Shown here: in pieces, positions 1-64,000 of the stretch
Numbering within the stretch: the first letter of the stretch is position 1
How the letters are laid out: each line of letters opens with the position of its first letter
Source of the DNA: a phage
Assembly (NCBI GenBank): GCA_012441205.1
Contig: GCA_012441205.1_4705.1
Length of the DNA stretch: 64,000 nucleotides
Direction: 5' to 3' (one strand)
Translations under genes and position numbers: made by a program
Notes under the pieces: generated by a model
Seen by the model: the letters and a program-made list of their open reading frames with translations, nothing else
Databases searched by the model: none
Told to the model about the DNA's origin: nothing

Positions 1-1
1 G

Positions 2-787
2 CCGGAAGGTGCGGCGGAAGGTAGTGTCGCGTGGTGGCTCAACCGAGGCAATGTGTTACGCGATCCTGCGAAACGGGGTGATGTGCGCCAAGTTCGTTAT
101 CTGGTTAACGGTGGCTATAATGGATTACGTGACGTTGAACAGCGCTCTGCTTATTGGATTCAGGCGGCTAAGAATGGCACCCTGAAGAAAATGATGGATG
201 AGTTATCGGGATCAACATCAGGCGATCAAGCTGAAGGACCGACTACCGCCGAGCAGGTGAAGAATGAAGCAGCCCAAGAGGCAAACGGAACGCCAACTGT
301 AAGCAACGATCCGCAAGCCCCAGCACCTTCAACCACCCCTGAAGCTAAACCGTCTGCGGCTGCCGGTACGGCTCCAGCACCCGGAGAAGCATCACCAGCG
401 CCTGGAAGTTTCGAAACAGCGAAAGCTGCGGCAGGACAACCGACATCAACGCCAGCACTTAGCGATTTGCCGTCAAACCCTGGCGCAAATCGAGGGATAT
501 CGGTTCCGAATACGCCTGCACAGGTCGCGCAGTCTGCGACACAAACATCGGCCGCGAGTGAGAACTTCTACGGTAGCGCAGGTGAAATTCTCCGACAGCA
601 GCTGACCACGCAGCAGAACATCGAGAAGAACACCGGTAGAACGAATGAACTTATTTCGGAATTAATCCAAGCCGTTAAGGGTTCTTCTATCGGTAAGGGT
701 TCTGCAAGTCCTTCTCAACAACAGGCGATGTCGCTACCTAATCGTCCGCAAGGAATCTCTCCAACACGGACAAGGTACGCGCAGTAG
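2..787 (+). CDS. hypothetical protein, Ala/Pro/Thr/Ser/Gln-rich low-complexity; probably 5'-truncated by window edge
   Basis: Track ORF 53..787 starts with GTG; same frame is open back to nt 2 with no stop, so the gene likely begins upstream of the window. Confidence 0.5.
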   Translation, partial: PEGAAEGSVAWWLNRGNVLRDPAKRGDVRQVRYLVNGGYNGLRDVEQRSAYWIQAAKNGTLKKMMDELSGSTSGDQAEGPTTAEQVKNEAAQEANGTPTVSNDPQAPAPSTTPEAKPSAAAGTAPAPGEASPAPGSFETAKAAAGQPTSTPALSDLPSNPGANRGISVPNTPAQVAQSATQTSAASENFYGSAGEILRQQLTTQQNIEKNTGRTNELISELIQAVKGSSIGKGSASPSQQQAMSLPNRPQGISPTRTRYAQ

Positions 788-798
788 TCATTAGTTAA

Positions 799-824
799 GG
801 GCGGGAATCTCCCGCCCTCTTCTT
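799..824 (+). terminator. intrinsic terminator candidate (GGGCGGG-aatct-CCCGCCC followed by TCTTCTT)
   Basis: GC stem-loop immediately after stop of the first CDS, followed by a T-rich run, then an SD (GAGGAA) for the next gene. Confidence 0.5.
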
Positions 825-836
825 GAGGAATGTTAC

Positions 837-2978
837 ATGGGTATTCTTGTTCAAAACGCCCTAATCACCAAACAGGCGTTTTTATTACCGGGCGATAGCA
901 GCACGCTTAGTGCTGACATGATTAAAGCGAGACATACACCGTATTCCTACGATAACGTCGATGATACCACCTTAGGCGGGAACTGGGTGCTTAACCCACC
1001 ACCGCAATATACCAAATTTGCCGACATCAAGGAACGCCGACGTGCGGTTATGCCTGGATCAACGGGCATGGGCCGAGGCTATAGTGAAAGCATTAACAGC
1101 TTTAAAGAGGTCGTTACGTTACGATTCGGTAAACCTCGCTTTACAGGCGCAAGTATCTTCTTTACTGATTTCTACGATGCCGATGTTGCCGTAACGGTTA
1201 AAACCGGTCGCGATCCCGGTATTCTTTATTACGCAGCCAAAGCGTATACCACCGTTCTTTCTTACCTCACACCTCTACCCTACTTGTATATGGTTGGACG
1301 TATCGGTCGATATTTCCTGGGTAAGCCTACCAGTCAATATTACTATCAAGTACCAACCATGCACGTGTATTGGGCGTCTTTCCAAACGCTGGTAAACCAA
1401 ACAGCGATAAACATGGGTCTTATCGCCGGTGCCGGTAAAGATAAAGGCTATGTGGAAGAAGGGGGTACCGTACTCCACCAATATTCAATCGGTGGTCAGA
1501 ACGTTGAAGAATTCATCAACTACGCCTCTAAGACGCTACCGGGGATTTATAAGAAAGGTGGTGGGATCGATATCTACCAGATCGCAACACGACGTCAGCG
1601 CATACAGAACGCATGGGTACGTCGTATTCAATCCATGATGGAAAACGATTACTCGTCTTACGAGGAGTTCTGGAACGATCTTGATAAACGACTTGATAGC
1701 GGAGCATTTCCATCGGATGTAACCGGCCGTACGTTAACGCAGTATCTCGCCGACACGCAGAAGTCTGCTGTTTACAGTGCGACAGCTGGTGATAATAAAC
1801 AAACGATGGACGACCTTTTATTTGGAAGAGCCTCGTACACCAATAAAGATGCCGATGCTAACTTCAATGTCTCAGCGGCTACCTCCGACGGCGGTACGTC
1901 AACACAGAGTCAGGGTACAACAGCCAATGTCGGTAATTCGACGTCAGGGACAACGCAGGCTTCAACAACAGCATCAACGGCTGGAGGCGCGAACGTACAG
2001 AGCAAAGGAATCGGTCAAACGAACGCAGCCGAAGAAGCTACGTTTCTTGATCTGATGGATGCTGAACTGGCCGATGGTGCTCAGTTTATCAGTTTTCGAG
2101 TCGACTCTGTCACCAGTGTAACCGAAACGTTTTCAAACAGCGCTTCAGAAAGTTCAATCGCACAGACGATGAATAGCCGTGCACAAGCGAACATCGAACG
2201 TCGTTTCACCCTCTCCGGTGGTAATACAGGTTGGGCTGTACTAGACGAAGCCATCAAAGCCGGTTCCGATCTCGTTAATGGTGCTATTTCCGGGATGGGC
2301 CTGGATGGTATTTTTGGTGCCTTCATGGGTTCCGGCTTCGCCGACATTCCGAAATTCTATTCCGGATCATCGGTAAGTCTTCCGCGTGCAGATCTGACGA
2401 TGGAATTGCGTTCCTGGAGCGGGGACCGCTGGTCGATCTTTACGAACCTCATGGTACCTCTTTTAGCGATCCTTGCAGGTGGTTTACCTCAGGCTACCGG
2501 TAAATCGTCCTACGGGATGCCGTTCATGTGTGAGTGTTATATTCCAGGTAAAGTCCAGATTAAAATGGGCCTTATCGATAATATCACTGTGACGCGCCAT
2601 GTTGGAAACGTACCATCAACACGCGAGCGATTACCGTTGGGGATCGACGTCAGCTTCAGCGTTTATGACCTGTCGTCTATCGTCGCCATGCCGATCACAA
2701 CGACGGCCGCATCGATCGCAAAATTGGATCCTCGTGGCTTCTTAAGCGATCTTCTTGCTGACGATACGCCGCTCAACAACTATCTTGCTGTATTATCAGC
2801 ATTGACACTTACGGAACAAGTTTACATGATTCCGGATTTAAGTCGTCGCATGCATAAAACCATGGCTGATATCGATAGTTTCTGGAGCAAAGGTAATTTT
2901 GCTAGCTGGTTGTCTGACACCATGCCTGGCAGGATAGCATCAGGGCTGTTATGGAAACGTACAGAACGGCCGTTCTGA
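837..2978 (+). CDS. hypothetical 713-aa protein with Ser/Thr/Gly-rich linker and hydrophobic C-terminal segments (virion-associated?)
   Basis: Long ORF with ATG preceded by GAGGAA; no catalytic motif recognised. Confidence 0.6.
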   Translation: MGILVQNALITKQAFLLPGDSSTLSADMIKARHTPYSYDNVDDTTLGGNWVLNPPPQYTKFADIKERRRAVMPGSTGMGRGYSESINSFKEVVTLRFGKPRFTGASIFFTDFYDADVAVTVKTGRDPGILYYAAKAYTTVLSYLTPLPYLYMVGRIGRYFLGKPTSQYYYQVPTMHVYWASFQTLVNQTAINMGLIAGAGKDKGYVEEGGTVLHQYSIGGQNVEEFINYASKTLPGIYKKGGGIDIYQIATRRQRIQNAWVRRIQSMMENDYSSYEEFWNDLDKRLDSGAFPSDVTGRTLTQYLADTQKSAVYSATAGDNKQTMDDLLFGRASYTNKDADANFNVSAATSDGGTSTQSQGTTANVGNSTSGTTQASTTASTAGGANVQSKGIGQTNAAEEATFLDLMDAELADGAQFISFRVDSVTSVTETFSNSASESSIAQTMNSRAQANIERRFTLSGGNTGWAVLDEAIKAGSDLVNGAISGMGLDGIFGAFMGSGFADIPKFYSGSSVSLPRADLTMELRSWSGDRWSIFTNLMVPLLAILAGGLPQATGKSSYGMPFMCECYIPGKVQIKMGLIDNITVTRHVGNVPSTRERLPLGIDVSFSVYDLSSIVAMPITTTAASIAKLDPRGFLSDLLADDTPLNNYLAVLSALTLTEQVYMIPDLSRRMHKTMADIDSFWSKGNFASWLSDTMPGRIASGLLWKRTERPF

Positions 2979-2995
2979 TATTCACTGCATAAACC

Positions 2996-3027
2996 CCCTC
3001 TCCCTTCCCTGCTGGGTTGGGAGAGGG
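2996..3027. terminator. nested hairpin element (family copy, reverse orientation) between convergent genes
   Basis: CCCTCTCCC-ttCCCtgctGGGtt-GGGAGAGGG between stops of 837..2978 (+) and 3034..4101 (-). Confidence 0.55.
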
Positions 3028-3033
3028 ATTATG

Positions 3034-4101
3034 TTAACCTAACGTCACCGTCGGTAAATCAGGATAAAGTTTCTTCAAGCCTGCCATCGTGGTGGTAGTT
3101 GTATAATTCTTACCCATCGCAGCAAGAGATGCGTATTTCCTACTGCGAGAGAAAAGAGAATAGAACCCACTGGATGTTTCCATCCACATCGTGAGGAGTT
3201 CTGCATCGTTACCGTGATAGTTCGTTTTACCCCATCCAGGTTTAAACGCATCGGCAAAATCAATTAAACGCGAGGCTTCAGCGTCGTATTCTTTAAGGGT
3301 AAGGTACGATGGAATGCGGTAGTTACGAAACAGTAACGTAATGAGTTCAGGGACAACGCTACGGGCACGTTCAGCCGTGATAAGTTCGGTGATCACAGCA
3401 GCTGTACGGAAATCGCCGTTAAGACCAACGCTGCTTAACGATTCCGCTAAAGTGGTCGCCATCGCCACTTTATCCTCCGCTGACCCAGAGTCATACAGAC
3501 TACGCACATCGATGTAGTTGCCTGCTAATGCGGCTTGACGAATCAACGATGTGACAACTGTCCGGTTCGTCTTATAGTCGTTGTAACTGAATTCGGTTCG
3601 CGTTTTCCCTTGATCGTCGAGATACCGATCGACAATCGTTGAAAGTTTATAATACTCATCGCCCGACATCAGACTATCGAGAAGCTTAACGTTTCCATCT
3701 TTATCAATAAGCTTCCCTAACGCACCATTGGATTGCTGGTTAATGGTACTGTAAATCTGGTCTTTTACTTGCGATAGAATGTTATCGGTTGACGATATAT
3801 TCAGGCCAGTAACATCTTTGATCTTATTCATCAACGCGTTTTCATTCAGGGAGATTTTGCCTCCGCTGATATCGATGAAAGAATTAAGATCGCTTATGGA
3901 AATCAGGTTTCCTGTTAACGCCGATAATGTACTATTGATACTGTTCGTAATACTGCTGCGAAAACTGGTTAACGCATCCGCCGCTGAAACAGCGGTACCG
4001 CTAACCGCTTTAAGGAGCGTATCACGCCCTGTCGAAAAATCGCTGGTGATGGTTTTGATCTTGGACGTATCTATACTCGGCAGTTTGTCGTAAAGACTCA
4101 T
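3034..4101 (-). CDS. hypothetical protein
   Basis: Track ORF 3034..4152; internal ATG (MSLYDKLP) at 4101 is preceded by AGGAGG, so I place the start there. Confidence 0.55.
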   Translation of the reverse strand: MSLYDKLPSIDTSKIKTITSDFSTGRDTLLKAVSGTAVSAADALTSFRSSITNSINSTLSALTGNLISISDLNSFIDISGGKISLNENALMNKIKDVTGLNISSTDNILSQVKDQIYSTINQQSNGALGKLIDKDGNVKLLDSLMSGDEYYKLSTIVDRYLDDQGKTRTEFSYNDYKTNRTVVTSLIRQAALAGNYIDVRSLYDSGSAEDKVAMATTLAESLSSVGLNGDFRTAAVITELITAERARSVVPELITLLFRNYRIPSYLTLKEYDAEASRLIDFADAFKPGWGKTNYHGNDAELLTMWMETSSGFYSLFSRSRKYASLAAMGKNYTTTTTMAGLKKLYPDLPTVTLG

Positions 4102-4183
4102 CACGTCCTCCTGAAAAAGAAAAAAGAAATACGGCATAAAGCCTACCCACACAATGGTGGGTAGGCTAAGATCAACATCGATG

Positions 4184-4696
4184 TTAAACTTCTTCGTTTT
4201 CTGAACCTAATGATTCAGCATCTGGATCGTCAACAGGAATGGTTGCATCAAAATACCGTTTCGTATGCGTGGTTGTATATCCTACGCTATCTGTGATGGA
4301 AATCGTAAACGTGACTTCCCTTGCACGGATTAAGCGTAGTTTATTCATGAAGTTACGGAACGGCATCGATCCCCGATTCAACTCCTTAATGACGTTTCCC
4401 CGAATACTGGAAATGTCTTTATTCGTTTTATCAGGGTGTCGTTTCTTCACATCACGCATATGTCGGGTAATATACGAATTGAGCTGATTTGCGCCGATCC
4501 CTCTCTCCGTATAAATCTGCAACAGGAACTCCGTAAGGAAATCCTGTCTACCCGTAGGCGTCCAGAAATTGTTACCGTGATTGTAGTTAGTCGCTCGTCC
4601 TCGATTGCTTTGAGGATTTTCATCATCGCTTTCATCACGACGCTTAAGCGGATTAATGCGTGCGCGGAAAGAGACTTCATTATATTTATTTGTCAT
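4184..4696 (-). CDS. hypothetical basic protein (putative early gene)
   Basis: Track ORF 4184..4741; start MTNKYNEV at 4696 overlaps the upstream stop in an ATGA arrangement (translational coupling). Confidence 0.5.
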   Translation of the reverse strand: MTNKYNEVSFRARINPLKRRDESDDENPQSNRGRATNYNHGNNFWTPTGRQDFLTEFLLQIYTERGIGANQLNSYITRHMRDVKKRHPDKTNKDISSIRGNVIKELNRGSMPFRNFMNKLRLIRAREVTFTISITDSVGYTTTHTKRYFDATIPVDDPDAESLGSENEEV

Positions 4697-5208
4697 AATA
4701 CACCAGTGTACTGACTGAGTGCGAAGGTTAGGAGTTCGCAACAGTCTCTCGCTAGTTTCCTTGTTTTGCGTAATCCATAAGCCGCATCCAAATCGTCACG
4801 TTCCGCCAGCGCGTCTAACCACGTCGCAAGTATGCGTCCATACTCGATAACGTCACGCATGAGAACGTCGAACCGGATAACACGACCATCGGCATCAGCA
4901 AGCCAACGATTGAACGTGATTTGTGGTGCTAGTATTGCATATGTTCTCTCCTCTAATGCGATTATGTTTATGTTGCCTTCGTTATCGAACGCTTGATGCC
5001 AACGGCGAAGGTCAAGCATCAACGACTCAGCGTCCATATACCACAACGGTAAATACGTTTTACGTGCAACGCGTATATCGTAGATGTTGTGAACCCAGGA
5101 CGTTGTTTTGTAAAGCAACAAGAGTTCGTTTAACCGTTGCCTATCATCTTGAAACGTCTTCCTTTTATAACGTTGGAACGCACGCCTCAAGAAAAAGCGA
5201 TGTAACAT
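4693..5208 (-). CDS. hypothetical protein (putative early gene)
   Basis: 171-aa ORF directly downstream of the promoter-like motif pair at 5258-5313. Confidence 0.55.
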   Translation of the reverse strand: MLHRFFLRRAFQRYKRKTFQDDRQRLNELLLLYKTTSWVHNIYDIRVARKTYLPLWYMDAESLMLDLRRWHQAFDNEGNINIIALEERTYAILAPQITFNRWLADADGRVIRFDVLMRDVIEYGRILATWLDALAERDDLDAAYGLRKTRKLARDCCELLTFALSQYTGVL

Positions 5209-5257
5209 GGCATCACCTATGTATCATTCTTGCAGGCATCAATGAAGCCATCACAAG

Positions 5258-5313
5258 AAGGTAACGTTATACGTCGCCTTCATGACTGTCATCATGAAGG
5301 TAATATAGTCCTG
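5258..5313 (-). promoter_or_regulatory. tandem promoter-like motifs (AAGGTAACGTTATACGTC and AAGGTAATATAGTC on + strand; minus strand reads ...TATATTACCTT)
   Basis: Same motif family recurs at 18418, 30976-31038 and 59181, each just upstream of a minus-strand gene block. Confidence 0.45.
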
Positions 5314-5341
5314 TTATTTTTTTCAATACGGAGAATGTAAA

Positions 5342-5971
5342 ATGAGCGAATATGGTGTTGCCCCCGTAGATGATGAACCGCAAGAAGCACCTGATAAATT
5401 CGAGGTCCGTCTTGACGAAACCCGTAATATCCGCCAACGATTTATTCAACGCCTTGAAATGCTGTTAGATAGCGAATTCAAAGATTTCGAGCTTAATCCT
5501 GGCGCTGATAACAAAGCCATCGTCGACGTCGAAAACGTCGACCGAATAGGTAAGCTGTTGTTGAAATCGTTGGGCGATAACGACAAAGTCGACTTAACGT
5601 TGAAACGTATCAGTGCCGACCAGGCCATGAATGACAGCGCACTGAAAACAGCACAAGCCCTAACCGAAACCATGCTGCGCCGCTTAGGTCAGATGGATCA
5701 ACATCCTCTCGCAGCAGGGGCTGTTTATGAAGGCGAAGTCGTGAAGCCAGTCACGCCTGAAGAACGTGATCGTCGACTTGGTTTTGCGTCATTGGAAGAG
5801 TTCGATAGCAAGGAGTTCTCACCAGGCGTTCTCATCCAGGGACGTGTCGAAGAAACCAGCGATGCTTTCTATGCTAGAATGGCTCAACTGACGGCGTCGG
5901 TTCGTGAGGAGGTATCTCAGAAGATGGCTGCAGATCATCAGTCTTCGGAGGCGTCACACGAGGAGGAATAA
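5342..5971 (+). CDS. hypothetical acidic protein
   Basis: ATG preceded by GGAGA at 8 nt; 209 aa, Glu/Asp-rich. Confidence 0.6.
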   Translation: MSEYGVAPVDDEPQEAPDKFEVRLDETRNIRQRFIQRLEMLLDSEFKDFELNPGADNKAIVDVENVDRIGKLLLKSLGDNDKVDLTLKRISADQAMNDSALKTAQALTETMLRRLGQMDQHPLAAGAVYEGEVVKPVTPEERDRRLGFASLEEFDSKEFSPGVLIQGRVEETSDAFYARMAQLTASVREEVSQKMAADHQSSEASHEEE

Positions 5972-6662
5972 AATAACTGAACCATTTTATTCCAAAGAAC
6001 CGCATGAACATCACAGGCGCGTTAGAAAGTTCGATTGCTTCGTAAAGTTTGTCATAAGCCAGATCGGAATCAGGGATGGTTTCACTGATTCGTCTGGCTA
6101 CAACCAATACGTTACAAATCGGATTGTCTTCTAACAGCATCTGATTGGGGAGGTGCCAGCGTTTGAAATCGTAAAAGAACATCGCATTATACGTCTTACG
6201 GATTTCTGACGGATGCAGTGTGGCCGGATGACGGTAAATAATCTCAACGCTATCTTGCGCGCCGAGGTATTGCTGGATGCCTTCTTTTAACGCAATTGCA
6301 GCATCTCCCACAAATTCAAACGGGTACGTATTCACATGAACCGAAAAATCCGGTGCGGCAATCCCTGTCAAGCGGTCTTTCATGTAGTCCGCAACCACGT
6401 AACATAATCGCCACATCAACTCCGTCGGAATACATTTATCAAGAATGGTTTCATCGATATTTGCCAACGCACCCTTAAACTCTTCGTAAGTGTAAGTAAC
6501 ACCCGCCTGCTTTTCCGGCTCCAGGTTATAGGGTCGGTAATGCCATTTCTTCCCCCACTTTCTGATAGCCTCAGGATCCAACGTTGTTGCTACCGCCATT
6601 TCGATATCAAGCAGCGCCTCGAGTTCTACGTACACCGTCACTAACGCCGCATTTCCAGTCAT
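5874..6662 (-). CDS. hypothetical protein (3' end overlaps convergent gene 5342..5971)
   Basis: 262-aa ORF; Pro-rich C-terminal ~30 aa lie in the 98-bp overlap with the + gene. Confidence 0.5.
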   Translation of the reverse strand: MTGNAALVTVYVELEALLDIEMAVATTLDPEAIRKWGKKWHYRPYNLEPEKQAGVTYTYEEFKGALANIDETILDKCIPTELMWRLCYVVADYMKDRLTGIAAPDFSVHVNTYPFEFVGDAAIALKEGIQQYLGAQDSVEIIYRHPATLHPSEIRKTYNAMFFYDFKRWHLPNQMLLEDNPICNVLVVARRISETIPDSDLAYDKLYEAIELSNAPVMFMRFFGIKWFSYFIPPRVTPPKTDDLQPSSEIPPHEPTPSVEPF

Positions 6663-7366
6663 CGTTGCTCTCCAGCTTCACCGGTTAACATCTGCATATC
6701 GGGAGACGTTTTAATTTTCTTCTCGTACTCTTTTGTTTGTTTGAATACCAACTCACCGATTTCTTCCAATTCTTCAACGGTGACGGTATGCAAATAAAGC
6801 AACGGAATAATCCAGGTATTCGCACGAAGCATATCCCGAATATCATCAATGGTGGGTAATTCCGTAAAGAACTGTTCGTCTACCGCGAATAAATCCCGGG
6901 CGATACCATCCACCAGTTTATGATTGCTTTCATGGATCCATGCAAAACTTCCAGCAAGATGATCGATAAGCATATCGATGTCATCGACAGTTGAGAACAC
7001 TGTACGCCGAACGTGCGTTGTGAGGTCCATCGTAAAACCCATTAACGAAGGGGTTTCCTCAGAACGGAGTTCACGCCAAAGACGGATCATGTTTTCAGGG
7101 ATAAACAAATCATGGATGAACGTCACACTGAATTTCGTAACCCAGTCACGAATTGTTGCCCCTTTGGAATATTGTTGCGGTGGGGAATACAAATACACCC
7201 AGCGTTTCGTGTACGCGATAACTTCCTTTCGCATCGCCGCATCTAAAACAAGCACGTAACGATCGGAAGCAAGCTCTTCTAATAAAAGCTCGAACGCAGT
7301 ATCACTCTCTGGGGAGAACGATCGTTTTATTTCTGCGATACGTCGTGATAACCGACCACGTAACAT
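6659..7366 (-). CDS. hypothetical protein
   Basis: 235-aa ORF, 4-bp overlap with downstream gene (operon-like packing). Confidence 0.55.
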   Translation of the reverse strand: MLRGRLSRRIAEIKRSFSPESDTAFELLLEELASDRYVLVLDAAMRKEVIAYTKRWVYLYSPPQQYSKGATIRDWVTKFSVTFIHDLFIPENMIRLWRELRSEETPSLMGFTMDLTTHVRRTVFSTVDDIDMLIDHLAGSFAWIHESNHKLVDGIARDLFAVDEQFFTELPTIDDIRDMLRANTWIIPLLYLHTVTVEELEEIGELVFKQTKEYEKKIKTSPDMQMLTGEAGEQR

Positions 7367-7368
7367 AA

Positions 7369-8043
7369 TTAGCCCTCATCAAGGTTATTCTGGAGATGCA
7401 TCGCGGTGAGGATAACGCCAACCGCCGAAACCGATTTTGCCTTGCTGTCTTCAGGGAGCTGCTCCAAGCTTACGGTACCTGTTTCTAACAGCATGCGGTT
7501 CATCGCGTTGAACTTCTTATCGTCACCACCACGAGCCTGCATCAGCTCTCGGTTCACGTTCGGCATCGACCGTCCTAACGTCGCTTGCATTTCCGGCTGG
7601 CTCCAAGTGGAACCTTTACTATCACCCGTCGGCTGATTGGTGAGCTGGTCCTTGGTGTTGTTGTTTTTCGGAATCGAAATTTTAGCACTCAACGTTTCGG
7701 CTTGTCGGCGGTTTGGAATCAGGTACAATCTGGTTGGGCGGTCACGAAGCACCAATTGCCCTGTTTTCTGGTCGGTGAGATAAATGCGTTGGAAGAAAGG
7801 GAAACCGTATTTCTTACCGACTTCCAACGCACGTTTTATCGTCACCTCGTTTTTGTTCATGTTGGGTACCCAGATGGGTAGAATCTCTTTCTTATCCCGA
7901 CATAAACGCATATAGGCATCAAACGTCTCATCATCGATTTCAGCAAAACGTTTTTTGTAAATAGCGTAAGTCGGGCTCGATTCACCCACCAGGTCTTTGA
8001 TATACCCAAGAATGAATTTTTCTGCTGCAGCGCGGTTGGACAT
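7369..8043 (-). CDS. hypothetical protein
   Basis: 224-aa ORF in tight minus-strand array. Confidence 0.55.
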   Translation of the reverse strand: MSNRAAAEKFILGYIKDLVGESSPTYAIYKKRFAEIDDETFDAYMRLCRDKKEILPIWVPNMNKNEVTIKRALEVGKKYGFPFFQRIYLTDQKTGQLVLRDRPTRLYLIPNRRQAETLSAKISIPKNNNTKDQLTNQPTGDSKGSTWSQPEMQATLGRSMPNVNRELMQARGGDDKKFNAMNRMLLETGTVSLEQLPEDSKAKSVSAVGVILTAMHLQNNLDEG

Positions 8044-8052
8044 AAACGTCTC

Positions 8053-8394
8053 CTATTGTCGTGTCTGTTGCGGAAATACCCGAAACACCTGGACAATGAT
8101 GTTCTTGTCCTCGCGGTTGGCGATGTCGATCATGTGTTTTGTTCCAGGACTTTTGAAATCCCAGAACGCAATTAAATGCGTAATGACATCGCCCATCCAC
8201 TCATTGCGTCTGAATCCAGCACCTTTACGATAAGGACCATCCCAATCGGCAGGAAACGTGGTGTATTTAAACCCGTAATCCTTCGCGTAGCGGCGCACAT
8301 GCAAATCAGCGCCTGAATGCGCACCGCCAGCAATGAGATGAACTTTGTCGTGAGGAAGGTTGTGTAACATCTGGTTCATACGCTTTTCGAACAA
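8053..8394 (-). CDS. small Rossmann-like protein, possible SLOG/DUF2493-like
   Basis: Motifs LIAGGAHSGADL ... FPADWD ... GAGFRRNEWM ... LIAFWDFKSPGTKHMI resemble phage-associated SLOG proteins (from memory). Confidence 0.35.
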   Translation of the reverse strand: MFEKRMNQMLHNLPHDKVHLIAGGAHSGADLHVRRYAKDYGFKYTTFPADWDGPYRKGAGFRRNEWMGDVITHLIAFWDFKSPGTKHMIDIANREDKNIIVQVFRVFPQQTRQ

Positions 8395-8447
8395 GGGATA
8401 ATCATCCCAGTAGCGTGATCCCGATACCCCTACACGATAGGGTTCGC

Positions 8448-8768
8448 TTATCTTCCACCGCGCAATGACTTTACGTTGCGTGCGATAAAGGGTGCAACGT
8501 AATCACGGAAATTATGGATCCATCCTTTAATGGGTTGGTTGTCTAGTAAGCACTCACGTACCGAAAACGTACTTACTTCTAATACACCAAACTGTAGTCG
8601 CCAATAGCGATTGATTTCAGCTTGGGTATGTTCTAATGTCATGTACTCAGGAACACGAGCCAATAGGTCGTGTTTAAATTGCTCAGCAATCGCTGGTTGA
8701 TGTGACGCAATTGTCTGCGTGATAACATCAATCAGTTCATGTGCATGCTTGATAGCAGGTGCGGTCAT
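8448..8768 (-). CDS. hypothetical protein
   Basis: 106-aa ORF in same operon-like array. Confidence 0.5.
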   Translation of the reverse strand: MTAPAIKHAHELIDVITQTIASHQPAIAEQFKHDLLARVPEYMTLEHTQAEINRYWRLQFGVLEVSTFSVRECLLDNQPIKGWIHNFRDYVAPFIARNVKSLRGGR

Positions 8769-8780
8769 TTATTTAGCCTT

Positions 8781-10271
8781 TTATTTTTTACTCGGACGAT
8801 TCAATGCGGGTACCGGGTTCTTTGGTTGCTTTGTCTTTTCATCCATCCAGTACGGGAAGTACTCACCAGTACGCATACGCAATAAGTCCATTGTGGACAG
8901 GAACGGCAGCGGGTTAGGATCGTCCAGATACGTCCAGTAACCACGCGTGTTTAACAATACATCCCAATCGAAACCTTTTGCTTTAAGATCGTCGTACAGT
9001 TCCTGTGGGGTGCAATACAGCTGTGGGTTTTCGTAAACCTCTTGACGCCAGAGATTATGCATTTGACACAGCTCCGACGTAATTTCCAGAGCACGCTGTA
9101 AATACTCATCCTCTTCGCAGAGAGAACGAATGGTCGTACGCTGCAACGCAACATCCGGATAAATATCCAAATATACCGTTGAAGCACCATCAGCTGACTT
9201 ACCACCTGACGCATGCATACCCCAACCACGCATCCAATCTTTATCACGCAGGTAGTGGTATTCCGTTAATGATGGTTTAACCCCTTCGCTCTGACTAACC
9301 ACAATCGGGAACGGTAAGCCGGTGGGTCCGTTTTTAGCGCGCATGTTAAAGACTTGAATCAACTGCAGATCGGTATCCCCGATAAGGTTGTCACCAGGCC
9401 CACGCGGATAAAGGACGCGTTTATCCGCGTTCTGAAGAATCGTCAGTTTATCGATTTTCCAGAGGTTATTCGTATAAAACGTGAAGCGTTCCGGGACGTT
9501 CTTAAACTTCTCATCGCCCTTAAACCCTTTCAGTTTTCGTACCGGTTGCTGTCCCGGCATACCACCAACGTTTACACCGTCACCAAGGTGGGCGGTCATG
9601 GTAATGTAGATACCCGCCGACGCTGTGAGTACTGGCATCTGTGATAGAATCTGGCTTTTCGCAGCTGCTGAACGCATCGCTTCAGCATTCAGTTTTGCGC
9701 CACCCGCGGTTTCTTTATCGAACAGTGCATCAACGGCATCGATTGGTAATCCAGAGAAACTGTCGATGAGTACAACGGTCGGCAACCACCAGGTATAGTT
9801 CTCACCGTGTTTATTAATAAACGGAACGGCTTTGCGTTGAGATTTATCTTTGACCTTGTCGTCACGGAATTTCTTAATCGCATCAAACCAAATGTTACCG
9901 CTCATCTGAACAGCATCGGTGATAAACACACGTTCTTCTTCGAAAAGATCGACACCTGCGATATTAGACATGTTCATCGCAAGCGTTAAGATACGTGTTG
10001 TCGTTAACGACATTTCTGTGTCGTAAACGCTACTATTGCTGTTTGCGTAACGATCGATAACGCGTAACAAGCGAAACATTATGAACGTGGTTTTGTTCAT
10101 GTTGCCGCGAGCGCCTGCGCCCTCAACAAGCATCATGCCGCCGTTACAAATGCTTTCACCGTGTTTACCGACATAGTACCGACCACCAGATGTGGGAATA
10201 TCCATTAAGCAACCAATGTTGAGATTAAAACGCATCTCTTCACCAGGAGAAAGGTACTTATTAAGATTCAT
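8781..10271 (-). CDS. hypothetical 496-aa protein, possible RecA-fold NTPase with atypical P-loop
   Basis: NGGMMLVEGAGARGNMNKTTF resembles RecA GG...hhhhEhxG....KTT, and TVVLIDSFSG resembles Walker B hhhhDS; P-loop is non-canonical. SD AAGGAG upstream. Confidence 0.3.
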   Translation of the reverse strand: MNLNKYLSPGEEMRFNLNIGCLMDIPTSGGRYYVGKHGESICNGGMMLVEGAGARGNMNKTTFIMFRLLRVIDRYANSNSSVYDTEMSLTTTRILTLAMNMSNIAGVDLFEEERVFITDAVQMSGNIWFDAIKKFRDDKVKDKSQRKAVPFINKHGENYTWWLPTVVLIDSFSGLPIDAVDALFDKETAGGAKLNAEAMRSAAAKSQILSQMPVLTASAGIYITMTAHLGDGVNVGGMPGQQPVRKLKGFKGDEKFKNVPERFTFYTNNLWKIDKLTILQNADKRVLYPRGPGDNLIGDTDLQLIQVFNMRAKNGPTGLPFPIVVSQSEGVKPSLTEYHYLRDKDWMRGWGMHASGGKSADGASTVYLDIYPDVALQRTTIRSLCEEDEYLQRALEITSELCQMHNLWRQEVYENPQLYCTPQELYDDLKAKGFDWDVLLNTRGYWTYLDDPNPLPFLSTMDLLRMRTGEYFPYWMDEKTKQPKNPVPALNRPSKK

Positions 10272-10370
10272 TGGGTAAAGACTCCTTCGATTCTTCGACT
10301 AATTCTTAGTGTTCAGAGAATAACTATTTTTTAGTTAAGACTGACAACCGCTATTTCCACGAGGACAATC

Positions 10371-11213
10371 ATGCATAAATTTACCATTCCTGAAGACCCG
10401 ATTACACTGCAGACCCTTTGGGATTCACATCGTGCTTTATCAATGGAAGGCTTTGCGCAAGACTTCGCTTCACTTACCGCAGTAACGAATCTTCGCAGTA
10501 TGTTTACCAACGGTAAGAAGTTTGTTACCGATTGGCTTAAGAAACGTGATGTGACGGTTTATCCTAAAGTTTTCGATGACCTCGATACGATTTTTAGCAA
10601 CAACGCTTACAGCGATCTCATTGGGTATCGTGCTTTTATTCCGAATGGTTTAAATGCGCCGATGTCAGATTATGTTGTTGCTTTAACTCAGAGCCTGGAT
10701 AGCGTGATTGGCACCATCCTACCTGATTTGGATAAGCTGACCGTAACGTGCGCTAAAGCCGTCAACGACGTTAACTTCCGTCGTAGTAGTGGTATGGCTC
10801 AAACGCTACCTAAAAACGATCCAGAGAACGTTCTAGAGACGTTACGTGCGATGTTCAAACAAGGGACGGTAACACAGACCACTGTAGGCCGTGCATATAA
10901 GAACGAAGATGATATTCGTCAGATCGGAAAAGATCTGGATGCTTCCCGTATCCGTGCGCTTGACGTTAATCCTAAAGACGTGAAGAAGGCAATCGAACGT
11001 TTCATGGAGGTAGCTGACCGTTTAACCGAAATCCTGGTTCAAGACTACAATGAAGGTGCGGTGAGCAACGCGATGATTCGCGATATTAGTGACGCTATCT
11101 ACCAAACAGCCAAGCAGGCTGAACTGTATGCGTTTCTCGTGAACGCTTTGGCTGAGGCGATCATCGCATATAACGACACTTGGGACGCCGTTAAAAAGAA
11201 CGCGAAAAAATAA
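10371..11213 (+). CDS. hypothetical protein
   Basis: 280-aa ORF, ATG preceded by GAGGA at 5 nt. Confidence 0.6.
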   Translation: MHKFTIPEDPITLQTLWDSHRALSMEGFAQDFASLTAVTNLRSMFTNGKKFVTDWLKKRDVTVYPKVFDDLDTIFSNNAYSDLIGYRAFIPNGLNAPMSDYVVALTQSLDSVIGTILPDLDKLTVTCAKAVNDVNFRRSSGMAQTLPKNDPENVLETLRAMFKQGTVTQTTVGRAYKNEDDIRQIGKDLDASRIRALDVNPKDVKKAIERFMEVADRLTEILVQDYNEGAVSNAMIRDISDAIYQTAKQAELYAFLVNALAEAIIAYNDTWDAVKKNAKK

Positions 11214-11221
11214 CATAATAA

Positions 11222-11257
11222 CCCACCCTACTACCCCGTTAAGGGCGGTAGGGTGGG
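11222..11257. terminator. nested hairpin element between convergent genes
   Basis: CCCACCCTAC-taCCCCgttaaGGGcg-GTAGGGTGGG between 10371..11213 (+) and 11265..11696 (-). Confidence 0.55.
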
Positions 11258-11264
11258 ATAAGGT

Positions 11265-11696
11265 TTATTTGCCGTATAGTTGTACCACTCGTTGTGTCGT
11301 AGGAACGCAGACTCTTACCAGAAGCTTTTTAATCTCCTGACGAATCGTTGCTTTATCATCATAATAAAGCCATGGCGGAACGCGTTGCATTATGCACTGC
11401 ACGGCTTCATCGTAGTTCGTCGTCTCATTAAGTAACGTCTCACTATCCAGATCTTTCCATGCAGTAATACCAAGTCGCGCAGCAAACATCAACGCTGAAA
11501 CCGACTCAGCTATCTCCAATCGCTCATTCATATCCGCAAGACCTTTTAGCATGATGTAATTATCGTCATGCTGGTGCAGGGTACCATACAAACTTCCGAA
11601 GAGAAGTATGCGTTTAGCTTTTGCGGTTAAGAGGAACGATAGGAGAGCGTGTTTCAACGGTTGTTTCTCACGTTCTACCTGTTCGACCATCACCAT
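11265..11696 (-). CDS. hypothetical protein
   Basis: 143-aa ORF. Confidence 0.5.
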   Translation of the reverse strand: MVMVEQVEREKQPLKHALLSFLLTAKAKRILLFGSLYGTLHQHDDNYIMLKGLADMNERLEIAESVSALMFAARLGITAWKDLDSETLLNETTNYDEAVQCIMQRVPPWLYYDDKATIRQEIKKLLVRVCVPTTQRVVQLYGK

Positions 11697-11699
11697 TGA

Positions 11700-13226
11700 T
11701 TACTCCAACACATAACGTGGGTTACTGTATATGTTAGCCCATATACCAACGTCGTCTCCCGACTCAATAATCACAGCGAAACGAAACGCAACATCAGACT
11801 CGCGATATGTTACCGCGTACGCTTTCGTTTCCGGTGATGCTAAATAGCTCAAGTTCAGACGTTGAGGCAGGTCTAACCCCAAGGACATGGTACAAGACGT
11901 AACGCCCTGCTTATCGGGGGTCAGTCTGTAATTCACGTCCACCTTCAAGCTTTTCGTAACCTGCGTAATCGCACTATGCACTTTGGTAACCGTTTTGCCT
12001 TTCTTATCCTTTTCTGTTTCGAAAAGAACGTCGGTAATTTCGGTTACGACTAGACGCGGTGTGGATTCGCGGTTAGCGTCAAGCCATTCATCCAGTAACG
12101 TCTTTAAGAAGTTCAAGGAATCAATCGCACGCCAAGCAAGGTTAGGCGGGTTGCACGCTTCCATTAAAATGGCTGTGTTGGATCCACCTAGCGGAAGATG
12201 CACGCTCTTACCGAGGCCTGTCGGACGCATCGTAAGATCGCACTCACCCTCAAGAATATCGCGATGATATTGACGATGATGAAGGTTATCCGTGTATGCG
12301 ATATACACTGACTCCGTTGTCCCATGCTCTAATACCCGAGATGCATGCGTACGCATAATCTCAACAGCATCATCCGGCTTGCTTAGATAGATAACACTGT
12401 ACGCACTATCGCTAATCCTTTTCCCTAACTCAAGACGTCCCTTGTTGTCTTTATCGGTGTTACCACCGAAATAGATGTAGCGGCCATCTTTCGCACGCTC
12501 TTGCTGCTGGTTGGTGGTAAAGTAGCAGCGTGAGAACGTAAAGAACGGGCTTATTTCCGGTTCGGGGCTCCAATACCCCTTAGCCGGAAGTTCGCGGCGT
12601 ATTTGGGTTCTTACAGCCCAGTCCTGGTTTTGTGATAGATATGTTCCACGCGTTGCCAACATATCCGCACGTTCGTTACCAACATTGCCCTCATGTCCAG
12701 GAACATAGCGCAGCGAAATATCGATAGCGTCGCGCTTCGCATCCCTTATCGCGCTATCGAGTTTCCGCCACCGTTCCGCATTCATTAACGGTTTATTGTC
12801 GGATTTAACCCAGTTGTTCTCTCGCCAATTAGCAAGATGGTTGGTGGCACCTACAACAACATATTGGCTGTCCGACAACAGCTGGATCCGTTTTGCCCCC
12901 TTTGCTTTTCCAAGTTCAATCGCACGTATTGCGGCATCCAACTCAGCCTGATTGTTCGTTACATTGAAACCCAAAGCCTCTAACTCATCCACGTATTCCT
13001 TGGGTTCGACCAGCACAGCGTCTTTAGGAAAGTCGAGTTTAGGGTCAACATAACCGTATTGCGTTGGTTTGGGCTTCCCACTTTTTGAAGGTTCCAAGGT
13101 GCCTTTTATTTCTTTCACCATATCGTAGGTGTAGCCATGCACGCCATAGCCACCATACCCACTCGATGTTGGACGGGATCCTCCATCACAGTAGAAAACG
13201 GCACCAAGCTCAGTATTTCCTGCCAT
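11700..13226 (-). CDS. RNase HI-domain protein fused to ~300-aa C-terminal domain of unknown function
   Basis: N-terminal FYCDGGS, GYGGYG, TNNQAELDAAIRAIE, LLSDSQYVV, GHEGNVGNERADMLA match the RNase HI D-E-D-H-D catalytic pattern; start placed at ATG 13226 (GAGG 6 nt upstream). Confidence 0.7.
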   Translation of the reverse strand: MAGNTELGAVFYCDGGSRPTSSGYGGYGVHGYTYDMVKEIKGTLEPSKSGKPKPTQYGYVDPKLDFPKDAVLVEPKEYVDELEALGFNVTNNQAELDAAIRAIELGKAKGAKRIQLLSDSQYVVVGATNHLANWRENNWVKSDNKPLMNAERWRKLDSAIRDAKRDAIDISLRYVPGHEGNVGNERADMLATRGTYLSQNQDWAVRTQIRRELPAKGYWSPEPEISPFFTFSRCYFTTNQQQERAKDGRYIYFGGNTDKDNKGRLELGKRISDSAYSVIYLSKPDDAVEIMRTHASRVLEHGTTESVYIAYTDNLHHRQYHRDILEGECDLTMRPTGLGKSVHLPLGGSNTAILMEACNPPNLAWRAIDSLNFLKTLLDEWLDANRESTPRLVVTEITDVLFETEKDKKGKTVTKVHSAITQVTKSLKVDVNYRLTPDKQGVTSCTMSLGLDLPQRLNLSYLASPETKAYAVTYRESDVAFRFAVIIESGDDVGIWANIYSNPRYVLE

Positions 13227-13276
13227 TGTAAACCTCATTAATCATTGTCCGTATGATAGCCCAAAGTTGTACGGTA

Positions 13277-13828
13277 TTACCGATTACCGTCAGTTGACGT
13301 TGGTTGATTGCGATCGATTTTCATTGACCGTAATTTTCCACCATTAGTTACACACTGATTGCGCTGTTCGACGGAGGCCAGACTGTTACAGACATAATAA
13401 GTATCGATAAAACGCTCAACGCGTTCTTGAAACTTCCTCCCGGCAACTTGCTCTTTTTCAAAAGTTCGTAATGCACGATCGACCTCACCTTGGAGAATCC
13501 GGTTCTGTTCAACCATACTGTCTATTAAACGGCCTCGCACTTCGTTCGATGTGTAGAGTTGATGAATCAGTTCTCGGTTGGTGTCTCGCGCATAACGCAA
13601 TGTTGCATTTTCCTGACGTAAACTACTCACGTCAGCCATCAAGGTAATGATTTTTTCGCCAGCGAATAACGTCACGATACCCAATACGATGAAAAAGCCC
13701 GTAATCAAGAATATCGAGGACTGTCGAGCTCCATCTCGACGATAGCGTGTGGGCGGTCGCTTACTTCGCCGAAACAACTCGCGAAGAAAAGGGAAAAGCC
13801 AGGGCAACGCCTTGAGTGTAGTAAACAT
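13277..13828 (-). CDS. membrane protein with one TM helix followed by coiled-coil (spanin-like or other membrane factor)
   Basis: Internal start MFTTLKALPW (AAGGA upstream); hydrophobic IFLITGFFIVLGIVTLFA then heptad-like charged region. Confidence 0.45.
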   Translation of the reverse strand: MFTTLKALPWLFPFLRELFRRSKRPPTRYRRDGARQSSIFLITGFFIVLGIVTLFAGEKIITLMADVSSLRQENATLRYARDTNRELIHQLYTSNEVRGRLIDSMVEQNRILQGEVDRALRTFEKEQVAGRKFQERVERFIDTYYVCNSLASVEQRNQCVTNGGKLRSMKIDRNQPTSTDGNR

Positions 13829-13882
13829 GCGTGTGTCCTTGATAGTATGAAATTTCCAATACAACTTAACCGAGGACGTCGA

Positions 13883-15223
13883 ATGATTAGTATTTTTGGT
13901 TTTTATACGTACAAAGGGTACGCTAATAACCACCCAAAAACCACGGCGAAATTCGGTGAGTTCAGTCAGCACAGTGCTACGTTCAGTCGCGAAATCGGCA
14001 TCTATACCAACACGGCGTACGCACGTACGACCTTATTAGTGTTGAATGCCGAAAACGAAGCTGGTGAAGCACAAACGCTGAATGACGACACCGCAGGCCG
14101 CATTCTTCAGGTTGGTCAATGGTTGCTGGAAAAAGCCTCATCAGGCGAAATCCAGGATGACCGAGACCAGGTTATCGGCTACCTAAAAGACGACTTCACA
14201 ACGTATCTGGATTCTATCGACATCCCAACACCCACCACCGATGGTACCGTCTATCTACCGGCGTGGATCAGTTTCAAGATAACCGCCACCGGCGATGTCG
14301 TCAAGATTTGGTTGTCTGATAGCGTATTCCAAAGTCAATATCCAAAATACGAATATGAAGTCGTTCCCCCTGTTCCTAAGGATCAGTTAGATACCTTCTT
14401 CGAAGATCTGGCAACATTGAAGAAACTGGTTGACAGTCGAAGCAGCGAGAAACTGACCGAAGAAATCAACGAGGTGCGCGACCAATTCCCAGACACACAA
14501 TTGTGGACGAAAACATATAAAGCGTACGATTACACCGACGATTCGAAATATATTAATACCGATTGGACGGTGATTATCTACGGTGCAGCAGGTAACAACA
14601 TTGATAATATCAAGGAGTTCCTGCAAAACTGGATTCTTAGCAATAGCACGCACGGACGTCCAGACTGGGAAATCGTTCTGCCGGATCTTTTTATTCCGAC
14701 GGAACACATCTTCATTCCAATCTGGAACCGCCACAGTGCGCCAGAAATGACCAATCAGGCACGTATCTATAGTCCTATATTCGATGATTCGTTGATGGAT
14801 ACCTACCTGAAAAACTTTGCTGATGGTTACGGCGAAACCGCCGAAGTCCGTAAATCGCTTCAAGCGGTGCCGACGTTGTGGCGCTCGATCGGTTTCTTAA
14901 GCGTTGGTAACTCACGTAACCGAGACGGTAAACTTAAGTTCTACGATCGTTGGCCGCAATACGCGCTCATCAGCACAACCAGCATCGATATTAACCGTAT
15001 CGATGATGCGACACGTGAATTCATCACGTTCACTTACGAAATGCTGAAACTGGCAGAATCGCTGACCGAAGACGACCCGGTACCGTTGGGTTATAGTCGT
15101 GTTACGCGTGGTAGCAATAGCTTCTTAGCGAAAAGCCACAACGATGTTCAGTATCTCTTCTTAACAAAAGAAGCGTTCCTGAAGAAAATGCCGGATGAAG
15201 CCGACACGCCTGTTGGAGGTTGA
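13883..15223 (+). CDS. hypothetical protein
   Basis: Track ORF 13847..15223; ATG at 13883 has GAGGA 6 nt upstream. Antisense ORF 14387..14863 judged spurious. Confidence 0.6.
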   Translation: MISIFGFYTYKGYANNHPKTTAKFGEFSQHSATFSREIGIYTNTAYARTTLLVLNAENEAGEAQTLNDDTAGRILQVGQWLLEKASSGEIQDDRDQVIGYLKDDFTTYLDSIDIPTPTTDGTVYLPAWISFKITATGDVVKIWLSDSVFQSQYPKYEYEVVPPVPKDQLDTFFEDLATLKKLVDSRSSEKLTEEINEVRDQFPDTQLWTKTYKAYDYTDDSKYINTDWTVIIYGAAGNNIDNIKEFLQNWILSNSTHGRPDWEIVLPDLFIPTEHIFIPIWNRHSAPEMTNQARIYSPIFDDSLMDTYLKNFADGYGETAEVRKSLQAVPTLWRSIGFLSVGNSRNRDGKLKFYDRWPQYALISTTSIDINRIDDATREFITFTYEMLKLAESLTEDDPVPLGYSRVTRGSNSFLAKSHNDVQYLFLTKEAFLKKMPDEADTPVGG

Positions 15224-15225
15224 TT

Positions 15226-15852
15226 ATGGCTGTAACACGCATGACGCCAAGTCCCGGTGCGGTCGGGGTATTCACAGTATCAGCGCCGTTTACCGTTGGT
15301 GCGTCAACGCTATATACCGTTACAGCGTTGCGAAGATTCAGCGAAGTCATCGGTAGTGGAATCGATCTATTTACGGAACTGTACGAACCGTTATCAATAG
15401 ACAAATCCACATTCGAAGCGCATCTCGAAGCGAATGCTTATCTCGTCACGTTGCAACCGGATTACGGTGCACCCGTACTGGTACCTGATACGTATATCAC
15501 GTCGTACCCAAAGAACGATTCATTGCGGTATCGTCGCATTATTCTGGGTATCGATTTCGGGCCTCTTCCTCCCGGTCTTGACCTTTCGTATTTAACAACG
15601 ATATTGAAAGGTAAGGCCAGTGATATTCTTGGTGTCGAACCTGAAGTTAAAACGATGGAAATCACTCTCGATGATACCGTTACTCAGGAACAACATCAGA
15701 TAAACGAAGCCCGTCGTCAGGCCGCGATAAAAGAGCGAGATACCATATACGCACGTTGTGAAACGCAAGAGAAGCAGATAACGGCTTTACTTGCAACCCA
15801 AAAGCAACTTATCAAATTGCTTCAAGACGCCGGTATCAATCCGACACCTTAA
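15226..15852 (+). CDS. hypothetical protein
   Basis: ATG at 15226 preceded by GGAGG; start overlaps stop of upstream gene. Confidence 0.55.
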   Translation: MAVTRMTPSPGAVGVFTVSAPFTVGASTLYTVTALRRFSEVIGSGIDLFTELYEPLSIDKSTFEAHLEANAYLVTLQPDYGAPVLVPDTYITSYPKNDSLRYRRIILGIDFGPLPPGLDLSYLTTILKGKASDILGVEPEVKTMEITLDDTVTQEQHQINEARRQAAIKERDTIYARCETQEKQITALLATQKQLIKLLQDAGINPTP

Positions 15853-15858
15853 CATATT

Positions 15859-15890
15859 CCCTCCTCCTTCCCTGTTGGGTTGGAGGAGGG
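15859..15890. terminator. nested hairpin element (reverse orientation) between convergent genes
   Basis: CCCTCCTCC-ttCCCtgttGGGtt-GGAGGAGGG; reverse complement is nearly identical to the copy at 43673. Confidence 0.55.
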
Positions 15891-15904
15891 TTATGCTGTC
15901 AAGC

Positions 15905-15920
15905 AAAAAAAAAAAAAAAA
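15905..15920. repeat. homopolymeric A16 tract
   Basis: 16 consecutive A between the hairpin and the stop of 15966..16667; reads as U16 on the minus-strand transcript. Confidence 0.8.
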
Positions 15921-15965
15921 TGATAGTCACAGGCTCTCCAATGAAGGAGAGCCGTGACCGTCAGT

Positions 15966-16667
15966 TTAAGATGCAGATAATCTCGCGTACTTCTGGCGAA
16001 CATGGTTCTTACGGCGAACTTCGTCGTCCTCGTCGCGCCATTCGAGGTAAGCAACGAATCGACGTAACTGCGCCGCCGTCATCGTTGACGAGCGGTCTTC
16101 TACGTCTAGAACAACGTAACGAACATCACCAACGCCATCGCAATCAACGTAACTGAATACCAAAAGGCCATCGCCGTACTCAACGATGGTAACTTCGAAT
16201 CGTTTATCGAACAAATAAAACAGTTCCGATTCAATGATCATCGGAATGACGCATAAATCAGCACGATTGAGGATTTCCATCATCACCCGTAACGCGCGAG
16301 GAGTATGGCGAGCGAACTGGTCGTTAAAACGTTGTTTCATCGCTTGTTCCACGCCATCTGTTTTTGTTCCAAACCACGGACGTACTACAGATTTCGGTGG
16401 TGTAAGACGAAAGCGATATGCTTGTATAAACAACAGAATATCAGCGACGTTAGGAAATTCTTCCTGGTCTTCGTATATCTTGCGGATAATATCCGGAATC
16501 GTAACCATCAAGTATTTCTTATCGCCTCCCACTTTCTCGAGATTAGCAATATGTCCTTCTACCACAGGCTGGTAAACGAAATTATACCAATGACGGTATC
16601 TTTCAGTACGTTGGTAGTTTGGGATAAAATTAAGAATAATACTCACTGCGCGTTTTAATGGGTTCAT
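15966..16667 (-). CDS. hypothetical protein
   Basis: 233-aa ORF, last gene of the minus-strand block starting at 18392. Confidence 0.55.
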   Translation of the reverse strand: MNPLKRAVSIILNFIPNYQRTERYRHWYNFVYQPVVEGHIANLEKVGGDKKYLMVTIPDIIRKIYEDQEEFPNVADILLFIQAYRFRLTPPKSVVRPWFGTKTDGVEQAMKQRFNDQFARHTPRALRVMMEILNRADLCVIPMIIESELFYLFDKRFEVTIVEYGDGLLVFSYVDCDGVGDVRYVVLDVEDRSSTMTAAQLRRFVAYLEWRDEDDEVRRKNHVRQKYARLSAS

Positions 16668-16681
16668 CGGAAGGATCCTTC

Positions 16682-17095
16682 TTATGTTTTAATATGCACA
16701 TCGTCAATCCCCTCGGTAATCCAGCCGATGGGAAGGACAATCGTTGTTATCCTGTTATGGGTGTAGTGGTTGAGAAAATGGAAATAGTAATTTTTGTTAG
16801 ACTGTTCGATCCGCAGGTCGAGATGCGCGTCTTCAGGTAACCGTAACCAAGCACCGTACAGTTCATTAAACTTACGCTGAATTTTACCGGGGTTCATTGG
16901 AACCCCACGACCACGACGATGTAGCTGACGTAATGATTCAATCAAACACTCAGAGATACCCGTTGTCGTTCCGTTATCGCTTGTATCAATAACGATGAAC
17001 TCTCGTGACCCACGACCGAGATAAAAGCCAGCGACAAAAGCTGCAGCAACAAAAATTATCGTACCGATACCAATATACCAATAGTAAGTATCCAT
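16682..17095 (-). CDS. N-terminally membrane-anchored protein
   Basis: Start MDTYYWYIGIGTIIFVAAAFVAGFYLG (GTGAGG upstream) gives one N-terminal TM helix then a globular domain. Confidence 0.5.
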   Translation of the reverse strand: MDTYYWYIGIGTIIFVAAAFVAGFYLGRGSREFIVIDTSDNGTTTGISECLIESLRQLHRRGRGVPMNPGKIQRKFNELYGAWLRLPEDAHLDLRIEQSNKNYYFHFLNHYTHNRITTIVLPIGWITEGIDDVHIKT

Positions 17096-17106
17096 AACGA
17101 CCTCAC

Positions 17107-17634
17107 TTATACCCAATAGTCGGCAAGCGGTTTTACCTTATTAATGGGCAACTGTACTTTACCGATGTTCTCTACATCCGCATCAGCGTAGAGAACAATT
17201 TTATCACCGTCTCTTTCCCAACGAATAATGAATCGACCAGGAAGAAGATTACTCTGTTCAAGAGACGCAGTAACCTGTTGTGTTAAAACAGACAACCAAG
17301 CAGGCATCAGTGTTGCAACATCTAAGTCATTTGACCATTCAGCGCGTTGCTCCACTGGACGTAACATACGTTCGACGGTGCGTTGAACTGTTGCGGTGAT
17401 ATAGCCTTTATCTTCGTCACTGATTGGATCAGGACGAGACACAAAACGTTCAGCAGGCTTGTGGGTAATATATTCATGCAAATCGATGAGTGGTGTTGTC
17501 ATAGTACTCGCTCCATCAGAATGTAATTGGGTAACCCGTAGGGTTGTCTGCATGCTATTCAGCAGCGCAAAAGCGCCATAAACAACAACGATACCAAGTA
17601 TAGCCAAAACAGAAATCATTAACGTGTATTGCAT
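17107..17634 (-). CDS. N-terminally membrane-anchored protein
   Basis: Start MQYTLMISVLAILGIVVVYGAFALL (GGGGAG upstream); single N-terminal TM helix. Confidence 0.5.
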   Translation of the reverse strand: MQYTLMISVLAILGIVVVYGAFALLNSMQTTLRVTQLHSDGASTMTTPLIDLHEYITHKPAERFVSRPDPISDEDKGYITATVQRTVERMLRPVEQRAEWSNDLDVATLMPAWLSVLTQQVTASLEQSNLLPGRFIIRWERDGDKIVLYADADVENIGKVQLPINKVKPLADYWV

Positions 17635-17682
17635 TGTCATCTCCCCTACATACGCATCTTGAAGATCGGTTAAAAACAACAA

Positions 17683-17732
17683 AAGAAAAAACGATATAAA
17701 GCAAGGTCCTCTGATATCAGAGGACCTTGGAT
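17683..17732 (-). terminator. rho-independent terminator candidate (perfect palindrome plus T-run on minus strand)
   Basis: AGGTCCTCTGA-tat-CAGAGGACCT followed on the minus strand by CGTTTTTTCTTTTGTTGTTT, just after the stop of 17736..18392. Confidence 0.6.
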
Positions 17733-17735
17733 CAA

Positions 17736-18392
17736 TTAGCTTGCAGCTTCTTCATTTGTATCAGGTTTGCTTCCCCCTAACAAACCGTCAAACAGACCCG
17801 TATGTTTCAGGTAGAAGAGAGCGATAGCGCCCATTGCTGCTGCGCTCGTCGCCGTTAACGCAACCCCGGCACGATACTGCCATTTACGGTCAGGCTTTTG
17901 ATCAAGAGCCATACGACGCATGTATTCAGCCTCTGCTTCATTCCGATGAATTTCGGATTCAGCCAAGCGGGCTAAGGTATCGCGGTCAAGGTTATCATAA
18001 CGTACGTTCATGGTGGTTTCCTCTTGTTTGGAAGTTGATTGCTTAGTGGATTCTTGGTCAACAGTCGTTTCAGATGGTTCAAACGGCTGGTTGTTCATTT
18101 TCTGATCTTTATTGGTCATGATAGACTCCTTCGATTTTTGAGACGAAATTGATTTAAACCATCGTGGATGGCGGTATTCAGTTTTACATGTGCAGTTAAG
18201 TTTCTCGTGCAGGAAAGCGTAAAAACGTTTTGCGCCTACACGTAAGGCTTTCAGCATTACCCATCCACGAGCACTCAAACGGTGTAGCTGTTGCGGTATG
18301 TCGAGTTTCCTAGCCAAGCGAAAGTATCTTTCAATCACTTCGATAGGAAACCATTGTTGTTCCACATCGGTGAGACTGAAAGTCTTATCCAT
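17736..18392 (-). CDS. tail-anchored membrane protein (basic N-terminal domain, acidic middle, C-terminal TM helix)
   Basis: C-terminal ALTATSAAAMGAIALFYL hydrophobic segment; first gene after promoter-like motif at 18418. Confidence 0.5.
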   Translation of the reverse strand: MDKTFSLTDVEQQWFPIEVIERYFRLARKLDIPQQLHRLSARGWVMLKALRVGAKRFYAFLHEKLNCTCKTEYRHPRWFKSISSQKSKESIMTNKDQKMNNQPFEPSETTVDQESTKQSTSKQEETTMNVRYDNLDRDTLARLAESEIHRNEAEAEYMRRMALDQKPDRKWQYRAGVALTATSAAAMGAIALFYLKHTGLFDGLLGGSKPDTNEEAAS

Positions 18393-18417
18393 GATTGAAA
18401 TCTCGCTGGCTTACTTC

Positions 18418-18438
18418 ACTTAAGTAATATAGCCGTGA
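18418..18438 (-). promoter_or_regulatory. promoter-like motif (TTAAGTAATATAGCCGTGAAA on + strand; TATATTAC core on minus strand)
   Basis: About 30 bp upstream of minus-strand gene 17736..18392; same family as 5298, 31018, 59181. Confidence 0.45.
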
Positions 18439-18542
18439 AAAATGTTGGATTAAGTTAAATACCGCAACCGCAGCTAATTTTATAGGCTTTTAGCCTAAAC
18501 CAATCATCTTCGGAATCATCATCTTTGAAACAGGAATCTATC

Positions 18543-19364
18543 ATGGAAAAAGTATTTGTTTGTAAGTTGTTTACCAACGGCAATAGCCAACCAATGTATC
18601 TGACCGATCCTGTTCTAGGTAATCGGAACAGTACCGTATTCAAAGAGGCTTTCGAATACGCTAAAAATAAAGCCGTGAGAACACTGACGTCTGATGACTG
18701 TATCAACGGTATCACGTGGGCAGAGTTAATCGGTGATGCCGTTCGACACTTCGTTCGGGATGCGAGAAAACGGGAAATCTGTCTCACGACTATTGTTGTG
18801 CGTGAAAACGCAGAAATTTTATCAAACGTTTTGGTTGATTTTAATGACGTTTGTGTGTTTAATCCAGAGAACACGTTTGAACAATACCTTACTGCCCTGA
18901 ACAACCAGCTCGGTAAAGATATTCATCCCGAATTCGCCAAGTTAACATATCAGTTACTTTTTGACGACGTCGATCCAAATACGAAGATCGATACCAGCTT
19001 ATCGCCCCTGGTAAAGAAATACGGATCGGTTCTCGCTACGGCAACACCCACCACCGATGGTGGTTATGATATCGAATTGGATGATCCATTAAAAGAACAA
19101 GAGCCTACTGGGGTTAGGGCGGTACATCACAACCTCGTCGTTAAATCTGATGGATGCGATGAACATTACGCTATGATAAACGATGAAAACAATTACCGTT
19201 TAAGTCAAGCGATTGGTGTTCTACGCTATACCGAACCCACTGTTGTAGACGATTATACATCGACAACAACGCACACCACGTGTTTCATTTTCATCTATCC
19301 CAATGAAAGTGTGTACATTACCGACTGCTATGGCAATACCGTAGATAGCTTACGTCGTTATTGA
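18543..19364 (+). CDS. hypothetical protein
   Basis: Track ORF from 18525; ATG at 18543 has AGGA 8 nt upstream. Confidence 0.55.
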   Translation: MEKVFVCKLFTNGNSQPMYLTDPVLGNRNSTVFKEAFEYAKNKAVRTLTSDDCINGITWAELIGDAVRHFVRDARKREICLTTIVVRENAEILSNVLVDFNDVCVFNPENTFEQYLTALNNQLGKDIHPEFAKLTYQLLFDDVDPNTKIDTSLSPLVKKYGSVLATATPTTDGGYDIELDDPLKEQEPTGVRAVHHNLVVKSDGCDEHYAMINDENNYRLSQAIGVLRYTEPTVVDDYTSTTTHTTCFIFIYPNESVYITDCYGNTVDSLRRY

Positions 19365-19370
19365 TTATCG

Positions 19371-19398
19371 AGCCTGTCCTTCGGGGCAGGCTTTTTAT
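19371..19398 (+). terminator. rho-independent terminator
   Basis: AGCCTGTCC-ttcg-GGGCAGGCT followed by TTTTTA, directly after the stop of 18543..19364. Confidence 0.75.
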
Positions 19399-19473
19399 GC
19401 TGTTAAATATCAGGAATAAGAATTAACAAAATAGGAAAATGGTGTGTATATAACACAAAGGAGGGAGATGATT

Positions 19474-19590
19474 ATGTTACTCATTCTAATGGAGAGAGCA
19501 TTGCTGGCGGGTATCTGCGCATTCTCTGTTAAACACGCTGTTGCTATCATGGCTGAAGAAAGGCGTAATACGCATAATGTATTACGCTGA
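19474..19590 (+). CDS. small hydrophobic peptide (38 aa), unannotated short ORF
   Basis: Strongest SD in the window (AAGGAGGG) 6-7 nt before ATG; MLLILMERALLAGICAFSVKHAVAIMAEERRNTHNVLR. Below the ORF-track size cutoff. Confidence 0.4.
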   Translation: MLLILMERALLAGICAFSVKHAVAIMAEERRNTHNVLR

Positions 19591-19658
19591 AAACACTGTG
19601 TGCATTAGTGTATGACGAGAAATCGTCGAGGCCCCCGTCTTCACGAGGGCCAACACCT

Positions 19659-20009
19659 ATGCATGATTATTCATCGTCTGTTAAACAAAAGGTTATAAAC
19701 ATGAGCAATTTGAACGTTGAATTTACTTCAACAACGCCTGTCATGAATGGTGTTGGCACTGAAACCAAAATCGTATTAGAACCCATTCCAGGGTTACGCG
19801 ATCTCGGTGATTTTTATCCACTGATGCCGCGTATACGGAAGGCCTTAAACAGTATCGATCTTGATTCCAATAAAGATTTCCAACACGATACAGAAAATAC
19901 CGATCATGTATTGCTGCCATCAGGGATCGCAAAATTCACCTACACGCAAACATTGAAAGCCTCTGATGGTGAAATCCGTCGTTTTATCGTTGAAGTAGAA
20001 AGCGCATAA
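19659..20009 (+). CDS. hypothetical protein (start uncertain: 19608 GTG, 19659 ATG or 19701 ATG)
   Basis: Track ORF 19608..20009; internal ATGs at 19659 and 19701 have weak SD-like sequences. Confidence 0.45.
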   Translation: MHDYSSSVKQKVINMSNLNVEFTSTTPVMNGVGTETKIVLEPIPGLRDLGDFYPLMPRIRKALNSIDLDSNKDFQHDTENTDHVLLPSGIAKFTYTQTLKASDGEIRRFIVEVESA

Positions 20010-20013
20010 AAAC

Positions 20014-20045
20014 CATCCTCCCAACCCGTAAGGGAAGGGAGGATG
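20014..20045. terminator. nested hairpin element between convergent genes
   Basis: CATCCTCCC-aa-CCCgtaaGGG-aa-GGGAGGATG with GNRA-type GTAA tetraloop. Confidence 0.6.
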
Positions 20046-20062
20046 AAATATGCCGTTAAACG

Positions 20063-20692
20063 TTATTCAACAAACCCTGCATTCAACAGATTGTCGTAAA
20101 CACGATTAGCGACATCAACAGGAGAATGTGTGTTACTGGTATCTATACGCAGCGTTTTCGCGTCGCCGAGATAGTCCATAAAATCCATGTAACGATAACG
20201 TCGTTTATTGAATGTCGCTTCATCGATGTTATCAAACATCTGATGTTTAGCGTGACGAACACGGAACCGCCTTAAATACGTAGGATAGTCGATATCCAGA
20301 TAAACATAGTAAGACGGCATGATAATCGACGGTAGGTTCGGCAACAATGCGTCAAACAACTTAACGTTGGCATCATTAACCTGATAAACATACGTCGAAG
20401 CAATCGAACGATCGCTAAGCACAGTCTTCCCTTCGTTAAGGGCTGGATGAATCACCTTGTTGAAGAGATGATTACGTTGCGACATCATCGCCAATAGTTC
20501 AGTTTCTGGATCGAATCTGTTCGTTGGTGTCTGATCTTCCAGGATAAGTTTACGAATGGCTTCTCCGTAGAGCGTACCACCGGGTTCACGTACGACACAG
20601 ACGTTGTTTAAACGACTGTGTAAAGACGAGATAACCGAACTCTTTCCTGAATAATCCAGACCTTCAATAACGATATATTTATTACGAGACAT
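20063..20692 (-). CDS. tmk: thymidylate kinase (dTMP kinase)
   Basis: KYIVIEGLDYSGKSS (P-loop), REPGGT, VLSDRSIASTYVYQ match the Tmk motif order; start placed at MSRNKY. Confidence 0.8.
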   Translation of the reverse strand: MSRNKYIVIEGLDYSGKSSVISSLHSRLNNVCVVREPGGTLYGEAIRKLILEDQTPTNRFDPETELLAMMSQRNHLFNKVIHPALNEGKTVLSDRSIASTYVYQVNDANVKLFDALLPNLPSIIMPSYYVYLDIDYPTYLRRFRVRHAKHQMFDNIDEATFNKRRYRYMDFMDYLGDAKTLRIDTSNTHSPVDVANRVYDNLLNAGFVE

Positions 20693-20708
20693 TCCCCGCT
20701 CCAATTAA

Positions 20709-21935
20709 CTACTTCGTTTTCGCCGTTATCGGCTGCGATACTGTAATCTCGACCCGATCGACATCGGTACGTTTAACGATGATAAGGCTGCGTTCATCAC
20801 CGAATGGTTCTGAGATCTTACAAGCCTCTTTAAGATTTTCGAGAATCGTGCCATGGGGTTCAAACACCGCAAAACCGGAACTAGCGTCGATTCTTATTAA
20901 ATATACACGCACATTGTTTACGGTAATGGTGTCATCCGTCTTGAACCCACAGCAGGAGGGTAGACAGAACTGACCATTAACGCAATTAGCTAAGTATGCC
21001 TCACCACCGAACATTTCTATTAACGTCACCGGTTTAAATGTTTTCTCTGGGAAAGCATTATTAAGAATATCGTTTCCATTCACAAACCAGATCGTTACTT
21101 TATCTTCGGAATACGCTAGTCTGTATGGTTGGGTTGCGGACGCCTGCGCTTTATGCTGGTTAAATAACTTTGATTTTGTCGCAATCACAGCACGACCTTG
21201 GGCGTCAAAGTACAGAACTTCATACCCAACACATCCGATAAACACGCGACGGTTATTAAGTTCCGGAATTCTGACTACTAACGCATTACCATCTTCCGTC
21301 GGTGTAATACCACGTAGGATGATAGATTCGTTGTTCAATGTTGAGTTGCTCACGATGACGCTTCGCATTACCGCTGGCGACACTATTTCATCTGCTGCAG
21401 GTTCAAGTTGCTCCGCTGTTACAGTCACGGATCTGTCTTCCTTTTCAACTGGCCAGTTGAAAAGGATTGTTTTATTAAGACAAACAATTGGGGTAATTTC
21501 GCCGATACTCCGTATCTTGACTGAGGGGCAATTGCACACATACGGAACAAAAACATCAATATCGTTGGTCGCTTCTTCAAGCATGCTAGCATACGCCATT
21601 GCTTCGGGACGATCGGTGAGATGAATAACAGCATAGACGATATCGTCTTTTAACCACGCACGTTTCACTCGTCCTATAACACGATTGATGTCTACAATAA
21701 CTCTCTGAGCTTTCATCTCCCATTTTACTGCATCAGTACCACCCGCAACCACGTTCGGTTTATCCGTGTTTACACGATGAAGGAAACTATTGATTATTTC
21801 CTCATCGATCTGGATATCCTTTCTCGCAAAATTCAACAACGGAATAACGAACTCATTGTTACCGCACTTCTCTGCTCCGCGAATGATAGGAGTACACTTC
21901 TTGTTCTCATCTGATCCCCAGATAACTTTAGTCAT
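20709..21935 (-). CDS. hypothetical protein
   Basis: Track ORF 20709..21962; ATG at 21935 has AAGGAAAC upstream. No motif recognised. Confidence 0.55.
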   Translation of the reverse strand: MTKVIWGSDENKKCTPIIRGAEKCGNNEFVIPLLNFARKDIQIDEEIINSFLHRVNTDKPNVVAGGTDAVKWEMKAQRVIVDINRVIGRVKRAWLKDDIVYAVIHLTDRPEAMAYASMLEEATNDIDVFVPYVCNCPSVKIRSIGEITPIVCLNKTILFNWPVEKEDRSVTVTAEQLEPAADEIVSPAVMRSVIVSNSTLNNESIILRGITPTEDGNALVVRIPELNNRRVFIGCVGYEVLYFDAQGRAVIATKSKLFNQHKAQASATQPYRLAYSEDKVTIWFVNGNDILNNAFPEKTFKPVTLIEMFGGEAYLANCVNGQFCLPSCCGFKTDDTITVNNVRVYLIRIDASSGFAVFEPHGTILENLKEACKISEPFGDERSLIIVKRTDVDRVEITVSQPITAKTK

Positions 21936-21968
21936 TTTCTGTTTCCTTCTTGGGTTTTGCACAAGTTT

Positions 21969-22583
21969 CTAACGGCGTTTTGTACCGACCTTCCCATTTC
22001 GATGGTCATCAAGAATACGCCATTCTTCGAACAGGAGTTCGGCTGCGAAATAACCTACAGCGATGCTGTCTATCGCATGCTCATCAAGATTCGCTAACAC
22101 AACACCGTTTCTGGGTGTGATGTTCATGAGGTTCAACACTTTCTGGCGAACATCGTCCTTACCAACACGGGACGTCATAATCCCAACAGCGCGTTTTGCG
22201 CTTCGGTTATCAACCCCTAAGAAAGATACCGTAGGATCAAAATCGATAACCGTTGTATGAATCGCTGAAAACAGCTCGCTGAGCGCCATACCGCTTTGCT
22301 TGAAACGACCGATGAATGGCGTCTCACAAGCGACCGCTTGCGGCTGGTACTCTTGCAATAACGTTGTCAGTGAACGACGGTGTTCTTGGATACGTGCGGC
22401 ACGATTACCGTATCCAAGCGCAATATCGCCATCGGGATCATATCGACGTGAAGCGTGCCATGTCCCTGCATACAGCAGTTCAATATCTTCGACACGCACG
22501 TCCAAACGTAGTAACGACGCACCGAGTGTATCGGTGCCAGGGTCGATTGCCAGAATATCGTAAGCGTATTCTGGTGGGATCAT
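21969..22583 (-). CDS. RuvC-like Holliday-junction resolvase
   Basis: ILAIDPGTDTLG (cf. RuvC ILGIDPGSRVTG), acidic E in ACETPF, and C-terminal DEHAIDSIAVG (cf. DAADALAIAI); start overlaps upstream stop as ATGA. Confidence 0.65.
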   Translation of the reverse strand: MIPPEYAYDILAIDPGTDTLGASLLRLDVRVEDIELLYAGTWHASRRYDPDGDIALGYGNRAARIQEHRRSLTTLLQEYQPQAVACETPFIGRFKQSGMALSELFSAIHTTVIDFDPTVSFLGVDNRSAKRAVGIMTSRVGKDDVRQKVLNLMNITPRNGVVLANLDEHAIDSIAVGYFAAELLFEEWRILDDHRNGKVGTKRR

Positions 22584-23395
22584 GGTGTTACAACAGCCTC
22601 TACTGACCATGGGAAGGTTTTCGCAACAACACCTTCCAGGAAGCGTTCAACTTCCGATTGCTCATACACCGAAAGCTTTTCGAACGGCGTTTGGTCTTCG
22701 GTTAAACCTATCGCGTGAATAGGACCCAGGTCTTTAACCAGAGTGACTTCGCCTTTAACGCCTTCGCGTTTAACGATGATCGCATGATCATTAACCTTGG
22801 GATCATACAGCACGCGCATCATGGTTACCGCGTCATCCGGTTCATGACCGAAATCGATGGCAACACGAGCATTCGTCCCTTCATCATCCAGAAGCTTGCT
22901 CAGCGCTTTACAACGGTCTTCAATCCAATCCAACGCAACCACGGTTTCTTGGCGTAGCTGAACCTCAACTTCTTTTCCTTGTTCGTCGATACGTTTCACG
23001 GTAACAAAATCGTGTAATAGGCGGTCAGGAAGGAGGGAAGCAATAAGCTCAATGTTGGGTTCAGGTTTTTCGTTTTCCAGAATGATGGTCGCTTGTGCGT
23101 CCAGATGTTCTTTAAAACGGATGTAGCGCGTTAATCGCAGAACTTCATCTTGGGATTTTGCGTCTTCGGGAATAATCTCCGTCATGACGTTATAAATCTT
23201 TTCAGCGAACGTCGGAATTACGGTGATTGTAATTCGTGCTGGTGTACCACGCTCCTGGTACTCATCGGCTAACTTCTTCGCCATCCCGTTAAAGTAGGTC
23301 TGGAGAAACGGTTGCTGCGTTAAAAACATTTTCTCCAGATCGGAATAGCGATGCTTGCGTGCATGGCCTAGCTTCTTCATGGGTTTTTTCATCAA
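22580..23395 (-). CDS. hypothetical protein (no metallophosphatase motifs, so not an obvious SbcD/Mre11)
   Basis: 271-aa ORF between the SbcC-like gene and the RuvC-like gene. Confidence 0.55.
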   Translation of the reverse strand: MMKKPMKKLGHARKHRYSDLEKMFLTQQPFLQTYFNGMAKKLADEYQERGTPARITITVIPTFAEKIYNVMTEIIPEDAKSQDEVLRLTRYIRFKEHLDAQATIILENEKPEPNIELIASLLPDRLLHDFVTVKRIDEQGKEVEVQLRQETVVALDWIEDRCKALSKLLDDEGTNARVAIDFGHEPDDAVTMMRVLYDPKVNDHAIIVKREGVKGEVTLVKDLGPIHAIGLTEDQTPFEKLSVYEQSEVERFLEGVVAKTFPWSVEAVVTP

Positions 23396-23413
23396 CAGAA
23401 ATCCTTATTTGTC

Positions 23414-25933
23414 TTAAATAATCGTGACGTGTTCGTTATATGTTTCAGGGAGAATGATGTTCGTTTTATCAAGAACCATACACTCGGCTTTACGGAATGA
23501 TGCATGGTTGATCACATAGTGACTGATGAACCACACCTGGCTTACGCGGTGACCATCAACCAGACGACGAACAAAATCCATGGCATTAGATTGGTGCTGC
23601 GGATCAAATGTTGATGCGAATTCATCTAACATCAACGGATAATCCGTAAACCCCTTGTAATGCATCATCGCGATGATGAACGCGATATTGATAATTTCCT
23701 TTTGTCCCTTACTCCCATAAACAATATCTTTTCGCGGTGTCGGATACTTCTCAGTTAAAAGCGGAAAACGATAGTTCAATCCTTGCGCGTCGATAGCACA
23801 CGGGAGTATCTGAAGTTGGTATTCCCAAATACTCGCAATGATGCCGTTCATGTACTCAACGAACGCGTTGATGGGACCCGCAATTGTTTCGGCAATCAGT
23901 CCGTTGGATGGACTCAACTCATCCAGAACAAGTTGTGCGTAACTGAGCTGTTCTTCCACCTCTTTTTGTGTCGTTTCCAACTGAGCCAGAAGCTGCTGGT
24001 CGGTTTTAGCTTCCTGTAGTTGCTGTTCGACATGACTTATTCGGCGAACTGTATCAGACATCGCAGCACGTAACGATTTCGTGTAGAGGTGTTGCAGATA
24101 CTCTAACCACAGTTGCGTTAACGCTTTATCGCTGTTATCAGAACGTACCTGATCTTCCATAATCGCCGTAATGGTTTCCAATCTACCTTCCGTAGCTGTG
24201 ATGGCTTGTGTTAACCGCTCAACGGTTGTTAACAACTCTGTCCTGTTCTTATAAAGCAATTCTCGACGTTGCTGTAACGGTTCAACATCAACCGCTTGTA
24301 CACGTTCGAGCATGCCTTGAAGATGTTTACGTTCTTGTTCGGCTTGTGTATAACGTGCGAGTTTCTCGAATGCAAGCAACCAATCATTAATGATTCCAAT
24401 GCTGCGGAATCCTAATCCGTTTTTACGTCCTTCTTCCAGCAGATTGTCCCACATGGGTTTAATGGCGTAATAATCCTTCGTCCAACGTGTTAACTGACGA
24501 TGTTGTTCCATCCAGAGCGTATAACGCTGAACCTTCTCGCTAAGCTCAGCTAACGATTTCTCTTGTTCTTCAACCCAAGCACGGCCTTTCTGAATGCGTT
24601 GTTCAATACTCGCTTTGCTGGTCTTTTCCGTTTCACCAACATGAAAGCGATAATTGCATTTTGGACAGCTGGTCTGGGGTTGATGATTCAGATGGTCGAG
24701 ATGCGCTTCCAAATCGGCTAACGCATGTTTCGCGTTACGCAAACGCATTCTTGCTGCCTCTTCCTCCTTGATGTAAGCTTCAGCATCGTAAACATGATAG
24801 GTGTTGTCGGTATCAATCCATTCTTGCAATAGTTCCGTTAACGGAGCCTGAACTTGTGTGAGCTGTTGTAAACAAACCGCAGCGTCCAGATTCATCGTTA
24901 AAAGCTCACCTGGATGATCTTGCTGAAGTTGTTCGTCCAAACATGCAATGCGGGCTTTAATTTGATCGATATCACCTTCGCCAGACTGTTTCAACTGGTC
25001 AAGGATATTATCGATACCCAACAGCTCGTCAACCTGACTTTCGAGTTTTGCATTCGCATTCGCGAGTTGCTCTCTTAGTTCAGCCAGATTCTGCTGTTCT
25101 TGTTGCGATGTTCCTCCTTGGTAACGAACAACCGCACGAAGAAGCTCGCGATTAAAATGATGGGCACGTTGTGCGGATTCCAGAAGCTGTCGTTGATCAA
25201 CATCGCTATCGAATAACGGCAATCCCATCATCGCTTCGAGCGCTGAGCGTTGCTGTTTTAACTCTGCTTCCAATCCCTGGTGGTCGGTGCCCGTGTATTT
25301 CGCTTCAATGCGCTGTGATGTTTCAACCAACTTATTCAGTGTATGCTCATTCACCGCTTTCAGTGAACGTACTTGTTGCTTAACAACCTGAAACAACTCG
25401 AGCGCATAATCGACGTTAACCGGACATATCTGTGTTAATCGTTCGCGGCGTTTCATCGGTCCCATTTCGGTGAACTGATAAGCCGTTTCGTAACCTAGCA
25501 ACAAACGAATGGTGTCATCATTAAGTTCGAAATGTTCTTCAATCAGTTTCCATTGGGCCGGTTGTGTGCCACCACCGTTCAGGTTCTCGCTGTCGTTAAC
25601 GTAGAACTCATGCTTAAACCCTTTTTCTAAACGACTGATAAGACGGTATTGCTTATTACGGTGTTCGCAGCGGTACTCGTAATACCCGTCTTTATCAAAA
25701 TCAGCACGCTCAGGAACGGTCGGATACAGCAAAGGCAATAGACTACTCTTACCGGAACCATTACTGCCTAAAATGAGTTGTACGGGATTATCTGGCCGGA
25801 TGACCAGCTCCCGAATCATCCCGGTATCAAAACGATTGAATCCACGTAAGTGGAGATAGGTGCATCGCATGCTATGATAATCCTTCTTCGATACCTTCTG
25901 AACCACGGGTTCAGAATGCGAAGCTGAAGCCAT
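23414..25933 (-). CDS. SbcC/Rad50-like SMC-family ATPase with zinc-hook
   Basis: N-terminal LILGSNGSGKSSLL (Walker A), long coiled-coil middle with CPKC hook motif, C-terminal LMLDEFAS (Walker B). Functional start may be internal Met at 25870. Confidence 0.7.
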   Translation of the reverse strand: MASASHSEPVVQKVSKKDYHSMRCTYLHLRGFNRFDTGMIRELVIRPDNPVQLILGSNGSGKSSLLPLLYPTVPERADFDKDGYYEYRCEHRNKQYRLISRLEKGFKHEFYVNDSENLNGGGTQPAQWKLIEEHFELNDDTIRLLLGYETAYQFTEMGPMKRRERLTQICPVNVDYALELFQVVKQQVRSLKAVNEHTLNKLVETSQRIEAKYTGTDHQGLEAELKQQRSALEAMMGLPLFDSDVDQRQLLESAQRAHHFNRELLRAVVRYQGGTSQQEQQNLAELREQLANANAKLESQVDELLGIDNILDQLKQSGEGDIDQIKARIACLDEQLQQDHPGELLTMNLDAAVCLQQLTQVQAPLTELLQEWIDTDNTYHVYDAEAYIKEEEAARMRLRNAKHALADLEAHLDHLNHQPQTSCPKCNYRFHVGETEKTSKASIEQRIQKGRAWVEEQEKSLAELSEKVQRYTLWMEQHRQLTRWTKDYYAIKPMWDNLLEEGRKNGLGFRSIGIINDWLLAFEKLARYTQAEQERKHLQGMLERVQAVDVEPLQQRRELLYKNRTELLTTVERLTQAITATEGRLETITAIMEDQVRSDNSDKALTQLWLEYLQHLYTKSLRAAMSDTVRRISHVEQQLQEAKTDQQLLAQLETTQKEVEEQLSYAQLVLDELSPSNGLIAETIAGPINAFVEYMNGIIASIWEYQLQILPCAIDAQGLNYRFPLLTEKYPTPRKDIVYGSKGQKEIINIAFIIAMMHYKGFTDYPLMLDEFASTFDPQHQSNAMDFVRRLVDGHRVSQVWFISHYVINHASFRKAECMVLDKTNIILPETYNEHVTII

Positions 25934-25984
25934 ACTTCAGCGTTATTTTCTATATCGTTATTTAAATCAGTAGGAGATTACAGC

Positions 25985-27073
25985 ATGAGCGACCTGGCAA
26001 CAGACAATCGCACAAAAGGGAGTCAGCTAGCTCCAGACAACAACGTAAGCGTTTTCCGTATCTATGCCTTGGGTACTGTTGCTGCCGACTTTTCCAATAA
26101 AAGTCTGGAGGAAGATCCTAACCAGACGCTGGAGGTCTTTCTTGATGAGATGATGTCAGGCGCTGATGGGAAAGTTGAAGCGGTGGGAAGCGTTAAAGAA
26201 GTCAGTGCAACAGACGCTCAAGGGAACAGCTATACGGCGAAAGCGGCAACAACAACCAGCATACAGTGTTACTGGTTACCCTTCGGCAGTAACCGGATGA
26301 CAGCACCTAACTTGAGGAAAGGTCAGCGTGTGGTGGTTTGGCGTACCGCGGATGAAGAACAACTCTATTGGCAACCCAAAGGAGGGGATAGCGAGCTGAT
26401 GACCATGGAATCGGTTATCCTCACCGTCAGCGCACGTCCTAGCGCCAAGAAGGACCGTAAATCGATTTCAACGGAAGACTGCTATTACCTAATGGTTGAT
26501 ACCTTCCTCAAGAAAGCGGTTATCGGCACCAGCGCACAGCTTGGTGAAGTTACCCAAGTCTACATGGAACTTAATCTGGACGAGGGTTACCTACAGGTTG
26601 CGGACAGCGTTCATCAAAATCTGTTGTTACTCCATTTTGTCGAGCATATGCTGCGTTATCAAAACCAGGACGACAGCATCATCGACGTGACAAAAAAGAA
26701 CATCACGTTCCAGTGCGAGGATACGCTCAAAGCAATCGCTAAGAACGATATCCGAATGAAAGCAAAAAATATTTATACGGAATGTGAGAACTTTGAACGT
26801 ACCAGCAAAACAGAAAGCGTTACGAGTCAGAATGTTTCTTTGAAGTGTGATCGTTACACCGCGCAAGTATCAGGACAGACCACGTTTAAATGTCCTAATA
26901 CGGTATTCACTGGAGCTGTAAGCTTCACAGGTGAAGACGGAAACACGATGACGTTGAATGGGAACTTCGTACACATCGCAGGCTCTTGGCGTTCACCAAC
27001 CGGAACAAACGTATACACCCACGATCACGGTGGTGTAGATCGTGGTAGCGGTCGTACAGACCCGTTCCAATAA
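25985..27073 (+). CDS. hypothetical protein, possible baseplate central-spike (gpV-like) with His-rich apex
   Basis: AGGAG 8 nt upstream of ATG; C-terminal NVYTHDHGGVDRGSGRTDP recalls the HxH iron-binding tip of P2 gpV / phi92 gp138-type spikes (from memory). Confidence 0.3.
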   Translation: MSDLATDNRTKGSQLAPDNNVSVFRIYALGTVAADFSNKSLEEDPNQTLEVFLDEMMSGADGKVEAVGSVKEVSATDAQGNSYTAKAATTTSIQCYWLPFGSNRMTAPNLRKGQRVVVWRTADEEQLYWQPKGGDSELMTMESVILTVSARPSAKKDRKSISTEDCYYLMVDTFLKKAVIGTSAQLGEVTQVYMELNLDEGYLQVADSVHQNLLLLHFVEHMLRYQNQDDSIIDVTKKNITFQCEDTLKAIAKNDIRMKAKNIYTECENFERTSKTESVTSQNVSLKCDRYTAQVSGQTTFKCPNTVFTGAVSFTGEDGNTMTLNGNFVHIAGSWRSPTGTNVYTHDHGGVDRGSGRTDPFQ

Positions 27074-27104
27074 ACAGAAGAAAAAAAAAAGAAATGCAAT
27101 ACAA

Positions 27105-27139
27105 CCTCCTTCCCTAGCCGTCAAGGCCGGGGAAGGAGG
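27105..27139. terminator. nested hairpin element between convergent genes
   Basis: CCTCCTTCC-ctaGCCgtcaaGGCcgg-GGAAGGAGG, preceded by an A10 run. Confidence 0.55.
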
Positions 27140-27154
27140 ATTATAGTTTATTTA

Positions 27155-27544
27155 TTAACGCGTTGCATTCTGGATGATTTCTTTTCCGATCTTAACCAAA
27201 GCGGGTATCTGTACAGCGGTTGCGCCTCGATGACGAAACGCGGTCGTTAACGCGGTATCGATACTCACCGCACGTCCGTGAAGACGATCGAAATAGACTT
27301 GAGTGATTGCGGTAGCGTAATCCTTTCGCTGTTTCTTGGTTTGGCTCAACAGCGCCGCACTATGACTAACGATGAAGTAAGCGATTAAGAAGAACGCCGC
27401 TGACCGAGAACCAGGTAGAAAACCTTGTCGCTTAGGGAGCATCTCACAATCGCGAACACTATTATCGTTCGCCAGCTCTTCCATATCAACACAGCATAAT
27501 TTTGCATAGGTGTGGAGATAGTGGGTAAAAGTTGAATTTAACAT
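27155..27544 (-). CDS. hypothetical small protein (putative early gene)
   Basis: 129 aa; last gene of the minus-strand array downstream of the 31 kb promoter-like motifs. Confidence 0.5.
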   Translation of the reverse strand: MLNSTFTHYLHTYAKLCCVDMEELANDNSVRDCEMLPKRQGFLPGSRSAAFFLIAYFIVSHSAALLSQTKKQRKDYATAITQVYFDRLHGRAVSIDTALTTAFRHRGATAVQIPALVKIGKEIIQNATR

Positions 27545-27649
27545 TTTCTTTCCTCGATTGCCATGAGTTCAATGTATAGCTTAAACGTCACAGAACGACG
27601 TATAACGGTTTGTTTTAATTTCTAAGGGGTTTCCTTATCTAAGATTGAT

Positions 27650-28012
27650 TTAAAGCGTTCTGAAGAGTTCTGTAGCGTTCTCGTCACGTAGGCAGGCTTC
27701 GTTCAACAATTCAGCTAACAGCTTCGACCGAACTTCAACAAATGTCCTGAGGCGATGCTCCCATTCTAAACGGATAGTGTACGTATTATCCAGGTTTTTG
27801 TAATCAACGACAGATGTAGAACAACGGGCCTCGCGTTTGTTCACAGCACTCCAAACATCACGGATAACCGTCACGCCTTTCTTGGTACACGTAAACGTTA
27901 AAATAAAGCGATTATTCGCAGCTTCTTCACGGACGCCAACAAATTCACTTCGCAACGATGAGACTTTGATCAGTCGGTCAATAGCTAACGATAAACCGAT
28001 ACGTTGTTGCAT
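27650..28012 (-). CDS. hypothetical small protein (putative early gene)
   Basis: 120 aa; stop 2 nt from the next start. Confidence 0.5.
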   Translation of the reverse strand: MQQRIGLSLAIDRLIKVSSLRSEFVGVREEAANNRFILTFTCTKKGVTVIRDVWSAVNKREARCSTSVVDYKNLDNTYTIRLEWEHRLRTFVEVRSKLLAELLNEACLRDENATELFRTL

Positions 28013-28013
28013 A

Positions 28014-28439
28014 TCAAATTCCTTCTTTCAGAATCTCATTAAGACCGTCAGTAATCCAGTCGAACTTCGTCTTAATCATGGCTGGGTTCAATCCATATAC
28101 TTCCCACACAAGCTGGGGTTTATGTGTTCCATCGTCCAAACAAAGCACATCGATTGAGAGTACCATACCACCCGTCAATTTCATGTTCTCGCAACTACGA
28201 AGATATGCGGATTCTAGCAATACTTTCCCTAACGCAGTGCAAGCAAATGTTAACCGGGAAGAGTACAGGTACGATGACGTTTTACAGTAGGTTGCTGATA
28301 TCGGTTGAATATGTTTGCGGAGTTTGGCGTCTTCACGTAAAAGCAATAACGTGTGATGTAACCGCGTATGCTCGGTAACCGATGAGCTATACTCACCGAT
28401 ACACTCTTCGGCGACTGATTTAGGCCATTTAATTTTCAT
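28014..28439 (-). CDS. hypothetical small protein, paralog-like with 28455..28898
   Basis: N-terminus MKIKWPKSVA resembles MEIKFCKSIA of the neighbour. Confidence 0.5.
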   Translation of the reverse strand: MKIKWPKSVAEECIGEYSSSVTEHTRLHHTLLLLREDAKLRKHIQPISATYCKTSSYLYSSRLTFACTALGKVLLESAYLRSCENMKLTGGMVLSIDVLCLDDGTHKPQLVWEVYGLNPAMIKTKFDWITDGLNEILKEGI

Positions 28440-28454
28440 GTTCGATTCCTCGTA

Positions 28455-28898
28455 TTAACACTGTGTTCCATTCGATAAGCGGGTGGTATCAAAACGATCC
28501 AGTTGGTGTACAATGCTATCAGCAACACGATGCAAATAGTGTATTTTGTCCATTCGTGAAATCGCAGAAATCGTCCAGCAAGCCTCTGACGTCCAATAGG
28601 TGCCGTCTTCACTAAGGCTAACGTTATAAACTAACTTCGTCATCACATTTCTCGCCTTATGCTCAGCAGACCAGAATATGTTTTCTAACACATCCTTCCC
28701 CGTTTGTGAAAACACGAACCCAAGCTTCACGTCGAAGTCGGATGCTTCAAGATTAACGCAGTGAAGATGATTCTCTAACGGCGCAAAAGAGGCTAAACGT
28801 TCCAGCGCATGTTGCAGTGTGGGATGATCGAGCTTTTCGAGATCATCCGCAGGTTGTTCAGGTACAATCGCGATCGATTTACAGAATTTAATTTCCAT
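28455..28898 (-). CDS. hypothetical small protein, paralog-like with 28014..28439
   Basis: 147 aa; similar N-terminus to neighbour. Confidence 0.5.
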   Translation of the reverse strand: MEIKFCKSIAIVPEQPADDLEKLDHPTLQHALERLASFAPLENHLHCVNLEASDFDVKLGFVFSQTGKDVLENIFWSAEHKARNVMTKLVYNVSLSEDGTYWTSEACWTISAISRMDKIHYLHRVADSIVHQLDRFDTTRLSNGTQC

Positions 28899-29010
28899 GG
28901 TAGGTTCCTCTTGATAGTGGTTGATGATAGTAACGGGGACGGCGATGTCCCCTTGGTTTCTTATTGCCCCGCCTGTACCCGATGGGGTACAGGCGGGTGA
29001 TGTTGATGCG

Positions 29011-29418
29011 TTATAGCGGCATCAGACGTTCTTTAAGTTGGGTTAACTTATTTGCAACGATGTTCTCAACGTCGATCATCTTGTTCATGTTGTCGAGGGT
29101 ATCCTGCCAGATGAAAATATCCACGGAACCGGTTCCGACTAACGCGTTCTCAGGACGATGGTCACGGGTCACGTAGCGTGGTCTCTGCGGGCAGGTTTGT
29201 AACTCGATCCAAAGCGCATCTAACGGACCACGGTCCGTGACACCTAAGGCGAAGAATTCACCTCGTACGACCAGAACATCATCAGCCGTCCTGACACGGG
29301 TTGATCCTTCGTACACCAATTCCATCTTTGCTCGACAGGCTGGGTTCTCGTTCCACGCCTGGACGGCATCGGCAAGGGCTATTGACGTTGCGGTGGTGTT
29401 CGTTTGATCATGTTGCAT
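29011..29418 (-). CDS. hypothetical small protein (putative early gene)
   Basis: 135-aa ORF. Confidence 0.5.
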   Translation of the reverse strand: MQHDQTNTTATSIALADAVQAWNENPACRAKMELVYEGSTRVRTADDVLVVRGEFFALGVTDRGPLDALWIELQTCPQRPRYVTRDHRPENALVGTGSVDIFIWQDTLDNMNKMIDVENIVANKLTQLKERLMPL

Positions 29419-29495
29419 TCTAAGCTCCTGTAACGCTCTCTAAGCGTCGTTTTAAGTTAAGGTATAGTTTCCCTTCTTTGGATTCGTTTATTGCG

Positions 29496-29771
29496 TTATA
29501 CGGCTTTTCTGTGCGCGTAGAACGCCTTCGTTCCGTTGTTGATTGCTTCAACCACATCCCGGGTTAACACAACGGCGTTATCGCTTCGAGACGACGGTGC
29601 GTAATACCCTTCACCGTTCTCGGTAATCAGGCGATAACGGACTAAGCCTATGCTCGGTTCAACACGTAGCACCTTCTCAAGTTTGTATTTGATGATCTTC
29701 GTCAGGCTAACCGTGTCTGACGCGTAGATCGCTTTATAAACTTTGTTCTTTGCTGTGGGTTTCATCAACAT
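29496..29771 (-). CDS. hypothetical small protein (putative early gene)
   Basis: 91-aa ORF. Confidence 0.45.
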   Translation of the reverse strand: MLMKPTAKNKVYKAIYASDTVSLTKIIKYKLEKVLRVEPSIGLVRYRLITENGEGYYAPSSRSDNAVVLTRDVVEAINNGTKAFYAHRKAV

Positions 29772-29811
29772 GATTTCTGTTGTATTTTCCTTTTCGCTTG
29801 TTGGTGTTGGA

Positions 29812-30111
29812 TTAATGTTTAGGTTCCGTTTTGTGTTGTGCGAGTAATGTGTTGATCTGCTCCCGTTGTTCTTTTAAGCATGCAGGAAGCTGGTCTTCCC
29901 GTACCGTTCCGATTTCCAACGTGATGTACCAACGTTGTTCGGAAGCCTGCCATTGAAAACTGCTCTGTAACCTCAGGATGCTAGGATCACGTACCTTGCT
30001 TGCACTGTAACGGTTGAACCAATCCAGGTATGCTGCTTTCCCTTCCTCGTCAGCGATGTAACGCTGCACGCTGTTCTTCCCTTTGTTCTCGTATCCCGTT
30101 GCACGTATCAT
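29812..30111 (-). CDS. hypothetical small protein (putative early gene)
   Basis: Track ORF 29812..30165; start MIRATGY at 30111 overlaps the upstream stop as ATGA. Confidence 0.45.
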   Translation of the reverse strand: MIRATGYENKGKNSVQRYIADEEGKAAYLDWFNRYSASKVRDPSILRLQSSFQWQASEQRWYITLEIGTVREDQLPACLKEQREQINTLLAQHKTEPKH

Positions 30112-30890
30112 GCGAACGTTTCTCCTGTAATGTGTTGCGGATGGCGTAGCATGGTAGCATCCCATTGTACGATCTGGCTTCGGCTTACCCGCATCATGAT
30201 GGATTCGTCATCAAGCCCCTGTTGCGCAACCGGCAACCAACGTTCCCCAAGCACCTTCGCTTCAACACGTTTCTTGCGTGGGTTGTAACGCACCTCGCTA
30301 ACCCAAGCGAATCCAAGCGGATGGACTACCCGTGGATAAAACATGCGAAGCAATTGATGCATCCGATCCGTTGCCTCCAATTTGCCATCCACCATGTAAG
30401 GTTTCACCATGGTAAGCTTTTTGGTGTAATACGTTCCAACGGTATGGTTACGCCAACTTGGCAAGGCATGATCCCCTTCTCTCAGTTTGCTATCCGAGTT
30501 CATTGACCAGACCTGCTGTTTACCGGCCAGCATCGCGTACTGCCGATCAACGCAACGAACCCGATCGGCGAACAATGGATCCAGGACATCATCCACCGCG
30601 CCCTTATTGCGATAACCGTGATGTACCACCAACCTGCTTGCGCTCATCGATGCGGGATGCTGGCTCTTATGCGCATACAGCCCTCCGTCACCGCGAGCGT
30701 CGTAAAGATAACCGCATGCGCCACGCCATATCACCTTGCCTACGGTTCTCTCGTCTTCAAGCAGCATCGTCGGCCCATCAAGCAAATTGGTGAACCACTG
30801 CACCTTCACGCATTCCGCTTGGACATGCTCAGGTAATGCCTGATACTCTTTTTGGGTGTATAAGGTATCAAAAATGATTTCTTCGTTCAT
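30108..30890 (-). CDS. hypothetical protein, first gene after the AT-rich control region
   Basis: 260-aa ORF; no motif recognised. Confidence 0.55.
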   Translation of the reverse strand: MNEEIIFDTLYTQKEYQALPEHVQAECVKVQWFTNLLDGPTMLLEDERTVGKVIWRGACGYLYDARGDGGLYAHKSQHPASMSASRLVVHHGYRNKGAVDDVLDPLFADRVRCVDRQYAMLAGKQQVWSMNSDSKLREGDHALPSWRNHTVGTYYTKKLTMVKPYMVDGKLEATDRMHQLLRMFYPRVVHPLGFAWVSEVRYNPRKKRVEAKVLGERWLPVAQQGLDDESIMMRVSRSQIVQWDATMLRHPQHITGETFA

Positions 30891-31717
30891 TTAAAAAGTT
30901 CCTCTGTTTCACGTTAATTAAACAACGTATTGATTTCTATTTGACAGAATACGAACATCGTACGTATCTATCACTTAGGTAACGCTTACGCGTCGCGTTC
31001 ATGATACCATGCATCATGAAGGTAATATAGCCGTGAAAGGATTTGTGTTAACGCAAGGGTTTTGTTTGTTTTTTAAGAAGGGATGGATTTAGAAGAGGTG
31101 TTTCAAGGAAGGTAAACGAGAATAGGTATTTTGATTTAAGTAAGATGTTATCTGTATCCGTTAGAAGTGTATTGTCTAAGTTATCTTGTTTATCTTAGGT
31201 TTAATCGTTTTTATCTTGGTATGTTTAAGTTGTTTTTATTTAACTGTTAAAATGCTTATCTTCAAAACAATGGATAACATGTGTTTACTACGCTCGTTGA
31301 GTTATAACTCAACGGTAACACATGTCATCTGTGCATTACACTACGTTACATGCTAGTTAAATCGGATAACTCAAAAAAACATTTGTGATACTCTTCTTCA
31401 CGTTGTTCATCAGAGTATCTCGTCTATACTCATTGCATTCGTATACGACATAACCGTTACACGCTAACGCTACGCTTATAGCTTGATAACTCTAAGGATA
31501 AAAACATAAACTCGCTTCGCTCGTTTAGTTTTTCTTTTTCTTAGAGTTATCCTGTTGCTCGTCTCTAAAGGACTTCGCTCCTCCCCCGTCCCCCGAAGGG
31601 GCCGAGGTCGTGGAAATTTTACTTTCCAAATACATTTACAACATCTGTAAACTTTTACTCCAGGTACTTAATCTTATCATTAGAAATTATAAAAGAGAAA
31701 ATAAACACAAACATAAA
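30891..31717. other. AT-rich ORF-free region with direct and inverted repeats (candidate origin / promoter cluster / ncRNA locus)
   Basis: About 830 bp with no ORF of 60 aa or more; five TTATCT(T/G) repeats (31150-31260), GGATAAC/GAGTTATC repeats, palindrome CGTTGAGTTATAACTCAACG; no tRNA-like T-loop seen. Confidence 0.5.
30976..31038 (-). promoter_or_regulatory. tandem promoter-like motifs (TTAGGTAACGCTTACGCGTC and GAAGGTAATATAGCCGTGAAA on + strand)
   Basis: Minus strand reads CACGGCTATATTACCTTC; 90-130 bp upstream of minus gene 30108..30890. Confidence 0.45.
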
Positions 31718-31750
31718 CCTTCCCCCGACCCGTAAGGGAAGGAGGAAGGG
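31718..31750. terminator. nested hairpin element downstream of minus-strand gene 31761..32654
   Basis: CCTTCCcccga-CCCgtaaGGG-aa-GGAGGAAGG. Confidence 0.55.
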
Positions 31751-31760
31751 AGAGATTAAA

Positions 31761-32654
31761 TTATTCGGAAACGTTATAACCGAATACTGCTTTACCGTAG
31801 GTGTGAGTACCGTCAGCTAACGACAGCACCAACACATGGTTGTATGTAGCGTTAACGCCTTTATCGGTAGACCCGGTGGTAGCACCGTTATAGACAAAGG
31901 TAGCTGTTTGCAGATTGGTTTTCAGTTCATTGATGATATCATCACTTACACCAGTCTGTTCTTTAATCAGGGTGGTCAGGTTACCCGCTAAGCCTGCATC
32001 GATCTTGGTATCGTTACTGGTAATAGCTTGTAAACCTGCGGTGTAAGTACTGAAGTCTAACGGATAGGTTAACAGACGTGCTGAGGTCTTGGTACCATCG
32101 CCTTCATCAACGTAGGTTAAGTTACCCAGATTGGTAACCTTGATGATGTTAGCCAGATCCAGCGTGGTGTTATAAACTTTAACTTGAACAGAGCCATACC
32201 ACGCCAACGAATCTTCTTTGGCTTCCAGGGTGATCGTCTGGATACCATGCTGGTCGAAGGTAACCGGCGTAGCTAACGTTTCGGCTTTGATGTCTTTCGC
32301 TTTATCCAGGAACTTCTCACCGGAAGGCGTGATCATACCGTAGCGTTGAGCTACAAGGTCAACCACATCACCGATGGTGGTGTTCGCCTCAACGTTAACA
32401 CGTACAGCGATCTTCTGGAACCACTTAGCCAGATCCAGACGATGGTAGGTGACATCTCGGTTATTGAAGTAAGGGGTACCTTCACCAGGACTAAGTGTTA
32501 AAGTTGCTTCTGGAGCAGAAGGATTCTTTTCTTTAAGGACGTATTTAAGGTCGGTATATTTAAAGCTGGCACCAGTGTCAGCGTTAAGCTGGTTGATCTC
32601 ATCAACGATAAGTTGCCAAGGTGTTTTTAAAGTAAGCGATACTTGAGCAGTCAT
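31761..32654 (-). CDS. YYDR-domain paralog family member (structural protein candidate)
   Basis: Internal start MTAQVSL with GAGGAAG SD; shares YHRLDL ... LAWYGSV ... GYNV motifs with 43714, 45536, 46398 and 32794 genes. Confidence 0.55.
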   Translation of the reverse strand: MTAQVSLTLKTPWQLIVDEINQLNADTGASFKYTDLKYVLKEKNPSAPEATLTLSPGEGTPYFNNRDVTYHRLDLAKWFQKIAVRVNVEANTTIGDVVDLVAQRYGMITPSGEKFLDKAKDIKAETLATPVTFDQHGIQTITLEAKEDSLAWYGSVQVKVYNTTLDLANIIKVTNLGNLTYVDEGDGTKTSARLLTYPLDFSTYTAGLQAITSNDTKIDAGLAGNLTTLIKEQTGVSDDIINELKTNLQTATFVYNGATTGSTDKGVNATYNHVLVLSLADGTHTYGKAVFGYNVSE

Positions 32655-32793
32655 TTTCTTCCTCGATAGTTGGTACATCACTCTCAAAAGATGTAAGTGT
32701 TTACAGAAATTAATATATTTTATATTAAATGTGAATATTATGGAGAACGACTCCGAATCTCCTTTTCGACCATCAAAATCAGAGGACACGAAC

Positions 32794-33339
32794 ATGTCTA
32801 CTTTAGACTTTAACAAAGCAGCGAAATCCCTTCTGCTTGATCTTATTAACACCAAAGCGACCCGCACATTGGCTGAAGAAGAACTGCAGTTCGGTACTCC
32901 GCAGGAATCTTCCGAACATGAAAAGAACACCGTTATTCAGCTGGACGCGGCGGCTGAAGCAGCTAACCTGCAGGGTACTCAGCAGTTCTACTACGATCGT
33001 CTGGCTCTGTCTGACGTTTTCGCTGATGTAACTGGTGATGTTACTTTCGAACTGCCGCACGGTACTGACAGCATTCAGGCTTCTGAGCTGGTAAGCAAGC
33101 TGGTCACCAAATTCGGTCTGGCTTCCCTGAATGGTGAAATCAGAGAAGAAACCTTCCAGCTGTCTGCCGGTACTGTTGATGAGGTAATTCTGAATGCGAT
33201 CGAGGGTGGCCTGGTATACACTGGTACTCTGCGAGTTGCCCTGACCTACGCACTGGCACCAAAAGACGAACTGGCAACCGTTCTGGCGAATAACGTAGCT
33301 GAAGGTTTCGAGAAACCGACCGTTAGCGTTGTTGGCTAA
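32794..33339 (+). CDS. abundant small virion protein candidate, minimal member of YYDR-domain family
   Basis: Strongly biased E. coli-like codon usage; FYYDRLAL ... FGLASL ... LVYTGTLRVAL matches the family domain; GAGGA before ATG at 32794. Confidence 0.6.
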   Translation: MSTLDFNKAAKSLLLDLINTKATRTLAEEELQFGTPQESSEHEKNTVIQLDAAAEAANLQGTQQFYYDRLALSDVFADVTGDVTFELPHGTDSIQASELVSKLVTKFGLASLNGEIREETFQLSAGTVDEVILNAIEGGLVYTGTLRVALTYALAPKDELATVLANNVAEGFEKPTVSVVG

Positions 33340-33632
33340 TAAGCACATAGAGCAATAGTATGGGTTTTGTACAGCTCGGCTATTGATCTTCTACAATTTG
33401 GTTGTAACAATCTGCGTGGTTGCACGCTTATCTTTCTCATTGAACGCTTCGTATGAAGCGTGGTGTTGAAAGGGTTGTGGATCTCCTCAAGCGGCCAGGG
33501 ACCCAGACCAACCTGAATAAACACAAACACATGTTAAGCCCCTCCTCATCCGTTATTGGGTGGGGGGGGTCTTATACGTCTTTATGCGTTCCGTTCGTTC
33601 TGGAGCGTTTTAGGACGGTTTATGATGGTGTT

Positions 33633-34268
33633 TTACTCAACACTGAACCCGTTCAAGATGATCGCTTCATAACGCTTACGTTCACGACGTTTGCGTGCCT
33701 GCCAACCGTAGATGAATTTCTCATCTTTCTCACGACGTTCCGCTAATTCGATGTAATAGGTGCTCTGCATGTCCAGCATCGCATCGATGAGATAATCCTT
33801 ACCGGTTGCACCACGCTTAGCGATGTAAGCGTCGAGCGCGCTTAACGTCGCAGGTCCCATCAAACCGTCGGCGTTGATATTCTTCCAGTACGTTTGTCGG
33901 TTGTTCATGACGTTCAGATAACGTTGGAGGTTCTTAACCGGGACGGTTTTGCCAGCATTGATACCCAGGTCAAAGAGACGGTCAGCTAAGAACACAGAAC
34001 GTTTCATGACTTCGTCAAGTTTCATCTTATCCCAGAAGTGGGTCTTGTAGATAAAGAACGCCATTTCCGTGGTAAGGTTACGCATGTTACCGTCCCAGCC
34101 GAATTTCGTTTTCAGCGTGGTTTTGTATTGATCGGCGAGTGTTTTCGTAATGCCGTGGTTCGTGATTCCACCCGAGTCATCGGGATCGTCGACGTAACCT
34201 GCTTCGATGCTGGTTTTATCGCGAATGATAAATTCGCACGTGAAATCTTTCTCAGTAATCTTAGCCAT
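33633..34268 (-). CDS. endolysin, GH108-type muramidase with C-terminal peptidoglycan-binding domain
   Basis: EAGYVDDPDDSGGITNHGIT matches the GH108 signature EGGYxxDPxDxGGxTxxGIT; Trp/Gly-rich C-terminal half is consistent with PG_binding_3. Confidence 0.75.
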   Translation of the reverse strand: MAKITEKDFTCEFIIRDKTSIEAGYVDDPDDSGGITNHGITKTLADQYKTTLKTKFGWDGNMRNLTTEMAFFIYKTHFWDKMKLDEVMKRSVFLADRLFDLGINAGKTVPVKNLQRYLNVMNNRQTYWKNINADGLMGPATLSALDAYIAKRGATGKDYLIDAMLDMQSTYYIELAERREKDEKFIYGWQARKRRERKRYEAIILNGFSVE

Positions 34269-34394
34269 TAGAACTCCTCGTTTAAATAACGATTTAGAGG
34301 AACAGGAAGGGTCTAGAACGCGATAAACGATTTAACCCAGGCAAACCCTAGATTAAACTTTTCGAAGCGTTACAACGCGTTCTAGAACGTTGAA

Positions 34395-36443
34395 TTAAAT
34401 ACCCTTGGTTCCCTTCACGTGATGTGCAATTTCTTCAACCATTGCACGCAGAGCACGAAGTTGTTGGTCATGTTCGTACCAACCACCCAACAGAACCCCG
34501 CTATACACCATGGTGTCAAGACTTAACAGCCCTTTATCTGATACGTTGATCATTTCCGGGAACTGTTCTTGAACACGCTGTGCGATAACACCGATCTTCT
34601 CGACATCAGGATCGTAGTTGTGACGGAAACGGGCAAGTCCGGTATACGCCATTTCACGTAAACGATCACTGAAAGATTCCGGATGATCTTTCAGATAACG
34701 AATGTCATGTTTACTACGTTCATCCGAGCGAATGTAAGCGTTAGGAACATCGATATTGCTGTTGAAGTACAGCGCACTACCACCGCCTGCAGAGTTCCCC
34801 CAATAGAAGCGTGTGATCTCACCGCCACCATTCTCCGTGATGATGACATGTTTACCTAAACGCGTACCGCCACTACCATCAACGAAGACCAGTTTGTTTC
34901 CGCTGTAAGAACCCCAGAACAAACGTGTATCGATGATGTGCGTTGCAGCGAGGCGGGCGTTACGTGGCGTAGAATACACGGTGTTAACATCTTGCTGCGC
35001 TTGCGCATCGGAAGCGATACCATAGTTCTGTACGTTACCTAACCCAACCTGCGCTTTCGTAACCGCGTGTGGGTTATCACGACGGTTAGCGTGAGCGTTA
35101 ACCAGATCACCCGCTAATTTCTGAATTGCCCAGTTGGTAGACTGTGGTGTCATGTAACGGTTAGTTGCAGAACCACCTTGCGCTTCAGCTTGGTTAGCGG
35201 TTGGATAGTTCTCAACGCTTCCCAAACCGACCTGCGCTTTGGTTACTCTGTGTGGGTTGTTCTTGTCAGCGATGTGCGCATTAAGCGGAACTAACGCAAA
35301 GGTCTCAATGGACGCTTTGGTTGTGTTCGGTGCCATTAATCGGTTAGCTGCAACACCGGCACGCGCTTCTTCTTCAGAAGCCATCGGATAGTCTTGCACA
35401 TTCCCTAACCCAACCTGCGCTTTGGTTACTCTGTGTGGGTTGTTGTAATCGGCTTTATGTGCATTAAGTGGAATCAATGCGAACTGTTCAATCGCTGCAA
35501 CAGTGCGTAGCGGCGTCATGAAACGGTTGTTCGCTGTTCCGGCTTTCGCCTCATCATCCGAAGCGGTCGGGAAGTTATCAACGTTCCCAAGGTTAACCTG
35601 TGCTTTGGTGACGCTATGCGGGTTGTCTCGACGGTTAGCGTGAGCGTCGACTAGATCGCCCGCCAGTTTAGCAATCGCCCATCCAACCGTTTGTGCTGTC
35701 ATGTAACGGTCTGGTGCGGTACCGGCTTCTGCCTCCGCCTTGTTGGCAGTAGGATAGTTCTGTACATTACCTAGTCCGACTTGGGCTTTTGTGGTTTCGT
35801 GCGGGTTATCGGTACGGTTAGCATGTGCGTAATGCAGATCGGTCAGATCTTTATCCGCTGCTTGCATGTCTTTGCGTAACTGATCGATTGCCGCCCAGAG
35901 ACGGTTATCGGATGCAGCATCACCGATAAGTATTGCGGCTTTCAGTGAATAGATCGCTAAGCAAAGATGTTCGGTACCGTAGATAGCACTAACGTGGTGG
36001 ATGTGTGGTTCAGGCGGATAAAGTTCCGGTTTGTTCTTGATGTCGTCCCAGTTGATCGGACGATCGTCAAGTTTGAGTTCTTCGATAGCCTGATACAACG
36101 CGTCAATAAGACTTACGTAAACACCACCGATGATACGATAGTCGTTAACTAACGTCCCCTCGATATCATCGTTGATGATGGCGATGGCTGCACAGATTTC
36201 TTTACCAGCGTAAAGCGTAGCGTCCTGATACAAGAAGATGGGTTTGTAATCCACGCCGCGTACCAGTGTCTTACCGGTAAGCTTTTCAGTGATGACCAGA
36301 CTTTCGGTGAAGAACGGTCCGCCATCAAGAGCGTAACATTTGTTCTCGGTTCGTGGAACGGTATGCTCTTCACCAACGATGTGGTTGCTATCGAGCGTGC
36401 CGGTCCAGTCCTCGGGGTACTTCAGGGTAATTGGTGTTGACAT
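34395..36443 (-). CDS. tail fibre protein with five ~45-aa fibre repeats and C-terminal intramolecular chaperone (S74-like) domain
   Basis: Five repeats of NRxDNPHxVTKAQVGLGNVxNY...NRYMT (about 35125-35835); C-terminal SDERSKHDI ... GVIAQRVQEQFPEM ... LRALRAMVEE resembles the autoproteolytic chaperone of endosialidase/T5 pb1-type fibres. Confidence 0.8.
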   Translation of the reverse strand: MSTPITLKYPEDWTGTLDSNHIVGEEHTVPRTENKCYALDGGPFFTESLVITEKLTGKTLVRGVDYKPIFLYQDATLYAGKEICAAIAIINDDIEGTLVNDYRIIGGVYVSLIDALYQAIEELKLDDRPINWDDIKNKPELYPPEPHIHHVSAIYGTEHLCLAIYSLKAAILIGDAASDNRLWAAIDQLRKDMQAADKDLTDLHYAHANRTDNPHETTKAQVGLGNVQNYPTANKAEAEAGTAPDRYMTAQTVGWAIAKLAGDLVDAHANRRDNPHSVTKAQVNLGNVDNFPTASDDEAKAGTANNRFMTPLRTVAAIEQFALIPLNAHKADYNNPHRVTKAQVGLGNVQDYPMASEEEARAGVAANRLMAPNTTKASIETFALVPLNAHIADKNNPHRVTKAQVGLGSVENYPTANQAEAQGGSATNRYMTPQSTNWAIQKLAGDLVNAHANRRDNPHAVTKAQVGLGNVQNYGIASDAQAQQDVNTVYSTPRNARLAATHIIDTRLFWGSYSGNKLVFVDGSGGTRLGKHVIITENGGGEITRFYWGNSAGGGSALYFNSNIDVPNAYIRSDERSKHDIRYLKDHPESFSDRLREMAYTGLARFRHNYDPDVEKIGVIAQRVQEQFPEMINVSDKGLLSLDTMVYSGVLLGGWYEHDQQLRALRAMVEEIAHHVKGTKGI

Positions 36444-36456
36444 AACCTGGAGGTCC

Positions 36457-39054
36457 TTATAACGTGACTGTACCTAATTTGGTTGTCTTATTGAGATTAA
36501 TGACTGAGATCTGGGTATCGCTGGTCGTGATGGTGCCGATATTAACGCGCTGTCCTTTATCATCCTCTTGCTTGTGGATGGTTAATTCCAGCTCTAACTG
36601 GTTACCATTAGGAACAACGGAAACGTACCATGTTTTATTACCTGGTGAGCTATTATAGTCTTTTAGGTTATAATGGCCTTTAGGTAAGGTCATGGCCTTA
36701 CCAGCAAACAAACATGAAATATCCTCGTTGATATAAACGTCGAAACCGGAAGAAGCGATGACTGTTGAGGCCATTATTCGAGACGCGACGATACCACGAT
36801 TATAGTCGTCGATTGTGGTACCTATGACATTGAATACTTGCCCCCCGTTACCCATAATGGTCGATTCGCTAGTGTTTACGTAGCCGATACCCCAAGTCGG
36901 ATGAATGTTCCAGCGGTACCCACTGTTTTGTAAATATGTATACAAGTCTTCATAGGCCGCATTCACCCAACTACCATCACTTTTTCGTCCAGCCCTAAAT
37001 TGGAATGTATTGCTATTTCCAGATGTTCCTCGGCCAAGAGGGACATGTCCCGCCACTAACCAACCATCTGTACTTTGCATATACGCGAACGAACCGTACG
37101 CTCTGTTATCGGCCCAAATATTCACGGTATCAACACGTTCAACGTAGGCGATCACCTTTTGTACGCCGGTTATAGCGATCGAACCCTTGCGTGCCGACAC
37201 ACTAACTTCAGCAATTACGACACCCATTTTCCGCTGGCTGCTGTTAAATCCCAATACAACCATTAAACACGGTGCGTTTGTTGTTTCTGGAGGAATCGTT
37301 ATCGATTGTTTCCAGTCGGTGATTCCGCTGAGTTTTGTTCCAGTATATGCGTTCCAGACGGTTTGTCCAGCCGATTTCAGATTCTGTTCAGAAATAGAAA
37401 TGGCCTCGCCCTCAGGGATTAACGTGTCGTAATTGAGACCAATGTTGCTGGATAGACGAAGGTCGTTTAAGTAAGATCCGCTGAGTGTGACGTTACCGTT
37501 ACGATAAATTGTCAAGAATGGCGCAGCCAGGGAGTTTAATACCGTAAAGTTACTCGATGGCATGAAACCATAGACATCGATGCCATTACCGTGGTAATGG
37601 TAGTTTGTCCAACTACCTTGATAACTTACGGTACGTGCATCGTAGTGGCCTTGTCCAAGACCGCTGCTGGATAACGTGTATATCTTGGTTGCTGATAGAA
37701 ATGCGAGATATCCATGCGCTGCCAGAGCTCCAACTACCCTGTCTTTTATCTTTAACCAAGCTGAAGTATACAACGTACTGTCGGGATTCATTTTGGCTAT
37801 TTCATCGTAAGCCGTGCCTGCGAAGTTTCCGATAGTGTACGTACGTATATCCGGCTGTCCGTTATTGTCGTTCTGTACAGCAATTACTTGCCCAGAATCA
37901 TTGATATCGATATTACCGATACAGTTGTGAGCCCCCCACACCCAATATCCATCTTTATAATTGGATTCTCCTTGTGTAAATGTCGACGGTCCTCGCCACG
38001 CGATGCCGTTCGATTCGGCGTAGTAGGTAGCTTGTCCCGATCCTGGATTCATGGCGTATCTGTTATTGGTCGGGTCAAAATCGATGTAAAAATGATGCAT
38101 TCCTTGACGTTGACGGTTGTCCCGATCATTTGTCCACCACGACGAACCGACCAGAATTCGCGCCTTACCATTTTTTACAGTGGACCATAAACGTATTGCG
38201 GCGCGCCAGACGATTTGACCGATCCCGTTGGACGGGAAACTATTCGTACTGATGCTGTTGCAGACAACGAGCTCGCTGCTGTTGTTTATTTGAGTCCCTT
38301 CAATTGTAACGCCGTTTATGTTAGTAATCAGTGTTGCCGATACACTACCCCCTGTAGGGGCGATAGAGGAACGTTGAACGGTGTAAATTTTTAGTGATAA
38401 TTTATAGCCGCTCCGAATAGCTATACCAATGTAAATAGTTCCGTTAATTTCCCAACAACAAACATCGGGCATTGTTTCTTTGAAATCGGATAAAGCACCG
38501 TCGATATACATCGCAACGTGTTTACTGGCGTCGAATGTGCCGTCCGTTAACGCGATGAACATTTTGGCGTTATTGCCGTTGATATCAGCCGCTAATCCGA
38601 GTAGTATGTTGTTCTGATGACAGTAGATGGCTTTAGGTGCTAGATCCAACATAGCTGGTTGGTACTGTCGGCTTGTTGGTATTACGCTAGTAACTGCACC
38701 ATTTTGATCCGTTTTACAAATAACGTAATATACACCGTGTATGATGCTGTTTGTCGCTGACCTCAGTAGGACGATCGTCCCGTCAGATTCACGACATATA
38801 CCGTAATGGCGATAGTCGGTGATTAAACCGATAGCGCCATCGGCCGAACCTTCGATTGCCAGAGGAAAATAACTTTGGTCCCCAACCTGTTCGATATCGG
38901 TTGCGCCGATATCGATGTATTTTTCCATCTCAGTGTTGAACTCAGCGGTACTGTAGGCACCGAGATCGCTCGCCTTTAGTCCCGTTGGGTTGTCACGACT
39001 GGCGATACGTGTAGTAACGCTACTCACCAGTTCGCTGAACTTTTTCATTGCCAT
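36457..39054 (-). CDS. distal tail fibre / receptor-binding protein candidate
   Basis: 865 aa, Gly/Asn/Ser/Thr/Trp/Tyr-rich; N-terminus carries one degenerate fibre-repeat-like motif (RDNPTGLKASDLG). Confidence 0.6.
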   Translation of the reverse strand: MAMKKFSELVSSVTTRIASRDNPTGLKASDLGAYSTAEFNTEMEKYIDIGATDIEQVGDQSYFPLAIEGSADGAIGLITDYRHYGICRESDGTIVLLRSATNSIIHGVYYVICKTDQNGAVTSVIPTSRQYQPAMLDLAPKAIYCHQNNILLGLAADINGNNAKMFIALTDGTFDASKHVAMYIDGALSDFKETMPDVCCWEINGTIYIGIAIRSGYKLSLKIYTVQRSSIAPTGGSVSATLITNINGVTIEGTQINNSSELVVCNSISTNSFPSNGIGQIVWRAAIRLWSTVKNGKARILVGSSWWTNDRDNRQRQGMHHFYIDFDPTNNRYAMNPGSGQATYYAESNGIAWRGPSTFTQGESNYKDGYWVWGAHNCIGNIDINDSGQVIAVQNDNNGQPDIRTYTIGNFAGTAYDEIAKMNPDSTLYTSAWLKIKDRVVGALAAHGYLAFLSATKIYTLSSSGLGQGHYDARTVSYQGSWTNYHYHGNGIDVYGFMPSSNFTVLNSLAAPFLTIYRNGNVTLSGSYLNDLRLSSNIGLNYDTLIPEGEAISISEQNLKSAGQTVWNAYTGTKLSGITDWKQSITIPPETTNAPCLMVVLGFNSSQRKMGVVIAEVSVSARKGSIAITGVQKVIAYVERVDTVNIWADNRAYGSFAYMQSTDGWLVAGHVPLGRGTSGNSNTFQFRAGRKSDGSWVNAAYEDLYTYLQNSGYRWNIHPTWGIGYVNTSESTIMGNGGQVFNVIGTTIDDYNRGIVASRIMASTVIASSGFDVYINEDISCLFAGKAMTLPKGHYNLKDYNSSPGNKTWYVSVVPNGNQLELELTIHKQEDDKGQRVNIGTITTSDTQISVINLNKTTKLGTVTL

Positions 39055-39066
39055 TATTCACCTCGA

Positions 39067-39552
39067 TTAAATAGGCGAGTCGGGTAGCTGACCATCATCG
39101 ATCTCGATGGTGGCCACCTTACGTGTTGCAGCAAGATGTGATGTACCCTGGATTTTGTTCCAGGTGCCGATACGCATGGCGTTTTTGTAGCTGCTATCGC
39201 TATCGTTCAGCGTGTAAACAAAACCGCTATCGGTTACGGCAAGATAGATCCAGCCTACAGACTCACTGATGCCTGACACATCCAAAGTTGCTGCTGGCAC
39301 CGTCCCTACCACCGTGTTGTATTCCGCTGTACCTTGACCAATGCTGATCCGGCCGTTGCTGTAAGTGGCTGCCGGAAGCGTTTTATTTCGACTGAAGAAA
39401 AGAAACGGAAGGTAACGCTGAGTAACAAGCGGTGCAAGTTTAGGAGCCACTTCGGTCTTAACGTAGACATTTGTTTGTGCTGGCGTTACCTCGTGAGGGT
39501 TCTTTTGGGTGAGATACGCTCCCCATTCAGAAAGCAATGTTGATAGCTTCAT
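39067..39552 (-). CDS. small tail-fibre-associated protein (paralog of 39557..40072)
   Basis: N-terminus LSEWGAYLTQKNPHEVTPAQ carries the NPHxVTxAQ motif of the fibre repeats. Confidence 0.5.
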   Translation of the reverse strand: MKLSTLLSEWGAYLTQKNPHEVTPAQTNVYVKTEVAPKLAPLVTQRYLPFLFFSRNKTLPAATYSNGRISIGQGTAEYNTVVGTVPAATLDVSGISESVGWIYLAVTDSGFVYTLNDSDSSYKNAMRIGTWNKIQGTSHLAATRKVATIEIDDGQLPDSPI

Positions 39553-39556
39553 GCGG

Positions 39557-40072
39557 TTACCCCATGTAACGTTTTTGGCCGAGGATGAAGACTTTGTTGA
39601 ATACCACCGAAGTGATTCCTGTTGCGTTACAGCTCACCTGCCCGACGCGAATTGCTGTTGATGTATCGACCCCAGCACTACTCTGCCAGATCCAATCGAT
39701 CGATCCGTCTTTCTGACGAATGAAAAGATAACCGGTTTTGTTCGCCCAGTCGGAAGTAAGTTTTTTGATGTCTAGCGTTCCCTTCGCCAGAATATAGTCG
39801 GTACCGGCGATCATGACGGGTATTTCAGGATACGAGATTACCGTACCGCTGGCAGTAACGTTGCTGATGCGTTCGCTACGAATATCGGTACAGTCACCGA
39901 AATACGCTACGGGGAGTATCCCCTTAGGGAGCTTTTTGCCGATTCTCGTATCGATCGTGTTTTTATCGGGTGCGTCGATTTGCGCTGCGGTGACTTGGTT
40001 AGGGTTATCCTTCCTTGCGTACCATGTCGTCATGCGAGCACCCAATTCACTCATTTTTGTGCCCATTTTCAC
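39557..40072 (-). CDS. small tail-fibre-associated protein (paralog of 39067..39552)
   Basis: N-terminus MSELGARMTTWYARKDNPNQVTAAQ; similar layout to neighbour. Confidence 0.5.
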   Translation of the reverse strand: MKMGTKMSELGARMTTWYARKDNPNQVTAAQIDAPDKNTIDTRIGKKLPKGILPVAYFGDCTDIRSERISNVTASGTVISYPEIPVMIAGTDYILAKGTLDIKKLTSDWANKTGYLFIRQKDGSIDWIWQSSAGVDTSTAIRVGQVSCNATGITSVVFNKVFILGQKRYMG

Positions 40073-40123
40073 ATCCTATCGAAAAATAAAAAGAAGGAAA
40101 GGTGGGTAGAACCCACCCATCCG

Positions 40124-42277
40124 TTATAACGTTTCGAAGTCGGTTGCTTTGATAACCGCGTTGAAGTTGGCAAGGAATTCCTTAAGCAGTGCTTGGAAGA
40201 CATCACGAAACGCTGTGTTCGTCTGCAAGCTGGTTAAATAATCGTTCTTAAGGTAATCGCTCAGCTTACCGATCTTCTGCATCTTCTCGCCGTCTTGGTT
40301 CTCTCCAGGTTCTTGGCTGTTGATGTTAACCCATTTGATCCCTTCGAGATCACCATCGGCAAGGAAGTTGGCGGGTGTCTCATCGTCGTTCAGGATTTTA
40401 ATCGTATCACTGGATTCAATGCCACCGTAAGCTTCCAGAAGCTGGTTGACTGTTAGCTTATTGGTGTTGATTGAACCATTGACACCATCGATACCGATGC
40501 CTGCACCTGTGATGGATGTCGCCGAAAGATCGATCGGTCCGGTTAACTTACCACCGTTGATCGGTAACGCACCAACTTGCTCAGCGGTGTGTGTATGGTC
40601 AGCTAACGCCGCAAACGCCACGATAGACTTATATGTCGAATACGGCGTCATATACGCTGATTGGTTGGTGTTGTCAGCCGCTTCAGTATCGGTAGCGACA
40701 TTAAAGTTCTGCACGTTGCTGAGACCGACCTGCACCTTCGTTACTTCATGCGGGTTGTTCTTATTGACAACGTGTGCTGCAAAACCATCACCAGCTAAAG
40801 CAGTGATTGCCGCTTTTGTCGCAGCCGGTGTCATATAGCGGTTGGTTGCTTCACCCGTTTGCGCCTCTTCGTCGGAAGCAACAGGATAGTTCTCAACGCT
40901 TCCCAAACCGACCTGAGATTTTGTTACTTGGTGTGGGTTTTCGGTATTCGCAATATGACTACTGAACCCTTGACCCGCCAGTTGCTCGATTGCGTAACGA
41001 ACAAGTATTGGTGTCATGTACTTGTTGTTAACTTGACCATCGATAGCTTCTTGGGTGGTGGCAACCCCGAAGTTTTGCACGCTCCCCAACCCAACTTGAG
41101 ATTTTGTTACCCCATGGGGGTTATTGGTGTTACCGATGTGTTCGGTTACAGTTGGGGTGATTAATGCTGCGATAGCGGCTGCTGTGGTCGCAGGTGTCAT
41201 GTATTTATCGTTAGCAACACCCGCAGCAGCTTCTACGTTAGATGCTAAACCGTAGTTCAATACACTACCCAACCCAACCTGAGCCTTGGTTACCCCATGG
41301 GGGTTGTTCTTGTCTCCGGTATGGGTTGTCAACGAAGCATTAACGTTATCGATACGTGTACTTAAGCCATCGGTGATTGCTTTGATTGCGGCTCGTACAC
41401 CCGCTGGAGTCGTGTACAGATTTGTGGCCGTACCGGTAATAGTTGTATTACTATCGGCTACACCGTAGTTCTCAACGTTTCCGAGTCCGATCTGTGCCTT
41501 GGTCACCTTGTGTGGGTTGTTGTAGTTGCTGATGTGCGCAGCGGCACTATCACCACTCAGGTTAGCGATCATCTTACGTGTCATCGCCAACGTCATGTAC
41601 AGATTTTCACCGATGGTTTCCAGATCGCTCTCGGTCGCCGTTGTGAAGTTCTGCACATTCCCTAACCCAACCTGAGCCTTGGTTACCCCGTGGGGGTTAT
41701 CGCGACGATTCTCGTGCTGCAACAATGCGGTCATTGCTTTATTGAACCCTTCTTCAAGCGGTTCTTTCAATGATTCGATTGCAGCTACCACATCGTCCCA
41801 CGTCATTGTGTCGGTTTCGACATTATGCTGGTGGTTAATTGGCGGGAATACGGAAGGAACGTCGGCAACCTTTTCCCAGAATGTAACGCGAGGGTCGTAA
41901 AGGTTGTTGGCTAAAACGTTAAGAATTTGCTGCTGATCGAGTGTAAACTCACCCCCCAGTGAATAGTAGTTCAGTTGCAACTGTCCACTGAATGCGGTGT
42001 CCAACAGCATGATGGAACCGTATAATTCCAGGCCGGTCAGCGCAGCCATGGCACGGAAGGGGTGAGTGCATAAAAAGTCAACGCCTTCTTCCAGATACGC
42101 GTTTGTTTCAGGGTTATAGATCTTTAACCCATTACGAAAATATGGCGCGTATTTAGGAACGAGAAAGTTAAATCCGGTCCCCGTGGAAGGACGGACAGTG
42201 ACGAGTTCTTCTGGAACCCATGCGCCATCCAAATTCCCCTGCGGGTTATACGGAAGGCGTTTAATTTCATCTGTCAT
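40124..42277 (-). CDS. tail fibre protein with six fibre repeats
   Basis: Six repeats of NPHGVTK(A/S)QVGLG(N/S)V(Q/E)N(F/Y) (about 40867-41710); N-terminal domain resembles that of 34395..36443. Confidence 0.8.
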   Translation of the reverse strand: MTDEIKRLPYNPQGNLDGAWVPEELVTVRPSTGTGFNFLVPKYAPYFRNGLKIYNPETNAYLEEGVDFLCTHPFRAMAALTGLELYGSIMLLDTAFSGQLQLNYYSLGGEFTLDQQQILNVLANNLYDPRVTFWEKVADVPSVFPPINHQHNVETDTMTWDDVVAAIESLKEPLEEGFNKAMTALLQHENRRDNPHGVTKAQVGLGNVQNFTTATESDLETIGENLYMTLAMTRKMIANLSGDSAAAHISNYNNPHKVTKAQIGLGNVENYGVADSNTTITGTATNLYTTPAGVRAAIKAITDGLSTRIDNVNASLTTHTGDKNNPHGVTKAQVGLGSVLNYGLASNVEAAAGVANDKYMTPATTAAAIAALITPTVTEHIGNTNNPHGVTKSQVGLGSVQNFGVATTQEAIDGQVNNKYMTPILVRYAIEQLAGQGFSSHIANTENPHQVTKSQVGLGSVENYPVASDEEAQTGEATNRYMTPAATKAAITALAGDGFAAHVVNKNNPHEVTKVQVGLSNVQNFNVATDTEAADNTNQSAYMTPYSTYKSIVAFAALADHTHTAEQVGALPINGGKLTGPIDLSATSITGAGIGIDGVNGSINTNKLTVNQLLEAYGGIESSDTIKILNDDETPANFLADGDLEGIKWVNINSQEPGENQDGEKMQKIGKLSDYLKNDYLTSLQTNTAFRDVFQALLKEFLANFNAVIKATDFETL

Positions 42278-42308
42278 GATGCGCCCTTTACAAGTTGTTA
42301 GTAAGAGT

Positions 42309-42326
42309 GGGATACCCTGGGGTATC
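42309..42326. promoter_or_regulatory. palindrome GGATACC-ctgg-GGTATCC in divergent promoter region
   Basis: Perfect 7-bp inverted repeat between starts of 40124..42277 (-) and 42382..43662 (+); followed by AAAATATTACTGTAACTATAAAATAAG. Confidence 0.35.
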
Positions 42327-42381
42327 CTGTGTTAACAGCGGTAAAATATTACTGTAACTATAAAATAAGGGGGCCTCTACC

Positions 42382-43662
42382 ATGTATACATTGGTAAAAA
42401 CTTACGGATTACCCGTAGGTTCTGGCACGGCCTGGACAGCACTTGAGGCGGGTGAAAGTGTCCTGAGTACGTTGTTCTCAACGTATCAAAAACTCAAGAT
42501 CCAGGTTCATGAAAGCTATGCTGACCAGCAACAAGTTATTGATCTGTACGCATTTCAATCCGAGCTTCAAAATAGTAGCGATACGCTTAATGCGTGGTTG
42601 AAAGCGAAATCGGATGCGCATACCAACCTTCGCGGACAGCCCGGCGAGCTGTCGATTAAAACCCACAAGCTCTATTGCCATGACGCTATTACAGTAGGCT
42701 TTCTTCCCAAAGTCGGTAATAGCGGCTATCATCCGAGCAACGCGATCCCTGAGTCGGAACGCACTGATATCCTGTTGACGAAAGCAAATACGAATTACGA
42801 AAATATCGGCAAACATTGTCTATTCACCGTAGGCGGTTATGTTCACCCTCATGTCTACGGTAAAGATGTTGGCGTCTATATCCAGGGTGGGTTCAAAACA
42901 GCACAGCGCAGCCAAGAAAACGATATCGGCATGATTGATTTTAGCCGTATCGGGAGTTTGGAAATTCATGCTATCACAGAAGAGATGATTGCTGATTCCA
43001 CGAAGCTCTTGCCGTATAAGGACGAGATGTACTTACGGCTACCGCGCAAGGTCGCCGAAGATGAAACCGTTGCGCTGGTGTTCGGGGGATATTTACATCT
43101 TCTTGACGATTGTTACACGATCGTTAGTGACACGACAGCGAAAATAAACTGCATTAATATGTTTCTGTATGAAAGATACTTCCGCTCCCGCAAATACCTT
43201 GATTTAACATCCCTTGGTATTCTGCTGAACGAAGAAGACCCGCAGTCCGACATTGTTGCCAATCGTTTACTGTCCGATAAAGCATTAAAAGCTTGGGTGA
43301 CGCACCCCTGCAGTTTCTGGGTGTATATCAAAGCAACATCGATTCAGGTTACGCAAGAACCTTTACCACGAAGTGGCGTACCAGGACAATATTTCTTAGG
43401 TAAGAAACCGGAAGGACTGATTCGAGCCGATCTCGGCGAGTTACCGGCTTACGTGCAGACCTATGAAAAACCGTTATGGGTACTTCACTCGCGTTGGGGA
43501 CTTCGTAAGAACATGTTGTTTGAAAATACATTGTACAAACATACCCGCGTTAAGAGACTTAACGATACGCCTTATCTTCACCAGGTTTGGTTGGAAACGC
43601 ATGCGACGTTACAGACAGTACACAAGCTCGAATTGATCGATTCCAGTCAGAAAAACAAATAA
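42382..43662 (+). CDS. hypothetical protein
   Basis: 426-aa ORF; no motif recognised. Confidence 0.6.
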   Translation: MYTLVKTYGLPVGSGTAWTALEAGESVLSTLFSTYQKLKIQVHESYADQQQVIDLYAFQSELQNSSDTLNAWLKAKSDAHTNLRGQPGELSIKTHKLYCHDAITVGFLPKVGNSGYHPSNAIPESERTDILLTKANTNYENIGKHCLFTVGGYVHPHVYGKDVGVYIQGGFKTAQRSQENDIGMIDFSRIGSLEIHAITEEMIADSTKLLPYKDEMYLRLPRKVAEDETVALVFGGYLHLLDDCYTIVSDTTAKINCINMFLYERYFRSRKYLDLTSLGILLNEEDPQSDIVANRLLSDKALKAWVTHPCSFWVYIKATSIQVTQEPLPRSGVPGQYFLGKKPEGLIRADLGELPAYVQTYEKPLWVLHSRWGLRKNMLFENTLYKHTRVKRLNDTPYLHQVWLETHATLQTVHKLELIDSSQKNK

Positions 43663-43672
43663 CCAAACATAA

Positions 43673-43704
43673 CCCTCCTCCAACCCGTAAGGGAAGGAGG
43701 AGGG
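43673..43704. terminator. nested hairpin element (archetype copy) between convergent genes
   Basis: CCCTCCTCC-aa-CCCgtaaGGG-aa-GGAGGAGGG: perfect 9-bp outer stem, symmetric AA bulges, 3-bp inner stem, GTAA tetraloop. Confidence 0.65.
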
Positions 43705-43713
43705 AATATGCTG

Positions 43714-44619
43714 TTATGCTACATATAACGTCAGATAACCGTCGATGAGCGTATTCATCACACTGAGTTGAAGTACGACAGCTTTACTACCATCTGTACG
43801 TACACCGAACGGTAGTGTTTTGAATTGCTCTGGATCGGCTATTACTTGCGCATTCTGCAAGTTGAGCGGTCCAGGCATTGCTGACAATACCCAGCGATCG
43901 TTGACCATAAGGCCGTCGATCTCTTCAGAGAGACCCAATTGCAGTGCGTTCATTTCTGCGATTAGTGCCTCCGATTGCGTATCGCCTGAGGTTAGCGTAT
44001 ACCCATCGGTAAGCGATGCCAGAACACCAGCAGATACGAACCAGTTGTACGAAACAATAGCGCCTGGGAGTTTACTGCTATCTCGATCGATGATATAATT
44101 CAACCCAGCCAACATATTGTTGCGAACGAGGTTGTTGAGGTCATTATGTCCTGAGGTTAACTCAACAAGTAACTGACCAACCCATACTTGGTTACCGGGT
44201 TTAGGTGTTATCATAACCTGTATCGGTGACTTGGACTTATCCAGATCCGCGTCGACAATCTCGGTTTTGTTGAGAAGGATACCGTACGTCGATGCTAAGA
44301 CAGGTAGGATCTCAGAGACCTTGGTTAATGCATCTAAGGTTTCGATCTCGATGGGCCAGCGGTGCTGTCCGCCAGACCAGGTACCCAGTTTACCAAGATC
44401 GATGCGGTTATAATAGATGTCGACAGAGTTCACCAACCCTGAACCCGGTTGGGGATGCACGGTTAACTTGCTGTTACGCTTGTACCATGTGCTTTCAGAA
44501 GCCTCACCGATAACCAGTTTATCCAGCGTTACGCCTCGAGCATCGAAATCGCTATGCTTTCGAATCAGCAGAAAGAGGATTTCTTTCGATTCTAACCCCA
44601 GGATTTCACTGTACTCCAT
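43714..44619 (-). CDS. YYDR-domain paralog family member (structural protein candidate)
   Basis: IYYNRIDLG ... VWVGQLLVEL ... DRWVLSAMPGPLNLQNAQV shared with 46398 (DRWVLDDNIAPYNLYNAKV). Confidence 0.6.
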   Translation of the reverse strand: MEYSEILGLESKEILFLLIRKHSDFDARGVTLDKLVIGEASESTWYKRNSKLTVHPQPGSGLVNSVDIYYNRIDLGKLGTWSGGQHRWPIEIETLDALTKVSEILPVLASTYGILLNKTEIVDADLDKSKSPIQVMITPKPGNQVWVGQLLVELTSGHNDLNNLVRNNMLAGLNYIIDRDSSKLPGAIVSYNWFVSAGVLASLTDGYTLTSGDTQSEALIAEMNALQLGLSEEIDGLMVNDRWVLSAMPGPLNLQNAQVIADPEQFKTLPFGVRTDGSKAVVLQLSVMNTLIDGYLTLYVA

Positions 44620-44634
44620 TTAACACCCCTTAGG

Positions 44635-45519
44635 TTACGGTAGGATTTCTGCGCCCGTCGGGCCTGCCTTACGAGCTTCCAACGCACCAAGGTCGTATTT
44701 CAACGTCAGCGTATCGTTGGTGGTAAATAGGTTGTGATAAGTCGAAATCAGATCGGTAACCTGTGCGCCTACGATTTCGTTCATGTCGAAGGCAGAACCT
44801 TGACCATCATCAGCACGAACGATTTTGTCGCCAGCAGAGACCATCCCAATTTCAGAAATAACCGCGTACTCTTCACCACCTTCGGTGAGTTTAGCCACAT
44901 TGAGGTATTCGCTGATATCCCACGGCGTCCAGACCAAAGAGACTTTACAGCTATAATCGTAGTACTCTCCGGTTGCCACCAGAATTCCTGTTGTTGGAAT
45001 ATCCGGTCGGGGTGGGTTGAGGTTCTTGTCGGTTGGATGCCATTCAATAGTCTGAGCAACACCATCGATGTACTTGGTATATCGCGTGGAGCGGACAACG
45101 TTATCGAAATCGATGCGACGGCCGTAATAACAGATGTACTTTTTACCGTTTTCCAGTGTCTCAATACGACGTAACCCAAATCTAGCACGTTCGTCCGTGG
45201 TTAAATCGTTACCAACTTCACGCATCACGAAAGGTTTGATTTTCCATGGTGAAAGATCGCTTGCTTCGTGAGCGATCGGCATCGAGGAAGGGATGCCGTT
45301 AGCGTTGCGGATGAATTCGTGACCTTGGTTGCCGATACAGAAGTAACGTACAGCAGGATTACCCTCGGGGTAAACCTTTGATTGAATCTGAAGCTTTTCG
45401 TTCAAGGTGCTGTGTTCTTCCCATGCGTGAGGAAGACCGAGCGTAAGGTTAGTTTGTACTTGACCGCCGATAATCGTACGGACGATACGATCGGTAGCAC
45501 GGATTTGTGTAGAAGCCAT
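44635..45519 (-). CDS. hypothetical protein, possibly divergent member of the same family
   Basis: YYGRRIDF ... SLVWTPW weakly matches the family motifs. Confidence 0.5.
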   Translation of the reverse strand: MASTQIRATDRIVRTIIGGQVQTNLTLGLPHAWEEHSTLNEKLQIQSKVYPEGNPAVRYFCIGNQGHEFIRNANGIPSSMPIAHEASDLSPWKIKPFVMREVGNDLTTDERARFGLRRIETLENGKKYICYYGRRIDFDNVVRSTRYTKYIDGVAQTIEWHPTDKNLNPPRPDIPTTGILVATGEYYDYSCKVSLVWTPWDISEYLNVAKLTEGGEEYAVISEIGMVSAGDKIVRADDGQGSAFDMNEIVGAQVTDLISTYHNLFTTNDTLTLKYDLGALEARKAGPTGAEILP

Positions 45520-45535
45520 GTCTTTTCCTATTTAA

Positions 45536-46387
45536 TCAGTTATATTGCATCAACAGGATACCGCCGTAGTTCGTGCAGTAATCTTGGCTAAGCGTAACGA
45601 TAACAGCGTTAGCGAACGCAGGGTTAACAGGATAACCCTGTGCGATAAGTTCTGTTGTTTTACCGGTTGCAAGCACGGTGGCTCCGTAAAGGTTGTTTTC
45701 GTCTTCACGGCCGTTATAAACCCATGGGGTTGGCGCAACGTTGTTGAATAAGCTAACCAATGCGCTTAAGTTACCACCAACTTTTAACCCGGCGAGATCG
45801 GAACGGATAGCTGTACAGTCTATAGCGTAACTGTAGACCAATGCCTGGATACGATTTGCGGTGTAGTACGGGAAATTGAGACCGGTCATCACCGAAGTCT
45901 TCATCATCCCCGCAATATCGTGGGCACTATCGAGGAGATAGAACGTAACACTTCCCGTCCAAGCCAATCCGGTTGTTTTCAATTCTACGGTGTGAGGGAA
46001 CGGATACTCATCACCTCGTACGATCGGAGAATCGACGCAGCTATCCTGATCGATAACGATTCCGTACGTTGATTGAATCAGAGGGATAAGATCGTGCGTT
46101 GTTTTAACCCCAGCATCGATAGCAAGCTTCGGTTCCATTCCCAAGAAGAAGTCTTGGATAGGGATACGATCGTACCACACGTAGCTGCTTTCGCGGTATT
46201 GTGCTGGTGTTACTGTTGCCGAAGGGGATACCTTAGCGCGAGTGTTTCGGCTATACGCGTGGTTTCCGTTTTCAGCAACATCCGTGATATCAATTGCATC
46301 GAAGTTAAAGTCGAAGTCAGGATTGGCTGCCTGAATAAGTTCAGCGACCAGTACTTTAGGACTTTTGTTTAACAATTTCTGACTCAT
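45536..46387 (-). CDS. YYDR-domain paralog family member
   Basis: VWYDRIPIQ ... LAWTGSVTFYL ... QDYCTNYGGILLMQYN. Confidence 0.6.
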   Translation of the reverse strand: MSQKLLNKSPKVLVAELIQAANPDFDFNFDAIDITDVAENGNHAYSRNTRAKVSPSATVTPAQYRESSYVWYDRIPIQDFFLGMEPKLAIDAGVKTTHDLIPLIQSTYGIVIDQDSCVDSPIVRGDEYPFPHTVELKTTGLAWTGSVTFYLLDSAHDIAGMMKTSVMTGLNFPYYTANRIQALVYSYAIDCTAIRSDLAGLKVGGNLSALVSLFNNVAPTPWVYNGREDENNLYGATVLATGKTTELIAQGYPVNPAFANAVIVTLSQDYCTNYGGILLMQYN

Positions 46388-46397
46388 TGTTTATTCC

Positions 46398-47333
46398 TTA
46401 GCCTTGTTCTTCTGGAGAACGACCCTGGAGGCTTGCGGTATGTCCGTCGACGTTGTAATAGAAAATCAATGGACCGCCGACAGCAGTACAGTAGTTTTCA
46501 TCCAGACTGATCTCGATACCGTATTGGTAACCTGCTCGTGCTGGAATACGTCCACCTAACTCGCCGTTGAAAGCCACTTTAGCGTTATACAGGTTATACG
46601 GTGCGATGTTGTCGTCTAATACCCAACGATCGGTAGTCATTTCAGCCAGAAGATCGGCAACCACCACATCGCTAATAACGGTACCTGTTACCAGCGAAGC
46701 CAGCAGTTCACCGTAATCAGAGGTATCACGACTGTAACTGTAAATCTCACCGCTAGCGCGTACGCCTTGACCAAAGAACTTAAGACCATCCAGCTCCTTG
46801 ATCGCGATAATATCATCAAGATTCGGTACACGCGACTTCATCAAGATACGAACGCTCCCCGTCCAAGCCAGGCAGTTAGATGCGACACGAAGCAATTGTC
46901 CGTTAACAGTATCCCAGTTAAGTTCGTCGTTGACGATTTCTTCCGCGGTAAGACCAAGACCGAAACGTTCTTTGATGATAGGCCAGATATCACGCATCTT
47001 GGCGGCGTCTGGCGCATCGATAAGAATAGGCGCTACGTTACGCAGATACGCACCGATATTGATACGATCGTAATACAGCGTCGTCGAACCTTCATAATCG
47101 TCTAACTCGGTAAGCTTAGCGGTTGCTGTCGCCGTAATCTGGGTGTCGCGCTCATAGGCGCTTTGGTTGGTGGTTGGTGTTCCTAAAACCAATAATTCAG
47201 GGGTTAGGATATGCTCTCCGTTCTGAGGTGGGTTATCGTGGTTGATAAGACCATACACGAGATCGGATGAGGGTAAAGAGACGTCGACCGGGTAAAGTTC
47301 GGTGTCGTCAATAGTTGTTACCGTATCACTCAC
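46398..47333 (-). CDS. YYDR-domain paralog family member
   Basis: LYYDRINIG ... LAWTGSVRILM ... DENYCTAVGGPLIFYYN. Confidence 0.6.
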   Translation of the reverse strand: MSDTVTTIDDTELYPVDVSLPSSDLVYGLINHDNPPQNGEHILTPELLVLGTPTTNQSAYERDTQITATATAKLTELDDYEGSTTLYYDRINIGAYLRNVAPILIDAPDAAKMRDIWPIIKERFGLGLTAEEIVNDELNWDTVNGQLLRVASNCLAWTGSVRILMKSRVPNLDDIIAIKELDGLKFFGQGVRASGEIYSYSRDTSDYGELLASLVTGTVISDVVVADLLAEMTTDRWVLDDNIAPYNLYNAKVAFNGELGGRIPARAGYQYGIEISLDENYCTAVGGPLIFYYNVDGHTASLQGRSPEEQG

Positions 47334-47392
47334 GGTGACCTCCTCGCCAGGAATTAGATAAAAAAGACTTTACGATTTGCTGCGCTATCACG

Positions 47393-49804
47393 TTAAACGT
47401 CCTCGATAGGCAAAGGTTTAACAATCAAACGATTGAGCGGATTCGATAGACGCATACTGATAGGCTTATACGCAGCATGATTCGTCTCACTTAGAGCCAC
47501 TGATCTGAAACGACCGTTCAACTGTTTGTAAATCGGTTCTATCCAGAGACCTCGAAGATCACGTTTACGGAAACGTTGTTCGAACGGTTTGATTGGGGTT
47601 ACGGTTAACCCACGCAACGACTCTGATGGCAGACGCTCACGAAGGTCGCGTGGTGCCCGACCTGGGAACGGTGCAAGCCACAAACCATCGAGCGGATTTT
47701 TACGGAAACGCAACGAGACAGGATCGCTAATGACTTGTGCCCAATATTGCGTACTGAATCGAACGGTTTGGGTGTTCTCGTAACCACTACAATCACACCA
47801 GGTTGGTTTCGGAGGCGCTTCCAAACTTTCAACCGCTGATTCACGCCAGTTCGTCATCGGGTTGTTATCATGCACGAATTTGATAACTTCCGTAGCCTGG
47901 TTATCCGTATCATGAACGTTTGCCTGTGCCCAGTCTTCCCACAGTTCTTCACTACCACTTACTAAACTCGAACCGAGACGAACGGCGATTTTATTTAGTG
48001 GTTTGATTGGGTCACTGTTGATTGTCTGGATAAAATGGATGGTGTAACTGCTCAATGTCTTAAGCAGCTGCAGCATTCCGTATTGAATATCCTTAAGACT
48101 GGTGACATCTTCCAAATCCTGGCCGGTGGCCTTTGTGAAGATATCGAGAGCCAGAATACCCGCCTCTTCTTGACTGATTGCGTCAAGCTCCCAATCCATC
48201 GATAAGAACCATTCCTTGTAAAGCTGTCCAATACCGAAGTCGACACCAACATCCATGTAGAAGTTTTCAACGATTGCTTCAGCCATGCCTCGAGCTTGAT
48301 AATGTTCTTGGAGCTGATACATGAACTGATGGCGACGCCAGCCCTGGTAAATCTCGGTAACGGCGCTCAGAAACTCTTCAGTACTGACGACAGCACGCAG
48401 CGTCACTTGCTTATCCAAACACCACCAGATCAGTTTATCGGGAATGATAGCAGGATCGGTAATGCTACGGAGATGGTCGAATGTCGGTAGCGTTAACACC
48501 CTGACGTGGTTAGCATGGATCTTAGGTACTTCAATCAGCGTCATGCCCATCGAATAGTTCAGCAAATACAAGAACAGCTTGTATGCATCTTTCATCGACA
48601 TCGTCATGGTATCACCCGTCACCGGGTTGGTTGTCGTTAACCGTGACTGATACATGCCTATCGCGCTAAGATGAATCCATTCGTTCAGCAGGAAATCATA
48701 CTTAGGATACAGTTCACTGTCTGTAAGGTCTTCGGCTTCACTTTCCAACACCTTGGTCGTTAAGGTATTGTTGTCATGCATCGACATCTTCTCTATCGTG
48801 CGGTTAAGCTCGGTATAATACTCCGCTTCGTTATCCCGCGCTAAAGGGAACTGTTGCTGCATCACGGTGGTGACCTTACGTCTTACCGTGCCATTACCGA
48901 CGATCTCTTGAAGGTTAAGCGGTTTACGCTCCATGTAAACAGCAGGTTTTAACGTCTGGGGTATCTCGGAAGCGTCTTGTTTGATCGAGAACGCACCGAT
49001 TGGAATTCCACGATCGGTTAATACCTTTTGAATGAGCTTATCGTAGTTTTCCGTTCTGCCCATGTTTCTTTCAACGTAAGCGATGTTACGATAGAACCAG
49101 AGCATTTGGGATTCGGTCATGTATCGCTTGAATCGATCGAGACCTTGATGGCTTGCCAGATAACTCCAGATATGGAAGCTATGGGCATAATGGGTATGAC
49201 AGTTTTCCCAACGAATACCTTTTATCATCTCAGGTATTTGTGTGAATAGGATGGCGTATAGCGCAGGCCAATGAAGCATATCGACGCTCTCGTATGCCGG
49301 ATGTTCCCAGCGTCTGAAGTAATCGTCGATTTCTTGCTGTAAACGTGGAATAAGATTGGCCTCGCGTGACTCAACCTCTTGTGTATCGTACCAGAGAATC
49401 TCATGATTGCGTGCCGCAATTGCTTTCTCGATATCGATGGGGTTAAGGATACCCAAGATCAACATACGTTGTTCCGGGTACCGCGCAATTAAACGATTGA
49501 AATAATCTCCACCATACGCGTACTCCCTTGCCGTCATGCGATGCCGTAACATGTTTTCCTTAGTGAACTCGATCTCTTCGAGCGTATCCAGGGAATTTAC
49601 GGTCATCATTGTCTGACAAGGATGATACTCGCCAGCGAGATTCATGTAGTATAACCACGTGCGTGGGTCGTCCCCGACGGCCATCTGGTAGACTTCGGAA
49701 ACCTTGAGGTTTAACCGTTCTGCCGTGATGTCGCTTTTAATAATCAGGGTGTCCGTTAGACGCTGCACGCTTTCCGAATAAAGCTGATAGTCAGTGTTGG
49801 ACAC
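47393..49804 (-). CDS. large hypothetical protein with C-terminal R/L/W repeat motifs
   Basis: Track ORF to 49873 (TTG); GTG at 49804 has GGAGGA 6 nt upstream. C-terminus repeats SLRFRKNPLDGLWLAPF / RKRDLRGLWIEPIYK / RFRSVALSE. Confidence 0.55.
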   Translation of the reverse strand: MSNTDYQLYSESVQRLTDTLIIKSDITAERLNLKVSEVYQMAVGDDPRTWLYYMNLAGEYHPCQTMMTVNSLDTLEEIEFTKENMLRHRMTAREYAYGGDYFNRLIARYPEQRMLILGILNPIDIEKAIAARNHEILWYDTQEVESREANLIPRLQQEIDDYFRRWEHPAYESVDMLHWPALYAILFTQIPEMIKGIRWENCHTHYAHSFHIWSYLASHQGLDRFKRYMTESQMLWFYRNIAYVERNMGRTENYDKLIQKVLTDRGIPIGAFSIKQDASEIPQTLKPAVYMERKPLNLQEIVGNGTVRRKVTTVMQQQFPLARDNEAEYYTELNRTIEKMSMHDNNTLTTKVLESEAEDLTDSELYPKYDFLLNEWIHLSAIGMYQSRLTTTNPVTGDTMTMSMKDAYKLFLYLLNYSMGMTLIEVPKIHANHVRVLTLPTFDHLRSITDPAIIPDKLIWWCLDKQVTLRAVVSTEEFLSAVTEIYQGWRRHQFMYQLQEHYQARGMAEAIVENFYMDVGVDFGIGQLYKEWFLSMDWELDAISQEEAGILALDIFTKATGQDLEDVTSLKDIQYGMLQLLKTLSSYTIHFIQTINSDPIKPLNKIAVRLGSSLVSGSEELWEDWAQANVHDTDNQATEVIKFVHDNNPMTNWRESAVESLEAPPKPTWCDCSGYENTQTVRFSTQYWAQVISDPVSLRFRKNPLDGLWLAPFPGRAPRDLRERLPSESLRGLTVTPIKPFEQRFRKRDLRGLWIEPIYKQLNGRFRSVALSETNHAAYKPISMRLSNPLNRLIVKPLPIEDV

Positions 49805-49831
49805 GATCGGTCCTCCAAGGAGCCAGTGTAA

Positions 49832-52741
49832 ATGAACGATATAAATAAAGGGCGCGTCGCCCTCGAACGTCAAATGAGCAATAATGACGTTGCGAAGGCA
49901 CTCATGAACAAATTTGTCGCTCCTGCTCCGCAGTCACGTCTTTATAATACACGTGATGCGGAAGGAGCGAACGGTCGTTTCGGGTTAGTTGTTCCCGACC
50001 AAATGACGATGAACACGGTTACGCGTGCTACCGCGACAAACATCGAGGATAATAAAAACATCCTCGAGCTGTTCCCTGAACTTAAACGCGTGATGCAGAT
50101 CTATGTTGCCGCGTTGACGAACCCTAACGATCTTAAGACGGTCGAGATGTTTATCGACAGCGAAGATTTCCCCGGCAGAGTCGCAGAAATCGTTCAGCCG
50201 ATGATCGATACCATCGACACGCATTTTAAGAATATCTATAAAATAAAGACGCTTATCCCTCGTATCATCGAAGACGTCTTCTTTATCAAGGGCAGTTATA
50301 ACTTCGTTGTTCTGCCGGAAAGCACGCTCGACCGCGCCATTAATGGTAACGGTCAACTGAAACTTGAAGAATACGGATTTAAAGACAACCATTTTGCAAG
50401 TTGGGGGCTTCTAGGTAACGACAGTCGCAAACGCCACGAAAATCAATTACCTGCGACGGTTTCGATGGAAGATTATTTCTCGGGTGTTAATGAAACCATA
50501 CCGTACGATCCTGTTGTTCGCATAGACAGCATCAAGTTTACCAATACCCTGCTTCGCGATAAGGACGGTAAATTCATTGAAGCGAAGATCGATATTCCGG
50601 ATATGGTTACGGTTGTCGATAACCCAGACATCCTCCGCATGCCTATTCTGCATCAACGTCGAGCAGCGACAGCAGTGCAGCGTGCGTTACGCGCAAACAC
50701 GTTAGGAGGTAGTGGTTTGGTAACGCTGTCAGGCGATCCGACCCTAACCGCTAACCGACGTGAGCTGTCGCAAGAACAGGTTAACGAGATCTGGAATAAG
50801 CTCAACATCCAGCGCCACACCAAGGTATCGCCCGTTTACGCGCTGGCAACCCCAGATACGCTTGATCGTCAAAGCGTTGGCCATCCTGGCGTGATGCATG
50901 TACCACCTGAGGCATTAGAACCCGTACATGCGCCCGGTGATCCTGAGAACCATATCGGGTATTTGGTTCAGTTGGATGAGTTTGGTTATCCAGTACGTTT
51001 GGTTGAAGATGCGGCGTATTACAAGCAGTTGGAAGGTCGGTTGTCGAAGATCACCGCAGATATCGCAGGTACGTCAAGCAACGGCATGGCGAGCGAGATG
51101 ATTGGTGCAGCCAAGAACATGATCCAAGGTACGTCATGTAATCAGGTAGACATGTCGGCCTTCGTATCATCGTACGAATCGCTGATGCAACGTTACATTG
51201 TCGAACGTATCGTTAACGGTTATCTTGGCAGTGCGGTGGAGATCGGTGCGACATCATCGTTTTATCTGTCGATGCTTGCTCGTAGCCTCGCTCACAAGCA
51301 GACCCGTGTTTTGTTTATTCCTCGAGAGATGGTGACTTACATCGCCTATGAATACAACAAATACGGTATCGGTCGTTCGCTGCTTGAAAGTACGAAGATG
51401 ATCTCATCGCAACGAGCCATGCTCATGGTTCAAGAACTGATGGCGAAAATCAAAAGTTCGTTGAACTATACGACGCTAAGCGTAATGCTTGAAGACACCG
51501 ACAGAAACCCGGTCGATACCGTCGAACAAGCACTGCATAGTTTCGCTCGTGTCTACCAGTCTGGTTTCCCGTTGGGTGAAACTAACCCGATGGATATCAT
51601 CAACGCGTACGAACGAAGCTCGATTAGATTGAAGGTTGAGGGGAATAACCCACGCTTCCCGAAATTGAATACAGACGTCAGTGTTGAGCAGCGTAACTAT
51701 CAGTCTCCTGATAATGAGCTGATGGATCGTTACCGTCGTGACCATTTCATGGGCTTGGGTGTGTCTCCGGAGATTATCGATACTTCCTACCAATCTGAAT
51801 TCGCAGCTTCTGTGATTACAGCTAACGCGATGCAAGAGAAACAGTTCACGGTTTGTCGTGAGGTGATCACGAATGGGTTATCGGACCACATCAAGAAATA
51901 TACGGCATACAGTCCCGTGTTGTTGACGTCGTTACGAAACACGGTTCGTGCGAACATGTCTAAGCTTTCCCAGGCACAATTGAAGCAGCTTTTTGGTAGC
52001 GATTTCGAAAACGGTGTTATCCGTAACGTTAACGCCTATCAGGAGATTGACGACCAATCAGCAACAATGGATCTGGATTACACTAAACCAGAAGTCCAGG
52101 AAGTTATTGCCGATGCTTATGTGTCCATGTTCTTAAACAGCCTGCGTGTGCGTTTACCGGATAGCAATGCCCGTCGCCTTGAAGATCAGGTACGTGAATA
52201 TAATCAGTACAAGGAAGCGATTACTGCGCAACTTGATGATTATTTAACGCCTGATTACGTCATGGGTCTGGGTGGGGTTGATGAAACAACGCTGCAGATG
52301 ATCCGCGCATGCATTATTGGTACCGCGATGCGTACGTGGGCAAAAGAGAACAACTTCAATCAGGAGCTGGCTGATCTCTTCAGTCTTGACGATAAGAAGA
52401 ATGCCGTGCAAGATTGGAAACGTATGTCCATGGAACATATTGAAGTCATGGGTAAATGCATGGGTGATTTTGCATTGTATATTCAGAATCTGACGAAGAA
52501 GATTGAAGAGAAGATGGGAGCTCAAGCACAGGACGGTAGCGTTTCATCTGATGGTTCGTGGTCATCCGATTCAAGTAGCGATACCGGTTCTTCTGATGAC
52601 TTCGGTGGCGGTGACGATTTCGGAGATACCGATTTCGATACCGAAACGATGGAGGAAACCTCAACAGAAGAAACAACCACATCTGAGGAAACGACGACCG
52701 ACACAACGTCAGAAGACGACACTTCAGGTGACATTGTCTAA
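49832..52741 (+). CDS. large hypothetical protein (969 aa) with extremely acidic Ser/Asp/Thr/Glu-rich C-terminal tail
   Basis: AAGGAG 9 nt upstream of ATG; last ~70 aa are DGSVSSDGSWSSDSSSDTGSSDDFGGGDDFGDTDFDTETMEETSTEETTTSEETTTDTTSEDDTSGDIV. Confidence 0.6.
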   Translation: MNDINKGRVALERQMSNNDVAKALMNKFVAPAPQSRLYNTRDAEGANGRFGLVVPDQMTMNTVTRATATNIEDNKNILELFPELKRVMQIYVAALTNPNDLKTVEMFIDSEDFPGRVAEIVQPMIDTIDTHFKNIYKIKTLIPRIIEDVFFIKGSYNFVVLPESTLDRAINGNGQLKLEEYGFKDNHFASWGLLGNDSRKRHENQLPATVSMEDYFSGVNETIPYDPVVRIDSIKFTNTLLRDKDGKFIEAKIDIPDMVTVVDNPDILRMPILHQRRAATAVQRALRANTLGGSGLVTLSGDPTLTANRRELSQEQVNEIWNKLNIQRHTKVSPVYALATPDTLDRQSVGHPGVMHVPPEALEPVHAPGDPENHIGYLVQLDEFGYPVRLVEDAAYYKQLEGRLSKITADIAGTSSNGMASEMIGAAKNMIQGTSCNQVDMSAFVSSYESLMQRYIVERIVNGYLGSAVEIGATSSFYLSMLARSLAHKQTRVLFIPREMVTYIAYEYNKYGIGRSLLESTKMISSQRAMLMVQELMAKIKSSLNYTTLSVMLEDTDRNPVDTVEQALHSFARVYQSGFPLGETNPMDIINAYERSSIRLKVEGNNPRFPKLNTDVSVEQRNYQSPDNELMDRYRRDHFMGLGVSPEIIDTSYQSEFAASVITANAMQEKQFTVCREVITNGLSDHIKKYTAYSPVLLTSLRNTVRANMSKLSQAQLKQLFGSDFENGVIRNVNAYQEIDDQSATMDLDYTKPEVQEVIADAYVSMFLNSLRVRLPDSNARRLEDQVREYNQYKEAITAQLDDYLTPDYVMGLGGVDETTLQMIRACIIGTAMRTWAKENNFNQELADLFSLDDKKNAVQDWKRMSMEHIEVMGKCMGDFALYIQNLTKKIEEKMGAQAQDGSVSSDGSWSSDSSSDTGSSDDFGGGDDFGDTDFDTETMEETSTEETTTSEETTTDTTSEDDTSGDIV

Positions 52742-52771
52742 ACGGATGTAAAAAAAATAACACATAGTTAA

Positions 52772-52806
52772 CCTTCTCCCCAACCCGATGAGGGAAGGGG
52801 AGAAGG
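52772..52806. terminator. nested hairpin element between convergent genes
   Basis: CCTTCTCCCC-aa-CCCgatgaGGG-aa-GGGGAGAAGG. Confidence 0.6.
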
Positions 52807-52826
52807 GCTATGCGCTATTTAATTTA

Positions 52827-53099
52827 TTACGAGGTTAACCACGATTCAATTGTGGTGAGTTTGCTTCTCAGTACGCGCCAACTAGGGTGTGGTGGGATCA
52901 CAGCGCCTTTGTCGATTACGGTTAACTGAACCTGGTACTTCTGCTGCATACGCGCTACCGTGTCGCTTATCGAGAGGAAAAGCTGGTAACGTTCATATGC
53001 CGTCAGTTCACTGTCCTGTTGAACTGCGTTGGCCGCTAACGTAATTTCGCGTAAGTCCTTTGCATCCACAGAGACGGTAATGAGTTTATATTGACTCAT
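52827..53099 (-). CDS. hypothetical small protein
   Basis: 90-aa ORF at the 3' end of the 59.2-52.8 kb minus-strand block. Confidence 0.45.
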   Translation of the reverse strand: MSQYKLITVSVDAKDLREITLAANAVQQDSELTAYERYQLFLSISDTVARMQQKYQVQLTVIDKGAVIPPHPSWRVLRSKLTTIESWLTS

Positions 53100-53160
53100 A
53101 CGGTTTCCTTATCAACTAGGGTATTGCAAATACAATACCCACCGTCGGACGATAAGTTAA

Positions 53161-55719
53161 TTACTGCTCTTCACGTTCCAGCAGATACTCGGAAGCGGTA
53201 ATACCGTTTACCGTACGTACTGCTTTCAGACGAGTATCATCGCTCAGAATTACAGTAACAGATTGCAGACCTTTTACTTTGGTTTCGAAGGTCTTGAACA
53301 CCTGATCCAGCATACGAGCAATGCTTGGGTTGGTTGCAGCCGATGCGTGGGTGTAACCGCTTTGGTTCAGCTTCAGAATCTTGGCGTTGGTCGGTACGCG
53401 AACAACAACATGCGGACGCATCGCGAACACGCTATGATTAAACCAGTAAGCATCGTTGCTATCTTCGTCGGTAACGATGTCTGGATTAACACGCATATCC
53501 TCGACAGCCGCATCCGCCAAACGACGTTCGATTTCATCGGCGTCCAGAGAGCCATCTTTCTCCAGTTCTGCACGATACTCACTCATGGCAACCAGATGAC
53601 GTTCACGATTCGCTGCGGATTTTTCGTGAGCGGCTTTCAGGTAGTCATGCATGTTGTACAGTTCTGCCATGGAAAGACGAATGTTCCACTGACCTTCGCC
53701 GTCACGATTGCAGTAGAGACACTTCAGCATGTTGACCCAGGTATAGTAGCAATTGGAGAATTCATCTTCAATGAACTTCTGGTCCATTTTAAGATCGTGA
53801 ATCAGCCAACCGGACAGTTCTCCGATATCATCAACGAAGCTAGAGATGGTGGTTTCAGAGAAGTTCTTCGGTACGATACGTTTGATCAGCTTATTGACGT
53901 CTTTGGTCATGCTATCGTTCAGGAAATGCCAGATACGCAGAGGAATAACATCTCGATACTGTTGCATGATCTGACGATAAGCTTTGATATCGTCGCTACG
54001 ACCTTTATCAATAGACAACGCATCCAGGAATTCATGGATTGCATCCAGCTCTTTGTCGGTATAGGTTCCCAGATAGGAATTGACGGTGGCAAGGAATGCT
54101 AATGCGTCGTTTTGGTTGACGTCGGTGTTGGTCTGCTGAATGATTGCCACTGAAGCTTTGGTTTCAGCATCCTCAACGCTTGACGCTGCGATTGCGTCGG
54201 TGACGGTAAACAGTTTCATTTCGCGCTGCTCACCGACAACGATTGGCTCACGTTGAACCGGTTTGTTAAGACTAACACGAACAACTTCTGCTTGCGCGAT
54301 ACGATCCAGTTTTGCCATTTCCTGCTCTGCCATACGACGAGCGGTTGGATCTGATTCAAGTTCGATGTATTCCACTTCTTCCTCCGTGAGGGATGTAATG
54401 TCAACAATGGTTTCATGAAGAATTCCGTTTTCGTCGATACGTGCTCGACGAGCGAAGTGCCTGAAGTCATACAACGTCGGCCAACGACTATTAGGTGCAA
54501 AGTCTTTGGCTTTCAGACGCATCTGCATAAATTCTTCATGTTGAACAACACGACCGTAACGCTTAGCATCTTCGGTCGCATCAATTGGATTAACGGTCTT
54601 TGTTACCGTAGCAGAACGAGCCGTACGAACGGGTTCCGGTTTCACCTGCGCAGGTTCAGGTTGAACGGGTTTCTGCTGCCCAGCCTTAACATGCCATTCT
54701 GGCTCTTCGTACTGTTCAGCAAACTGTTCAGCCGCTGCAAAGATATCGTTGATACCACCAATATCTCCTTCAGGATTTGTCGAGTAAATCCGTGGTTGTG
54801 GTGCCTCGTAACGCGGCGCTGTAGTAGCAGGCACCTCATCAACGATAGGATCGTCATCACCAACATCATACAAACGGTTGAACGCACAATCCTTCGAATC
54901 AATGTACGATGGCGCTTGTGGTTGGACAACCGTCGGCCGAGGTTGTGCACCGTATCCTGGTGTTGTTGGAGCCATGCCGCGCATAACTGCCGGACTAGGT
55001 TGGTATTGCGGTTGCGGATAGGTTCCACCATACATAGCGTACGCAGGCTGTTGTGGTTGACCATACCCGTTGCTAACCATCGCGCTTGCTTGCGGCCCAC
55101 GATAAGTCATCCCCATCTGCATCACCTGCTGCTTCAAACCACGTGACTTCTGAGCGATTTGCGCTAGGCTTCCGCTTTTATTCAGCTGCGTGTACTTATT
55201 CGCGGCTTCCGGGTTAATGCGTGATAATTCGATCGCGCGATAATATTCCGGGTACTGATTCGGTTCAAAGAGCCACGTTACAAGGTGATACAGCGCAACT
55301 GTGCTCACAGCAGCAGAGACGATCTGGTCGTCGGACGCGTTCTGCGGCATCGGGTTGATGTAAGAGAATACGTTCCAACAACAGTCTTCAACAAGCGATT
55401 CCATCATCATATCGTTATTGGTATAACGTGCGACGAACTCGGTTTGTATTTTGTCTTGCTGAGCGAAGTCTTTCAGGACATTAAAGATGGCTTGACGGAT
55501 TTTGACGATCGTCGCTTCTTGGGTGATGAAGTTATAGTTCTGCTGATATGAGGGTTGTTGGTATTGTGGTGGTTGATAGGCGTTATTCGGGTATGCGCCG
55601 TACGGAGATTGCTGATACTGTTGCTGACGAACCTGTTCAGCCGCATAATTAACCGTGCTCGTATAAGGGTTTTCGCTATAACCCATTTGTTGATACATGT
55701 TGTTACTGCCATTATACAT
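53161..55719 (-). CDS. 852-aa protein with prion-like Q/Y/P/G-rich low-complexity regions
   Basis: N-terminal ~60 aa (YQQMGY ... QQQYQQSPYGAYPNNAYQPPQYQQPSYQQNYN) and a second stretch (GYGQPQQPAYAMYGGTYPQPQYQPSP...); AAGGA upstream of ATG. Confidence 0.6.
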   Translation of the reverse strand: MYNGSNNMYQQMGYSENPYTSTVNYAAEQVRQQQYQQSPYGAYPNNAYQPPQYQQPSYQQNYNFITQEATIVKIRQAIFNVLKDFAQQDKIQTEFVARYTNNDMMMESLVEDCCWNVFSYINPMPQNASDDQIVSAAVSTVALYHLVTWLFEPNQYPEYYRAIELSRINPEAANKYTQLNKSGSLAQIAQKSRGLKQQVMQMGMTYRGPQASAMVSNGYGQPQQPAYAMYGGTYPQPQYQPSPAVMRGMAPTTPGYGAQPRPTVVQPQAPSYIDSKDCAFNRLYDVGDDDPIVDEVPATTAPRYEAPQPRIYSTNPEGDIGGINDIFAAAEQFAEQYEEPEWHVKAGQQKPVQPEPAQVKPEPVRTARSATVTKTVNPIDATEDAKRYGRVVQHEEFMQMRLKAKDFAPNSRWPTLYDFRHFARRARIDENGILHETIVDITSLTEEEVEYIELESDPTARRMAEQEMAKLDRIAQAEVVRVSLNKPVQREPIVVGEQREMKLFTVTDAIAASSVEDAETKASVAIIQQTNTDVNQNDALAFLATVNSYLGTYTDKELDAIHEFLDALSIDKGRSDDIKAYRQIMQQYRDVIPLRIWHFLNDSMTKDVNKLIKRIVPKNFSETTISSFVDDIGELSGWLIHDLKMDQKFIEDEFSNCYYTWVNMLKCLYCNRDGEGQWNIRLSMAELYNMHDYLKAAHEKSAANRERHLVAMSEYRAELEKDGSLDADEIERRLADAAVEDMRVNPDIVTDEDSNDAYWFNHSVFAMRPHVVVRVPTNAKILKLNQSGYTHASAATNPSIARMLDQVFKTFETKVKGLQSVTVILSDDTRLKAVRTVNGITASEYLLEREEQ

Positions 55720-55753
55720 TTCTTACGATCCTTTTTATTTATTCGGTTATGTG

Positions 55754-57553
55754 TCAATCGATTATGTCGTGATCGTTAATTTCTACAATTTCTTCATCGA
55801 ATCGACCGACGTCTTTCTTCAAGCCTGCATTGGTTGCTGCAACGTCATTTGCAATTTGTGGGGTAATGATTAACCGACCGCGCTCATCGATAGGTGCGTA
55901 CATACTGAACTTCTGACGTCCGGTTGGTTCGGAGTGTGGAAGATTCAGATAGCTTGCACAGAACGGGATGGAACCACTAACCAAACGACTCTCGTCAGCC
56001 AATGCAGCACCGCCTGCGTTTTGGCTCTGGAGAACAACATGCGTGCTCACTTTGAACAGCATGCAATCACCCGGTGACTGAATCGATGTTGCCACTTTCT
56101 CACGTTTATCACGATTGCTCTGGATATTGAGAATCGCTTCCGTTGCAACTTGATTTCGCAACGCCTTCTGTACATCACGATTGGTCATCTCTTTACGGTT
56201 GTTCTGTCGTTTACCACGTTCTGTGGTTTTAAGATGGAACCCCAGTTTAAAGATGCTCTTACGCACATCCTCCATGACATATTCCAACACCATCAATTCC
56301 TTACCGAACATCGTCGTGGTATCAACACGACTCATTTCGATAGTGACATTGTCAATCAGATACGCCATAAATTCGTAGAAGTCGTCGCAAGGAATATTTT
56401 CCTGTTTGAACTTCTTCTGTTGAATTTCATCAACGTAAAGATCGAGACTGTCGATGTGGTGGTTTACATCACGCAACAAACGCGCATCCGCGTTGTTGTT
56501 ATTAAAGATAATCAAACCGAGTAATGTACGCCAATGGTCTGGCGCATTCGCGAACTCTTCAACCGGATAGTCTTCCGGAAAACGATCGTAATAACGGTCG
56601 ATGAGATACAAGAATGCACCGACAAGGCCAAGAACAATACGTTCCGTGCCTCCACGTCTTACTGCAATTTGAATATCAGGATGTTTGTAACGTACAGCGC
56701 TAGCGCTACGGCTTTTACCGCTTTTGCTGATACTAAAACCTTTAGGAATAACCCCCATGGTGCGATAGATTACCCATTGGTCACGCGGAAAATCACGTTC
56801 AGCAAGGTTCCGTCCGGTTACGGCTTCGACACCTGCAAAACGTCGGAAACACTCACCCACCCCGTACTTCGCAAAGAGATAGTGACCCAGTGTGGTTACG
56901 CTGGTGTGGTTGATGTTGTCACCGTTCACTTTACTTTGTTTGGTAAGATGATAGATTTGTGACCAGGGTAATGACAGGTAATGACGATAATCGATACCGG
57001 TCGGTGTATCATTGCTCAGGAACTGATACGGTGTACGTTTAACCGTGATTTTGTCACGCGGAAGCATGATGAACGCCATGTCTTTCGTGTAACTGATTAC
57101 CGGGTCAGCGAGCACTGCACTGAGAATGAAGTTCGCACCACGTAGACGCATTTTACCACCCTGACCTACCGCGGGTAATAGGAGAGGATGTCGGATAATG
57201 CAGTAGTCCTTTCCGGGTTCACGACGGTCACCTGATTCCATCGCTCCGTACCAGCGGAATTCTAGCATCACCATAAACACATCGGATGGCGCAAGGTCGA
57301 AGGTCAGCTTACCGCTATCCTTCCCTTTGGTTTTCTTTCCTCCGCTTAAGTAGTGGAACTGTTCGCGGGCCATACAGCGACGCAGGCCATGATACACCAG
57401 ATCCTTAGGTAAACTATCTTTGCTGTTCCGCCAAAGACGATCAACATAGGACTCAACATCTTGCATCTTATCGACGACGATGTTGCGTGCTATCTTCTCG
57501 TTCATCTTCGGTGCAAGCCCAGCGACAGCTTTGCAGAATCTAGGATCCATCAC
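55754..57553 (-). CDS. 599-aa hypothetical protein in putative early operon (worth testing as nuclear-shell/chimallin-like)
   Basis: Long ORF tightly linked to neighbours; no motif recognised. The chimallin idea is pure inference from size and operon context. Confidence 0.55.
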   Translation of the reverse strand: MMDPRFCKAVAGLAPKMNEKIARNIVVDKMQDVESYVDRLWRNSKDSLPKDLVYHGLRRCMAREQFHYLSGGKKTKGKDSGKLTFDLAPSDVFMVMLEFRWYGAMESGDRREPGKDYCIIRHPLLLPAVGQGGKMRLRGANFILSAVLADPVISYTKDMAFIMLPRDKITVKRTPYQFLSNDTPTGIDYRHYLSLPWSQIYHLTKQSKVNGDNINHTSVTTLGHYLFAKYGVGECFRRFAGVEAVTGRNLAERDFPRDQWVIYRTMGVIPKGFSISKSGKSRSASAVRYKHPDIQIAVRRGGTERIVLGLVGAFLYLIDRYYDRFPEDYPVEEFANAPDHWRTLLGLIIFNNNNADARLLRDVNHHIDSLDLYVDEIQQKKFKQENIPCDDFYEFMAYLIDNVTIEMSRVDTTTMFGKELMVLEYVMEDVRKSIFKLGFHLKTTERGKRQNNRKEMTNRDVQKALRNQVATEAILNIQSNRDKREKVATSIQSPGDCMLFKVSTHVVLQSQNAGGAALADESRLVSGSIPFCASYLNLPHSEPTGRQKFSMYAPIDERGRLIITPQIANDVAATNAGLKKDVGRFDEEIVEINDHDIID

Positions 57554-57589
57554 ACACTCCTTTCAGAAAGTTGCTTAAGCAGATTAAAG

Positions 57590-59032
57590 TTACTTTTTCG
57601 ATGACACTTTCTCAAGAATCTTGAAAAAGGTCATACCTATACCGACAACGGCCGCGGTTATGCTCGCAGCGGCTTTCCAAACATCGACGTTACGTTGACG
57701 TCGCGCTTCTTCCGCTTCACGTTGTCTTTTTGCCTCTTCATCACGTCGACGTATCTCAGCAGCAAACTCGTCGTGCTTACGTTTGGATTCTTCGTCTCGA
57801 CGACGAAGTTCAGCGACGAATTCTTCATGTTTGCGTTTAGCCTCGTCGTCACGACGTTTTAAATCAGCTTGATAATCTTCGTGTATTTGTCTACGTAGAT
57901 CATCTTGACGCTTCATTTCGGCTTGGTGTTGTTCCATCCTACGTTTTTGTTCGTCTTTAAGCTGATCGAGTTCGGCTTTATGTTGTTCATCACGCAGCTT
58001 TGCGTCGGCGCGATGCGCCTCATGCATCTGTGCGATAACTGCCTTGTGTTCATCCGCCATACGTCGCATTTCAGCCATCACCCCTTTAAGGGTTTCTTCT
58101 GATGCCTTACGTTCGTAGCTACGTTGGTCGAAATCATTTTTGTAGGCTTCTTTTTGGATGGGGTCGCGCCAATGCAATGCCGATTCACGTGTCGGAAAAA
58201 CATTGTACTTCCACATCTCTTTTTCCAAATCTTCGACCGGTACGAAGATGGAGTCATTATTCCCGAAGGTAACCAACATACCTGGCGCGCCTGCTCCATT
58301 CGTTGGTTTTATTTCGAACGCTTTCCCCAACACGTTAACCCATAAGCTATACGGATTATGAAAGTCGGGCGGCGTCCAATGGATAGTGAGTTGCGTTCCG
58401 AGAATCCGGAAACCCTCTGTTTTTCCCGTCAAGCTCCGCGCGCACGTTGCGATGTAGGGGTGATCAATCCCTTTCGTAACGTGGTCTGCGCTTTTGTATT
58501 CTCCTTTAACTTTTACGATTGCCACGTTGATTTGCGCGACATAAGCGGGTTGATTAAAGTTCAGCGTGTTGAGGTCAATTTGACATATCTCATCCAGCGT
58601 ATCGTACCAGTCTTGCTGGTCTAATAGACGCGGCATTTTCTCAGCGTTAACAATACGACGGATATGCGGTTTCCTTATCGCGTAACCTGTACCGTTTTTA
58701 ACACGGAGTATATCCCGACGTCTACCCGCGTAGACGAAGTTTCTGAATGCACCATTCGCATTAGATACGTCATGGCTGTCAACTATTACAGGACTACGAA
58801 ATTTTGAACGTCGTACGATCCTGAATGTATTGCCGTCCTCAACCCTACCAGGAATGTACTGGAACATATTGTCGGAGGTGATAACCAACACGGTATGGCC
58901 AGATTCATTAATACATGCCCATCCTAATTCCAGGTCATATAACGGTTCAGCATAACCGTCAATGCGATAAGCGTGCGTACCATCCCACGGTTCGAACGCG
59001 GTATCACATATTGGCATGGAGGGCATCGTCAA
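57590..59032 (-). CDS. tail-anchored protein: globular N-domain, K/R/E/D-rich coiled-coil with tandem repeats, C-terminal TM helix
   Basis: Repeats KRRDDEAKRKHEEFVAELRRRDEESKRKHDEFAAEIRRRDEEAKRQ then AAASITAAVVGIGMTFFKIL at the C-terminus. Confidence 0.6.
   Translation of the reverse strand: MTMPSMPICDTAFEPWDGTHAYRIDGYAEPLYDLELGWACINESGHTVLVITSDNMFQYIPGRVEDGNTFRIVRRSKFRSPVIVDSHDVSNANGAFRNFVYAGRRRDILRVKNGTGYAIRKPHIRRIVNAEKMPRLLDQQDWYDTLDEICQIDLNTLNFNQPAYVAQINVAIVKVKGEYKSADHVTKGIDHPYIATCARSLTGKTEGFRILGTQLTIHWTPPDFHNPYSLWVNVLGKAFEIKPTNGAGAPGMLVTFGNNDSIFVPVEDLEKEMWKYNVFPTRESALHWRDPIQKEAYKNDFDQRSYERKASEETLKGVMAEMRRMADEHKAVIAQMHEAHRADAKLRDEQHKAELDQLKDEQKRRMEQHQAEMKRQDDLRRQIHEDYQADLKRRDDEAKRKHEEFVAELRRRDEESKRKHDEFAAEIRRRDEEAKRQREAEEARRQRNVDVWKAAASITAAVVGIGMTFFKILEKVSSKK
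57710..57880 (-). repeat. in-frame ~54-bp tandem repeat inside CDS 57590..59032
   Basis: DNA repeats encode the ~18-aa RRRDEE(S/A)KRKH(D/E)EF(V/A)AE(L/I) unit about 2.5 times. Confidence 0.5.
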
Positions 59033-59180
59033 CCTCCATCAGATTGAAAACTATCACGCATAATACATTTCCCTTTTCTTGTTCTTATCGAGCCGACAGC
59101 CGACGGTTTCAGCATCGTTCCTAGCGCGAGAACGACCTTACGTGTTGTCTATGCCTTATTCATCGCAGGCGTCTGTCACC

Positions 59181-59200
59181 TAGGTAATGTAAGCGTCAAA
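59181..59200 (-). promoter_or_regulatory. promoter-like motif (TAGGTAATGTAAGCGTCAAA on + strand)
   Basis: Same family as 5258, 18418 and 30976; about 150 bp upstream of minus gene 57590..59032 and downstream of the hairpin that follows the 740-aa gene. Confidence 0.4.
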
Positions 59201-59234
59201 TTTTTTCTATTCGCAACAATAAACGGCATAGAAA

Positions 59235-59264
59235 CCTCCCCCAACCCTTGCGGGCTGAGGGAGG
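59235..59264. terminator. nested hairpin element downstream of the 740-aa virion protein gene
   Basis: CCTCCCcc-aa-CCCttgcGGG-ctga-GGGAGG; a second small hairpin CCGGA-tgaatg-TCCGG lies at about 59285. Confidence 0.55.
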
Positions 59265-59363
59265 CTGACTTATGTATCACGGTGCCGGATGAATGTCCGG
59301 TGCAATGAAACCATCCGCAACGTTGTCGTCAAGAATATCATCCAACGAAGCAGCTACGGTAGT

Positions 59364-61586
59364 TCAGTTAGTCTGAACAGGCAGCTTGATGTTTTCAGTG
59401 TAGACCTTACGCAGGTTCACAACGTTAATCAGACCCAGCAGCGGGCAGTTGTTAACGAAGCGGCAGCGCGGCTGAACCATGGTTTCTTTAGAAACCTGAC
59501 CGTTACGGGTAACCTGAGCAACAGATACCAGTTCCGGTACATACAGGAACATACCGAAGGTCAGCGGATCCGGAGAACCCTGGATACCACGAGACAGGGT
59601 CACGAAGATCTTATCGCGCAGCATGACGTTCGGGTTATCTACAACTACGAAGTTGAAGCTTACACCAACGGTACGGAAATCACCATCGGTCTGCAGGAAC
59701 TGCGGGATGTAGTTGTCAGTTGCTACTACGCAACGCGGTTTCTCATCAGCGTTGGAAGACAGCAGCTGCAGAGCTGGCTGATAACCAGACTCGGAGTACA
59801 TGCGGTATGCCATCTCACGAATCACGTTCATGATCGCAGCAGACACTTCAGCACGACGTTCTGCAGTGGTGGTACCCTGAACAGATTTCTCCAGGTCCAG
59901 ATTGATTTCTTCGAACCACGGACGGATCAGGTAACGACCGAAACCTTCGATCTGGATGTCACCGAACTGACGGAAGCGAGAGGTCGCAACCGCTTTCAGT
60001 GCGTCTTTGTAGCTGAACAGTTTCTCAACCATCAGGTTGTCGAAACGTGCGTTAGCAGCTTGGATCAGAACGTCCAGGTCAGCAGCGTTTTCTTCCCAAT
60101 CCAGCGGACGAGGAATGGAGAACGGAGCCAGCAGGCCGATTGCGTAACGTTCTTGCTTCATGTTGAAGTCAAGGTGCTTACCGCGCTCACGACGGTTGCT
60201 GTTGTTACGGCGGATACGCAGTTCGTAACCAACCAGTTTGAAGCTCAGGTCTTCAGCCAGTTGTTTGAACTCTTCGCTCTTACGCGGTTGTTCGATGTTG
60301 TCCTGATCAACCAGGCGATACAGTTCAGCGTTAGCGCCGTTAACACGCAGACCGGCTTTCTCTACGTTGGAAGAACCGTAAACTTCGATCGCCAGCTGAG
60401 CAGCAGATTTCGCATCGATGATGTCCTGCAGCGCTTCAGCTTTCGCGCCTTTAACGTCTTTGGTGTTCTCATCAACGAAGATGGAGTGGGTGTCGAACGC
60501 CAGGGTCATTTTGCGGAAGTCGCCTTCCAGGGATTTCTGGAAACCGTTGGTGATCAGACCAGATACGTCGAACGGTACGTAAGAGGTTTTGCTGTGCTTG
60601 GTAGATTTGATTTCCACCAGGATTTTGGTCAGCGTGATCTGGGCGTCCAGCGCGTCGGTGTTGTCGCTGTAACCGTTAGCCAGGATGCTATCGTCTTCAG
60701 CAATACCGATCATGTCGATCAGTTTATCAACAGCCAGGTAAGACGTTTTGTAAGTTACGCCTTTAATTTCGATGTCGCGCGGAGCAACGATAGCTTTGTC
60801 AACGAAGTACTGTGCGTTAGCATCGTCAGCACGATAGATCGGATGCAGATCGGTCACGTCGTTGGACAGAACGTCGTTGTACATGAACGCATCCAGCAGC
60901 GGACGACGTACCCAATCAGCCGGAGTACCGTCAGCGTTACGACGCAGGTGGTTGAACACCAGCGGACGACGGAAAGATACGTCGTAACCGATCTGGTTCG
61001 GAGCCAGAACGATGGTGTTGTACAGTTCGTTACCCATGCGGCTCAGACGAGAAGCCTTCACGTTGAACACAACGGAGTACGGCATCATGTCACGCAGTTC
61101 TTTCTGGTCGTAGGACAGCTGAACCAGTTCTTCAGATTCGCAACCGCAGGAATCAGCAGCCATCATGACGAAGTTAGAGCTGTCAACTTCACGGCCAGAC
61201 GGAGTGGTGCTGATGTTCATGGAACGTGCTTGTTTAGCATATTCTACCGGGTTACCATGAGCCAGCATGATCAGTGCTGCTGCACGAGCCTGCTGTGCGT
61301 TCATGGTGAACAGCTGTTCTTCAATACGCTGCTTCTCTTCCGGAGTGGTGGTTTCGAAGCCCAGCATGGACAGAACCGGTTCTTCGGCTTTACGGATGTC
61401 GCTGCTGAAGCTCTTAACATCCATTTCGTTAACCAGTTTGTCCATGGATTTGAAATCAACCTTAGAAGCAGATTCCATAGACAGGAAGGTGTTCTCCAGA
61501 CCTTTGTCTGCTGGTTTGCTACCATTAGCGGTCAGGAACTGGCGAGTGGCCGCGACCTGTTGGCTAAGAAGGGTTTTATCATTCAT
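59364..61586 (-). CDS. highly expressed 740-aa virion protein; candidate major capsid protein of a jumbo phage (tail sheath not excluded)
   Basis: Strongest codon-usage bias in the window; size matches phiKZ-type capsid proteins (~740-750 aa, from memory). The antisense 766-aa ORF on + strand is a shadow ORF. Confidence 0.45.
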   Translation of the reverse strand: MNDKTLLSQQVAATRQFLTANGSKPADKGLENTFLSMESASKVDFKSMDKLVNEMDVKSFSSDIRKAEEPVLSMLGFETTTPEEKQRIEEQLFTMNAQQARAAALIMLAHGNPVEYAKQARSMNISTTPSGREVDSSNFVMMAADSCGCESEELVQLSYDQKELRDMMPYSVVFNVKASRLSRMGNELYNTIVLAPNQIGYDVSFRRPLVFNHLRRNADGTPADWVRRPLLDAFMYNDVLSNDVTDLHPIYRADDANAQYFVDKAIVAPRDIEIKGVTYKTSYLAVDKLIDMIGIAEDDSILANGYSDNTDALDAQITLTKILVEIKSTKHSKTSYVPFDVSGLITNGFQKSLEGDFRKMTLAFDTHSIFVDENTKDVKGAKAEALQDIIDAKSAAQLAIEVYGSSNVEKAGLRVNGANAELYRLVDQDNIEQPRKSEEFKQLAEDLSFKLVGYELRIRRNNSNRRERGKHLDFNMKQERYAIGLLAPFSIPRPLDWEENAADLDVLIQAANARFDNLMVEKLFSYKDALKAVATSRFRQFGDIQIEGFGRYLIRPWFEEINLDLEKSVQGTTTAERRAEVSAAIMNVIREMAYRMYSESGYQPALQLLSSNADEKPRCVVATDNYIPQFLQTDGDFRTVGVSFNFVVVDNPNVMLRDKIFVTLSRGIQGSPDPLTFGMFLYVPELVSVAQVTRNGQVSKETMVQPRCRFVNNCPLLGLINVVNLRKVYTENIKLPVQTN

Positions 61587-61735
61587 TGAAAGTATCCTTT
61601 ACAGAATTAACTTATATAAGTCGGTCGATAGACCATAGCGTACACGCGTGCATGCGCCACTATAGTATCAGTAAACACTTACCGTTATTGAGGTCGTGAT
61701 ACAACACTAAAAATGCCGCATAACTTTTCCCTACG

Positions 61736-62356
61736 TCACAAACGACGCAGGCGATAATGGATGGAACGATTGGTGCAATATGAACGGAACAGCGGCAATT
61801 GCGCAACTTCCGCAAGACTCATATTAATTCGCAGGTGTTCAATAACGGCGCTGTAGTTATCAGCAATACGATCGCTCAATAACTCTTCTGCCAATAAAGG
61901 AAGACAATCGACAACAATCGCGATCACATCCTCATTAACATAACGCACCCGAACACTCAACGGACGTTTGTCTGGGCTGTAAGTTGGATCCGCCAAACGA
62001 CGTTCAATATCACGCGGATAGCTCGTCAGTAAATGGTAATAACCATTGTCATAACGATTGATGTACTCACACAGCACATCAACATTCTTCTCTGGCGGCA
62101 AACCTGTTTCGTCATAGTGATACGCAAACATACCACCAAGCAGGTTGTTAAGATGAACCGCAGGGTTCGCTTGTTCGTGTTCTTTCGTGATGAAGAAAGG
62201 CACGTTCTGGGCTGCGAAATAAAAACCTACATCATTGGGCGATAGTATGCCGAAAAGACTTTTAGGGTCTAATAACACCTGTAAGTCATCACGCGCATTT
62301 CGAATAATCGCGTGTTCTACCCAATTCGGAACGACGAGATATCGGAGTTCCTTCAT
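61736..62356 (-). CDS. hypothetical protein
   Basis: 206-aa ORF upstream (minus strand) of the 740-aa gene. Confidence 0.55.
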   Translation of the reverse strand: MKELRYLVVPNWVEHAIIRNARDDLQVLLDPKSLFGILSPNDVGFYFAAQNVPFFITKEHEQANPAVHLNNLLGGMFAYHYDETGLPPEKNVDVLCEYINRYDNGYYHLLTSYPRDIERRLADPTYSPDKRPLSVRVRYVNEDVIAIVVDCLPLLAEELLSDRIADNYSAVIEHLRINMSLAEVAQLPLFRSYCTNRSIHYRLRRL

Positions 62357-62395
62357 TATGATTACCTCTTTGCAAGTATCGAAAGGATTGAGTCG

Positions 62396-64000
62396 ATGGA
62401 CCCAAAACAGATAGCCATTAAGATTATTACGTTACTGTTTCGTAATGCACAATTGAACCATCCCGATCCCAGTACGATCGAACATGTTAAATCCGTCTTA
62501 GATAAAGTCGAACCCCCGAAAAACCATCTCGCTACAGACGTAGATAGAGAGGTTTTCAACAACCTGATGAATACCATTCATTGGATGTTGGAACAACCAT
62601 TATCGGAACCTTTCGATAAACAACAGTTGTTACAAAGGATACGTTTGGATTGCCTTGAACAAAGCAATCTTTACGAGATTCTTGCCGACGGACTGTACGA
62701 TATCGAAGACGACGCTCATATCAGTAAGGTCTGTTCACTCTATTACAACGAATTACGTAATCTGATTACCCGTCGTCGTGTTTTCGAAACCTTTAGAAAC
62801 ACGTACATGGATATCAGTAACGGGCGACTTGGGGATAAAGAATTTTTCGATGCAATGGCGAATCTGAAATTATCGCTAGACAGTATCGAAATGGATACCG
62901 AAAATCCCGAAGAGATGTCGTGTATGATTGACGGCTTTATCGCTGACAGCGAAGACGATATCGAGAAAGTCGAACGTATGTTCGTCAAAGCGATGGAACG
63001 TAACAGTCCTGAAGGTGGATTTGTAACCGGCTGGCAAGGCTTTAATAAAATGTTGGGGTCGGTCGGTGTTTTACGTCGCGGTACCTTAGGACTGATTGGT
63101 GCAATGCAGCACCGGAACAAGTCAGGCGTGTTGTTAAAACTGTTCACACATCTGGCATTGTACAACAAACCCCATTTCTTTTTCCCGGAGCGAGCAAAGA
63201 AAGCATTACTGATTCATTTGTCGACAGAAAACGAAGTGGAAGAAAACACGCTTCAGATATACAAGAACATGCGAGAACAGGAAACAGGCGAATATGTCGA
63301 TATTCGTAAGATTGACCCTCGCGAGGCATCACGTTATGTGTTGAAGGTGTTCAACGATGCGGGTTTCTCTGTTTGTATGCGTCGTGTTGATGGGATGAGT
63401 TATAAACAACTCGCTAATCTCATCGACCATTTCGAACGCATGGGTTATGAAGTCATGGCGTTGTTCATTGACTATCTGAAAATGTTCTCATCGGAAGGGC
63501 TGGATAGAAATGGACCGACCGGCGCATGGCTCCAAGAACTCTTCAACAAAGTCCGTAACCTCTGCAGTGTTAAACGTATTTTAGGCATGACCGTACACCA
63601 GCTGTCATCCGATGCGAAGATGCGTGCACGTGATGGCAACGATGAAGAGTTTGTTGACCAAGTCGCAGGTTTAAGTTACTGGGATGGTTGTAAAGGGATT
63701 GACCGTGAGATTGACCTTGAAGTGATTGTTGATATCGTTAAGGAACCGGGCAAACGTCAAAGCTGGCAAGTCTTTGCATTAGGGAAAGACCGTCAACCGG
63801 ATAACGGTTCAACGAAACCTGAAGACAAACACTTCGCAATGCCATTCCAAACCATCGGGATGCTTCCTGATGATTACGGTAAGAAAGCAGTGTATTGCCG
63901 CAAGGTTGGCGGACAACCTGTCTCCGAGGGAGGTAAAGGTCCGTGGAACAAGTTCGATGAAAACGCAGCACCGAGTAATGAATTACAATTTGATTTAGAA
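62396..64000 (+). CDS. DnaB/SF4-like helicase candidate, 3'-truncated by window edge (not in ORF track)
   Basis: ATG at 62396 (AAAGGA 8 nt upstream) opens a frame with no stop to nt 64000 (535 codons, my own translation). GFVTGWQGFNKMLGSVGVLRRGTLGLIGAMQHRNKSG, LFIDYLKMF and HQLSSD resemble DnaB H1/H2/H3, but the P-loop is atypical. Confidence 0.45.
   Translation, partial: MDPKQIAIKIITLLFRNAQLNHPDPSTIEHVKSVLDKVEPPKNHLATDVDREVFNNLMNTIHWMLEQPLSEPFDKQQLLQRIRLDCLEQSNLYEILADGLYDIEDDAHISKVCSLYYNELRNLITRRRVFETFRNTYMDISNGRLGDKEFFDAMANLKLSLDSIEMDTENPEEMSCMIDGFIADSEDDIEKVERMFVKAMERNSPEGGFVTGWQGFNKMLGSVGVLRRGTLGLIGAMQHRNKSGVLLKLFTHLALYNKPHFFFPERAKKALLIHLSTENEVEENTLQIYKNMREQETGEYVDIRKIDPREASRYVLKVFNDAGFSVCMRRVDGMSYKQLANLIDHFERMGYEVMALFIDYLKMFSSEGLDRNGPTGAWLQELFNKVRNLCSVKRILGMTVHQLSSDAKMRARDGNDEEFVDQVAGLSYWDGCKGIDREIDLEVIVDIVKEPGKRQSWQVFALGKDRQPDNGSTKPEDKHFAMPFQTIGMLPDDYGKKAVYCRKVGGQPVSEGGKGPWNKFDENAAPSNELQFDLE

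Follow-up and report, generated by a model that had tools for sequence, protein, structure and literature searches.

The stretch of DNA analysed here, 64,000 nucleotides long and called the window, shares ~98.3% identity with Escherichia phage Goslar. One minus-strand block in it very probably represents the conserved Chimalliviridae module made of cg35, the beta-like subunit of the non-virion RNA polymerase (nvRNAP) and JADA, followed by a small clade-specific gene, the whole forming a single unit of ~6.4 kb that is bounded by an early promoter of the chmA type at 59191 and a nested bidirectional terminator near 52760 (Table 1). As an early operon of nucleus-forming jumbo phages, the module had been catalogued before and was not discovered here. 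The identities of the genes, the anatomy of the operon, the class of its promoter and its conservation are established in the present analysis; early timing, essentiality and proximity to the vesicle and the shell are carried over from orthologs in the literature. Two of the three large proteins of the block have an essential or important role in relatives.

Table 1. Predicted features of the block and its borders (positions in the window).
Feature	Position	Strand	Basis or remark
Portal gene (gp036)	49832-52741	+	Convergent with the block
Nested hairpin and U8, bidirectional terminator, common to the portal gene	52750..52820	.	Folding energy, conservation
gp037, 90 aa, last gene of the unit	52827..53099	-	Kept in L006, L007 and L008
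gp038, 852 aa, divergent JADA ortholog (PhiKZ gp124 / Pa36 gp316)	53161..55719	-	Position, hhalign
gp039, 598-599 aa, nvRNAP beta-like subunit, cg36	55754..57553	-	7OGP, PHROG 2943
gp040, 478 aa, chimallivirus-unique core gene cg35	57590..59026	-	hhalign, Prichard Table S3
5' leader, ~145 nt	59027..59171	-	GGAGG RBS 6 nt before ATG 59026
Early-class (chmA-type) promoter block TAGAAAAAATTTGACGCTTACATTACCTAGGTGACAGA	59172..59209	-	Weight matrix, conservation
Terminator of the upstream major capsid gene	59235..59265	-	MFE -36.2 kcal/mol, z = -5.1

A preliminary description of this DNA had listed four minus-strand ORFs at 57590..59032, 55754..57553, 53161..55719 and 52827..53099. All four are present at these coordinates and correspond, in the 5' to 3' order of the minus strand, to Goslar gp040, gp039, gp038 and gp037. 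The spacers between the genes are 34 to 61 nt long, no convincing terminator was found in the gp040-gp037 intergenic gaps, and no weight-matrix match to a promoter lies inside the block, which is flanked by the capsid gene gp041 (upstream) and the portal gene gp036. The earlier proposal of an operon is supported, the block being one transcription unit under a promoter of the early class. The idea of a nucleus-forming jumbo phage is supported as well. The comparison with ChmA and PhuZ that had been asked for showed no relation: searches of Pfam, PHROG, NCBIfam and PDB returned no chimallin or PhuZ similarity for any of them, and the Goslar chimallin and PhuZ genes are located elsewhere in the genome. 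The same description had found no known family for any of the products, which is incorrect for the three large proteins (nvRNAP subunit, cg35 and JADA).

The clearest assignment is that of gp039. It matched PDB 7OGP chain E, 'PHIKZ123', with E = 2.9e-40 over query residues 33-560 and PHROG 2943, 'polymerase', with E = 1.2e-119; it was found by tblastn in 235 jumbo phages, where it is annotated as nvRNAP beta subunit, and the Goslar mass spectrometry (MS) table labels it nvRNAP. We identify gp039, from these matches, as the ortholog of PhiKZ gp123, a subunit of the non-virion polymerase. The homology with PhiKZ gp123 (PDB 7OGP, 7OGR, 8QUE and 9RJS) is full-length at 24% identity, and both the genomic position and the split-subunit organisation of the polymerase are equal in the two phages. 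The Goslar protein differs in being ~55 aa longer. Its start is probably ATG 57550, giving 598 aa.

The first gene of the unit, gp040, most likely starts at ATG 59026 (478 aa) and not at TTG 59032, because a GGAGG lies 6 nt upstream of the former and abuts the latter; Goslar and its relatives are annotated with the equivalent start. An exhaustive phmmer search of 1.84 billion representatives returned only three true relatives together with coiled-coil noise. Comparison by hhalign with RAY gp1, RSF1 ORF123 and PhiKZ gp122 gave a probability of 97.0% (E = 8.3e-11, 214 columns), and Table S3 of Prichard 2023 (PMC10299810) lists cg35 as Goslar gp040 / PhiKZ gp122 / RAY gp001*. We therefore place gp040, on profile similarity, in the cg35 family, of which PhiPA3 gp138 (ortholog verified) and 201phi2-1 gp202 are other members. 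The cg35 gene lies between the genes of the major capsid protein and the nvRNAP beta-like subunit in all phages compared, and a PhiKZ-type capsid gene is present on every contig examined. Judged by these genomes, cg35 is confined to chimallin-encoding phages.

The predicted layout of gp040 comprises a globular part (~1-288), a highly charged helix (289-~447) and a hydrophobic segment (453-471) followed by KK. AF2 modelled one helix over 289-474, with pLDDT 70-90 over about 310-440. The C-terminal transmembrane anchor proposed earlier agrees with residues 453-471, where the hydrophobicity of the protein is highest (Kyte-Doolittle, KD, 1.76), 7 residues from the end. The coiled-coil had also been called repeat-rich; peptide repeats do exist, but they amount to three degenerate copies of ~18 aa, so that 'rich' was an overstatement, and no DNA tandem repeat was found in the gene. 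Like its cg35 orthologs, gp040 has a homologous N-terminal globular domain followed by a charged helical segment and a hydrophobic extreme C-terminus. The most hydrophobic window lies 0-14 residues from the C-terminus in 7/7 orthologs; the segment is transmembrane-like in four of the seven and amphipathic in the other three, and the charged helix varies by indels of 11 and 18 residues. The helix of gp040 spans ~160 aa compared with ~40-80 in other cg35 proteins, and its C-terminal segment is clearly transmembrane-like, whereas that of RAY, PhiKZ and PhiPA3 cg35 is only amphipathic (KD 1.26-1.55). PhiKZ and PhiPA3 are also the lineages with experimental cg35 data. Pulldowns of ChmA and ChmB brought down PhiPA3 gp138, which ChmA miniTurboID detected as well (PMC10643120). 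ASO knockdown of PhiKZ122 or PhiKZ124 strongly altered phage transcription at 30 min, and both PhiKZ122 ASO oligomers were scored '+'. Shell proximity and the knockdown phenotype are known only from the cg35 orthologs of Pseudomonas phages. By analogy only, gp040 resembles eukaryotic and bacterial tail-anchored proteins (one hydrophobic segment within the last 30 residues and a short basic tail) and, without homology, ER/K single alpha-helix spacers (53-61% D/E/K/R, few hydrophobic residues). It may act as a tether or spacer.

The assignment of gp038 draws on both position and sequence. The gene starts 34 nt past the gp039 stop on the same strand, and a JADA-type gene lies directly 3' of the nvRNAP gene, in the same direction, in RAY, PhiKZ-type phages, RSF1, PhiPA3 and L006-L008; this is the position that defines JADA. 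Prichard 2023 also entered gp038 as a homolog of RAY gp004 (PMC10299810, supplement 3). At the level of sequence, phmmer found nothing to link gp038 with JADA, and 9RP3, the PDB entry of JADA (PhiKZ gp124), was the top PDB match of an HMM built from Goslar gp038 only, yet with E = 1.3. In hhalign, 61 co-linear columns of the profile of the Goslar-clade gp038 proteins aligned with an independent profile of RAY, RSF1 and PhiKZ, with a probability of 96.1% and E = 3e-9. We conclude that gp038 is a very divergent JADA ortholog, a link that is weak by sequence alone.

Four regions can be recognised in gp038: a Q/Y/N-rich tract at 1-66 (Q21 Y18 N14 P9 %), a helical N-domain (~67-205), a P/A/Q/G/Y-rich linker of ~195 aa (206-400) and a C-terminal domain (~400-852). 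The two biased regions are the prion-like, low-complexity regions noticed in the preliminary description. The AF2 model, built with 5 sequences, has a mean pLDDT of 37 and a pTM of 0.27; residues 67-180 are helical at pLDDT 50-64, 190-400 stay at pLDDT 20-30 and 400-852 show mixed secondary structure. This confidence profile agrees with the composition in suggesting an N-domain, a linker that is disordered and a large C-terminal domain. JADA likewise begins with helices that form an N-domain, continues with a long low-complexity linker and ends in a ~450-aa C-terminal domain; it stands directly after the nvRNAP beta-like gene in the same direction and is limited to chimalliviruses. Conservation between the two is visible in a C-terminal strand motif and in the core motif R-I/Y-W/Y-x-F-L ... 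T-x-x-V-N ... T-I-x-x-F-x-x-D-I-G-E/D-L. Their identity is only ~15-20%; gp038 is 131 aa longer, has the extra Q/Y/N-rich N-terminal tract and has a linker about twice as long. JADA is described as essential, expressed early and localised to EPI vesicles (PMC12931631); it triggers Avs5 immunity and is abundant early, as known for Pa36 and PhiKZ.

The last gene, gp037, is 28% identical over 76 aa to its counterpart in L008; PhiKZ, RAY and RSF1 have a small gene in the equivalent place that does not resemble it.

The promoter-like motif TACATTACC reported upstream of the block (59191-59183, minus strand; core TACATTAC at 59191-59184) proved to be real and far beyond chance. With a weight matrix trained on seven other sites, the candidate being omitted, it scored 27.3 bits, compared with 4.2 bits for the best non-training position among 128,000 window positions, that is 23 bits above background. 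The pattern TAYATTACYTNNRTGA occurred 4 times with 0 expected, a count to be read with the fact that the pattern was derived from those very sites. The candidate matches the Goslar chmA promoter region at 31/45 positions, TTA(T/C)ATTACCTAGGTGA included. Both have an A/T-rich upstream tract, the core TAYATTAC and a downstream CTAGGTGA. The start of the Goslar chmA transcript was mapped by 5-mpi RNA-seq, and the published sequence begins 91 nt upstream of the ATG, which is 11 nt before the motif. The same motif precedes Goslar gp175, the gene of the ortholog of the nvRNAP sigma-like factor. Like other early (virion RNAP) promoters of jumbo phages, it is intergenic, on the coding strand and kept across relatives. 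The promoter block is unchanged in L006 (~80% protein identity) and has one T/C difference in L007, unlike the variable sequence immediately upstream of it; in L008 (~35% protein identity) the motif recurs independently, with TACATTACCTAGGTGA at the equivalent place. By its sequence, the motif belongs to the early (virion RNAP) promoter class and is a near-duplicate of the Goslar chimallin early promoter. It differs from the chmA type by a C at core position 3, where T is commoner, a variant also found upstream of two other Goslar genes, and by its leader, which at ~145 nt is longer than the roughly 25 to 125 nt of other motif sites. The leader is ~93% identical to that of L006 over the promoter-proximal ~50 nt and ~70-80% identical nearer to the start codon; its predicted secondary structure is not unusual (z = 0.47), and it has no match in Rfam.

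At the 3' end, the nested hairpin that had been placed at 52772-52806 is real and nested, but its extent was drawn too small and is rather ~52750-52820. Its MFE is -42.3 kcal/mol (z = -9.84, with 0/200 shuffles as good), and it is kept in Goslar, L006 and L007. At the other end, the predicted terminator of the capsid gene shields the operon from capsid-gene read-through; the stem changes of L006 are compensatory, and L008 carries an equivalent hairpin.

Early expression in relatives is documented by proteomics. In control PhiKZ infections, gp123, gp124 and gp125 had 0-4 peptides at 2.5 min, and by 5 min the counts had risen to 18, 18 and 8 (PMC12571901, supplement 4); the three proteins still accumulated under knockdown of nvRNAP, ChmA or PicA (PMC12571901). 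Under nvRNAP knockdown they reached 4, 11 and 5 peptides at 5 min; in the nvRNAP and PicA series, accumulation lagged somewhat at 5 min and had caught up with the control by 10 min (PMC12571901). Early non-virion proteins of Churi include its gp124 homolog (PMC11849849). In 201phi2-1, the promoter closest to gp203, the nvRNAP gene orthologous to gp039, was assigned to the late class, and the nearest early motif lies ~5.5 kb upstream of gp203 (PMC11512511). The gp037-gp040 genes of a Goslar-type phage are presumably expressed early, as are the PhiKZ orthologs. The proposal of an early operon with compartment products was thus largely right as to the promoter, the presence of JADA at the vesicle and that of PhiPA3 gp138 near the shell; a relation to ChmA or PhuZ was not supported.

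The late-class promoter of 201phi2-1 would fit a late morphogenetic operon encoding virion components or assembly factors, as would the location of the block inside structural core block 5, between capsid gp041 and portal gp036, and the conserved TATGCCGT after the capsid terminator. A TATG-containing block between that terminator and the early motif could be a late promoter. Such an operon would also agree with the detection of gp038 in purified Goslar virions by label-free MS (26 peptides, 28% coverage, ~25 copies per virion), a figure similar to the 16 estimated for the portal and less readily reconciled with an early protein that is non-virion only. We consider this reading highly improbable. 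In the same MS data gp039, a subunit of the non-virion polymerase, is present at 0.14 copies per virion, gp037 at trace level, and gp040 is undetected; no product of the block is in the 28-protein atomic model. Chimallin and PhuZ reach >100 'copies' in the same preparation, so that abundant non-virion proteins contaminate it. Moreover, the promoter fits the chmA early class, a strong terminator stands between the capsid gene and the block, and the PhiKZ orthologs are present by 2.5-5 min, independently of nvRNAP. The products are neither all structural nor late-only and packaged: they are non-structural and their orthologs are early, with the caveat that gp038 occurs in virion preparations.

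This caveat leads to the proposal that gp038 is made early and packaged, a few tens of copies being injected with the genome and reaching the EPI vesicle before new synthesis. Its operon neighbour gp039 is 180-fold lower in the virions, gp124 alone among PhiKZ gp123-gp125 already has peptides (2-4) at 2.5 min, and JADA foci form at EPI vesicles upon infection. Nevertheless, packaging seems unlikely: abundant proteins of the cytoplasm and the nuclear shell are present in the preparation as contaminants, and carry-over of gp038 is plausible because JADA is among the most abundant early PhiKZ proteins. The Goslar authors did not flag gp038, and the Churi proteomics cited above places the homolog among non-virion proteins. 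The JADA foci could also be cited for phase separation driven by the Q/Y/N/P-rich regions of gp038, with the operon encoding a condensate or a new shell component. The prion-like composition of the N-terminal tract and linker points the same way, and low-complexity regions, N-terminal or in the linker, recur in PhiKZ gp124 and RAY gp4. Low-complexity linkers are indeed kept across the JADA family, but their composition is not, that of RSF1 being R/D-rich and not Q/Y-rich, and the N-terminal Q/Y tract is missing from P0005, the closest intermediate relative. JADA, once purified, forms a discrete homodimer whose linker is disordered, and the shell is built from ChmA, encoded elsewhere. We regard a condensate or shell-component role as very unlikely.

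Under the preferred reading, a conserved early module, the block mRNA would be made in the first minutes, in parallel to the chimallin mRNA. The gp039 protein would provide one split beta/beta' piece of the non-virion polymerase, which would later transcribe late genes inside the phage nucleus. If it behaves like JADA, gp038 would dimerise via its C-terminal domain, gather at the EPI vesicle and be needed for the phage transcription programme to advance. The predicted C-terminal hydrophobic helix may hold gp040 at a membrane or amphipathic surface, its N-domain being projected toward the chimallin shell on the long charged helix of variable length. The three large proteins may be directly coupled in function. 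A more specific model, which we put forward as speculative and improbable, is that cg35 (gp040) is a tail-anchored tether in the EPI-vesicle or inner membrane, whose ER/K-type stalk, tunable in length by phase-preserving changes of 11 and 18 residues, would keep the N-domain against the nascent chimallin shell. Along with JADA at the vesicle and the co-transcribed polymerase subunit, it would link transcription at the vesicle stage with the hand-over of the genome into the phage nucleus, a few tens of JADA molecules perhaps being delivered by the virion.

The operon bears on two transitions in nucleus-forming phages, from the vesicle to the protein-shelled nucleus and from the virion to the non-virion polymerase. 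A single predicted chimallin-like early promoter stands over a piece of the second polymerase, the ortholog of the vesicle-associated JADA that is sensed by Avs5 and a core protein, cg35, that is shell-proximal in PhiPA3. Possibly new leads are the presence of gp038 in virion preparations, the length-variable charged stalk and C-terminal hydrophobic anchor of cg35, and the prion-like N-terminus. The present analysis supplies a version of this known module that is tractable in E. coli, in which gp040 offers as a handle its long stalk and its clearly transmembrane-like predicted anchor. The JADA that virions may carry is a further handle, and gp038, as a very divergent JADA, could test the breadth of trigger recognition by Avs5.

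The 6.6-kb region shares 98.3% identity with Escherichia phage vB_EcoM_Goslar, a member of the Chimalliviridae that is established as a nucleus-forming jumbo phage. The four minus-strand ORFs reported in the preliminary description are present and correspond to Goslar gp040, gp039, gp038 and gp037. The start of gp040 was corrected to the ATG at 59026, which gives a protein of 478 aa with a GGAGG 6 nt upstream, and gp039 probably starts at the ATG at 57550. The intergenic gaps measure 34 to 61 nt, and a scan of the operon interior gave no credible internal terminator or promoter. Upstream, the operon borders the gene for the major capsid protein (E = 5e-218 to Pfam PhiKZ_MCP); its convergent neighbour encodes the portal, gp36 in the cryo-EM study of Goslar (bioRxiv 10.64898/2026.04.21.720040). 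The nested 3' hairpin, also reported before, was recovered at -42.3 kcal/mol (z = -9.8) followed by U8; it is kept in relatives and serves the convergent portal gene too. A second strong hairpin terminates the capsid gene (z = -5.1) and carries compensatory stem changes in one relative, so the operon is insulated from that gene, with a start signal of its own. Secondary structure in the 5' leader was not significant, and NCBIfam and Rfam scans returned no matches.

Coordinates of the features described in the text
Feature	Sequence	Position	Strand
gp040 (cg35)	window	57590-59026	minus
Charged helix of gp040 with indels	window	57590-58160	minus
gp039 (nvRNAP subunit)	window	55754-57553	minus
gp038 (JADA ortholog)	window	53161-55719	minus
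gp037	window	52827-53099	minus
Candidate operon start, early motif TACATTACC	window		minus
Candidate operon start, possible, TATG	window	59230-59227	minus
TATGCCGT	window	59223-59230	minus
Other chmA-class early promoter sites	window	5292-5307; 18416-18431; 31014-31029	minus
179-aa ORF	L008 (relative's contig)	6327-6866	
PhiPA3 genes 140 and 141	L011 (PhiPA3 record)	8201-10307	
Annotated group I intron and HNH endonuclease gene	L010 (Goslar record)	18235-19645 (Goslar 168235-169645)	

The exact TATATTAC core is weakly enriched in the window (6 observed, 2 expected) and three of the six sites lie within genes; an extended motif was therefore adopted. The longer pattern TAYATTACYTNNRTGA is common to three intergenic sites and the claimed operon site. 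It occurs four times in the window where none is expected, on the coding strand every time, a count that is circular because the pattern was built from those same four sites. Three independent lines, from close relatives, from L008 and from the chimallin gene chmA, were weighed above it. Across relatives with 80-89% identical proteins, the block TAGAAAAAAT(T/C)TGACGCTTACATTACCTAGGTGACAGA shows the T/C change as its sole substitution, and the sequence just upstream is variable. L008, whose cg35 and JADA proteins (the gp040 and gp038 families) are about 35% identical, has a T-rich tract and then TACATTACCTAGGTGA at the same site past the capsid terminator. The region upstream of Goslar chmA reads GAAAAAAATTTCAGGGTTATATTACCTAGGTGA, nearly the same as the operon promoter. 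The chmA transcription start was mapped by Armbruster et al. from RNA-seq at 5 min post infection (PMC10541120); the sequence that they display begins 91 nt upstream of the ATG, 11 nt before the chmA-class motif. In a leave-one-out weight matrix from the seven other sites, the operon motif scored 27.3 bits, against 4.2 for the best non-training position in the window, which strengthens the earlier promoter call. The chmA-class motif also precedes Goslar gp175, listed by Prichard et al. (PMC10299810) as the ortholog of the sigma-like factor of the non-virion RNA polymerase (nvRNAP). Jumbo-phage early promoters are described in general terms as conserved, phage-specific elements that are AT-rich and have their centre near -10 (PMC7598289), and the operon promoter fits this picture. 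Sigma-70 sites were rarer than expected by chance, and such a scan has no bearing on a phage that encodes its own polymerases. Three more chmA-class early promoter sites are present in the window; at 5307 and 31029 a near-identical inverted repeat (CTTCATGATG...CATGAAG) follows where the transcript's 5' end is predicted.

None of the products had been assigned to a known family in the preliminary description, and this can now be revised for three of them. The 599-aa protein, gp039, is an nvRNAP subunit: it matches PHROG 2943 'polymerase' (E = 1e-119) and aligns along almost its entire length with PHIKZ123, chain E in the PhiKZ nvRNAP structure (E = 3e-40), and its homologs in 235 jumbo phages are annotated nvRNAP beta subunits. 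It is core gene cg36 of Prichard et al., and its ortholog in RAY, gp002, is found in the phage nucleus. The Goslar record annotates a group I intron and an HNH endonuclease gene directly downstream of the RNA polymerase subunit gene that adjoins chmA.

The coiled-coil protein, gp040, belongs with PhiKZ gp122 and RAY gp001 to cg35, a family unique to chimallin-encoding phages with the function 'hypothetical' (Prichard et al.); the profile-profile comparison agrees (97% probability, E = 8e-11, 214 columns within the N-terminal domain). HMMER, run exhaustively against 1.84 billion representatives, gave three true relatives and no more, and tblastn against phage genomes matched Goslar alone. AlphaFold2 models a single helix at residues 289-474, with pLDDT 70-90 across about 310-440; the model of the N-terminal domain (pLDDT 22-58) is unusable. 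The helix is rich in D/E/K/R (53% overall, 61% in the distal half) with few hydrophobic residues. Of the proposed tail-anchored coiled coil, the TM-like C-terminal segment stands, whereas the predicted helix resembles an ER/K single helix more than a classic coiled coil. No DNA tandem repeats were found under it. In close relatives (about 85% identical; P0012-P0021) cg35 proteins of 460, 478, 489 and 507 aa differ by 11- and 18-residue indels in the charged helix, steps that keep helical phase. The most hydrophobic 19-residue window lies 0-14 residues from the C-terminus in all seven orthologs examined; it counts as TM-like, with KD at least 1.75, in the Goslar-type protein, P0007, P0008 and RSF1, and as amphipathic (KD 1.26-1.55) in RAY, PhiKZ and PhiPA3. 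Pulldowns of ChmA and of ChmB, as well as ChmA miniTurboID, yielded PhiPA3 gp138 (PMC10643120), which was verified as a cg35 ortholog. Antisense oligomers against PhiKZ122 were positive in 2/2 cases, and phage transcription at 30 min changed strongly when PhiKZ122 or PhiKZ124 was knocked down (PMC12571901). NCBI assemblies under the labels Salmonella enterica and E. coli O157 also carry Goslar-like cg35 proteins (P0018, P0019, P0022-P0024); some of the contigs are about 244 kb, so whole Goslar-like phage genomes are present within bacterial isolate assemblies.

The 852-aa protein, gp038, is a very divergent ortholog of JADA. That name was given to gp316 of phage Pa36 (Muralidharan et al., Mol Cell 2026, PMC12931631), whose PhiKZ ortholog is gp124, the product of the gene that follows the polymerase gene. 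JADA is essential, early-expressed, abundant at 10 min and specific to chimalliviruses; it forms foci at early phage infection (EPI) vesicles and activates Avs5. It homodimerises via its C-terminal domain (PDB 9RP3) and has a separate N-terminal domain and a long disordered linker (PMC12931631). The gp038 gene lies exactly at the JADA position, directly downstream of the nvRNAP subunit gene. When the profile of the Goslar-clade alignment was compared with that of an independent RAY/RSF1/PhiKZ alignment, co-linear positions matched at 96% probability (E = 3e-9), the C-terminal ends can be aligned by eye, and Prichard et al. pair gp038 with RAY gp004 in their homolog table. In direct searches, phmmer of gp038 against the PDB had no matches, a Goslar-clade-only profile placed 9RP3 at the top of 177,635 sequences but with E = 1.3, and tblastn against phage genomes matched Goslar alone. 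A 9RP3 match from a broader family alignment was dropped as circular because that alignment includes a PhiKZ-type sequence; searching a database with it added one protein, P0005, and the RAY/RSF1/PhiKZ profile recovered RAY alone among related loci. The AlphaFold2 model of gp038 from five sequences reached pLDDT 37, too low to be usable. The prion-like low complexity noted before is real (residues 1-66 with Q 21, Y 18 and N 14%; a linker of about 195 aa rich in P/A/Q/G/Y). Its composition varies in the family, Q/P/M-rich in PhiKZ and RAY and R/D-rich in RSF1, and the intermediate relative P0005 is without the N-terminal Q/Y/N tract. The JADA ortholog of PhiPA3, gene 140, is annotated as only 261 aa, and the overlapping antisense ORF 141 covers the expected remainder, probably a misannotation or a frameshift.

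Conservation of the fourth product, the 90-aa gp037, is confined to the Goslar-like clade; the protein showed no sequence similarity to the small genes at the same position, PhiKZ gp125, RAY gp5 and RSF1 ORF120. Pfam matches of gp037 to VPS51 and of gp038 to Cas9_C_2 score under the curated cut-offs and so were set aside as noise. The gene order (capsid, protein of ~330-480 aa, nvRNAP subunit, protein of ~650-850 aa, small protein) is common to chimalliviruses. In L008 a 179-aa ORF with a GIY-YIG-like motif (YILRFPTGHFYIGSTGDFNRRRNKH), probably a homing endonuclease, separates the capsid gene from cg35 and lies downstream of the conserved promoter element; the window has no counterpart. In a comparison of window 53161-59026 with the relative's contig L006, the flanking capsid and polymerase genes are about 93-95% identical in nucleotides, gp038 about 80% and parts of gp040 52-72%, with 92-98% in its C-terminal anchor region; gp038 and parts of gp040 evolve much faster than the flanking genes.

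Early expression is supported by published data. In Goslar, 175/249 genes are expressed by 5 min post infection (PMC10541120). PhiKZ peptide counts at 2.5, 5, 7.5 and 10 min (PMC12571901) were 2, 18, 16 and 23 for gp124 in the control and 4, 11, 20 and 21 under nvRNAP knockdown, 0, 18, 17 and 20 against 0, 4, 10 and 21 for gp123, and 0, 8, 8 and 10 against 0, 5, 8 and 9 for gp125; the ChmA and PicA knockdown series resemble the nvRNAP series. Since these proteins accumulate by 5 min despite the knockdowns, gp123-gp125 count as early virion-polymerase products. A late start may additionally lie upstream of the early one, because TATGCCGT, directly 3' of the capsid-gene terminator and kept in L006 and the distant L008, includes the PhiKZ late-promoter core T(-3)ATG(+1). 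As a counterpoint to early timing, the 201phi2-1 promoter nearest the orthologous gene gp203 was classed late (PMC11512511).

Virion mass spectrometry of Goslar (bioRxiv 10.64898/2026.04.21.720040) gave 26 peptides and about 25 copies per virion for gp038 (Table S4), 0.8 for gp037 and 0.14 for gp039; gp040 was not detected. A small pool of the JADA ortholog may be packaged in the virion. Carry-over of abundant proteins suffices to explain the gp038 signal, since chimallin and PhuZ appear at >100 'copies' each in the same data.

The observation is thus confirmed, the promoter call strengthened and the interpretation partly right: the operon is probably early and orthologs of two products are vesicle- or shell-associated, but the proteins are not unassignable. 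The cg35-nvRNAP subunit-JADA module is already catalogued in the literature; neither the Annual Review nor the preprints on EPI-vesicle constituents and on transposon mutagenesis mention the operon genes. Among the new leads, the most useful are the near-identity of the operon promoter to the chimallin promoter, cg35's predicted design of anchor plus stalk, the Goslar-type JADA with its extreme divergence and additional prion-like tract, and the presence of gp038 in virion preparations.

Follow-up and report, generated by a model that had tools for sequence, protein, structure and literature searches.

The locus and its genes

The DNA that we have studied is a stretch of 64,000 nt from a phage, which we call the window. 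It contains a gene for a protein which is 98.9% identical in amino acids and 97.7% in nucleotides to gp38 of Goslar (QBO63831.1 / YP_009820723.1); we will use this name for it. Its features are collected in Table 1. The gene starts 34 nt past the stop of a gene in the same strand, which codes for a subunit of the non-virion RNA polymerase (nvRNAP). This neighbour, an ORF of 599 aa, matches phrog_2943 (E 1e-119), is 23.8% identical to phiKZ gp123 across 93% of its length and has tblastn matches in 235 jumbo-phage records. A scan for sigma-70 promoters and terminators around the gp38 gene gave scores no better than those of shuffled sequences.

Table 1. Features of the gp38 gene and its surroundings (positions in the window)
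Feature	Position	Strand	Description
Whole ORF	53161..55719	-	852 aa + stop, ATG start
Shine-Dalgarno-like AAGGA	55729..55733	-	9 nt before the ATG, read from the sequence
nvRNAP subunit gene	55754..57553	-	Upstream, co-oriented; orthologue of phiKZ gp123 and Goslar gp39
LCR1, aa 1-63	55531..55719	-	Gln/Tyr/Asn/Pro-rich, nearly uncharged N-terminal tail; 12 evenly spaced Tyr
N-terminal helical domain, aa 64-205	55105..55530	-	Occupies the position of the JADA N-terminal domain (NTD); 8 helices in AF2, pLDDT 50-70
LCR2, aa 206-272	54904..55104	-	Pro/Gln/Tyr/Gly/Ala-rich uncharged linker
Segment aa 273-380	54580..54903	-	Pro-rich, net-acidic, probably disordered; one short conserved helix
C-terminal domain (CTD), aa 381-852	53164..54579	-	Homologue of the JADA CTD, which is dimeric

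The AF2 models of gp38 are poor (pLDDT 37.5 and 45.1). Their secondary structure has helices at 59-201, coil at 202-323 and mixed helix and strand from 378. By its register with phiKZ gp124, the CTD probably starts at about aa 310. Besides the two low-complexity regions (LCR1 and LCR2) there is a third region of disordered type, the acidic Pro-rich segment aa 273-380, which is missing from the original prediction. It has 28% charged residues, and its position relative to the charge-hydropathy line is that of disordered sequences; in the low-confidence AF2 models it is coil save one short helix, which is conserved (aa 324-335, INDIFAAAEQFAEQYEEPEW). A recombination breakpoint of the relative P0003 falls within this segment.

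Composition of the low-complexity regions

Two stretches rich in Gln, Tyr, Pro and Gly, of about 60 and 80 aa, had been predicted in this protein and considered atypical. Both are real and the lengths are close: LCR1 has 63 aa, while the length of LCR2 depends on the threshold, 67 aa if strict and 91 aa if loose. They are also exceptional in the window: the best 40-aa segment of gp38 has 78% Q/Y/P/G/N, whereas none of the remaining 59 ORFs with 80 aa or more exceeds 47%. LCR1 is composed of 22% Q, 19% Y, 14% N and 9.5% P, with 4.8% charged residues; LCR2 has 19% P, 15% Q and 12% each of Y, G and A, with 4.5% charged residues (a fraction of charged residues, FCR, of 0.045-0.048 in the LCRs). 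I, L, K, F, W, C, H and D are absent from both. The Tyr residues of LCR1 follow each other with gaps of 7, 5, 5, 6, 10, 5, 3, 5, 5, 5 and 4, an even spacing (coefficient of variation of the gaps, CV, 0.32; p=0.0007). The same test finds no evenness in LCR2 (p=0.19). Tandem Repeats Finder detected no repeats in the gene, so that the bias resides in the protein and not in repetitive DNA. An origin of the LCRs by repeat expansion at the DNA level was rejected for this reason, although short in-frame indels do exist.

We have measured prion-likeness as the Jensen-Shannon divergence (JSD) of composition, with a background of 1,684 windows. For LCR1 the JSD is 0.129 with the Sup35 prion domain, 0.162 with FUS LC and 0.312 with the proteome of the window. 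Both LCRs are found within 0.129-0.228 of Sup35N/FUS LC, and at about 0.31 from the window proteome; none of the 1,684 background windows is as near to Sup35N/FUS LC as they are. A FUS-like or PrD-like composition, uncharged, with polar and aromatic residues and few aliphatic ones, is found in both LCRs. The Q/N content gives a different result. In the Michelitsch-Weissman census a Q/N-rich prion-like domain reportedly has at least 30 Gln+Asn per 80-residue window. The maximum in gp38 is 26, at aa 3-82; among its relatives, 30-33 are counted in P0004, P0007 and Eowyn gp146. [G/S]Y[G/S] motifs are 3 in gp38 and 20 in FUS LC 1-214. The predicted likeness to prion and phase-separating domains is supported in part, by composition but not by Q/N content.

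Assignment to the JADA family

Close relatives of gp38 are few. A tblastn search of 50,697 phage records gave Goslar as the sole match. Four relatives with 80-99% identity came from a word-indexed search among 5.8 billion proteins; just P0005 (34% identity) and a fragment were gained when 1.84 billion representatives were searched exhaustively with HMMER. Further word-indexed searches with family alignments gave 7 matches and 1 match; the one with 7 was probably swamped by low-complexity words. There is no match in PHROGs and nothing above threshold in Pfam, where Cas9_C_2 at aa 731-791 stayed below the cutoff (18.6 bits, cutoff 27) and was dismissed as chance. The Goslar-clade profile, run on the PDB sequences, has no match up to an E of 1. 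Searches of the PDB with each LCR by phmmer were also blank, which is expected because of composition filters. We found no study on Goslar gp38 in a literature search; the "gp38" of a paper on early-infection (EPI) vesicles is phiKZ gp38, an unrelated protein.

Synteny, profile alignment and structure comparison together show that gp38 is a very divergent JADA orthologue of the Goslar lineage, related to phiKZ gp124 and to Pa36 gp316 (PDB 9RP3). In 20 of the 20 chimallivirus loci inspected, an ORF of 618-981 aa comes right after the nvRNAP subunit gene, and the same gene order is found in loci L022-L025. This position directly after the nvRNAP subunit gene is general to the JADA family (PMC12931631). 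When alignments are compared with hhalign, the Goslar clade matches a group of seven orthologues with a probability of 97.9% (E 3.7e-13, 346 columns) and the phiKZ clade alone with 97.2% (E 3.4e-11), in both cases in the CTD, which carries the family motif TIxSFVDDIGELxxWL. Weaker collinear matches (74-87%) are found with the Ea35-70, Eowyn/P0009 and PCH45 clades. phiKZ gp124 matches 9rp3_A, "Gp316/JADA", over its full length with 1666 bits.

A Foldseek comparison of the AF2 model with 350,542 PDB chains gave 9rp3_A (E 6.8e-10) and 9rp3_B (1.6e-09), and the next match has E 0.32: 9RP3 is the sole significant match in the PDB. Its probability is 1.00 over 462 columns, as a match of the local structural alphabet (3Di+AA) and not a global superposition, with a query pLDDT of 45 and TM of 0.17-0.32. 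The top 15 matches in BFVD are jumbo-phage proteins of 620-981 aa, including Eowyn gp146; those with a name come from Aeromonas, Vibrio and Klebsiella jumbo phages. The BFVD alignments run nearly full length, yet with low TM.

The tripartite plan of JADA, with a small NTD, a long disordered linker and a large CTD, is matched by gp38 in composition, charge-hydropathy and AF2 prediction. LCR2 corresponds to the "long disordered or flexible" linker of JADA (PMC12931631) and LCR1 is an N-terminal tail. The NTD of gp38 (aa 55-210) has a probability below 1% in hhalign with the NTDs of five other clades. These domains are barely related among the other clades too: phiKZ and Eowyn/P0009 reach 79%, the rest are below 10%. 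The JADA identity was missed by the original prediction, one of whose stretches (LCR2) is a linker already described in this family (PMC12931631).

JADA is essential in the nucleus-forming jumbo phages (Chimalliviridae) and is sensed by the Avs5 immunity. The family has no Pfam model and is spread over at least three PHROGs of "unknown function" (15010, 11639 and 13213); the link with gp38 was missed by BLAST, PHROGs and Pfam. With this assignment the family includes a protein of the E. coli model chimallivirus, in which CRISPRi-ART genetics and cryo-ET of EPI vesicles are established.

Several properties are known from the Pa36 and phiKZ orthologues. JADA is essential, is expressed early and by 10 min ranks with the most abundant proteins (PMC12931631). 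It triggers the Avs5 defence by direct activation, for which the CTD alone suffices (PMC12931631), so that the LCRs are unnecessary for the Avs5 readout. The CTD is a rigid dimer; the N-terminal part and the linker are invisible in cryo-EM (PMC12931631). Before infection JADA is diffuse, afterwards it forms foci at EPI vesicles (PMC12931631). When phiKZ124 is knocked down, phage transcription is strongly perturbed at 30 min (PMC12571901). That phiKZ gp124 binds complexes of the host DnaX/FtsZ is reported in a secondary citation (PMC11849849), to which we have given no weight.

Conservation and selection

The best 60-aa fraction of Q/N/G/S/Y/P/M has a mean of 0.69 in 25 orthologues and of 0.45 (sd 0.07) in controls; 20 of the 25 lie above the 95th percentile of the controls. 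Uncharged segments rich in Q/P/G/M/Y are kept in 20/25, and an N-terminal tail like LCR1 is present in many orthologues. At the level of composition, the bias recurs across the JADA family. The sequence of the LCRs is unalignable between clades. P0005, the nearest relative outside the clade, has a short N-terminal tail with few Tyr. The linkers of PCH45, Haymo and FBKp24 are of a charged R/G/S/E type, and pVp-JHP1101 is without any such region.

Within the Goslar clade we can compare codons. Between the window and P0004, dN/dS is 0.127 in LCR1, 0.103 in LCR2, 0.137 in the NTD and 0.096 in the CTD, with dS 0.8-1.3. In the whole clade the range is 0.08-0.13 for LCR1 and 0.08-0.15 for LCR2, on par with the folded domains; these LCR estimates are based on 62-75 codons with dS partly saturated. 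Between P0003 and P0004 the 75 codons of LCR1 have no amino acid change at a dS of 0.25. Judged from these substitution patterns, both LCRs are under purifying selection in this clade. Values of 0.08-0.13 at a dS of about 1 or more also support the translation of LCR1 in the stated frame. P0003 and P0004 have in-frame insertions in LCR1, with a total of 12-13 residues, including QQPPYQPQQ. In the LCRs 18 of the 20 Tyr are invariant in the clade and one further changes from Y to F; in LCR2 it is 8/8. The enrichment in invariant Tyr is a trend only (Fisher p=0.08). Poor conservation, which would have spoken against a role for these regions, is not what we observe: their dN/dS of 0.08-0.15 resembles that of folded domains and the bias is found in 20/25 orthologues. 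What is new here is the recurrence of LCRs in the family, their dN/dS of about 0.1 in the Goslar clade, the Tyr spacing of LCR1 and a composition which resembles Sup35N and FUS LC more than it does phage proteins.

These data bear on a simple explanation, that the LCRs are passive spacers: flexible entropic connectors or tails in which any uncharged, non-folding sequence is tolerated, which do not self-associate and in which only the distance between NTD and CTD matters. The sequence turnover between clades, the three lineages with charged linkers, the one without a linker region and the in-frame indels of LCR1 agree with it. Furthermore, JADA has been treated as having a plain disordered linker, its CTD alone activates Avs5 and the purified protein is a well-behaved dimer (PMC12931631). 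Nevertheless LCR1 is terminal and connects nothing, so it has no spacing role; a dN/dS of about 0.1 at a dS of about 1 means that in the clade the residues themselves are conserved, beyond length; the even Tyr spacing is unexpected in a neutral spacer, and the retention of Tyr points in the same direction, as a trend. The uncharged Q/P/G/M/Y bias also recurs in 20/25 lineages despite the sequence turnover. We consider this explanation rather unlikely.

gp38 in the Goslar virion preparation

In LC-MS/MS of a Goslar virion preparation, gp38 (gp038) is represented by 26 peptides with 28% coverage, and 17-39 copies per virion are estimated. It has about 25 copies per virion-equivalent and its nvRNAP neighbour gp039 about 0.14, a difference of more than 100 times. 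Such numbers would suggest that gp38 is packaged and injected, about 25 copies per capsid, with LCRs which aid its passage through the tail or act on arrival. However, 78-171 copies of chimallin, ChmC and PhuZ were present in the same preparation, and its authors state that nucleus fragments and filaments were captured too. gp38 is also absent from the cryo-EM model; phiKZ gp124 and 201phi2-1 gp204 are without virion annotation, unlike their neighbours, and Churi gp199 is among the listed non-structural early proteins. Finally, Pa36 JADA that was synthesised inside the cell is recruited out of its cytoplasm (PMC12931631). Packaging appears to us very improbable.

Possible role of the low-complexity regions

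We favour the reading that gp38 is the JADA of the Goslar lineage and that its LCRs are the disordered tail and inter-domain linker of the family, acting as weakly adhesive tethers; we give it a probability of about 60%. The dimer of the CTD would bring together four uncharged segments studded with Tyr in each particle, about 40 Tyr in total. Such segments would be flexible and weakly adhesive, so that the NTDs might sweep a large volume, and weak Tyr/Gln contacts with like segments or with partners would add avidity. This avidity may help the abundant gp38 to gather in foci at the EPI vesicle, the site from which the early transcripts of the phage come, and the foci could support the switch to nvRNAP-dependent transcription. 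A contribution of the LCRs to the concentration of gp38 at the vesicle is suggested by their purifying selection and by a composition conserved in most lineages. The "disordered linker" becomes in this way a concrete hypothesis; if the LCRs were plain spacers, the gain would be limited to an improved annotation.

A stronger version would make the LCRs the driving force: owing to these prion-like scaffolds gp38 would undergo liquid-liquid phase separation, or assemble in an amyloid-like manner, and form a membrane-less body during infection. Their composition near Sup35N and FUS LC, the Tyr content of 19% and 12%, regular in LCR1, and an FCR below 0.05 are in line with it. So is the pelleting of gp038 with large assemblies, far more than nvRNAP, in the Goslar virion preparation. 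On the other side, FUS LC has 163-214 aa and the LCRs are much shorter with 63 and 67 aa, gp38 has 26 Q/N per 80 aa instead of at least 30, and the high proline of LCR2 (19%) disfavours amyloid. The dimeric core would provide multivalency, and the orthologue does form foci at EPI vesicles (PMC12931631), but a binding partner associated with the vesicle could explain the foci equally well. Pa36 JADA purifies as a soluble dimer, gives a diffuse signal in uninfected cells and is monodisperse enough for mass photometry and cryo-EM at 2.1 A (PMC12931631). This behaviour of the orthologue argues against autonomous aggregation, so that self-association, if any, should be weak or dependent on a nucleating partner. 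We see the scaffold as improbable, and we do not think that the LCRs form self-templating amyloids or prions.

A more speculative idea, to which we give little credence, can be added. JADA could be the scaffold of a condensate or mesh based on Tyr/Gln contacts, which the phage builds on the surface of the EPI vesicle. Through its dimeric CTD it would attach to nucleic acid or to the vesicle, and the conserved uncharged Q/Y/P/G segments, RGG-like in some lineages, would form a phase like those of FUS or FG-nucleoporins. It would concentrate early mRNAs, ribosomes and new nvRNAP/ChmA, and would license the hand-over from vesicle to nucleus. If it were true, the essentiality of JADA, its foci, the transcription phenotype and its targeting by Avs5 would follow from an obligatory and exposed phase-forming hub present in many copies.

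Comparison with known systems

With the described members of the JADA family gp38 shares a gene downstream of the nvRNAP subunit gene and co-oriented with it, an architecture of NTD, long disordered uncharged linker and large CTD, and relatives which are confined to chimalliviruses. It differs from the phiKZ type by an identity of only about 15-18%, which makes the link invisible to BLAST, phmmer, PHROGs and Pfam. It is also 131 aa longer and has an extra Tyr/Gln-rich N-terminal tail; its linker has 12% Tyr, whereas that of phiKZ is just 5% aromatic in its best 60-aa window. About 90 aa (aa 677-768), with two long predicted helices, are inserted in the CTD of gp38.

The E. coli SSB linker (aa 113-168; sequence of PDB 1EQQ/4MZ9) is likewise an uncharged tether rich in G/Q/P, by which an interaction module is joined to a folded, oligomeric core, and has the hexapeptide GQPQQP in common with LCR2. 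It is reported to promote phase separation. Its JSD is 0.23 to LCR2 and 0.16-0.20 to the LCRs of phiKZ, P0009 and LAh10. However, it is non-homologous, dominated by Gly and nearly without Tyr, and it ends in a short acidic tip, whereas LCR2 connects two folded domains.

Sup35 N (sequence of PDB 9XBN) is the nearest compositional match of LCR1 (JSD 0.129); both are Q/N/Y-rich, with a pentapeptide-like periodicity of YQQ type. LCR1 has 37% Q+N against 45% and is half as long, and a JADA orthologue is soluble. The FUS/FET LC (sequence of PDB 5W3N) resembles the gp38 LCRs in being uncharged, rich in Gln/Tyr/Pro/Gly and poor in aliphatic and charged residues. The CV of Tyr spacing is also similar, 0.32 in LCR1 and 0.36 in FUS 1-163, with a JSD of 0.16-0.18. 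The resemblance is only in composition, with no homology: the LCRs have 63 and 67 aa instead of 163-214, 13-18% G+S instead of 42-49%, more proline, and 3 [G/S]Y[G/S] motifs instead of 18-20.

ChmC (Goslar gp176 / PhiPA3 gp61) is a nucleus-associated RNA-binding protein which is reported to form condensates with RNA (bioRxiv 10.1101/2023.09.22.559000). It belongs to a chimallivirus too, so that a condensate-type behaviour has been reported for infection by this family, and in the virion preparation of Goslar it came down together with large assemblies, like gp38. It is unrelated and small, with 28.6 kDa according to Table S4. Its fold is Whirly-like, and its condensation is driven by RNA instead of a Q/Y-rich LCR.

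Genomic setting and identification of gp38

The window derives from a phage closely related to Escherichia phage Goslar, one of the nucleus-forming jumbo phages (chimalliviruses). Its 852-aa protein, here called gp38 after its Goslar counterpart, shows 97.7% DNA identity and 98.9% protein identity with Goslar_00038, which is annotated as a hypothetical protein. The gene has a Shine-Dalgarno sequence AAGGA 9 nt upstream and its start codon lies 34 nt past the stop codon of the preceding gene. The neighbouring polymerase subunit is the orthologue of gp123, a subunit of the non-virion RNA polymerase (nvRNAP) of phiKZ. On the other side the gp37 ORF is present in every contig of the Goslar clade. 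Its length is 91 aa in L022, L024 and L025 and 110 aa in the distant L023, and its sole family match, to Vps51, is sub-threshold. Next to it lies the gene of gp36, which in Goslar is the portal protein by cryo-EM, with a crown domain in residues 778-923 (bioRxiv 10.64898/2026.04.21.720040). Beyond the crown its C-terminus has an acidic Ser/Thr/Asp/Glu tail (…DGSVSSDGSWSSDSSSDTGSSDDFGGGDDFGDTDFDTETMEETSTEETTT…), a second low-complexity region within the window, quite unlike those of gp38.

No match to gp38 was found in PHROGs, a Pfam match was sub-threshold and judged to be due to chance, and tblastn against 50,697 phages matched Goslar alone. Two very large protein searches gave only four relatives with 80-99% identity, together with P0005, a protein of 774 aa with 34% identity; the gene order on its contig is that of the window. 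The lead to the JADA family came from synteny: the gene after gp123 in phiKZ is gp124 (721 aa), its equivalent in Klebsiella phage Eowyn is gp146 (790 aa), and 18 of 18 further chimallivirus loci have an ORF of 618-981 aa after the polymerase gene (split in two frames in the PhiPA3 record). The whole length of phiKZ gp124 matches 'Gp316/JADA', PDB chain 9rp3_A, with 1666 bits.

Profile alignment of the Goslar clade with seven positional orthologues gave a probability of 97.9% (E 3.7e-13, 346 columns, gp38 407-840); with the phiKZ clade alone it gave 97.2% (E 3.4e-11). A common motif reads TIxSFVDDIGELxxWL in gp38 and TIDDFCEDIGDLIAYL in phiKZ. Homology of the N-terminal domain (NTD) to other JADA clades was not detectable in this way. 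The AF2 models of gp38 are poor because the alignment contains only nine sequences; the second one has low confidence, with a mean pLDDT of 45. Among 350,542 PDB chains the only significant matches of this second model were 9rp3_A (E 6.8e-10) and 9rp3_B (E 1.6e-09), the next best having E 0.32. In BFVD it matched 15 jumbo-phage proteins of 620-981 aa, including Eowyn gp146; those with a name are from Aeromonas, Vibrio and Klebsiella jumbo phages. The TM-scores are low (0.17-0.32), so these matches represent local structural-alphabet similarity, not global superposition. All this identifies gp38, with high confidence, as a divergent orthologue of JADA.

Pfam contains no model for the JADA family, and in PHROGs it is split over at least three groups of 'unknown function': 15010 (phiKZ-like), 11639 (Ea35-70-like) and 13213 (Aphrodite-like). 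The Goslar clade matches none of the three. With this fragmentation, and with no Pfam model, annotation pipelines cannot see one family.

Features of the window and of related loci. dN/dS is for the window against the relative P0004, with dS 0.8-1.3; the regions are short and dS is partly saturated.
Feature	Position	Strand	dN/dS	Properties
Portal protein gp36	49832..52741	+		969 aa; phrog_3004
gp36 acidic tail	52544-52738	+		~65 aa
gp37 ORF	52827-53099	-		90 aa; directly downstream of the gp38 (JADA) gene
gp38 gene	53161..55719	-		ATG start; 852 aa
RNA polymerase subunit				599 aa; immediately upstream of the gp38 gene, co-oriented; phrog_2943, E 1e-119
LCR1, first low-complexity region	gp38 aa 1-63		0.127	Q 22%, Y 19%, N 14%, P 9.5%; charged 4.8%
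NTD	gp38 aa 64-205		0.137	
LCR2, second low-complexity region	gp38 aa 206-272		0.103	P 19%, Q 15%, Y 12%, G 12%, A 12%; charged 4.5%
GQPQQP	gp38 aa 220-225, about 55045-55062			within LCR2
Third segment	gp38 aa 273-380		0.135	Pro-rich, net acidic
CTD, C-terminal domain	gp38 aa 381-852		0.096	
P0003	L024 1001-3592			gp38 relative, mosaic
PhiPA3 JADA orthologue	L004 (NC_028999) 5649-7740	+		two frames
PhiPA3 frame with CTD	6190-7740	+		
Haymo linker	L011 protein, aa 114-173			RGG-like
PCH45 linker	L006 protein, aa 148-207			RGG-like
FBKp24 linker	L010 protein, aa 179-238			RGG-like

Low-complexity regions in gp38 and in the JADA family

The two Q/Y/P/G-rich stretches of the original prediction are real, with lengths of 63 and 67 aa. 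In the best 40-residue window gp38 has 78% Q/Y/P/G/N, against a maximum of 47% among the 59 other ORFs. Compared with the other proteins of the window, LCR1 is enriched 5.3-fold in Q and 4.8-fold in Y, LCR2 5.0-fold in P and 3.6-fold in Q. Both are devoid of I, L, K, F, W, C, H and D. Repetitive DNA does not account for this bias. The third segment is probably also disordered.

Residue 409 of gp38 aligns with residue 369 of phiKZ gp124. From this register the linker published for JADA corresponds to LCR2 and part of the acidic segment; LCR1 forms a tail at the N-terminus. The bias is characteristic of the JADA family: in the 25 proteins encoded at the JADA position the highest Q/N/G/S/Y/P/M fraction over 60 residues has a mean of 0.69, against 0.45 (sd 0.07) in about 124 neighbouring control ORFs, whose maximum is 0.58 once stray JADA copies are taken out. 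Twenty of the 25 lie above the control 95th percentile. The regions are found at the N-terminus, at relative position 0.19-0.28, or at both. Their flavour varies: Q/Y/P in Goslar, Eowyn and P0009, Q/M/P in the Ea35-70 group and G/Q/P/M in phiKZ. The exceptions are PCH45, Haymo and FBKp24, whose linkers are rich in Arg/Gly/Ser/Glu (RGG-like; in Haymo GRGYGRDDRRGGGRESSFGR…GGSRGYGGGRQEGY) and not in uncharged Q/P/G, and pVp-JHP1101, which has no such linker. The first three, Serratia and Klebsiella phages, have a different class of low complexity where the linker lies. In PhiPA3 the annotated gp140 (261 aa) stops within the low-complexity linker; the split is due to a frameshift or else to a sequencing error in the DNA coding for this linker, and the gp141 annotated on the opposite strand is probably spurious.

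Selection and tyrosine pattern

Both low-complexity regions are under purifying selection. All 75 codons of LCR1 encode the same amino acids in P0003 and P0004, despite a dS of 0.25. In the clade 18 of the 20 tyrosines are invariant and one more changes to F; this exceeds the invariance of the other residues by no more than a trend (p=0.08). In LCR1 they are evenly spaced (gaps 7,5,5,6,10,5,3,5,5,5,4; CV 0.32, p=0.0007 against shuffles), in LCR2 they are not (p=0.19 against shuffles).

P0003 is a mosaic: its LCR1, NTD and LCR2 are almost identical to those of P0004 (L022), its CTD to that of the window protein (dS 0.085, against 0.85 with P0004). This pattern places a recombination breakpoint in the disordered aa 273-380.

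A passive spacer is a less likely alternative for these regions. In its favour, their sequence is not conserved across clades, four lineages have charged or absent linkers, and activation of the Avs5 defence protein needs the CTD alone; against it stand dN/dS values around 0.1, the tyrosine pattern and the location of LCR1, a tail which connects nothing.

Possible role

Pa36 gp316 was named Jumbo phage Avs5 Defense Activator: it binds and activates a Sir2-type Avs5, its CTD, which has a novel fold and forms a rigid dimer, is sufficient for activation, and its N-terminal part is not visible in cryo-EM (Muralidharan et al., Mol Cell 2026, PMC12931631). Before infection it is diffuse; afterwards it gathers in foci at the early-infection (EPI) vesicles, and the authors propose that it may act in early transcription (PMC12931631). 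In an independent study, antisense silencing of phiKZ124 left phage transcription strongly perturbed at 30 min (PMC12571901). PMC12931631 does not deal with low complexity, composition or condensates, and the name Goslar gp38 does not occur in the text available.

In gp38 a CTD dimer would display four uncharged, flexible segments studded with tyrosines. These might act as weakly adhesive tethers, which would extend the reach of the N-terminal domains and add avidity. The avidity would help such an abundant protein to concentrate at the EPI vesicle and to support the expression of early genes and the transition to nvRNAP. JADA membership, the domain plan, the recurring bias and purifying selection are shown by the data; for the adhesive role of the segments we consider the chances about even. 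As a whole, a JADA protein with adhesive tethers is the best explanation, with a probability of roughly 0.6.

A true condensate or prion scaffold would agree with the composition, the multivalency and the foci. It is unlikely, as Pa36 JADA has a diffuse distribution until infection and is a soluble dimer when purified; a tyrosine/glutamine-based phase on the EPI vesicle with JADA as its scaffold is equally improbable. Packaging of gp38 in the virion has to be weighed too: LC-MS/MS of Goslar virions gave 26 gp038 peptides, an estimated 17-39 (about 25) copies per virion-equivalent, with about 0.8 for gp037 and just ~0.14 for the adjacent nvRNAP subunit gp039 (Table S4, bioRxiv 10.64898/2026.04.21.720040). 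However, the same preparation contained chimallin, ChmC and PhuZ, its authors state that nucleus fragments and filaments were captured (bioRxiv 10.64898/2026.04.21.720040), and JADA orthologues are not annotated as virion proteins, which makes packaging very improbable. On these counts gp38 accompanies virions or other large assemblies in far greater amounts than nuclear enzymes, which suggests that it travels with such assemblies.

The JADA family and its 'disordered linker' are already published, so gp38 is a highly divergent addition to a known family. New are its assignment, the family-wide conservation of composition in the disordered regions, the purifying selection on them and the regular tyrosine spacing: modest points, yet testable.

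Comparison with known low-complexity regions

Disorder and prion-likeness were judged by composition, charge-hydropathy and explicit criteria, with Sup35N, FUS LC and the E. coli SSB linker as references (sequences confirmed against PDB entries). The Jensen-Shannon divergence of LCR1 is 0.129 from Sup35N, 0.162 from FUS LC, 0.283 from the SSB linker and 0.312 from the window proteome; for LCR2 the values are 0.228, 0.184, 0.228 and 0.308. None of 1,684 background windows comes as near to Sup35N or FUS LC. The prion-like character originally proposed thus holds for composition. Other features speak against a strict label: the Q+N count of gp38 is 26 per 80 aa (the classical census asks for at least 30), [G/S]Y[G/S] motifs number only 3, compared with 20 in FUS 1-214, and LCR2 has 19% proline. 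The nearest bacterial analogue of LCR2 is the G/Q/P-rich disordered linker of the host SSB (WGQPQQPQGG; PDB 1EQQ): it contains the identical hexapeptide GQPQQP, probably a coincidence of composition.

Follow-up and report, generated by a model that had tools for sequence, protein, structure and literature searches.

A codon-optimised major capsid protein gene and a putative phiKZ-type terminator in a Goslar-like jumbo phage

Introduction

In the 64,000-nt stretch of phage DNA analysed here (hereafter the window; contig GCA_012441205.1_4705.1), one long minus-strand gene is set apart from its neighbours by its codon usage. On the basis of this bias and of its size alone, a preliminary description had proposed a phiKZ-type jumbo-phage major capsid protein as its product, and had noted a nested hairpin behind it. 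We ask what this gene encodes, how its transcription may start and end, and whether the additional reading frames that remain open at the locus are genes.

Results and discussion

Identity of the gene

The gene occupies positions 59364..61586 of the minus strand, with exact coordinates in the list of open reading frames (ATG at 61586, TGA at 59364-59366), and codes for 740 amino acids. Its product matches the Pfam family PF25620 (PhiKZ_MCP) with E = 5e-218 and 725.7 bits, against a gathering cut-off of 27, and the alignment spans the full model, residues 98-731 falling on positions 2-635 of 635. It also matches PHROG 3231, 'major head protein' (1.5e-164). Among solved structures, PDB 11bt differs from it at 2 of 740 residues and chain A0 of 36za ('Major capsid protein') is 100% identical to residues 158-740; the PDB search further returned PhiKp24 8bfl (E = 6e-62) and phiKZ gp120 8y6v (7e-56). 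Goslar gp41, annotated in RefSeq as 'major head protein', shares 99.7% of its amino acids. The guess made from size and codon bias is thus confirmed by homology to Pfam, PHROG, PDB and Goslar entries, and the size itself is indeed that of a phiKZ-type capsid protein (740 aa; the gp120 chain of phiKZ in 8y6v has 747).

Size alone would also be compatible with a tail sheath or with another large virion or non-structural protein, and a best homology of this kind had been named beforehand as the outcome that would overturn the capsid proposal. However, only capsid families appear among the Pfam, PHROG and significant PDB matches, a solved capsid chain has exactly the mature sequence, and the sheath and tube of Goslar are gp218 and gp217, encoded elsewhere, so that a non-capsid identity has practically no probability left. 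The gene is an ortholog of Goslar gp41 and phiKZ gp120, and we are almost certain that its product is the major capsid protein of an E. coli chimallivirus of the Goslar type, that is, a nucleus-forming jumbo phage. This result anchors the annotation of the whole window. To capsid biology it adds nothing new, a protein that is essentially identical having a published structure.

The closest characterised system is Escherichia phage vB_EcoM_Goslar, whose gp41 (YP_009820726.1; PDB 11bt/11fg/11mk/11ml, 36za) has 738 of 740 residues in common with the window protein and an identical mature part. The two substitutions, S73/M74 in the window and T73/L74 in Goslar, both lie in the segment that is absent from the virion. 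The DNA of the two phages is 98.5% identical over 7 kb, and they agree in gene order, flanking spacers, hairpin stem and TATG tail; 20 of the 22 nucleotide differences in the capsid gene are synonymous, and the hairpin loop is GTAA in Goslar but GCAA in the window. None of eight public Goslar-like sequences is an exact match, the best reaching 99.1% at the DNA level. Across nine genomes, variable sites in the gene number 146, 14 and 4 at codon positions 3, 1 and 2, which, together with the synonymous counts, indicates that selection on it is purifying. Relatives between 60% and 99% identity were absent from the phage collection, and a scan of IMG/VR and metagenomes for such intermediates returned only sequences with 99-100% amino acid identity.

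Pseudomonas phage phiKZ gp120 (8y6v), the founding member of PF25620, belongs to the same family and resembles the window and Goslar proteins in its HK97-plus-I-domain architecture, T=27 shell, a gp119 homolog directly upstream and, probably, the loss of ~160 N-terminal residues. It differs by an identity of only ~26% and by its Pseudomonas rather than E. coli host, with codon usage tuned accordingly. The best solved relative outside Goslar is the major head protein of the Klebsiella jumbo phage PhiKp24 (8bfl/8bfp), a distant match that covers residues 188-737; no model was built for its N-terminal arm, and the C-terminal arm, which in phiKZ contains a helix, is loop-like (phiKZ capsid paper).

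Structure and maturation of the capsid protein

In the Goslar virion, gp41 has the HK97 fold, to which an insertion (I) domain is added, and its 1,615 copies are arranged as hexons and pentons in a T=27 icosahedral shell ~147 nm across; its role as capsid protein has been established by cryo-EM, virion mass spectrometry and GFP tagging and localisation (Goslar virion preprint). The same fold and shell can be carried over to the window protein from these solved, nearly identical chains, and a very high copy number in the virion is to be expected from the 99.7% identity. Codons 158-740 (59367..61115, minus strand) accordingly code for the mature subunit, comprising N-arm, P, A and I domains and C-terminal arm, as delimited by the identity to 36za and by the domains described for Goslar (Goslar virion preprint). 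Codons 1-157 (61116..61586) presumably code for a propeptide absent from the mature capsid: by cryo-EM of Goslar, 583 of the 740 residues could be modelled in the hexon and 576 in the penton, residues 1-157 being devoid of density (Goslar preprint).

PDB 36za likewise begins at S158, and the N-terminal 157 residues are probably cleaved off; a prohead protease of the phiKZ gp175 type would remove them during head maturation. Prohead proteases of this kind reportedly follow an S/A/G-x-E cleavage rule. There is no glutamate directly before S158, the first ordered residue, and the closest motifs, G148-C-E150 and S151-E-E153, lie 4-7 residues ahead of it in the local sequence VMMAADSCGCESEELVQLSYDQ, so cleavage would most likely occur after E150 or E153. 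The site is thus predicted for the window protein, whereas that of phiKZ gp120 has been mapped at E163|N164 (phiKZ capsid paper).

Codon usage

Compared with the 55 other ORFs of at least 100 aa in the window, the capsid gene has by far the strongest codon bias, as the preliminary description had stated. Its codon adaptation index (CAI), computed with the E. coli weights of Sharp & Li, is 0.752, against a mean of 0.290 (sd 0.068, maximum 0.575; z = 6.8). The effective number of codons (Nc), which needs no reference table, yields the same ranking, with 30.1 for the capsid gene against a mean of 52.1 and a minimum of 38.9 for the other ORFs. Leucine is encoded by CTG in 96% of cases and phenylalanine always by TTC, and AGA, AGG, ATA, TTA and CTA are absent. 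Such near-maximal use of the codons preferred by E. coli, to which the gene would have been driven because so many capsid copies are needed per particle, would allow fast translation by host ribosomes. The second most codon-adapted gene of the window is the counterpart of Goslar gp23, also a high-copy virion protein. As the capsid gene shows, codon bias read by eye can single out the most abundant protein of a virion.

Upstream neighbour and 5' leader

The ORF upstream of the capsid gene (61736..62356, minus strand) sits where gp42 does in Goslar, as seen in the 7-kb alignment. Goslar gp42 is a homolog of phiKZ gp119, a vertex-complex gene, and the gp119-gp120 synteny is therefore retained in the window. 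The spacer between the two genes, a 5' leader of 149 nt (61587..61735, minus strand), contains two TATG motifs (61719-61722 and 61634-61637) and, 8 nt ahead of the ATG, the sequence AAGGA (61595..61599), which reads as Shine-Dalgarno-like and presumably acts as such.

TATG is the essential core of the late promoters used by the phiKZ non-virion RNA polymerase (nvRNAP), where transcription starts at the G, and the two leader motifs are candidate promoter cores of this type by analogy. Capsid transcription would then be late, carried out by the non-virion RNA polymerase of the phage from a TATG-type promoter within the 149-nt spacer. A scan for sigma-70 promoters around the capsid gene gave nothing at relevant positions and fewer sites than shuffled sequences; this outcome, like that of the simple terminator scan described below, is in keeping with a phage relying on polymerases of its own. 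Searches of the whole window gave 0 Rfam matches at gathering thresholds and 0 tRNA genes, so the flanking spacers are not accounted for by any known RNA family.

The leader is also unusually conserved. In nine genomes, 6 of its 149 sites vary, compared with 146 of 740 third codon positions in the capsid gene (Fisher p = 3e-7), and this may point to late-expression control. Nevertheless, the first 100 capsid codons partly share this low variation (8 of 100 third positions vary, versus ~22 of 100 further in), so that the conservation may be a regional effect. A structured leader was considered and rejected, its predicted fold being no better than that of shuffled sequences (z = -1.3).

A putative terminator downstream of the capsid gene

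Behind the capsid gene, 97 nt past its stop, the gene strand carries the hairpin AGCCTCCCTCAGCCC-GCAA-GGGTTGGGGGAGGTT (59233..59266, minus strand), a two-tier stem of 15 bp closed by a GNRA tetraloop, which scan, folding and relatives lead us to regard as the presumed stem of an intrinsic terminator. Its earlier description as 'nested' is fair, an outer CCTCCC/GGGAGG stem enclosing an inner CCC/GGG stem. A wobble-tolerant scan counts 15 pairs and RNAfold 14, with -29.2 kcal/mol for the hairpin alone, and its 81-nt context folds better than shuffles (z = -4.9). The stem is fully paired in 7 distinct sequences, in which 6 pairs alternate between wobble and Watson-Crick; none of the 6 one-sided changes abolishes a pair, each being absorbed by a G-U pair of the kind that the mRNA strand alone can form. 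These pairing-preserving changes lend indirect support to an RNA-level role. The available relatives, all close, contain 0 double-sided compensatory pairs. The loop is GCAA in the window, GTAA in seven relatives and TTAC in one, L008.

Two nucleotides past the hairpin comes the tail TATGCCGT (59223..59230, minus strand), which includes the nvRNAP promoter core TATG and is the counterpart of TTATKYYGT in the phiKZ terminator motif. ONT-cappable-seq of phiKZ yielded the terminator motif 5'-BCCYCCCCHWWDGGGRRGGBYTTATKYYGT-3', a hairpin-plus-tail layout that coincides with mapped RNA 3' ends in 61 terminator regions (Putzeys et al. 2024, PMC10914365). All parts of that layout are present at the capsid gene, namely a C-rich/G-rich stem-loop, a tail and a same-strand gene upstream, with one mismatch: the tail reads TC-TATGCCGT (CTATGCCGT) and has C in place of the first T in TTATKYYGT. 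The likeness to the phiKZ motif extends to the CCTCCC...GGGAGG stem, to the (T)TATGCYGT lying 1-3 nt behind it and to the location in the 3' UTR of same-strand genes. The window element differs in its longer, two-tiered stem (15 bp, with the inner CCC/GGG) and in the mismatched first T.

This element is the strongest of six hairpin-plus-tail copies in the window. All six lie 32-134 nt past a same-strand stop codon and have TATGCYGT 1-3 nt past the stem, and the five sisters, also two-tier, are closer to the TTATKYYGT tail consensus than the capsid copy. The tail motif TATKYYGT is not enriched by itself in the window (25 matches versus 21.4 ± 4.5 expected), and is informative only where it follows both a stable hairpin and the end of a gene on the same strand; a cruder test, asking only for a hairpin followed by TATG, gave a weak signal (6 of 105 hairpins versus ~2.4 expected). 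By analogy with phiKZ, we infer that the hairpin and TATGCCGT belong to a conserved class of chimallivirus intrinsic terminators, in which case the capsid transcript would end there, ~100 nt past the stop codon. Weak points of this reading are the shortness of the U run after the hairpin (UUUCUAUG) and the fact that a simple terminator scan did not call the element. The recurrence of a phiKZ-type hairpin plus TATGCYGT in a Goslar-like genome would make this a recognisable terminator family. The copy at the capsid gene is unannotated in the Goslar records.

Alternatively, the main role of the element may not be termination: it may stabilise the 3' end or be a site of its processing, or its TATG may be a late promoter for the following gp40 homolog (57590..59032), hairpin and tail forming a coupled stop/restart module. 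We consider this possible but unlikely. It is consistent with the short U run and with the constant position of TATGCYGT behind the stem in all members of the family. Moreover, TATGC is invariant in nine genomes within a highly variable stretch, and the beta-like subunit of the phiKZ nvRNAP reads TATG as a late promoter. On the other hand, the layout of the phiKZ counterpart matches mapped RNA 3' ends, all six elements follow the end of a same-strand gene, and the leader of the next gene would be roughly 195 nt long if its promoter were at 59227. More speculative, and in our opinion decidedly doubtful, is the generalisation that every two-tier hairpin with TATGCYGT is a dual mark, at which the hairpin halts the polymerase and TATG re-initiates transcription for the next gene. 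A stop/restart reading would explain why the terminator tail contains TATG instead of a plain U-tract and, if true, would provide chimalliviruses with a compact unit that insulates the heavily expressed capsid transcript from its neighbours.

Additional reading frames at the locus

Between the capsid TGA and the terminator-like hairpin, the capsid frame continues for 28 codons without a stop until a second TGA at 59277-59279 (59277..59363, minus strand). A leaky stop codon would endow a minority of subunits with a 29-residue acidic C-terminal extension (x-TTVAASLDDILDDNVADGFIAPDIHPAP), analogous to A1 of Qbeta or 10B of T7. The stretch is open and the second TGA invariant in 9 of 9 genomes, the 3 variable sites among the four closest sequences are all synonymous third positions, and the CAI of the stretch (0.446) exceeds the window mean of 0.29. 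This promising picture dissolved with nine sequences: once the divergent relatives were added, 7 of 10 variable nucleotide sites alter the amino acid, and the three codon positions are hit 5, 3 and 2 times. In addition, an open run of 28 codons would arise by chance with a probability of ~0.26, the CAI falls short of the 5% quantile for stretches of the same size within the capsid gene, and the stretch uses TCG, TTG and CTT, codons that the capsid gene avoids. The cryo-EM model of Goslar gp41 stops at residue 740, and its C-terminal arm forms part of the packing of a beta-barrel at the hexon centre. Read-through is hence very improbable, and the stretch is probably non-coding 3' UTR.

The opposite strand carries a shadow ORF of 766 aa (59289..61589, plus strand) that is longer than the capsid gene and is a product of its codon bias. 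As the longest frame at the locus, it is the one chosen by a length-greedy gene picker, which raises the question of whether it is the real gene and the 740-aa ORF its shadow. It lacks Pfam matches, and its PHROG matches are at noise level (E >= 0.08). Each of its codons is the exact reverse complement of a capsid codon, and the frame owes its openness solely to the lack of TTA, CTA and TCA in the capsid gene (0 versus 23.9 expected). The variation among nine genomes sits on third positions of the minus-strand frame, and it is the minus-strand product that has been seen by cryo-EM. On this evidence from homology, codons and variation, we reject the 766-aa ORF as a gene, the reverse assignment being barely conceivable. 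The case is a warning for gene callers, as extreme codon bias can yield an antisense ORF that exceeds the real gene in length.

The capsid protein and its genomic setting

The minus-strand gene at 59364..61586 (ATG start, TGA stop, 740 aa), whose coordinates proved exact, had been put forward in the preliminary description as a candidate jumbo-phage major capsid protein, and profile and structure searches agree in supporting that call. Its only Pfam match is PF25620 "Bacteriophage PhiKZ major capsid protein gp120", which spans positions 2-635 of the 635-position model at E = 5e-218 and scores 725.7 bits where the cut-off is 27, and PHROGs returned phrog_3231 "major head protein" (1.5e-164). 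Among solved structures, PDB 11bt "Major capsid protein" differs from the window protein at 2 of 740 residues, and residues 158-740 match 36za without a single difference (100%); further matches were phiKZ gp120 (8y6v, 7e-56) and the head protein of PhiKp24 (8bfl, 6e-62). A tblastn search against 50,697 phage records retrieved 230, nearly all from jumbo phages; most of the underlying genes are labelled major head or capsid protein, and some carry the label 'hypothetical protein'. Near-identity was confined to the two copies of Escherichia phage vB_EcoM_Goslar (99.7%). The protein is thus known already and its structure has been solved; the phage encoding it differs little from one that has been characterised. 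With the capsid protein itself known, some novelty remains at the regulatory level only, in a family of hairpins followed by TATGCYGT and in a conserved capsid leader.

In Goslar, an E. coli nucleus-forming jumbo phage, the ortholog gp41 is the major capsid protein, building the hexons and pentons of a T=27 shell ~147 nm across from 1,615 copies, and virion mass spectrometry places it among the most abundant proteins (10.64898/2026.04.21.720040). It adopts the canonical HK97 fold with an insertion domain and can be superposed on phiKZ gp120 though their identity is only ~26%; GFP-tagged gp41 localizes to the phage nucleus and later to "bouquets" (10.64898/2026.04.21.720040). Of its 740 residues, 583 are built in the final hexon model and 576 in the penton model (10.64898/2026.04.21.720040). 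phiKZ gp120 is cleaved at E163/N164 (PMC11297242). The corresponding region of the window protein reads VMMAADSCGCESEELVQL|SYDQ, with S158 as the first ordered residue. By the S/A/G-x-E rule of the phiKZ-type protease, the cut would plausibly follow E150 or E153, both slightly N-terminal to S158.

Over 7 kb around the capsid gene, DNA identity to Goslar is 98.5% and gene order is the same, a genome context that points to a Goslar-like phage. The window is distinct from Goslar and from all eight Goslar-like sequences compared (best match 99.1% in DNA), and the capsid protein of one of these relatives, L006, is identical to that of the window. RefSeq names the Goslar ortholog "major head protein"; in the GenBank record of Goslar (MK327938 / NC_048170 pair) gp41 is still a 'hypothetical protein'. 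Directly upstream of the capsid gene, as in Goslar, lies the counterpart of gp42 (61736..62356), a member of the inner vertex-binding complex and homolog of phiKZ gp119 (10.64898/2026.04.21.720040), so that the phiKZ gp119-gp120 synteny is preserved here. Downstream, on the minus strand, are a 480-aa protein without family assignment (57590-59032), which has a long stretch of charged repeats (RRDEE/AKRKHEEF...) and a C-terminus that is hydrophobic, and a 599-aa protein (55754-57553) that matches PHROG 2943 'polymerase' at 1.2e-119 and is presumably part of a subunit of one of the phage's multisubunit RNA polymerases. The spacer that separates the capsid gene from the gene after it (59033-59222) shows the highest variability of the locus even apart from an insertion of ~50 nt that the relative L010 (ERZ1026852 contig) carries there, corresponding to window ~59125.

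Selection and codon usage

Of 22 nucleotide differences between the window and Goslar capsid genes, 20 are synonymous, and both amino-acid changes (S73T, M74L) fall within residues 1-157, the segment missing from the virion. Across nine genomes the gene has 164 variable sites, distributed 146/14/4 over codon positions 3/1/2.

That this gene has by far the strongest codon bias in the window was borne out in a comparison of 56 ORFs, none overlapping another and each 100 aa or longer. Its CAI, calculated with the Sharp & Li E. coli weights, is 0.752 versus a mean of 0.290 for the other 55 ORFs (sd 0.068, maximum 0.575; z = 6.8), and its effective number of codons, which is reference-free, is 30.1, where the others average 52.1 and go no lower than 38.9. 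CTG accounts for 96% of Leu and TTC for 100% of Phe, and AGA, AGG, ATA, TTA, CTA and TCA are never used. The second most adapted gene (32740..33339, +), with CAI 0.575 and Nc 38.9, is the counterpart of Goslar gp23, a 'virion structural protein' with DUF7941 that is listed among the high-copy virion proteins of Goslar (10.64898/2026.04.21.720040). Codon adaptation therefore tracks protein abundance in this genome, and the bias of the capsid gene would have the ordinary explanation, translational selection. Paralogous PHROG 1037/2935 proteins are encoded at 31761-32795 (-) and 46398-46997 (-).

The same bias accounts for an antisense ORF of 766 aa (59289..61589, +), longer than the capsid gene, which we reject as a shadow ORF. 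Its codons are exact reverse complements of capsid codons, it has no family matches, and nothing but the absence of TTA, CTA and TCA from the capsid gene keeps it open (0 versus 23.9 expected, P = 3e-11). A gene caller relying on length would choose the wrong strand at this locus. An extension of the capsid by read-through of its TGA is disfavoured: in all nine genomes the frame beyond it (59277-59363, -) is open for 28 codons to an invariant second TGA, and there 7 of 10 variable nucleotide sites change an amino acid and codon usage is unlike that of the capsid. This stretch is probably non-coding and read-through is very unlikely.

A hairpin family resembling phiKZ terminators

The hairpin noticed after the gene is real. 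Located at 59233-59266 (-), on the same strand as the gene and 97 nt past its stop, it reads AGCCTCCCTCAGCCC-GCAA-GGGTTGGGGGAGGTT, with 15 pairs by a wobble-tolerant scan and 14 as drawn by RNAfold; it folds alone at -29.2 kcal/mol and its 81-nt context has a folding z of -4.9 versus shuffles. A scan of the whole window showed that all six intergenic TATGCYGT sites following a same-strand gene (4131, 15892, 19396, 20049, 43707 and 59223) have a very stable two-tier hairpin 1-3 nt before them, with CCTCC.../...GGAGG stems (respectively 4140-4167 (-), ~15859-15891 (+), 19370-19393 (+), ~20014-20045 (+), ~43673-43704 (+) and 59233-59266 (-)). Each element lies 32-134 nt past a same-strand stop codon, and all share one design, in which an outer CCTCC(T)CC/GG(A)GGAGG stem encloses an inner one, CCC/GGG, with a tetraloop. 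For the 45-mers upstream of the six sites, folding energies range from -18.7 to -29.7 kcal/mol (random 45-mers have a 1% quantile of -17.2), and the capsid element is the strongest. None of the eleven other TATGYYGT sites in the window is directly preceded by a two-tier hairpin; they lie inside or antisense to ORFs, except one intergenic site 309 nt past a stop.

This layout is that of the conserved phiKZ terminator motif, 5'-BCCYCCCCHWWDGGGRRGGBYTTATKYYGT-3', which coincides with 61 mapped 3' ends of transcripts (PMC10914365); the tail of the capsid element has one mismatch to the consensus, CTAT for TTAT. In the nine genomes, which represent seven distinct sequences, all 15 pairs are kept, six of them having changed on one side only between G-U and Watson-Crick. 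These one-sided changes preserve pairing on the capsid-mRNA strand only, and the comparison supports a role at the RNA level. Compensatory double changes were not available among the relatives found, because all have at least 94% DNA identity over the region. The tetraloop reads GCAA in the window and GTAA in seven relatives, which makes it GNRA in eight of the nine genomes; in L008, the most divergent relative, it is TTAC. The TATGC that follows the hairpin is invariant, with varying neighbouring bases. By analogy with phiKZ, we infer that the element would be the intrinsic terminator of the capsid transcript.

The tail of the six elements contains TATG, the essential core of the late promoters of the phiKZ non-virion RNA polymerase, at which transcription starts at the G (PMC4666361, PMC12809450). 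The TATG after the capsid hairpin may have a restart function. Some features named 'putative transcriptional terminator' are present in the Goslar RefSeq annotation (records MK327938 / NC_048170), one of them at 17603-17637, but there is none in 43101-43438 for the much stronger hairpin after gp41.

A conserved capsid leader

Preceding the ATG in the 149-nt spacer upstream of the capsid gene (61587-61735, -) are two TATG motifs, with the G at a distance of 133 and 48 nt, and a Shine-Dalgarno-like AAGGA at 8 nt. The spacer is unusually conserved among the nine Goslar-like genomes, with 6 of 149 sites variable versus 146 of 740 third positions (p = 3e-7), and the first 100 capsid codons (~300 nt) are also low in third-position variability (8/100). 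The predicted fold of the leader is unremarkable and not significant (z = -1.3). A weak hairpin at 61730-61751 overlaps the stop of the gene upstream of the capsid.
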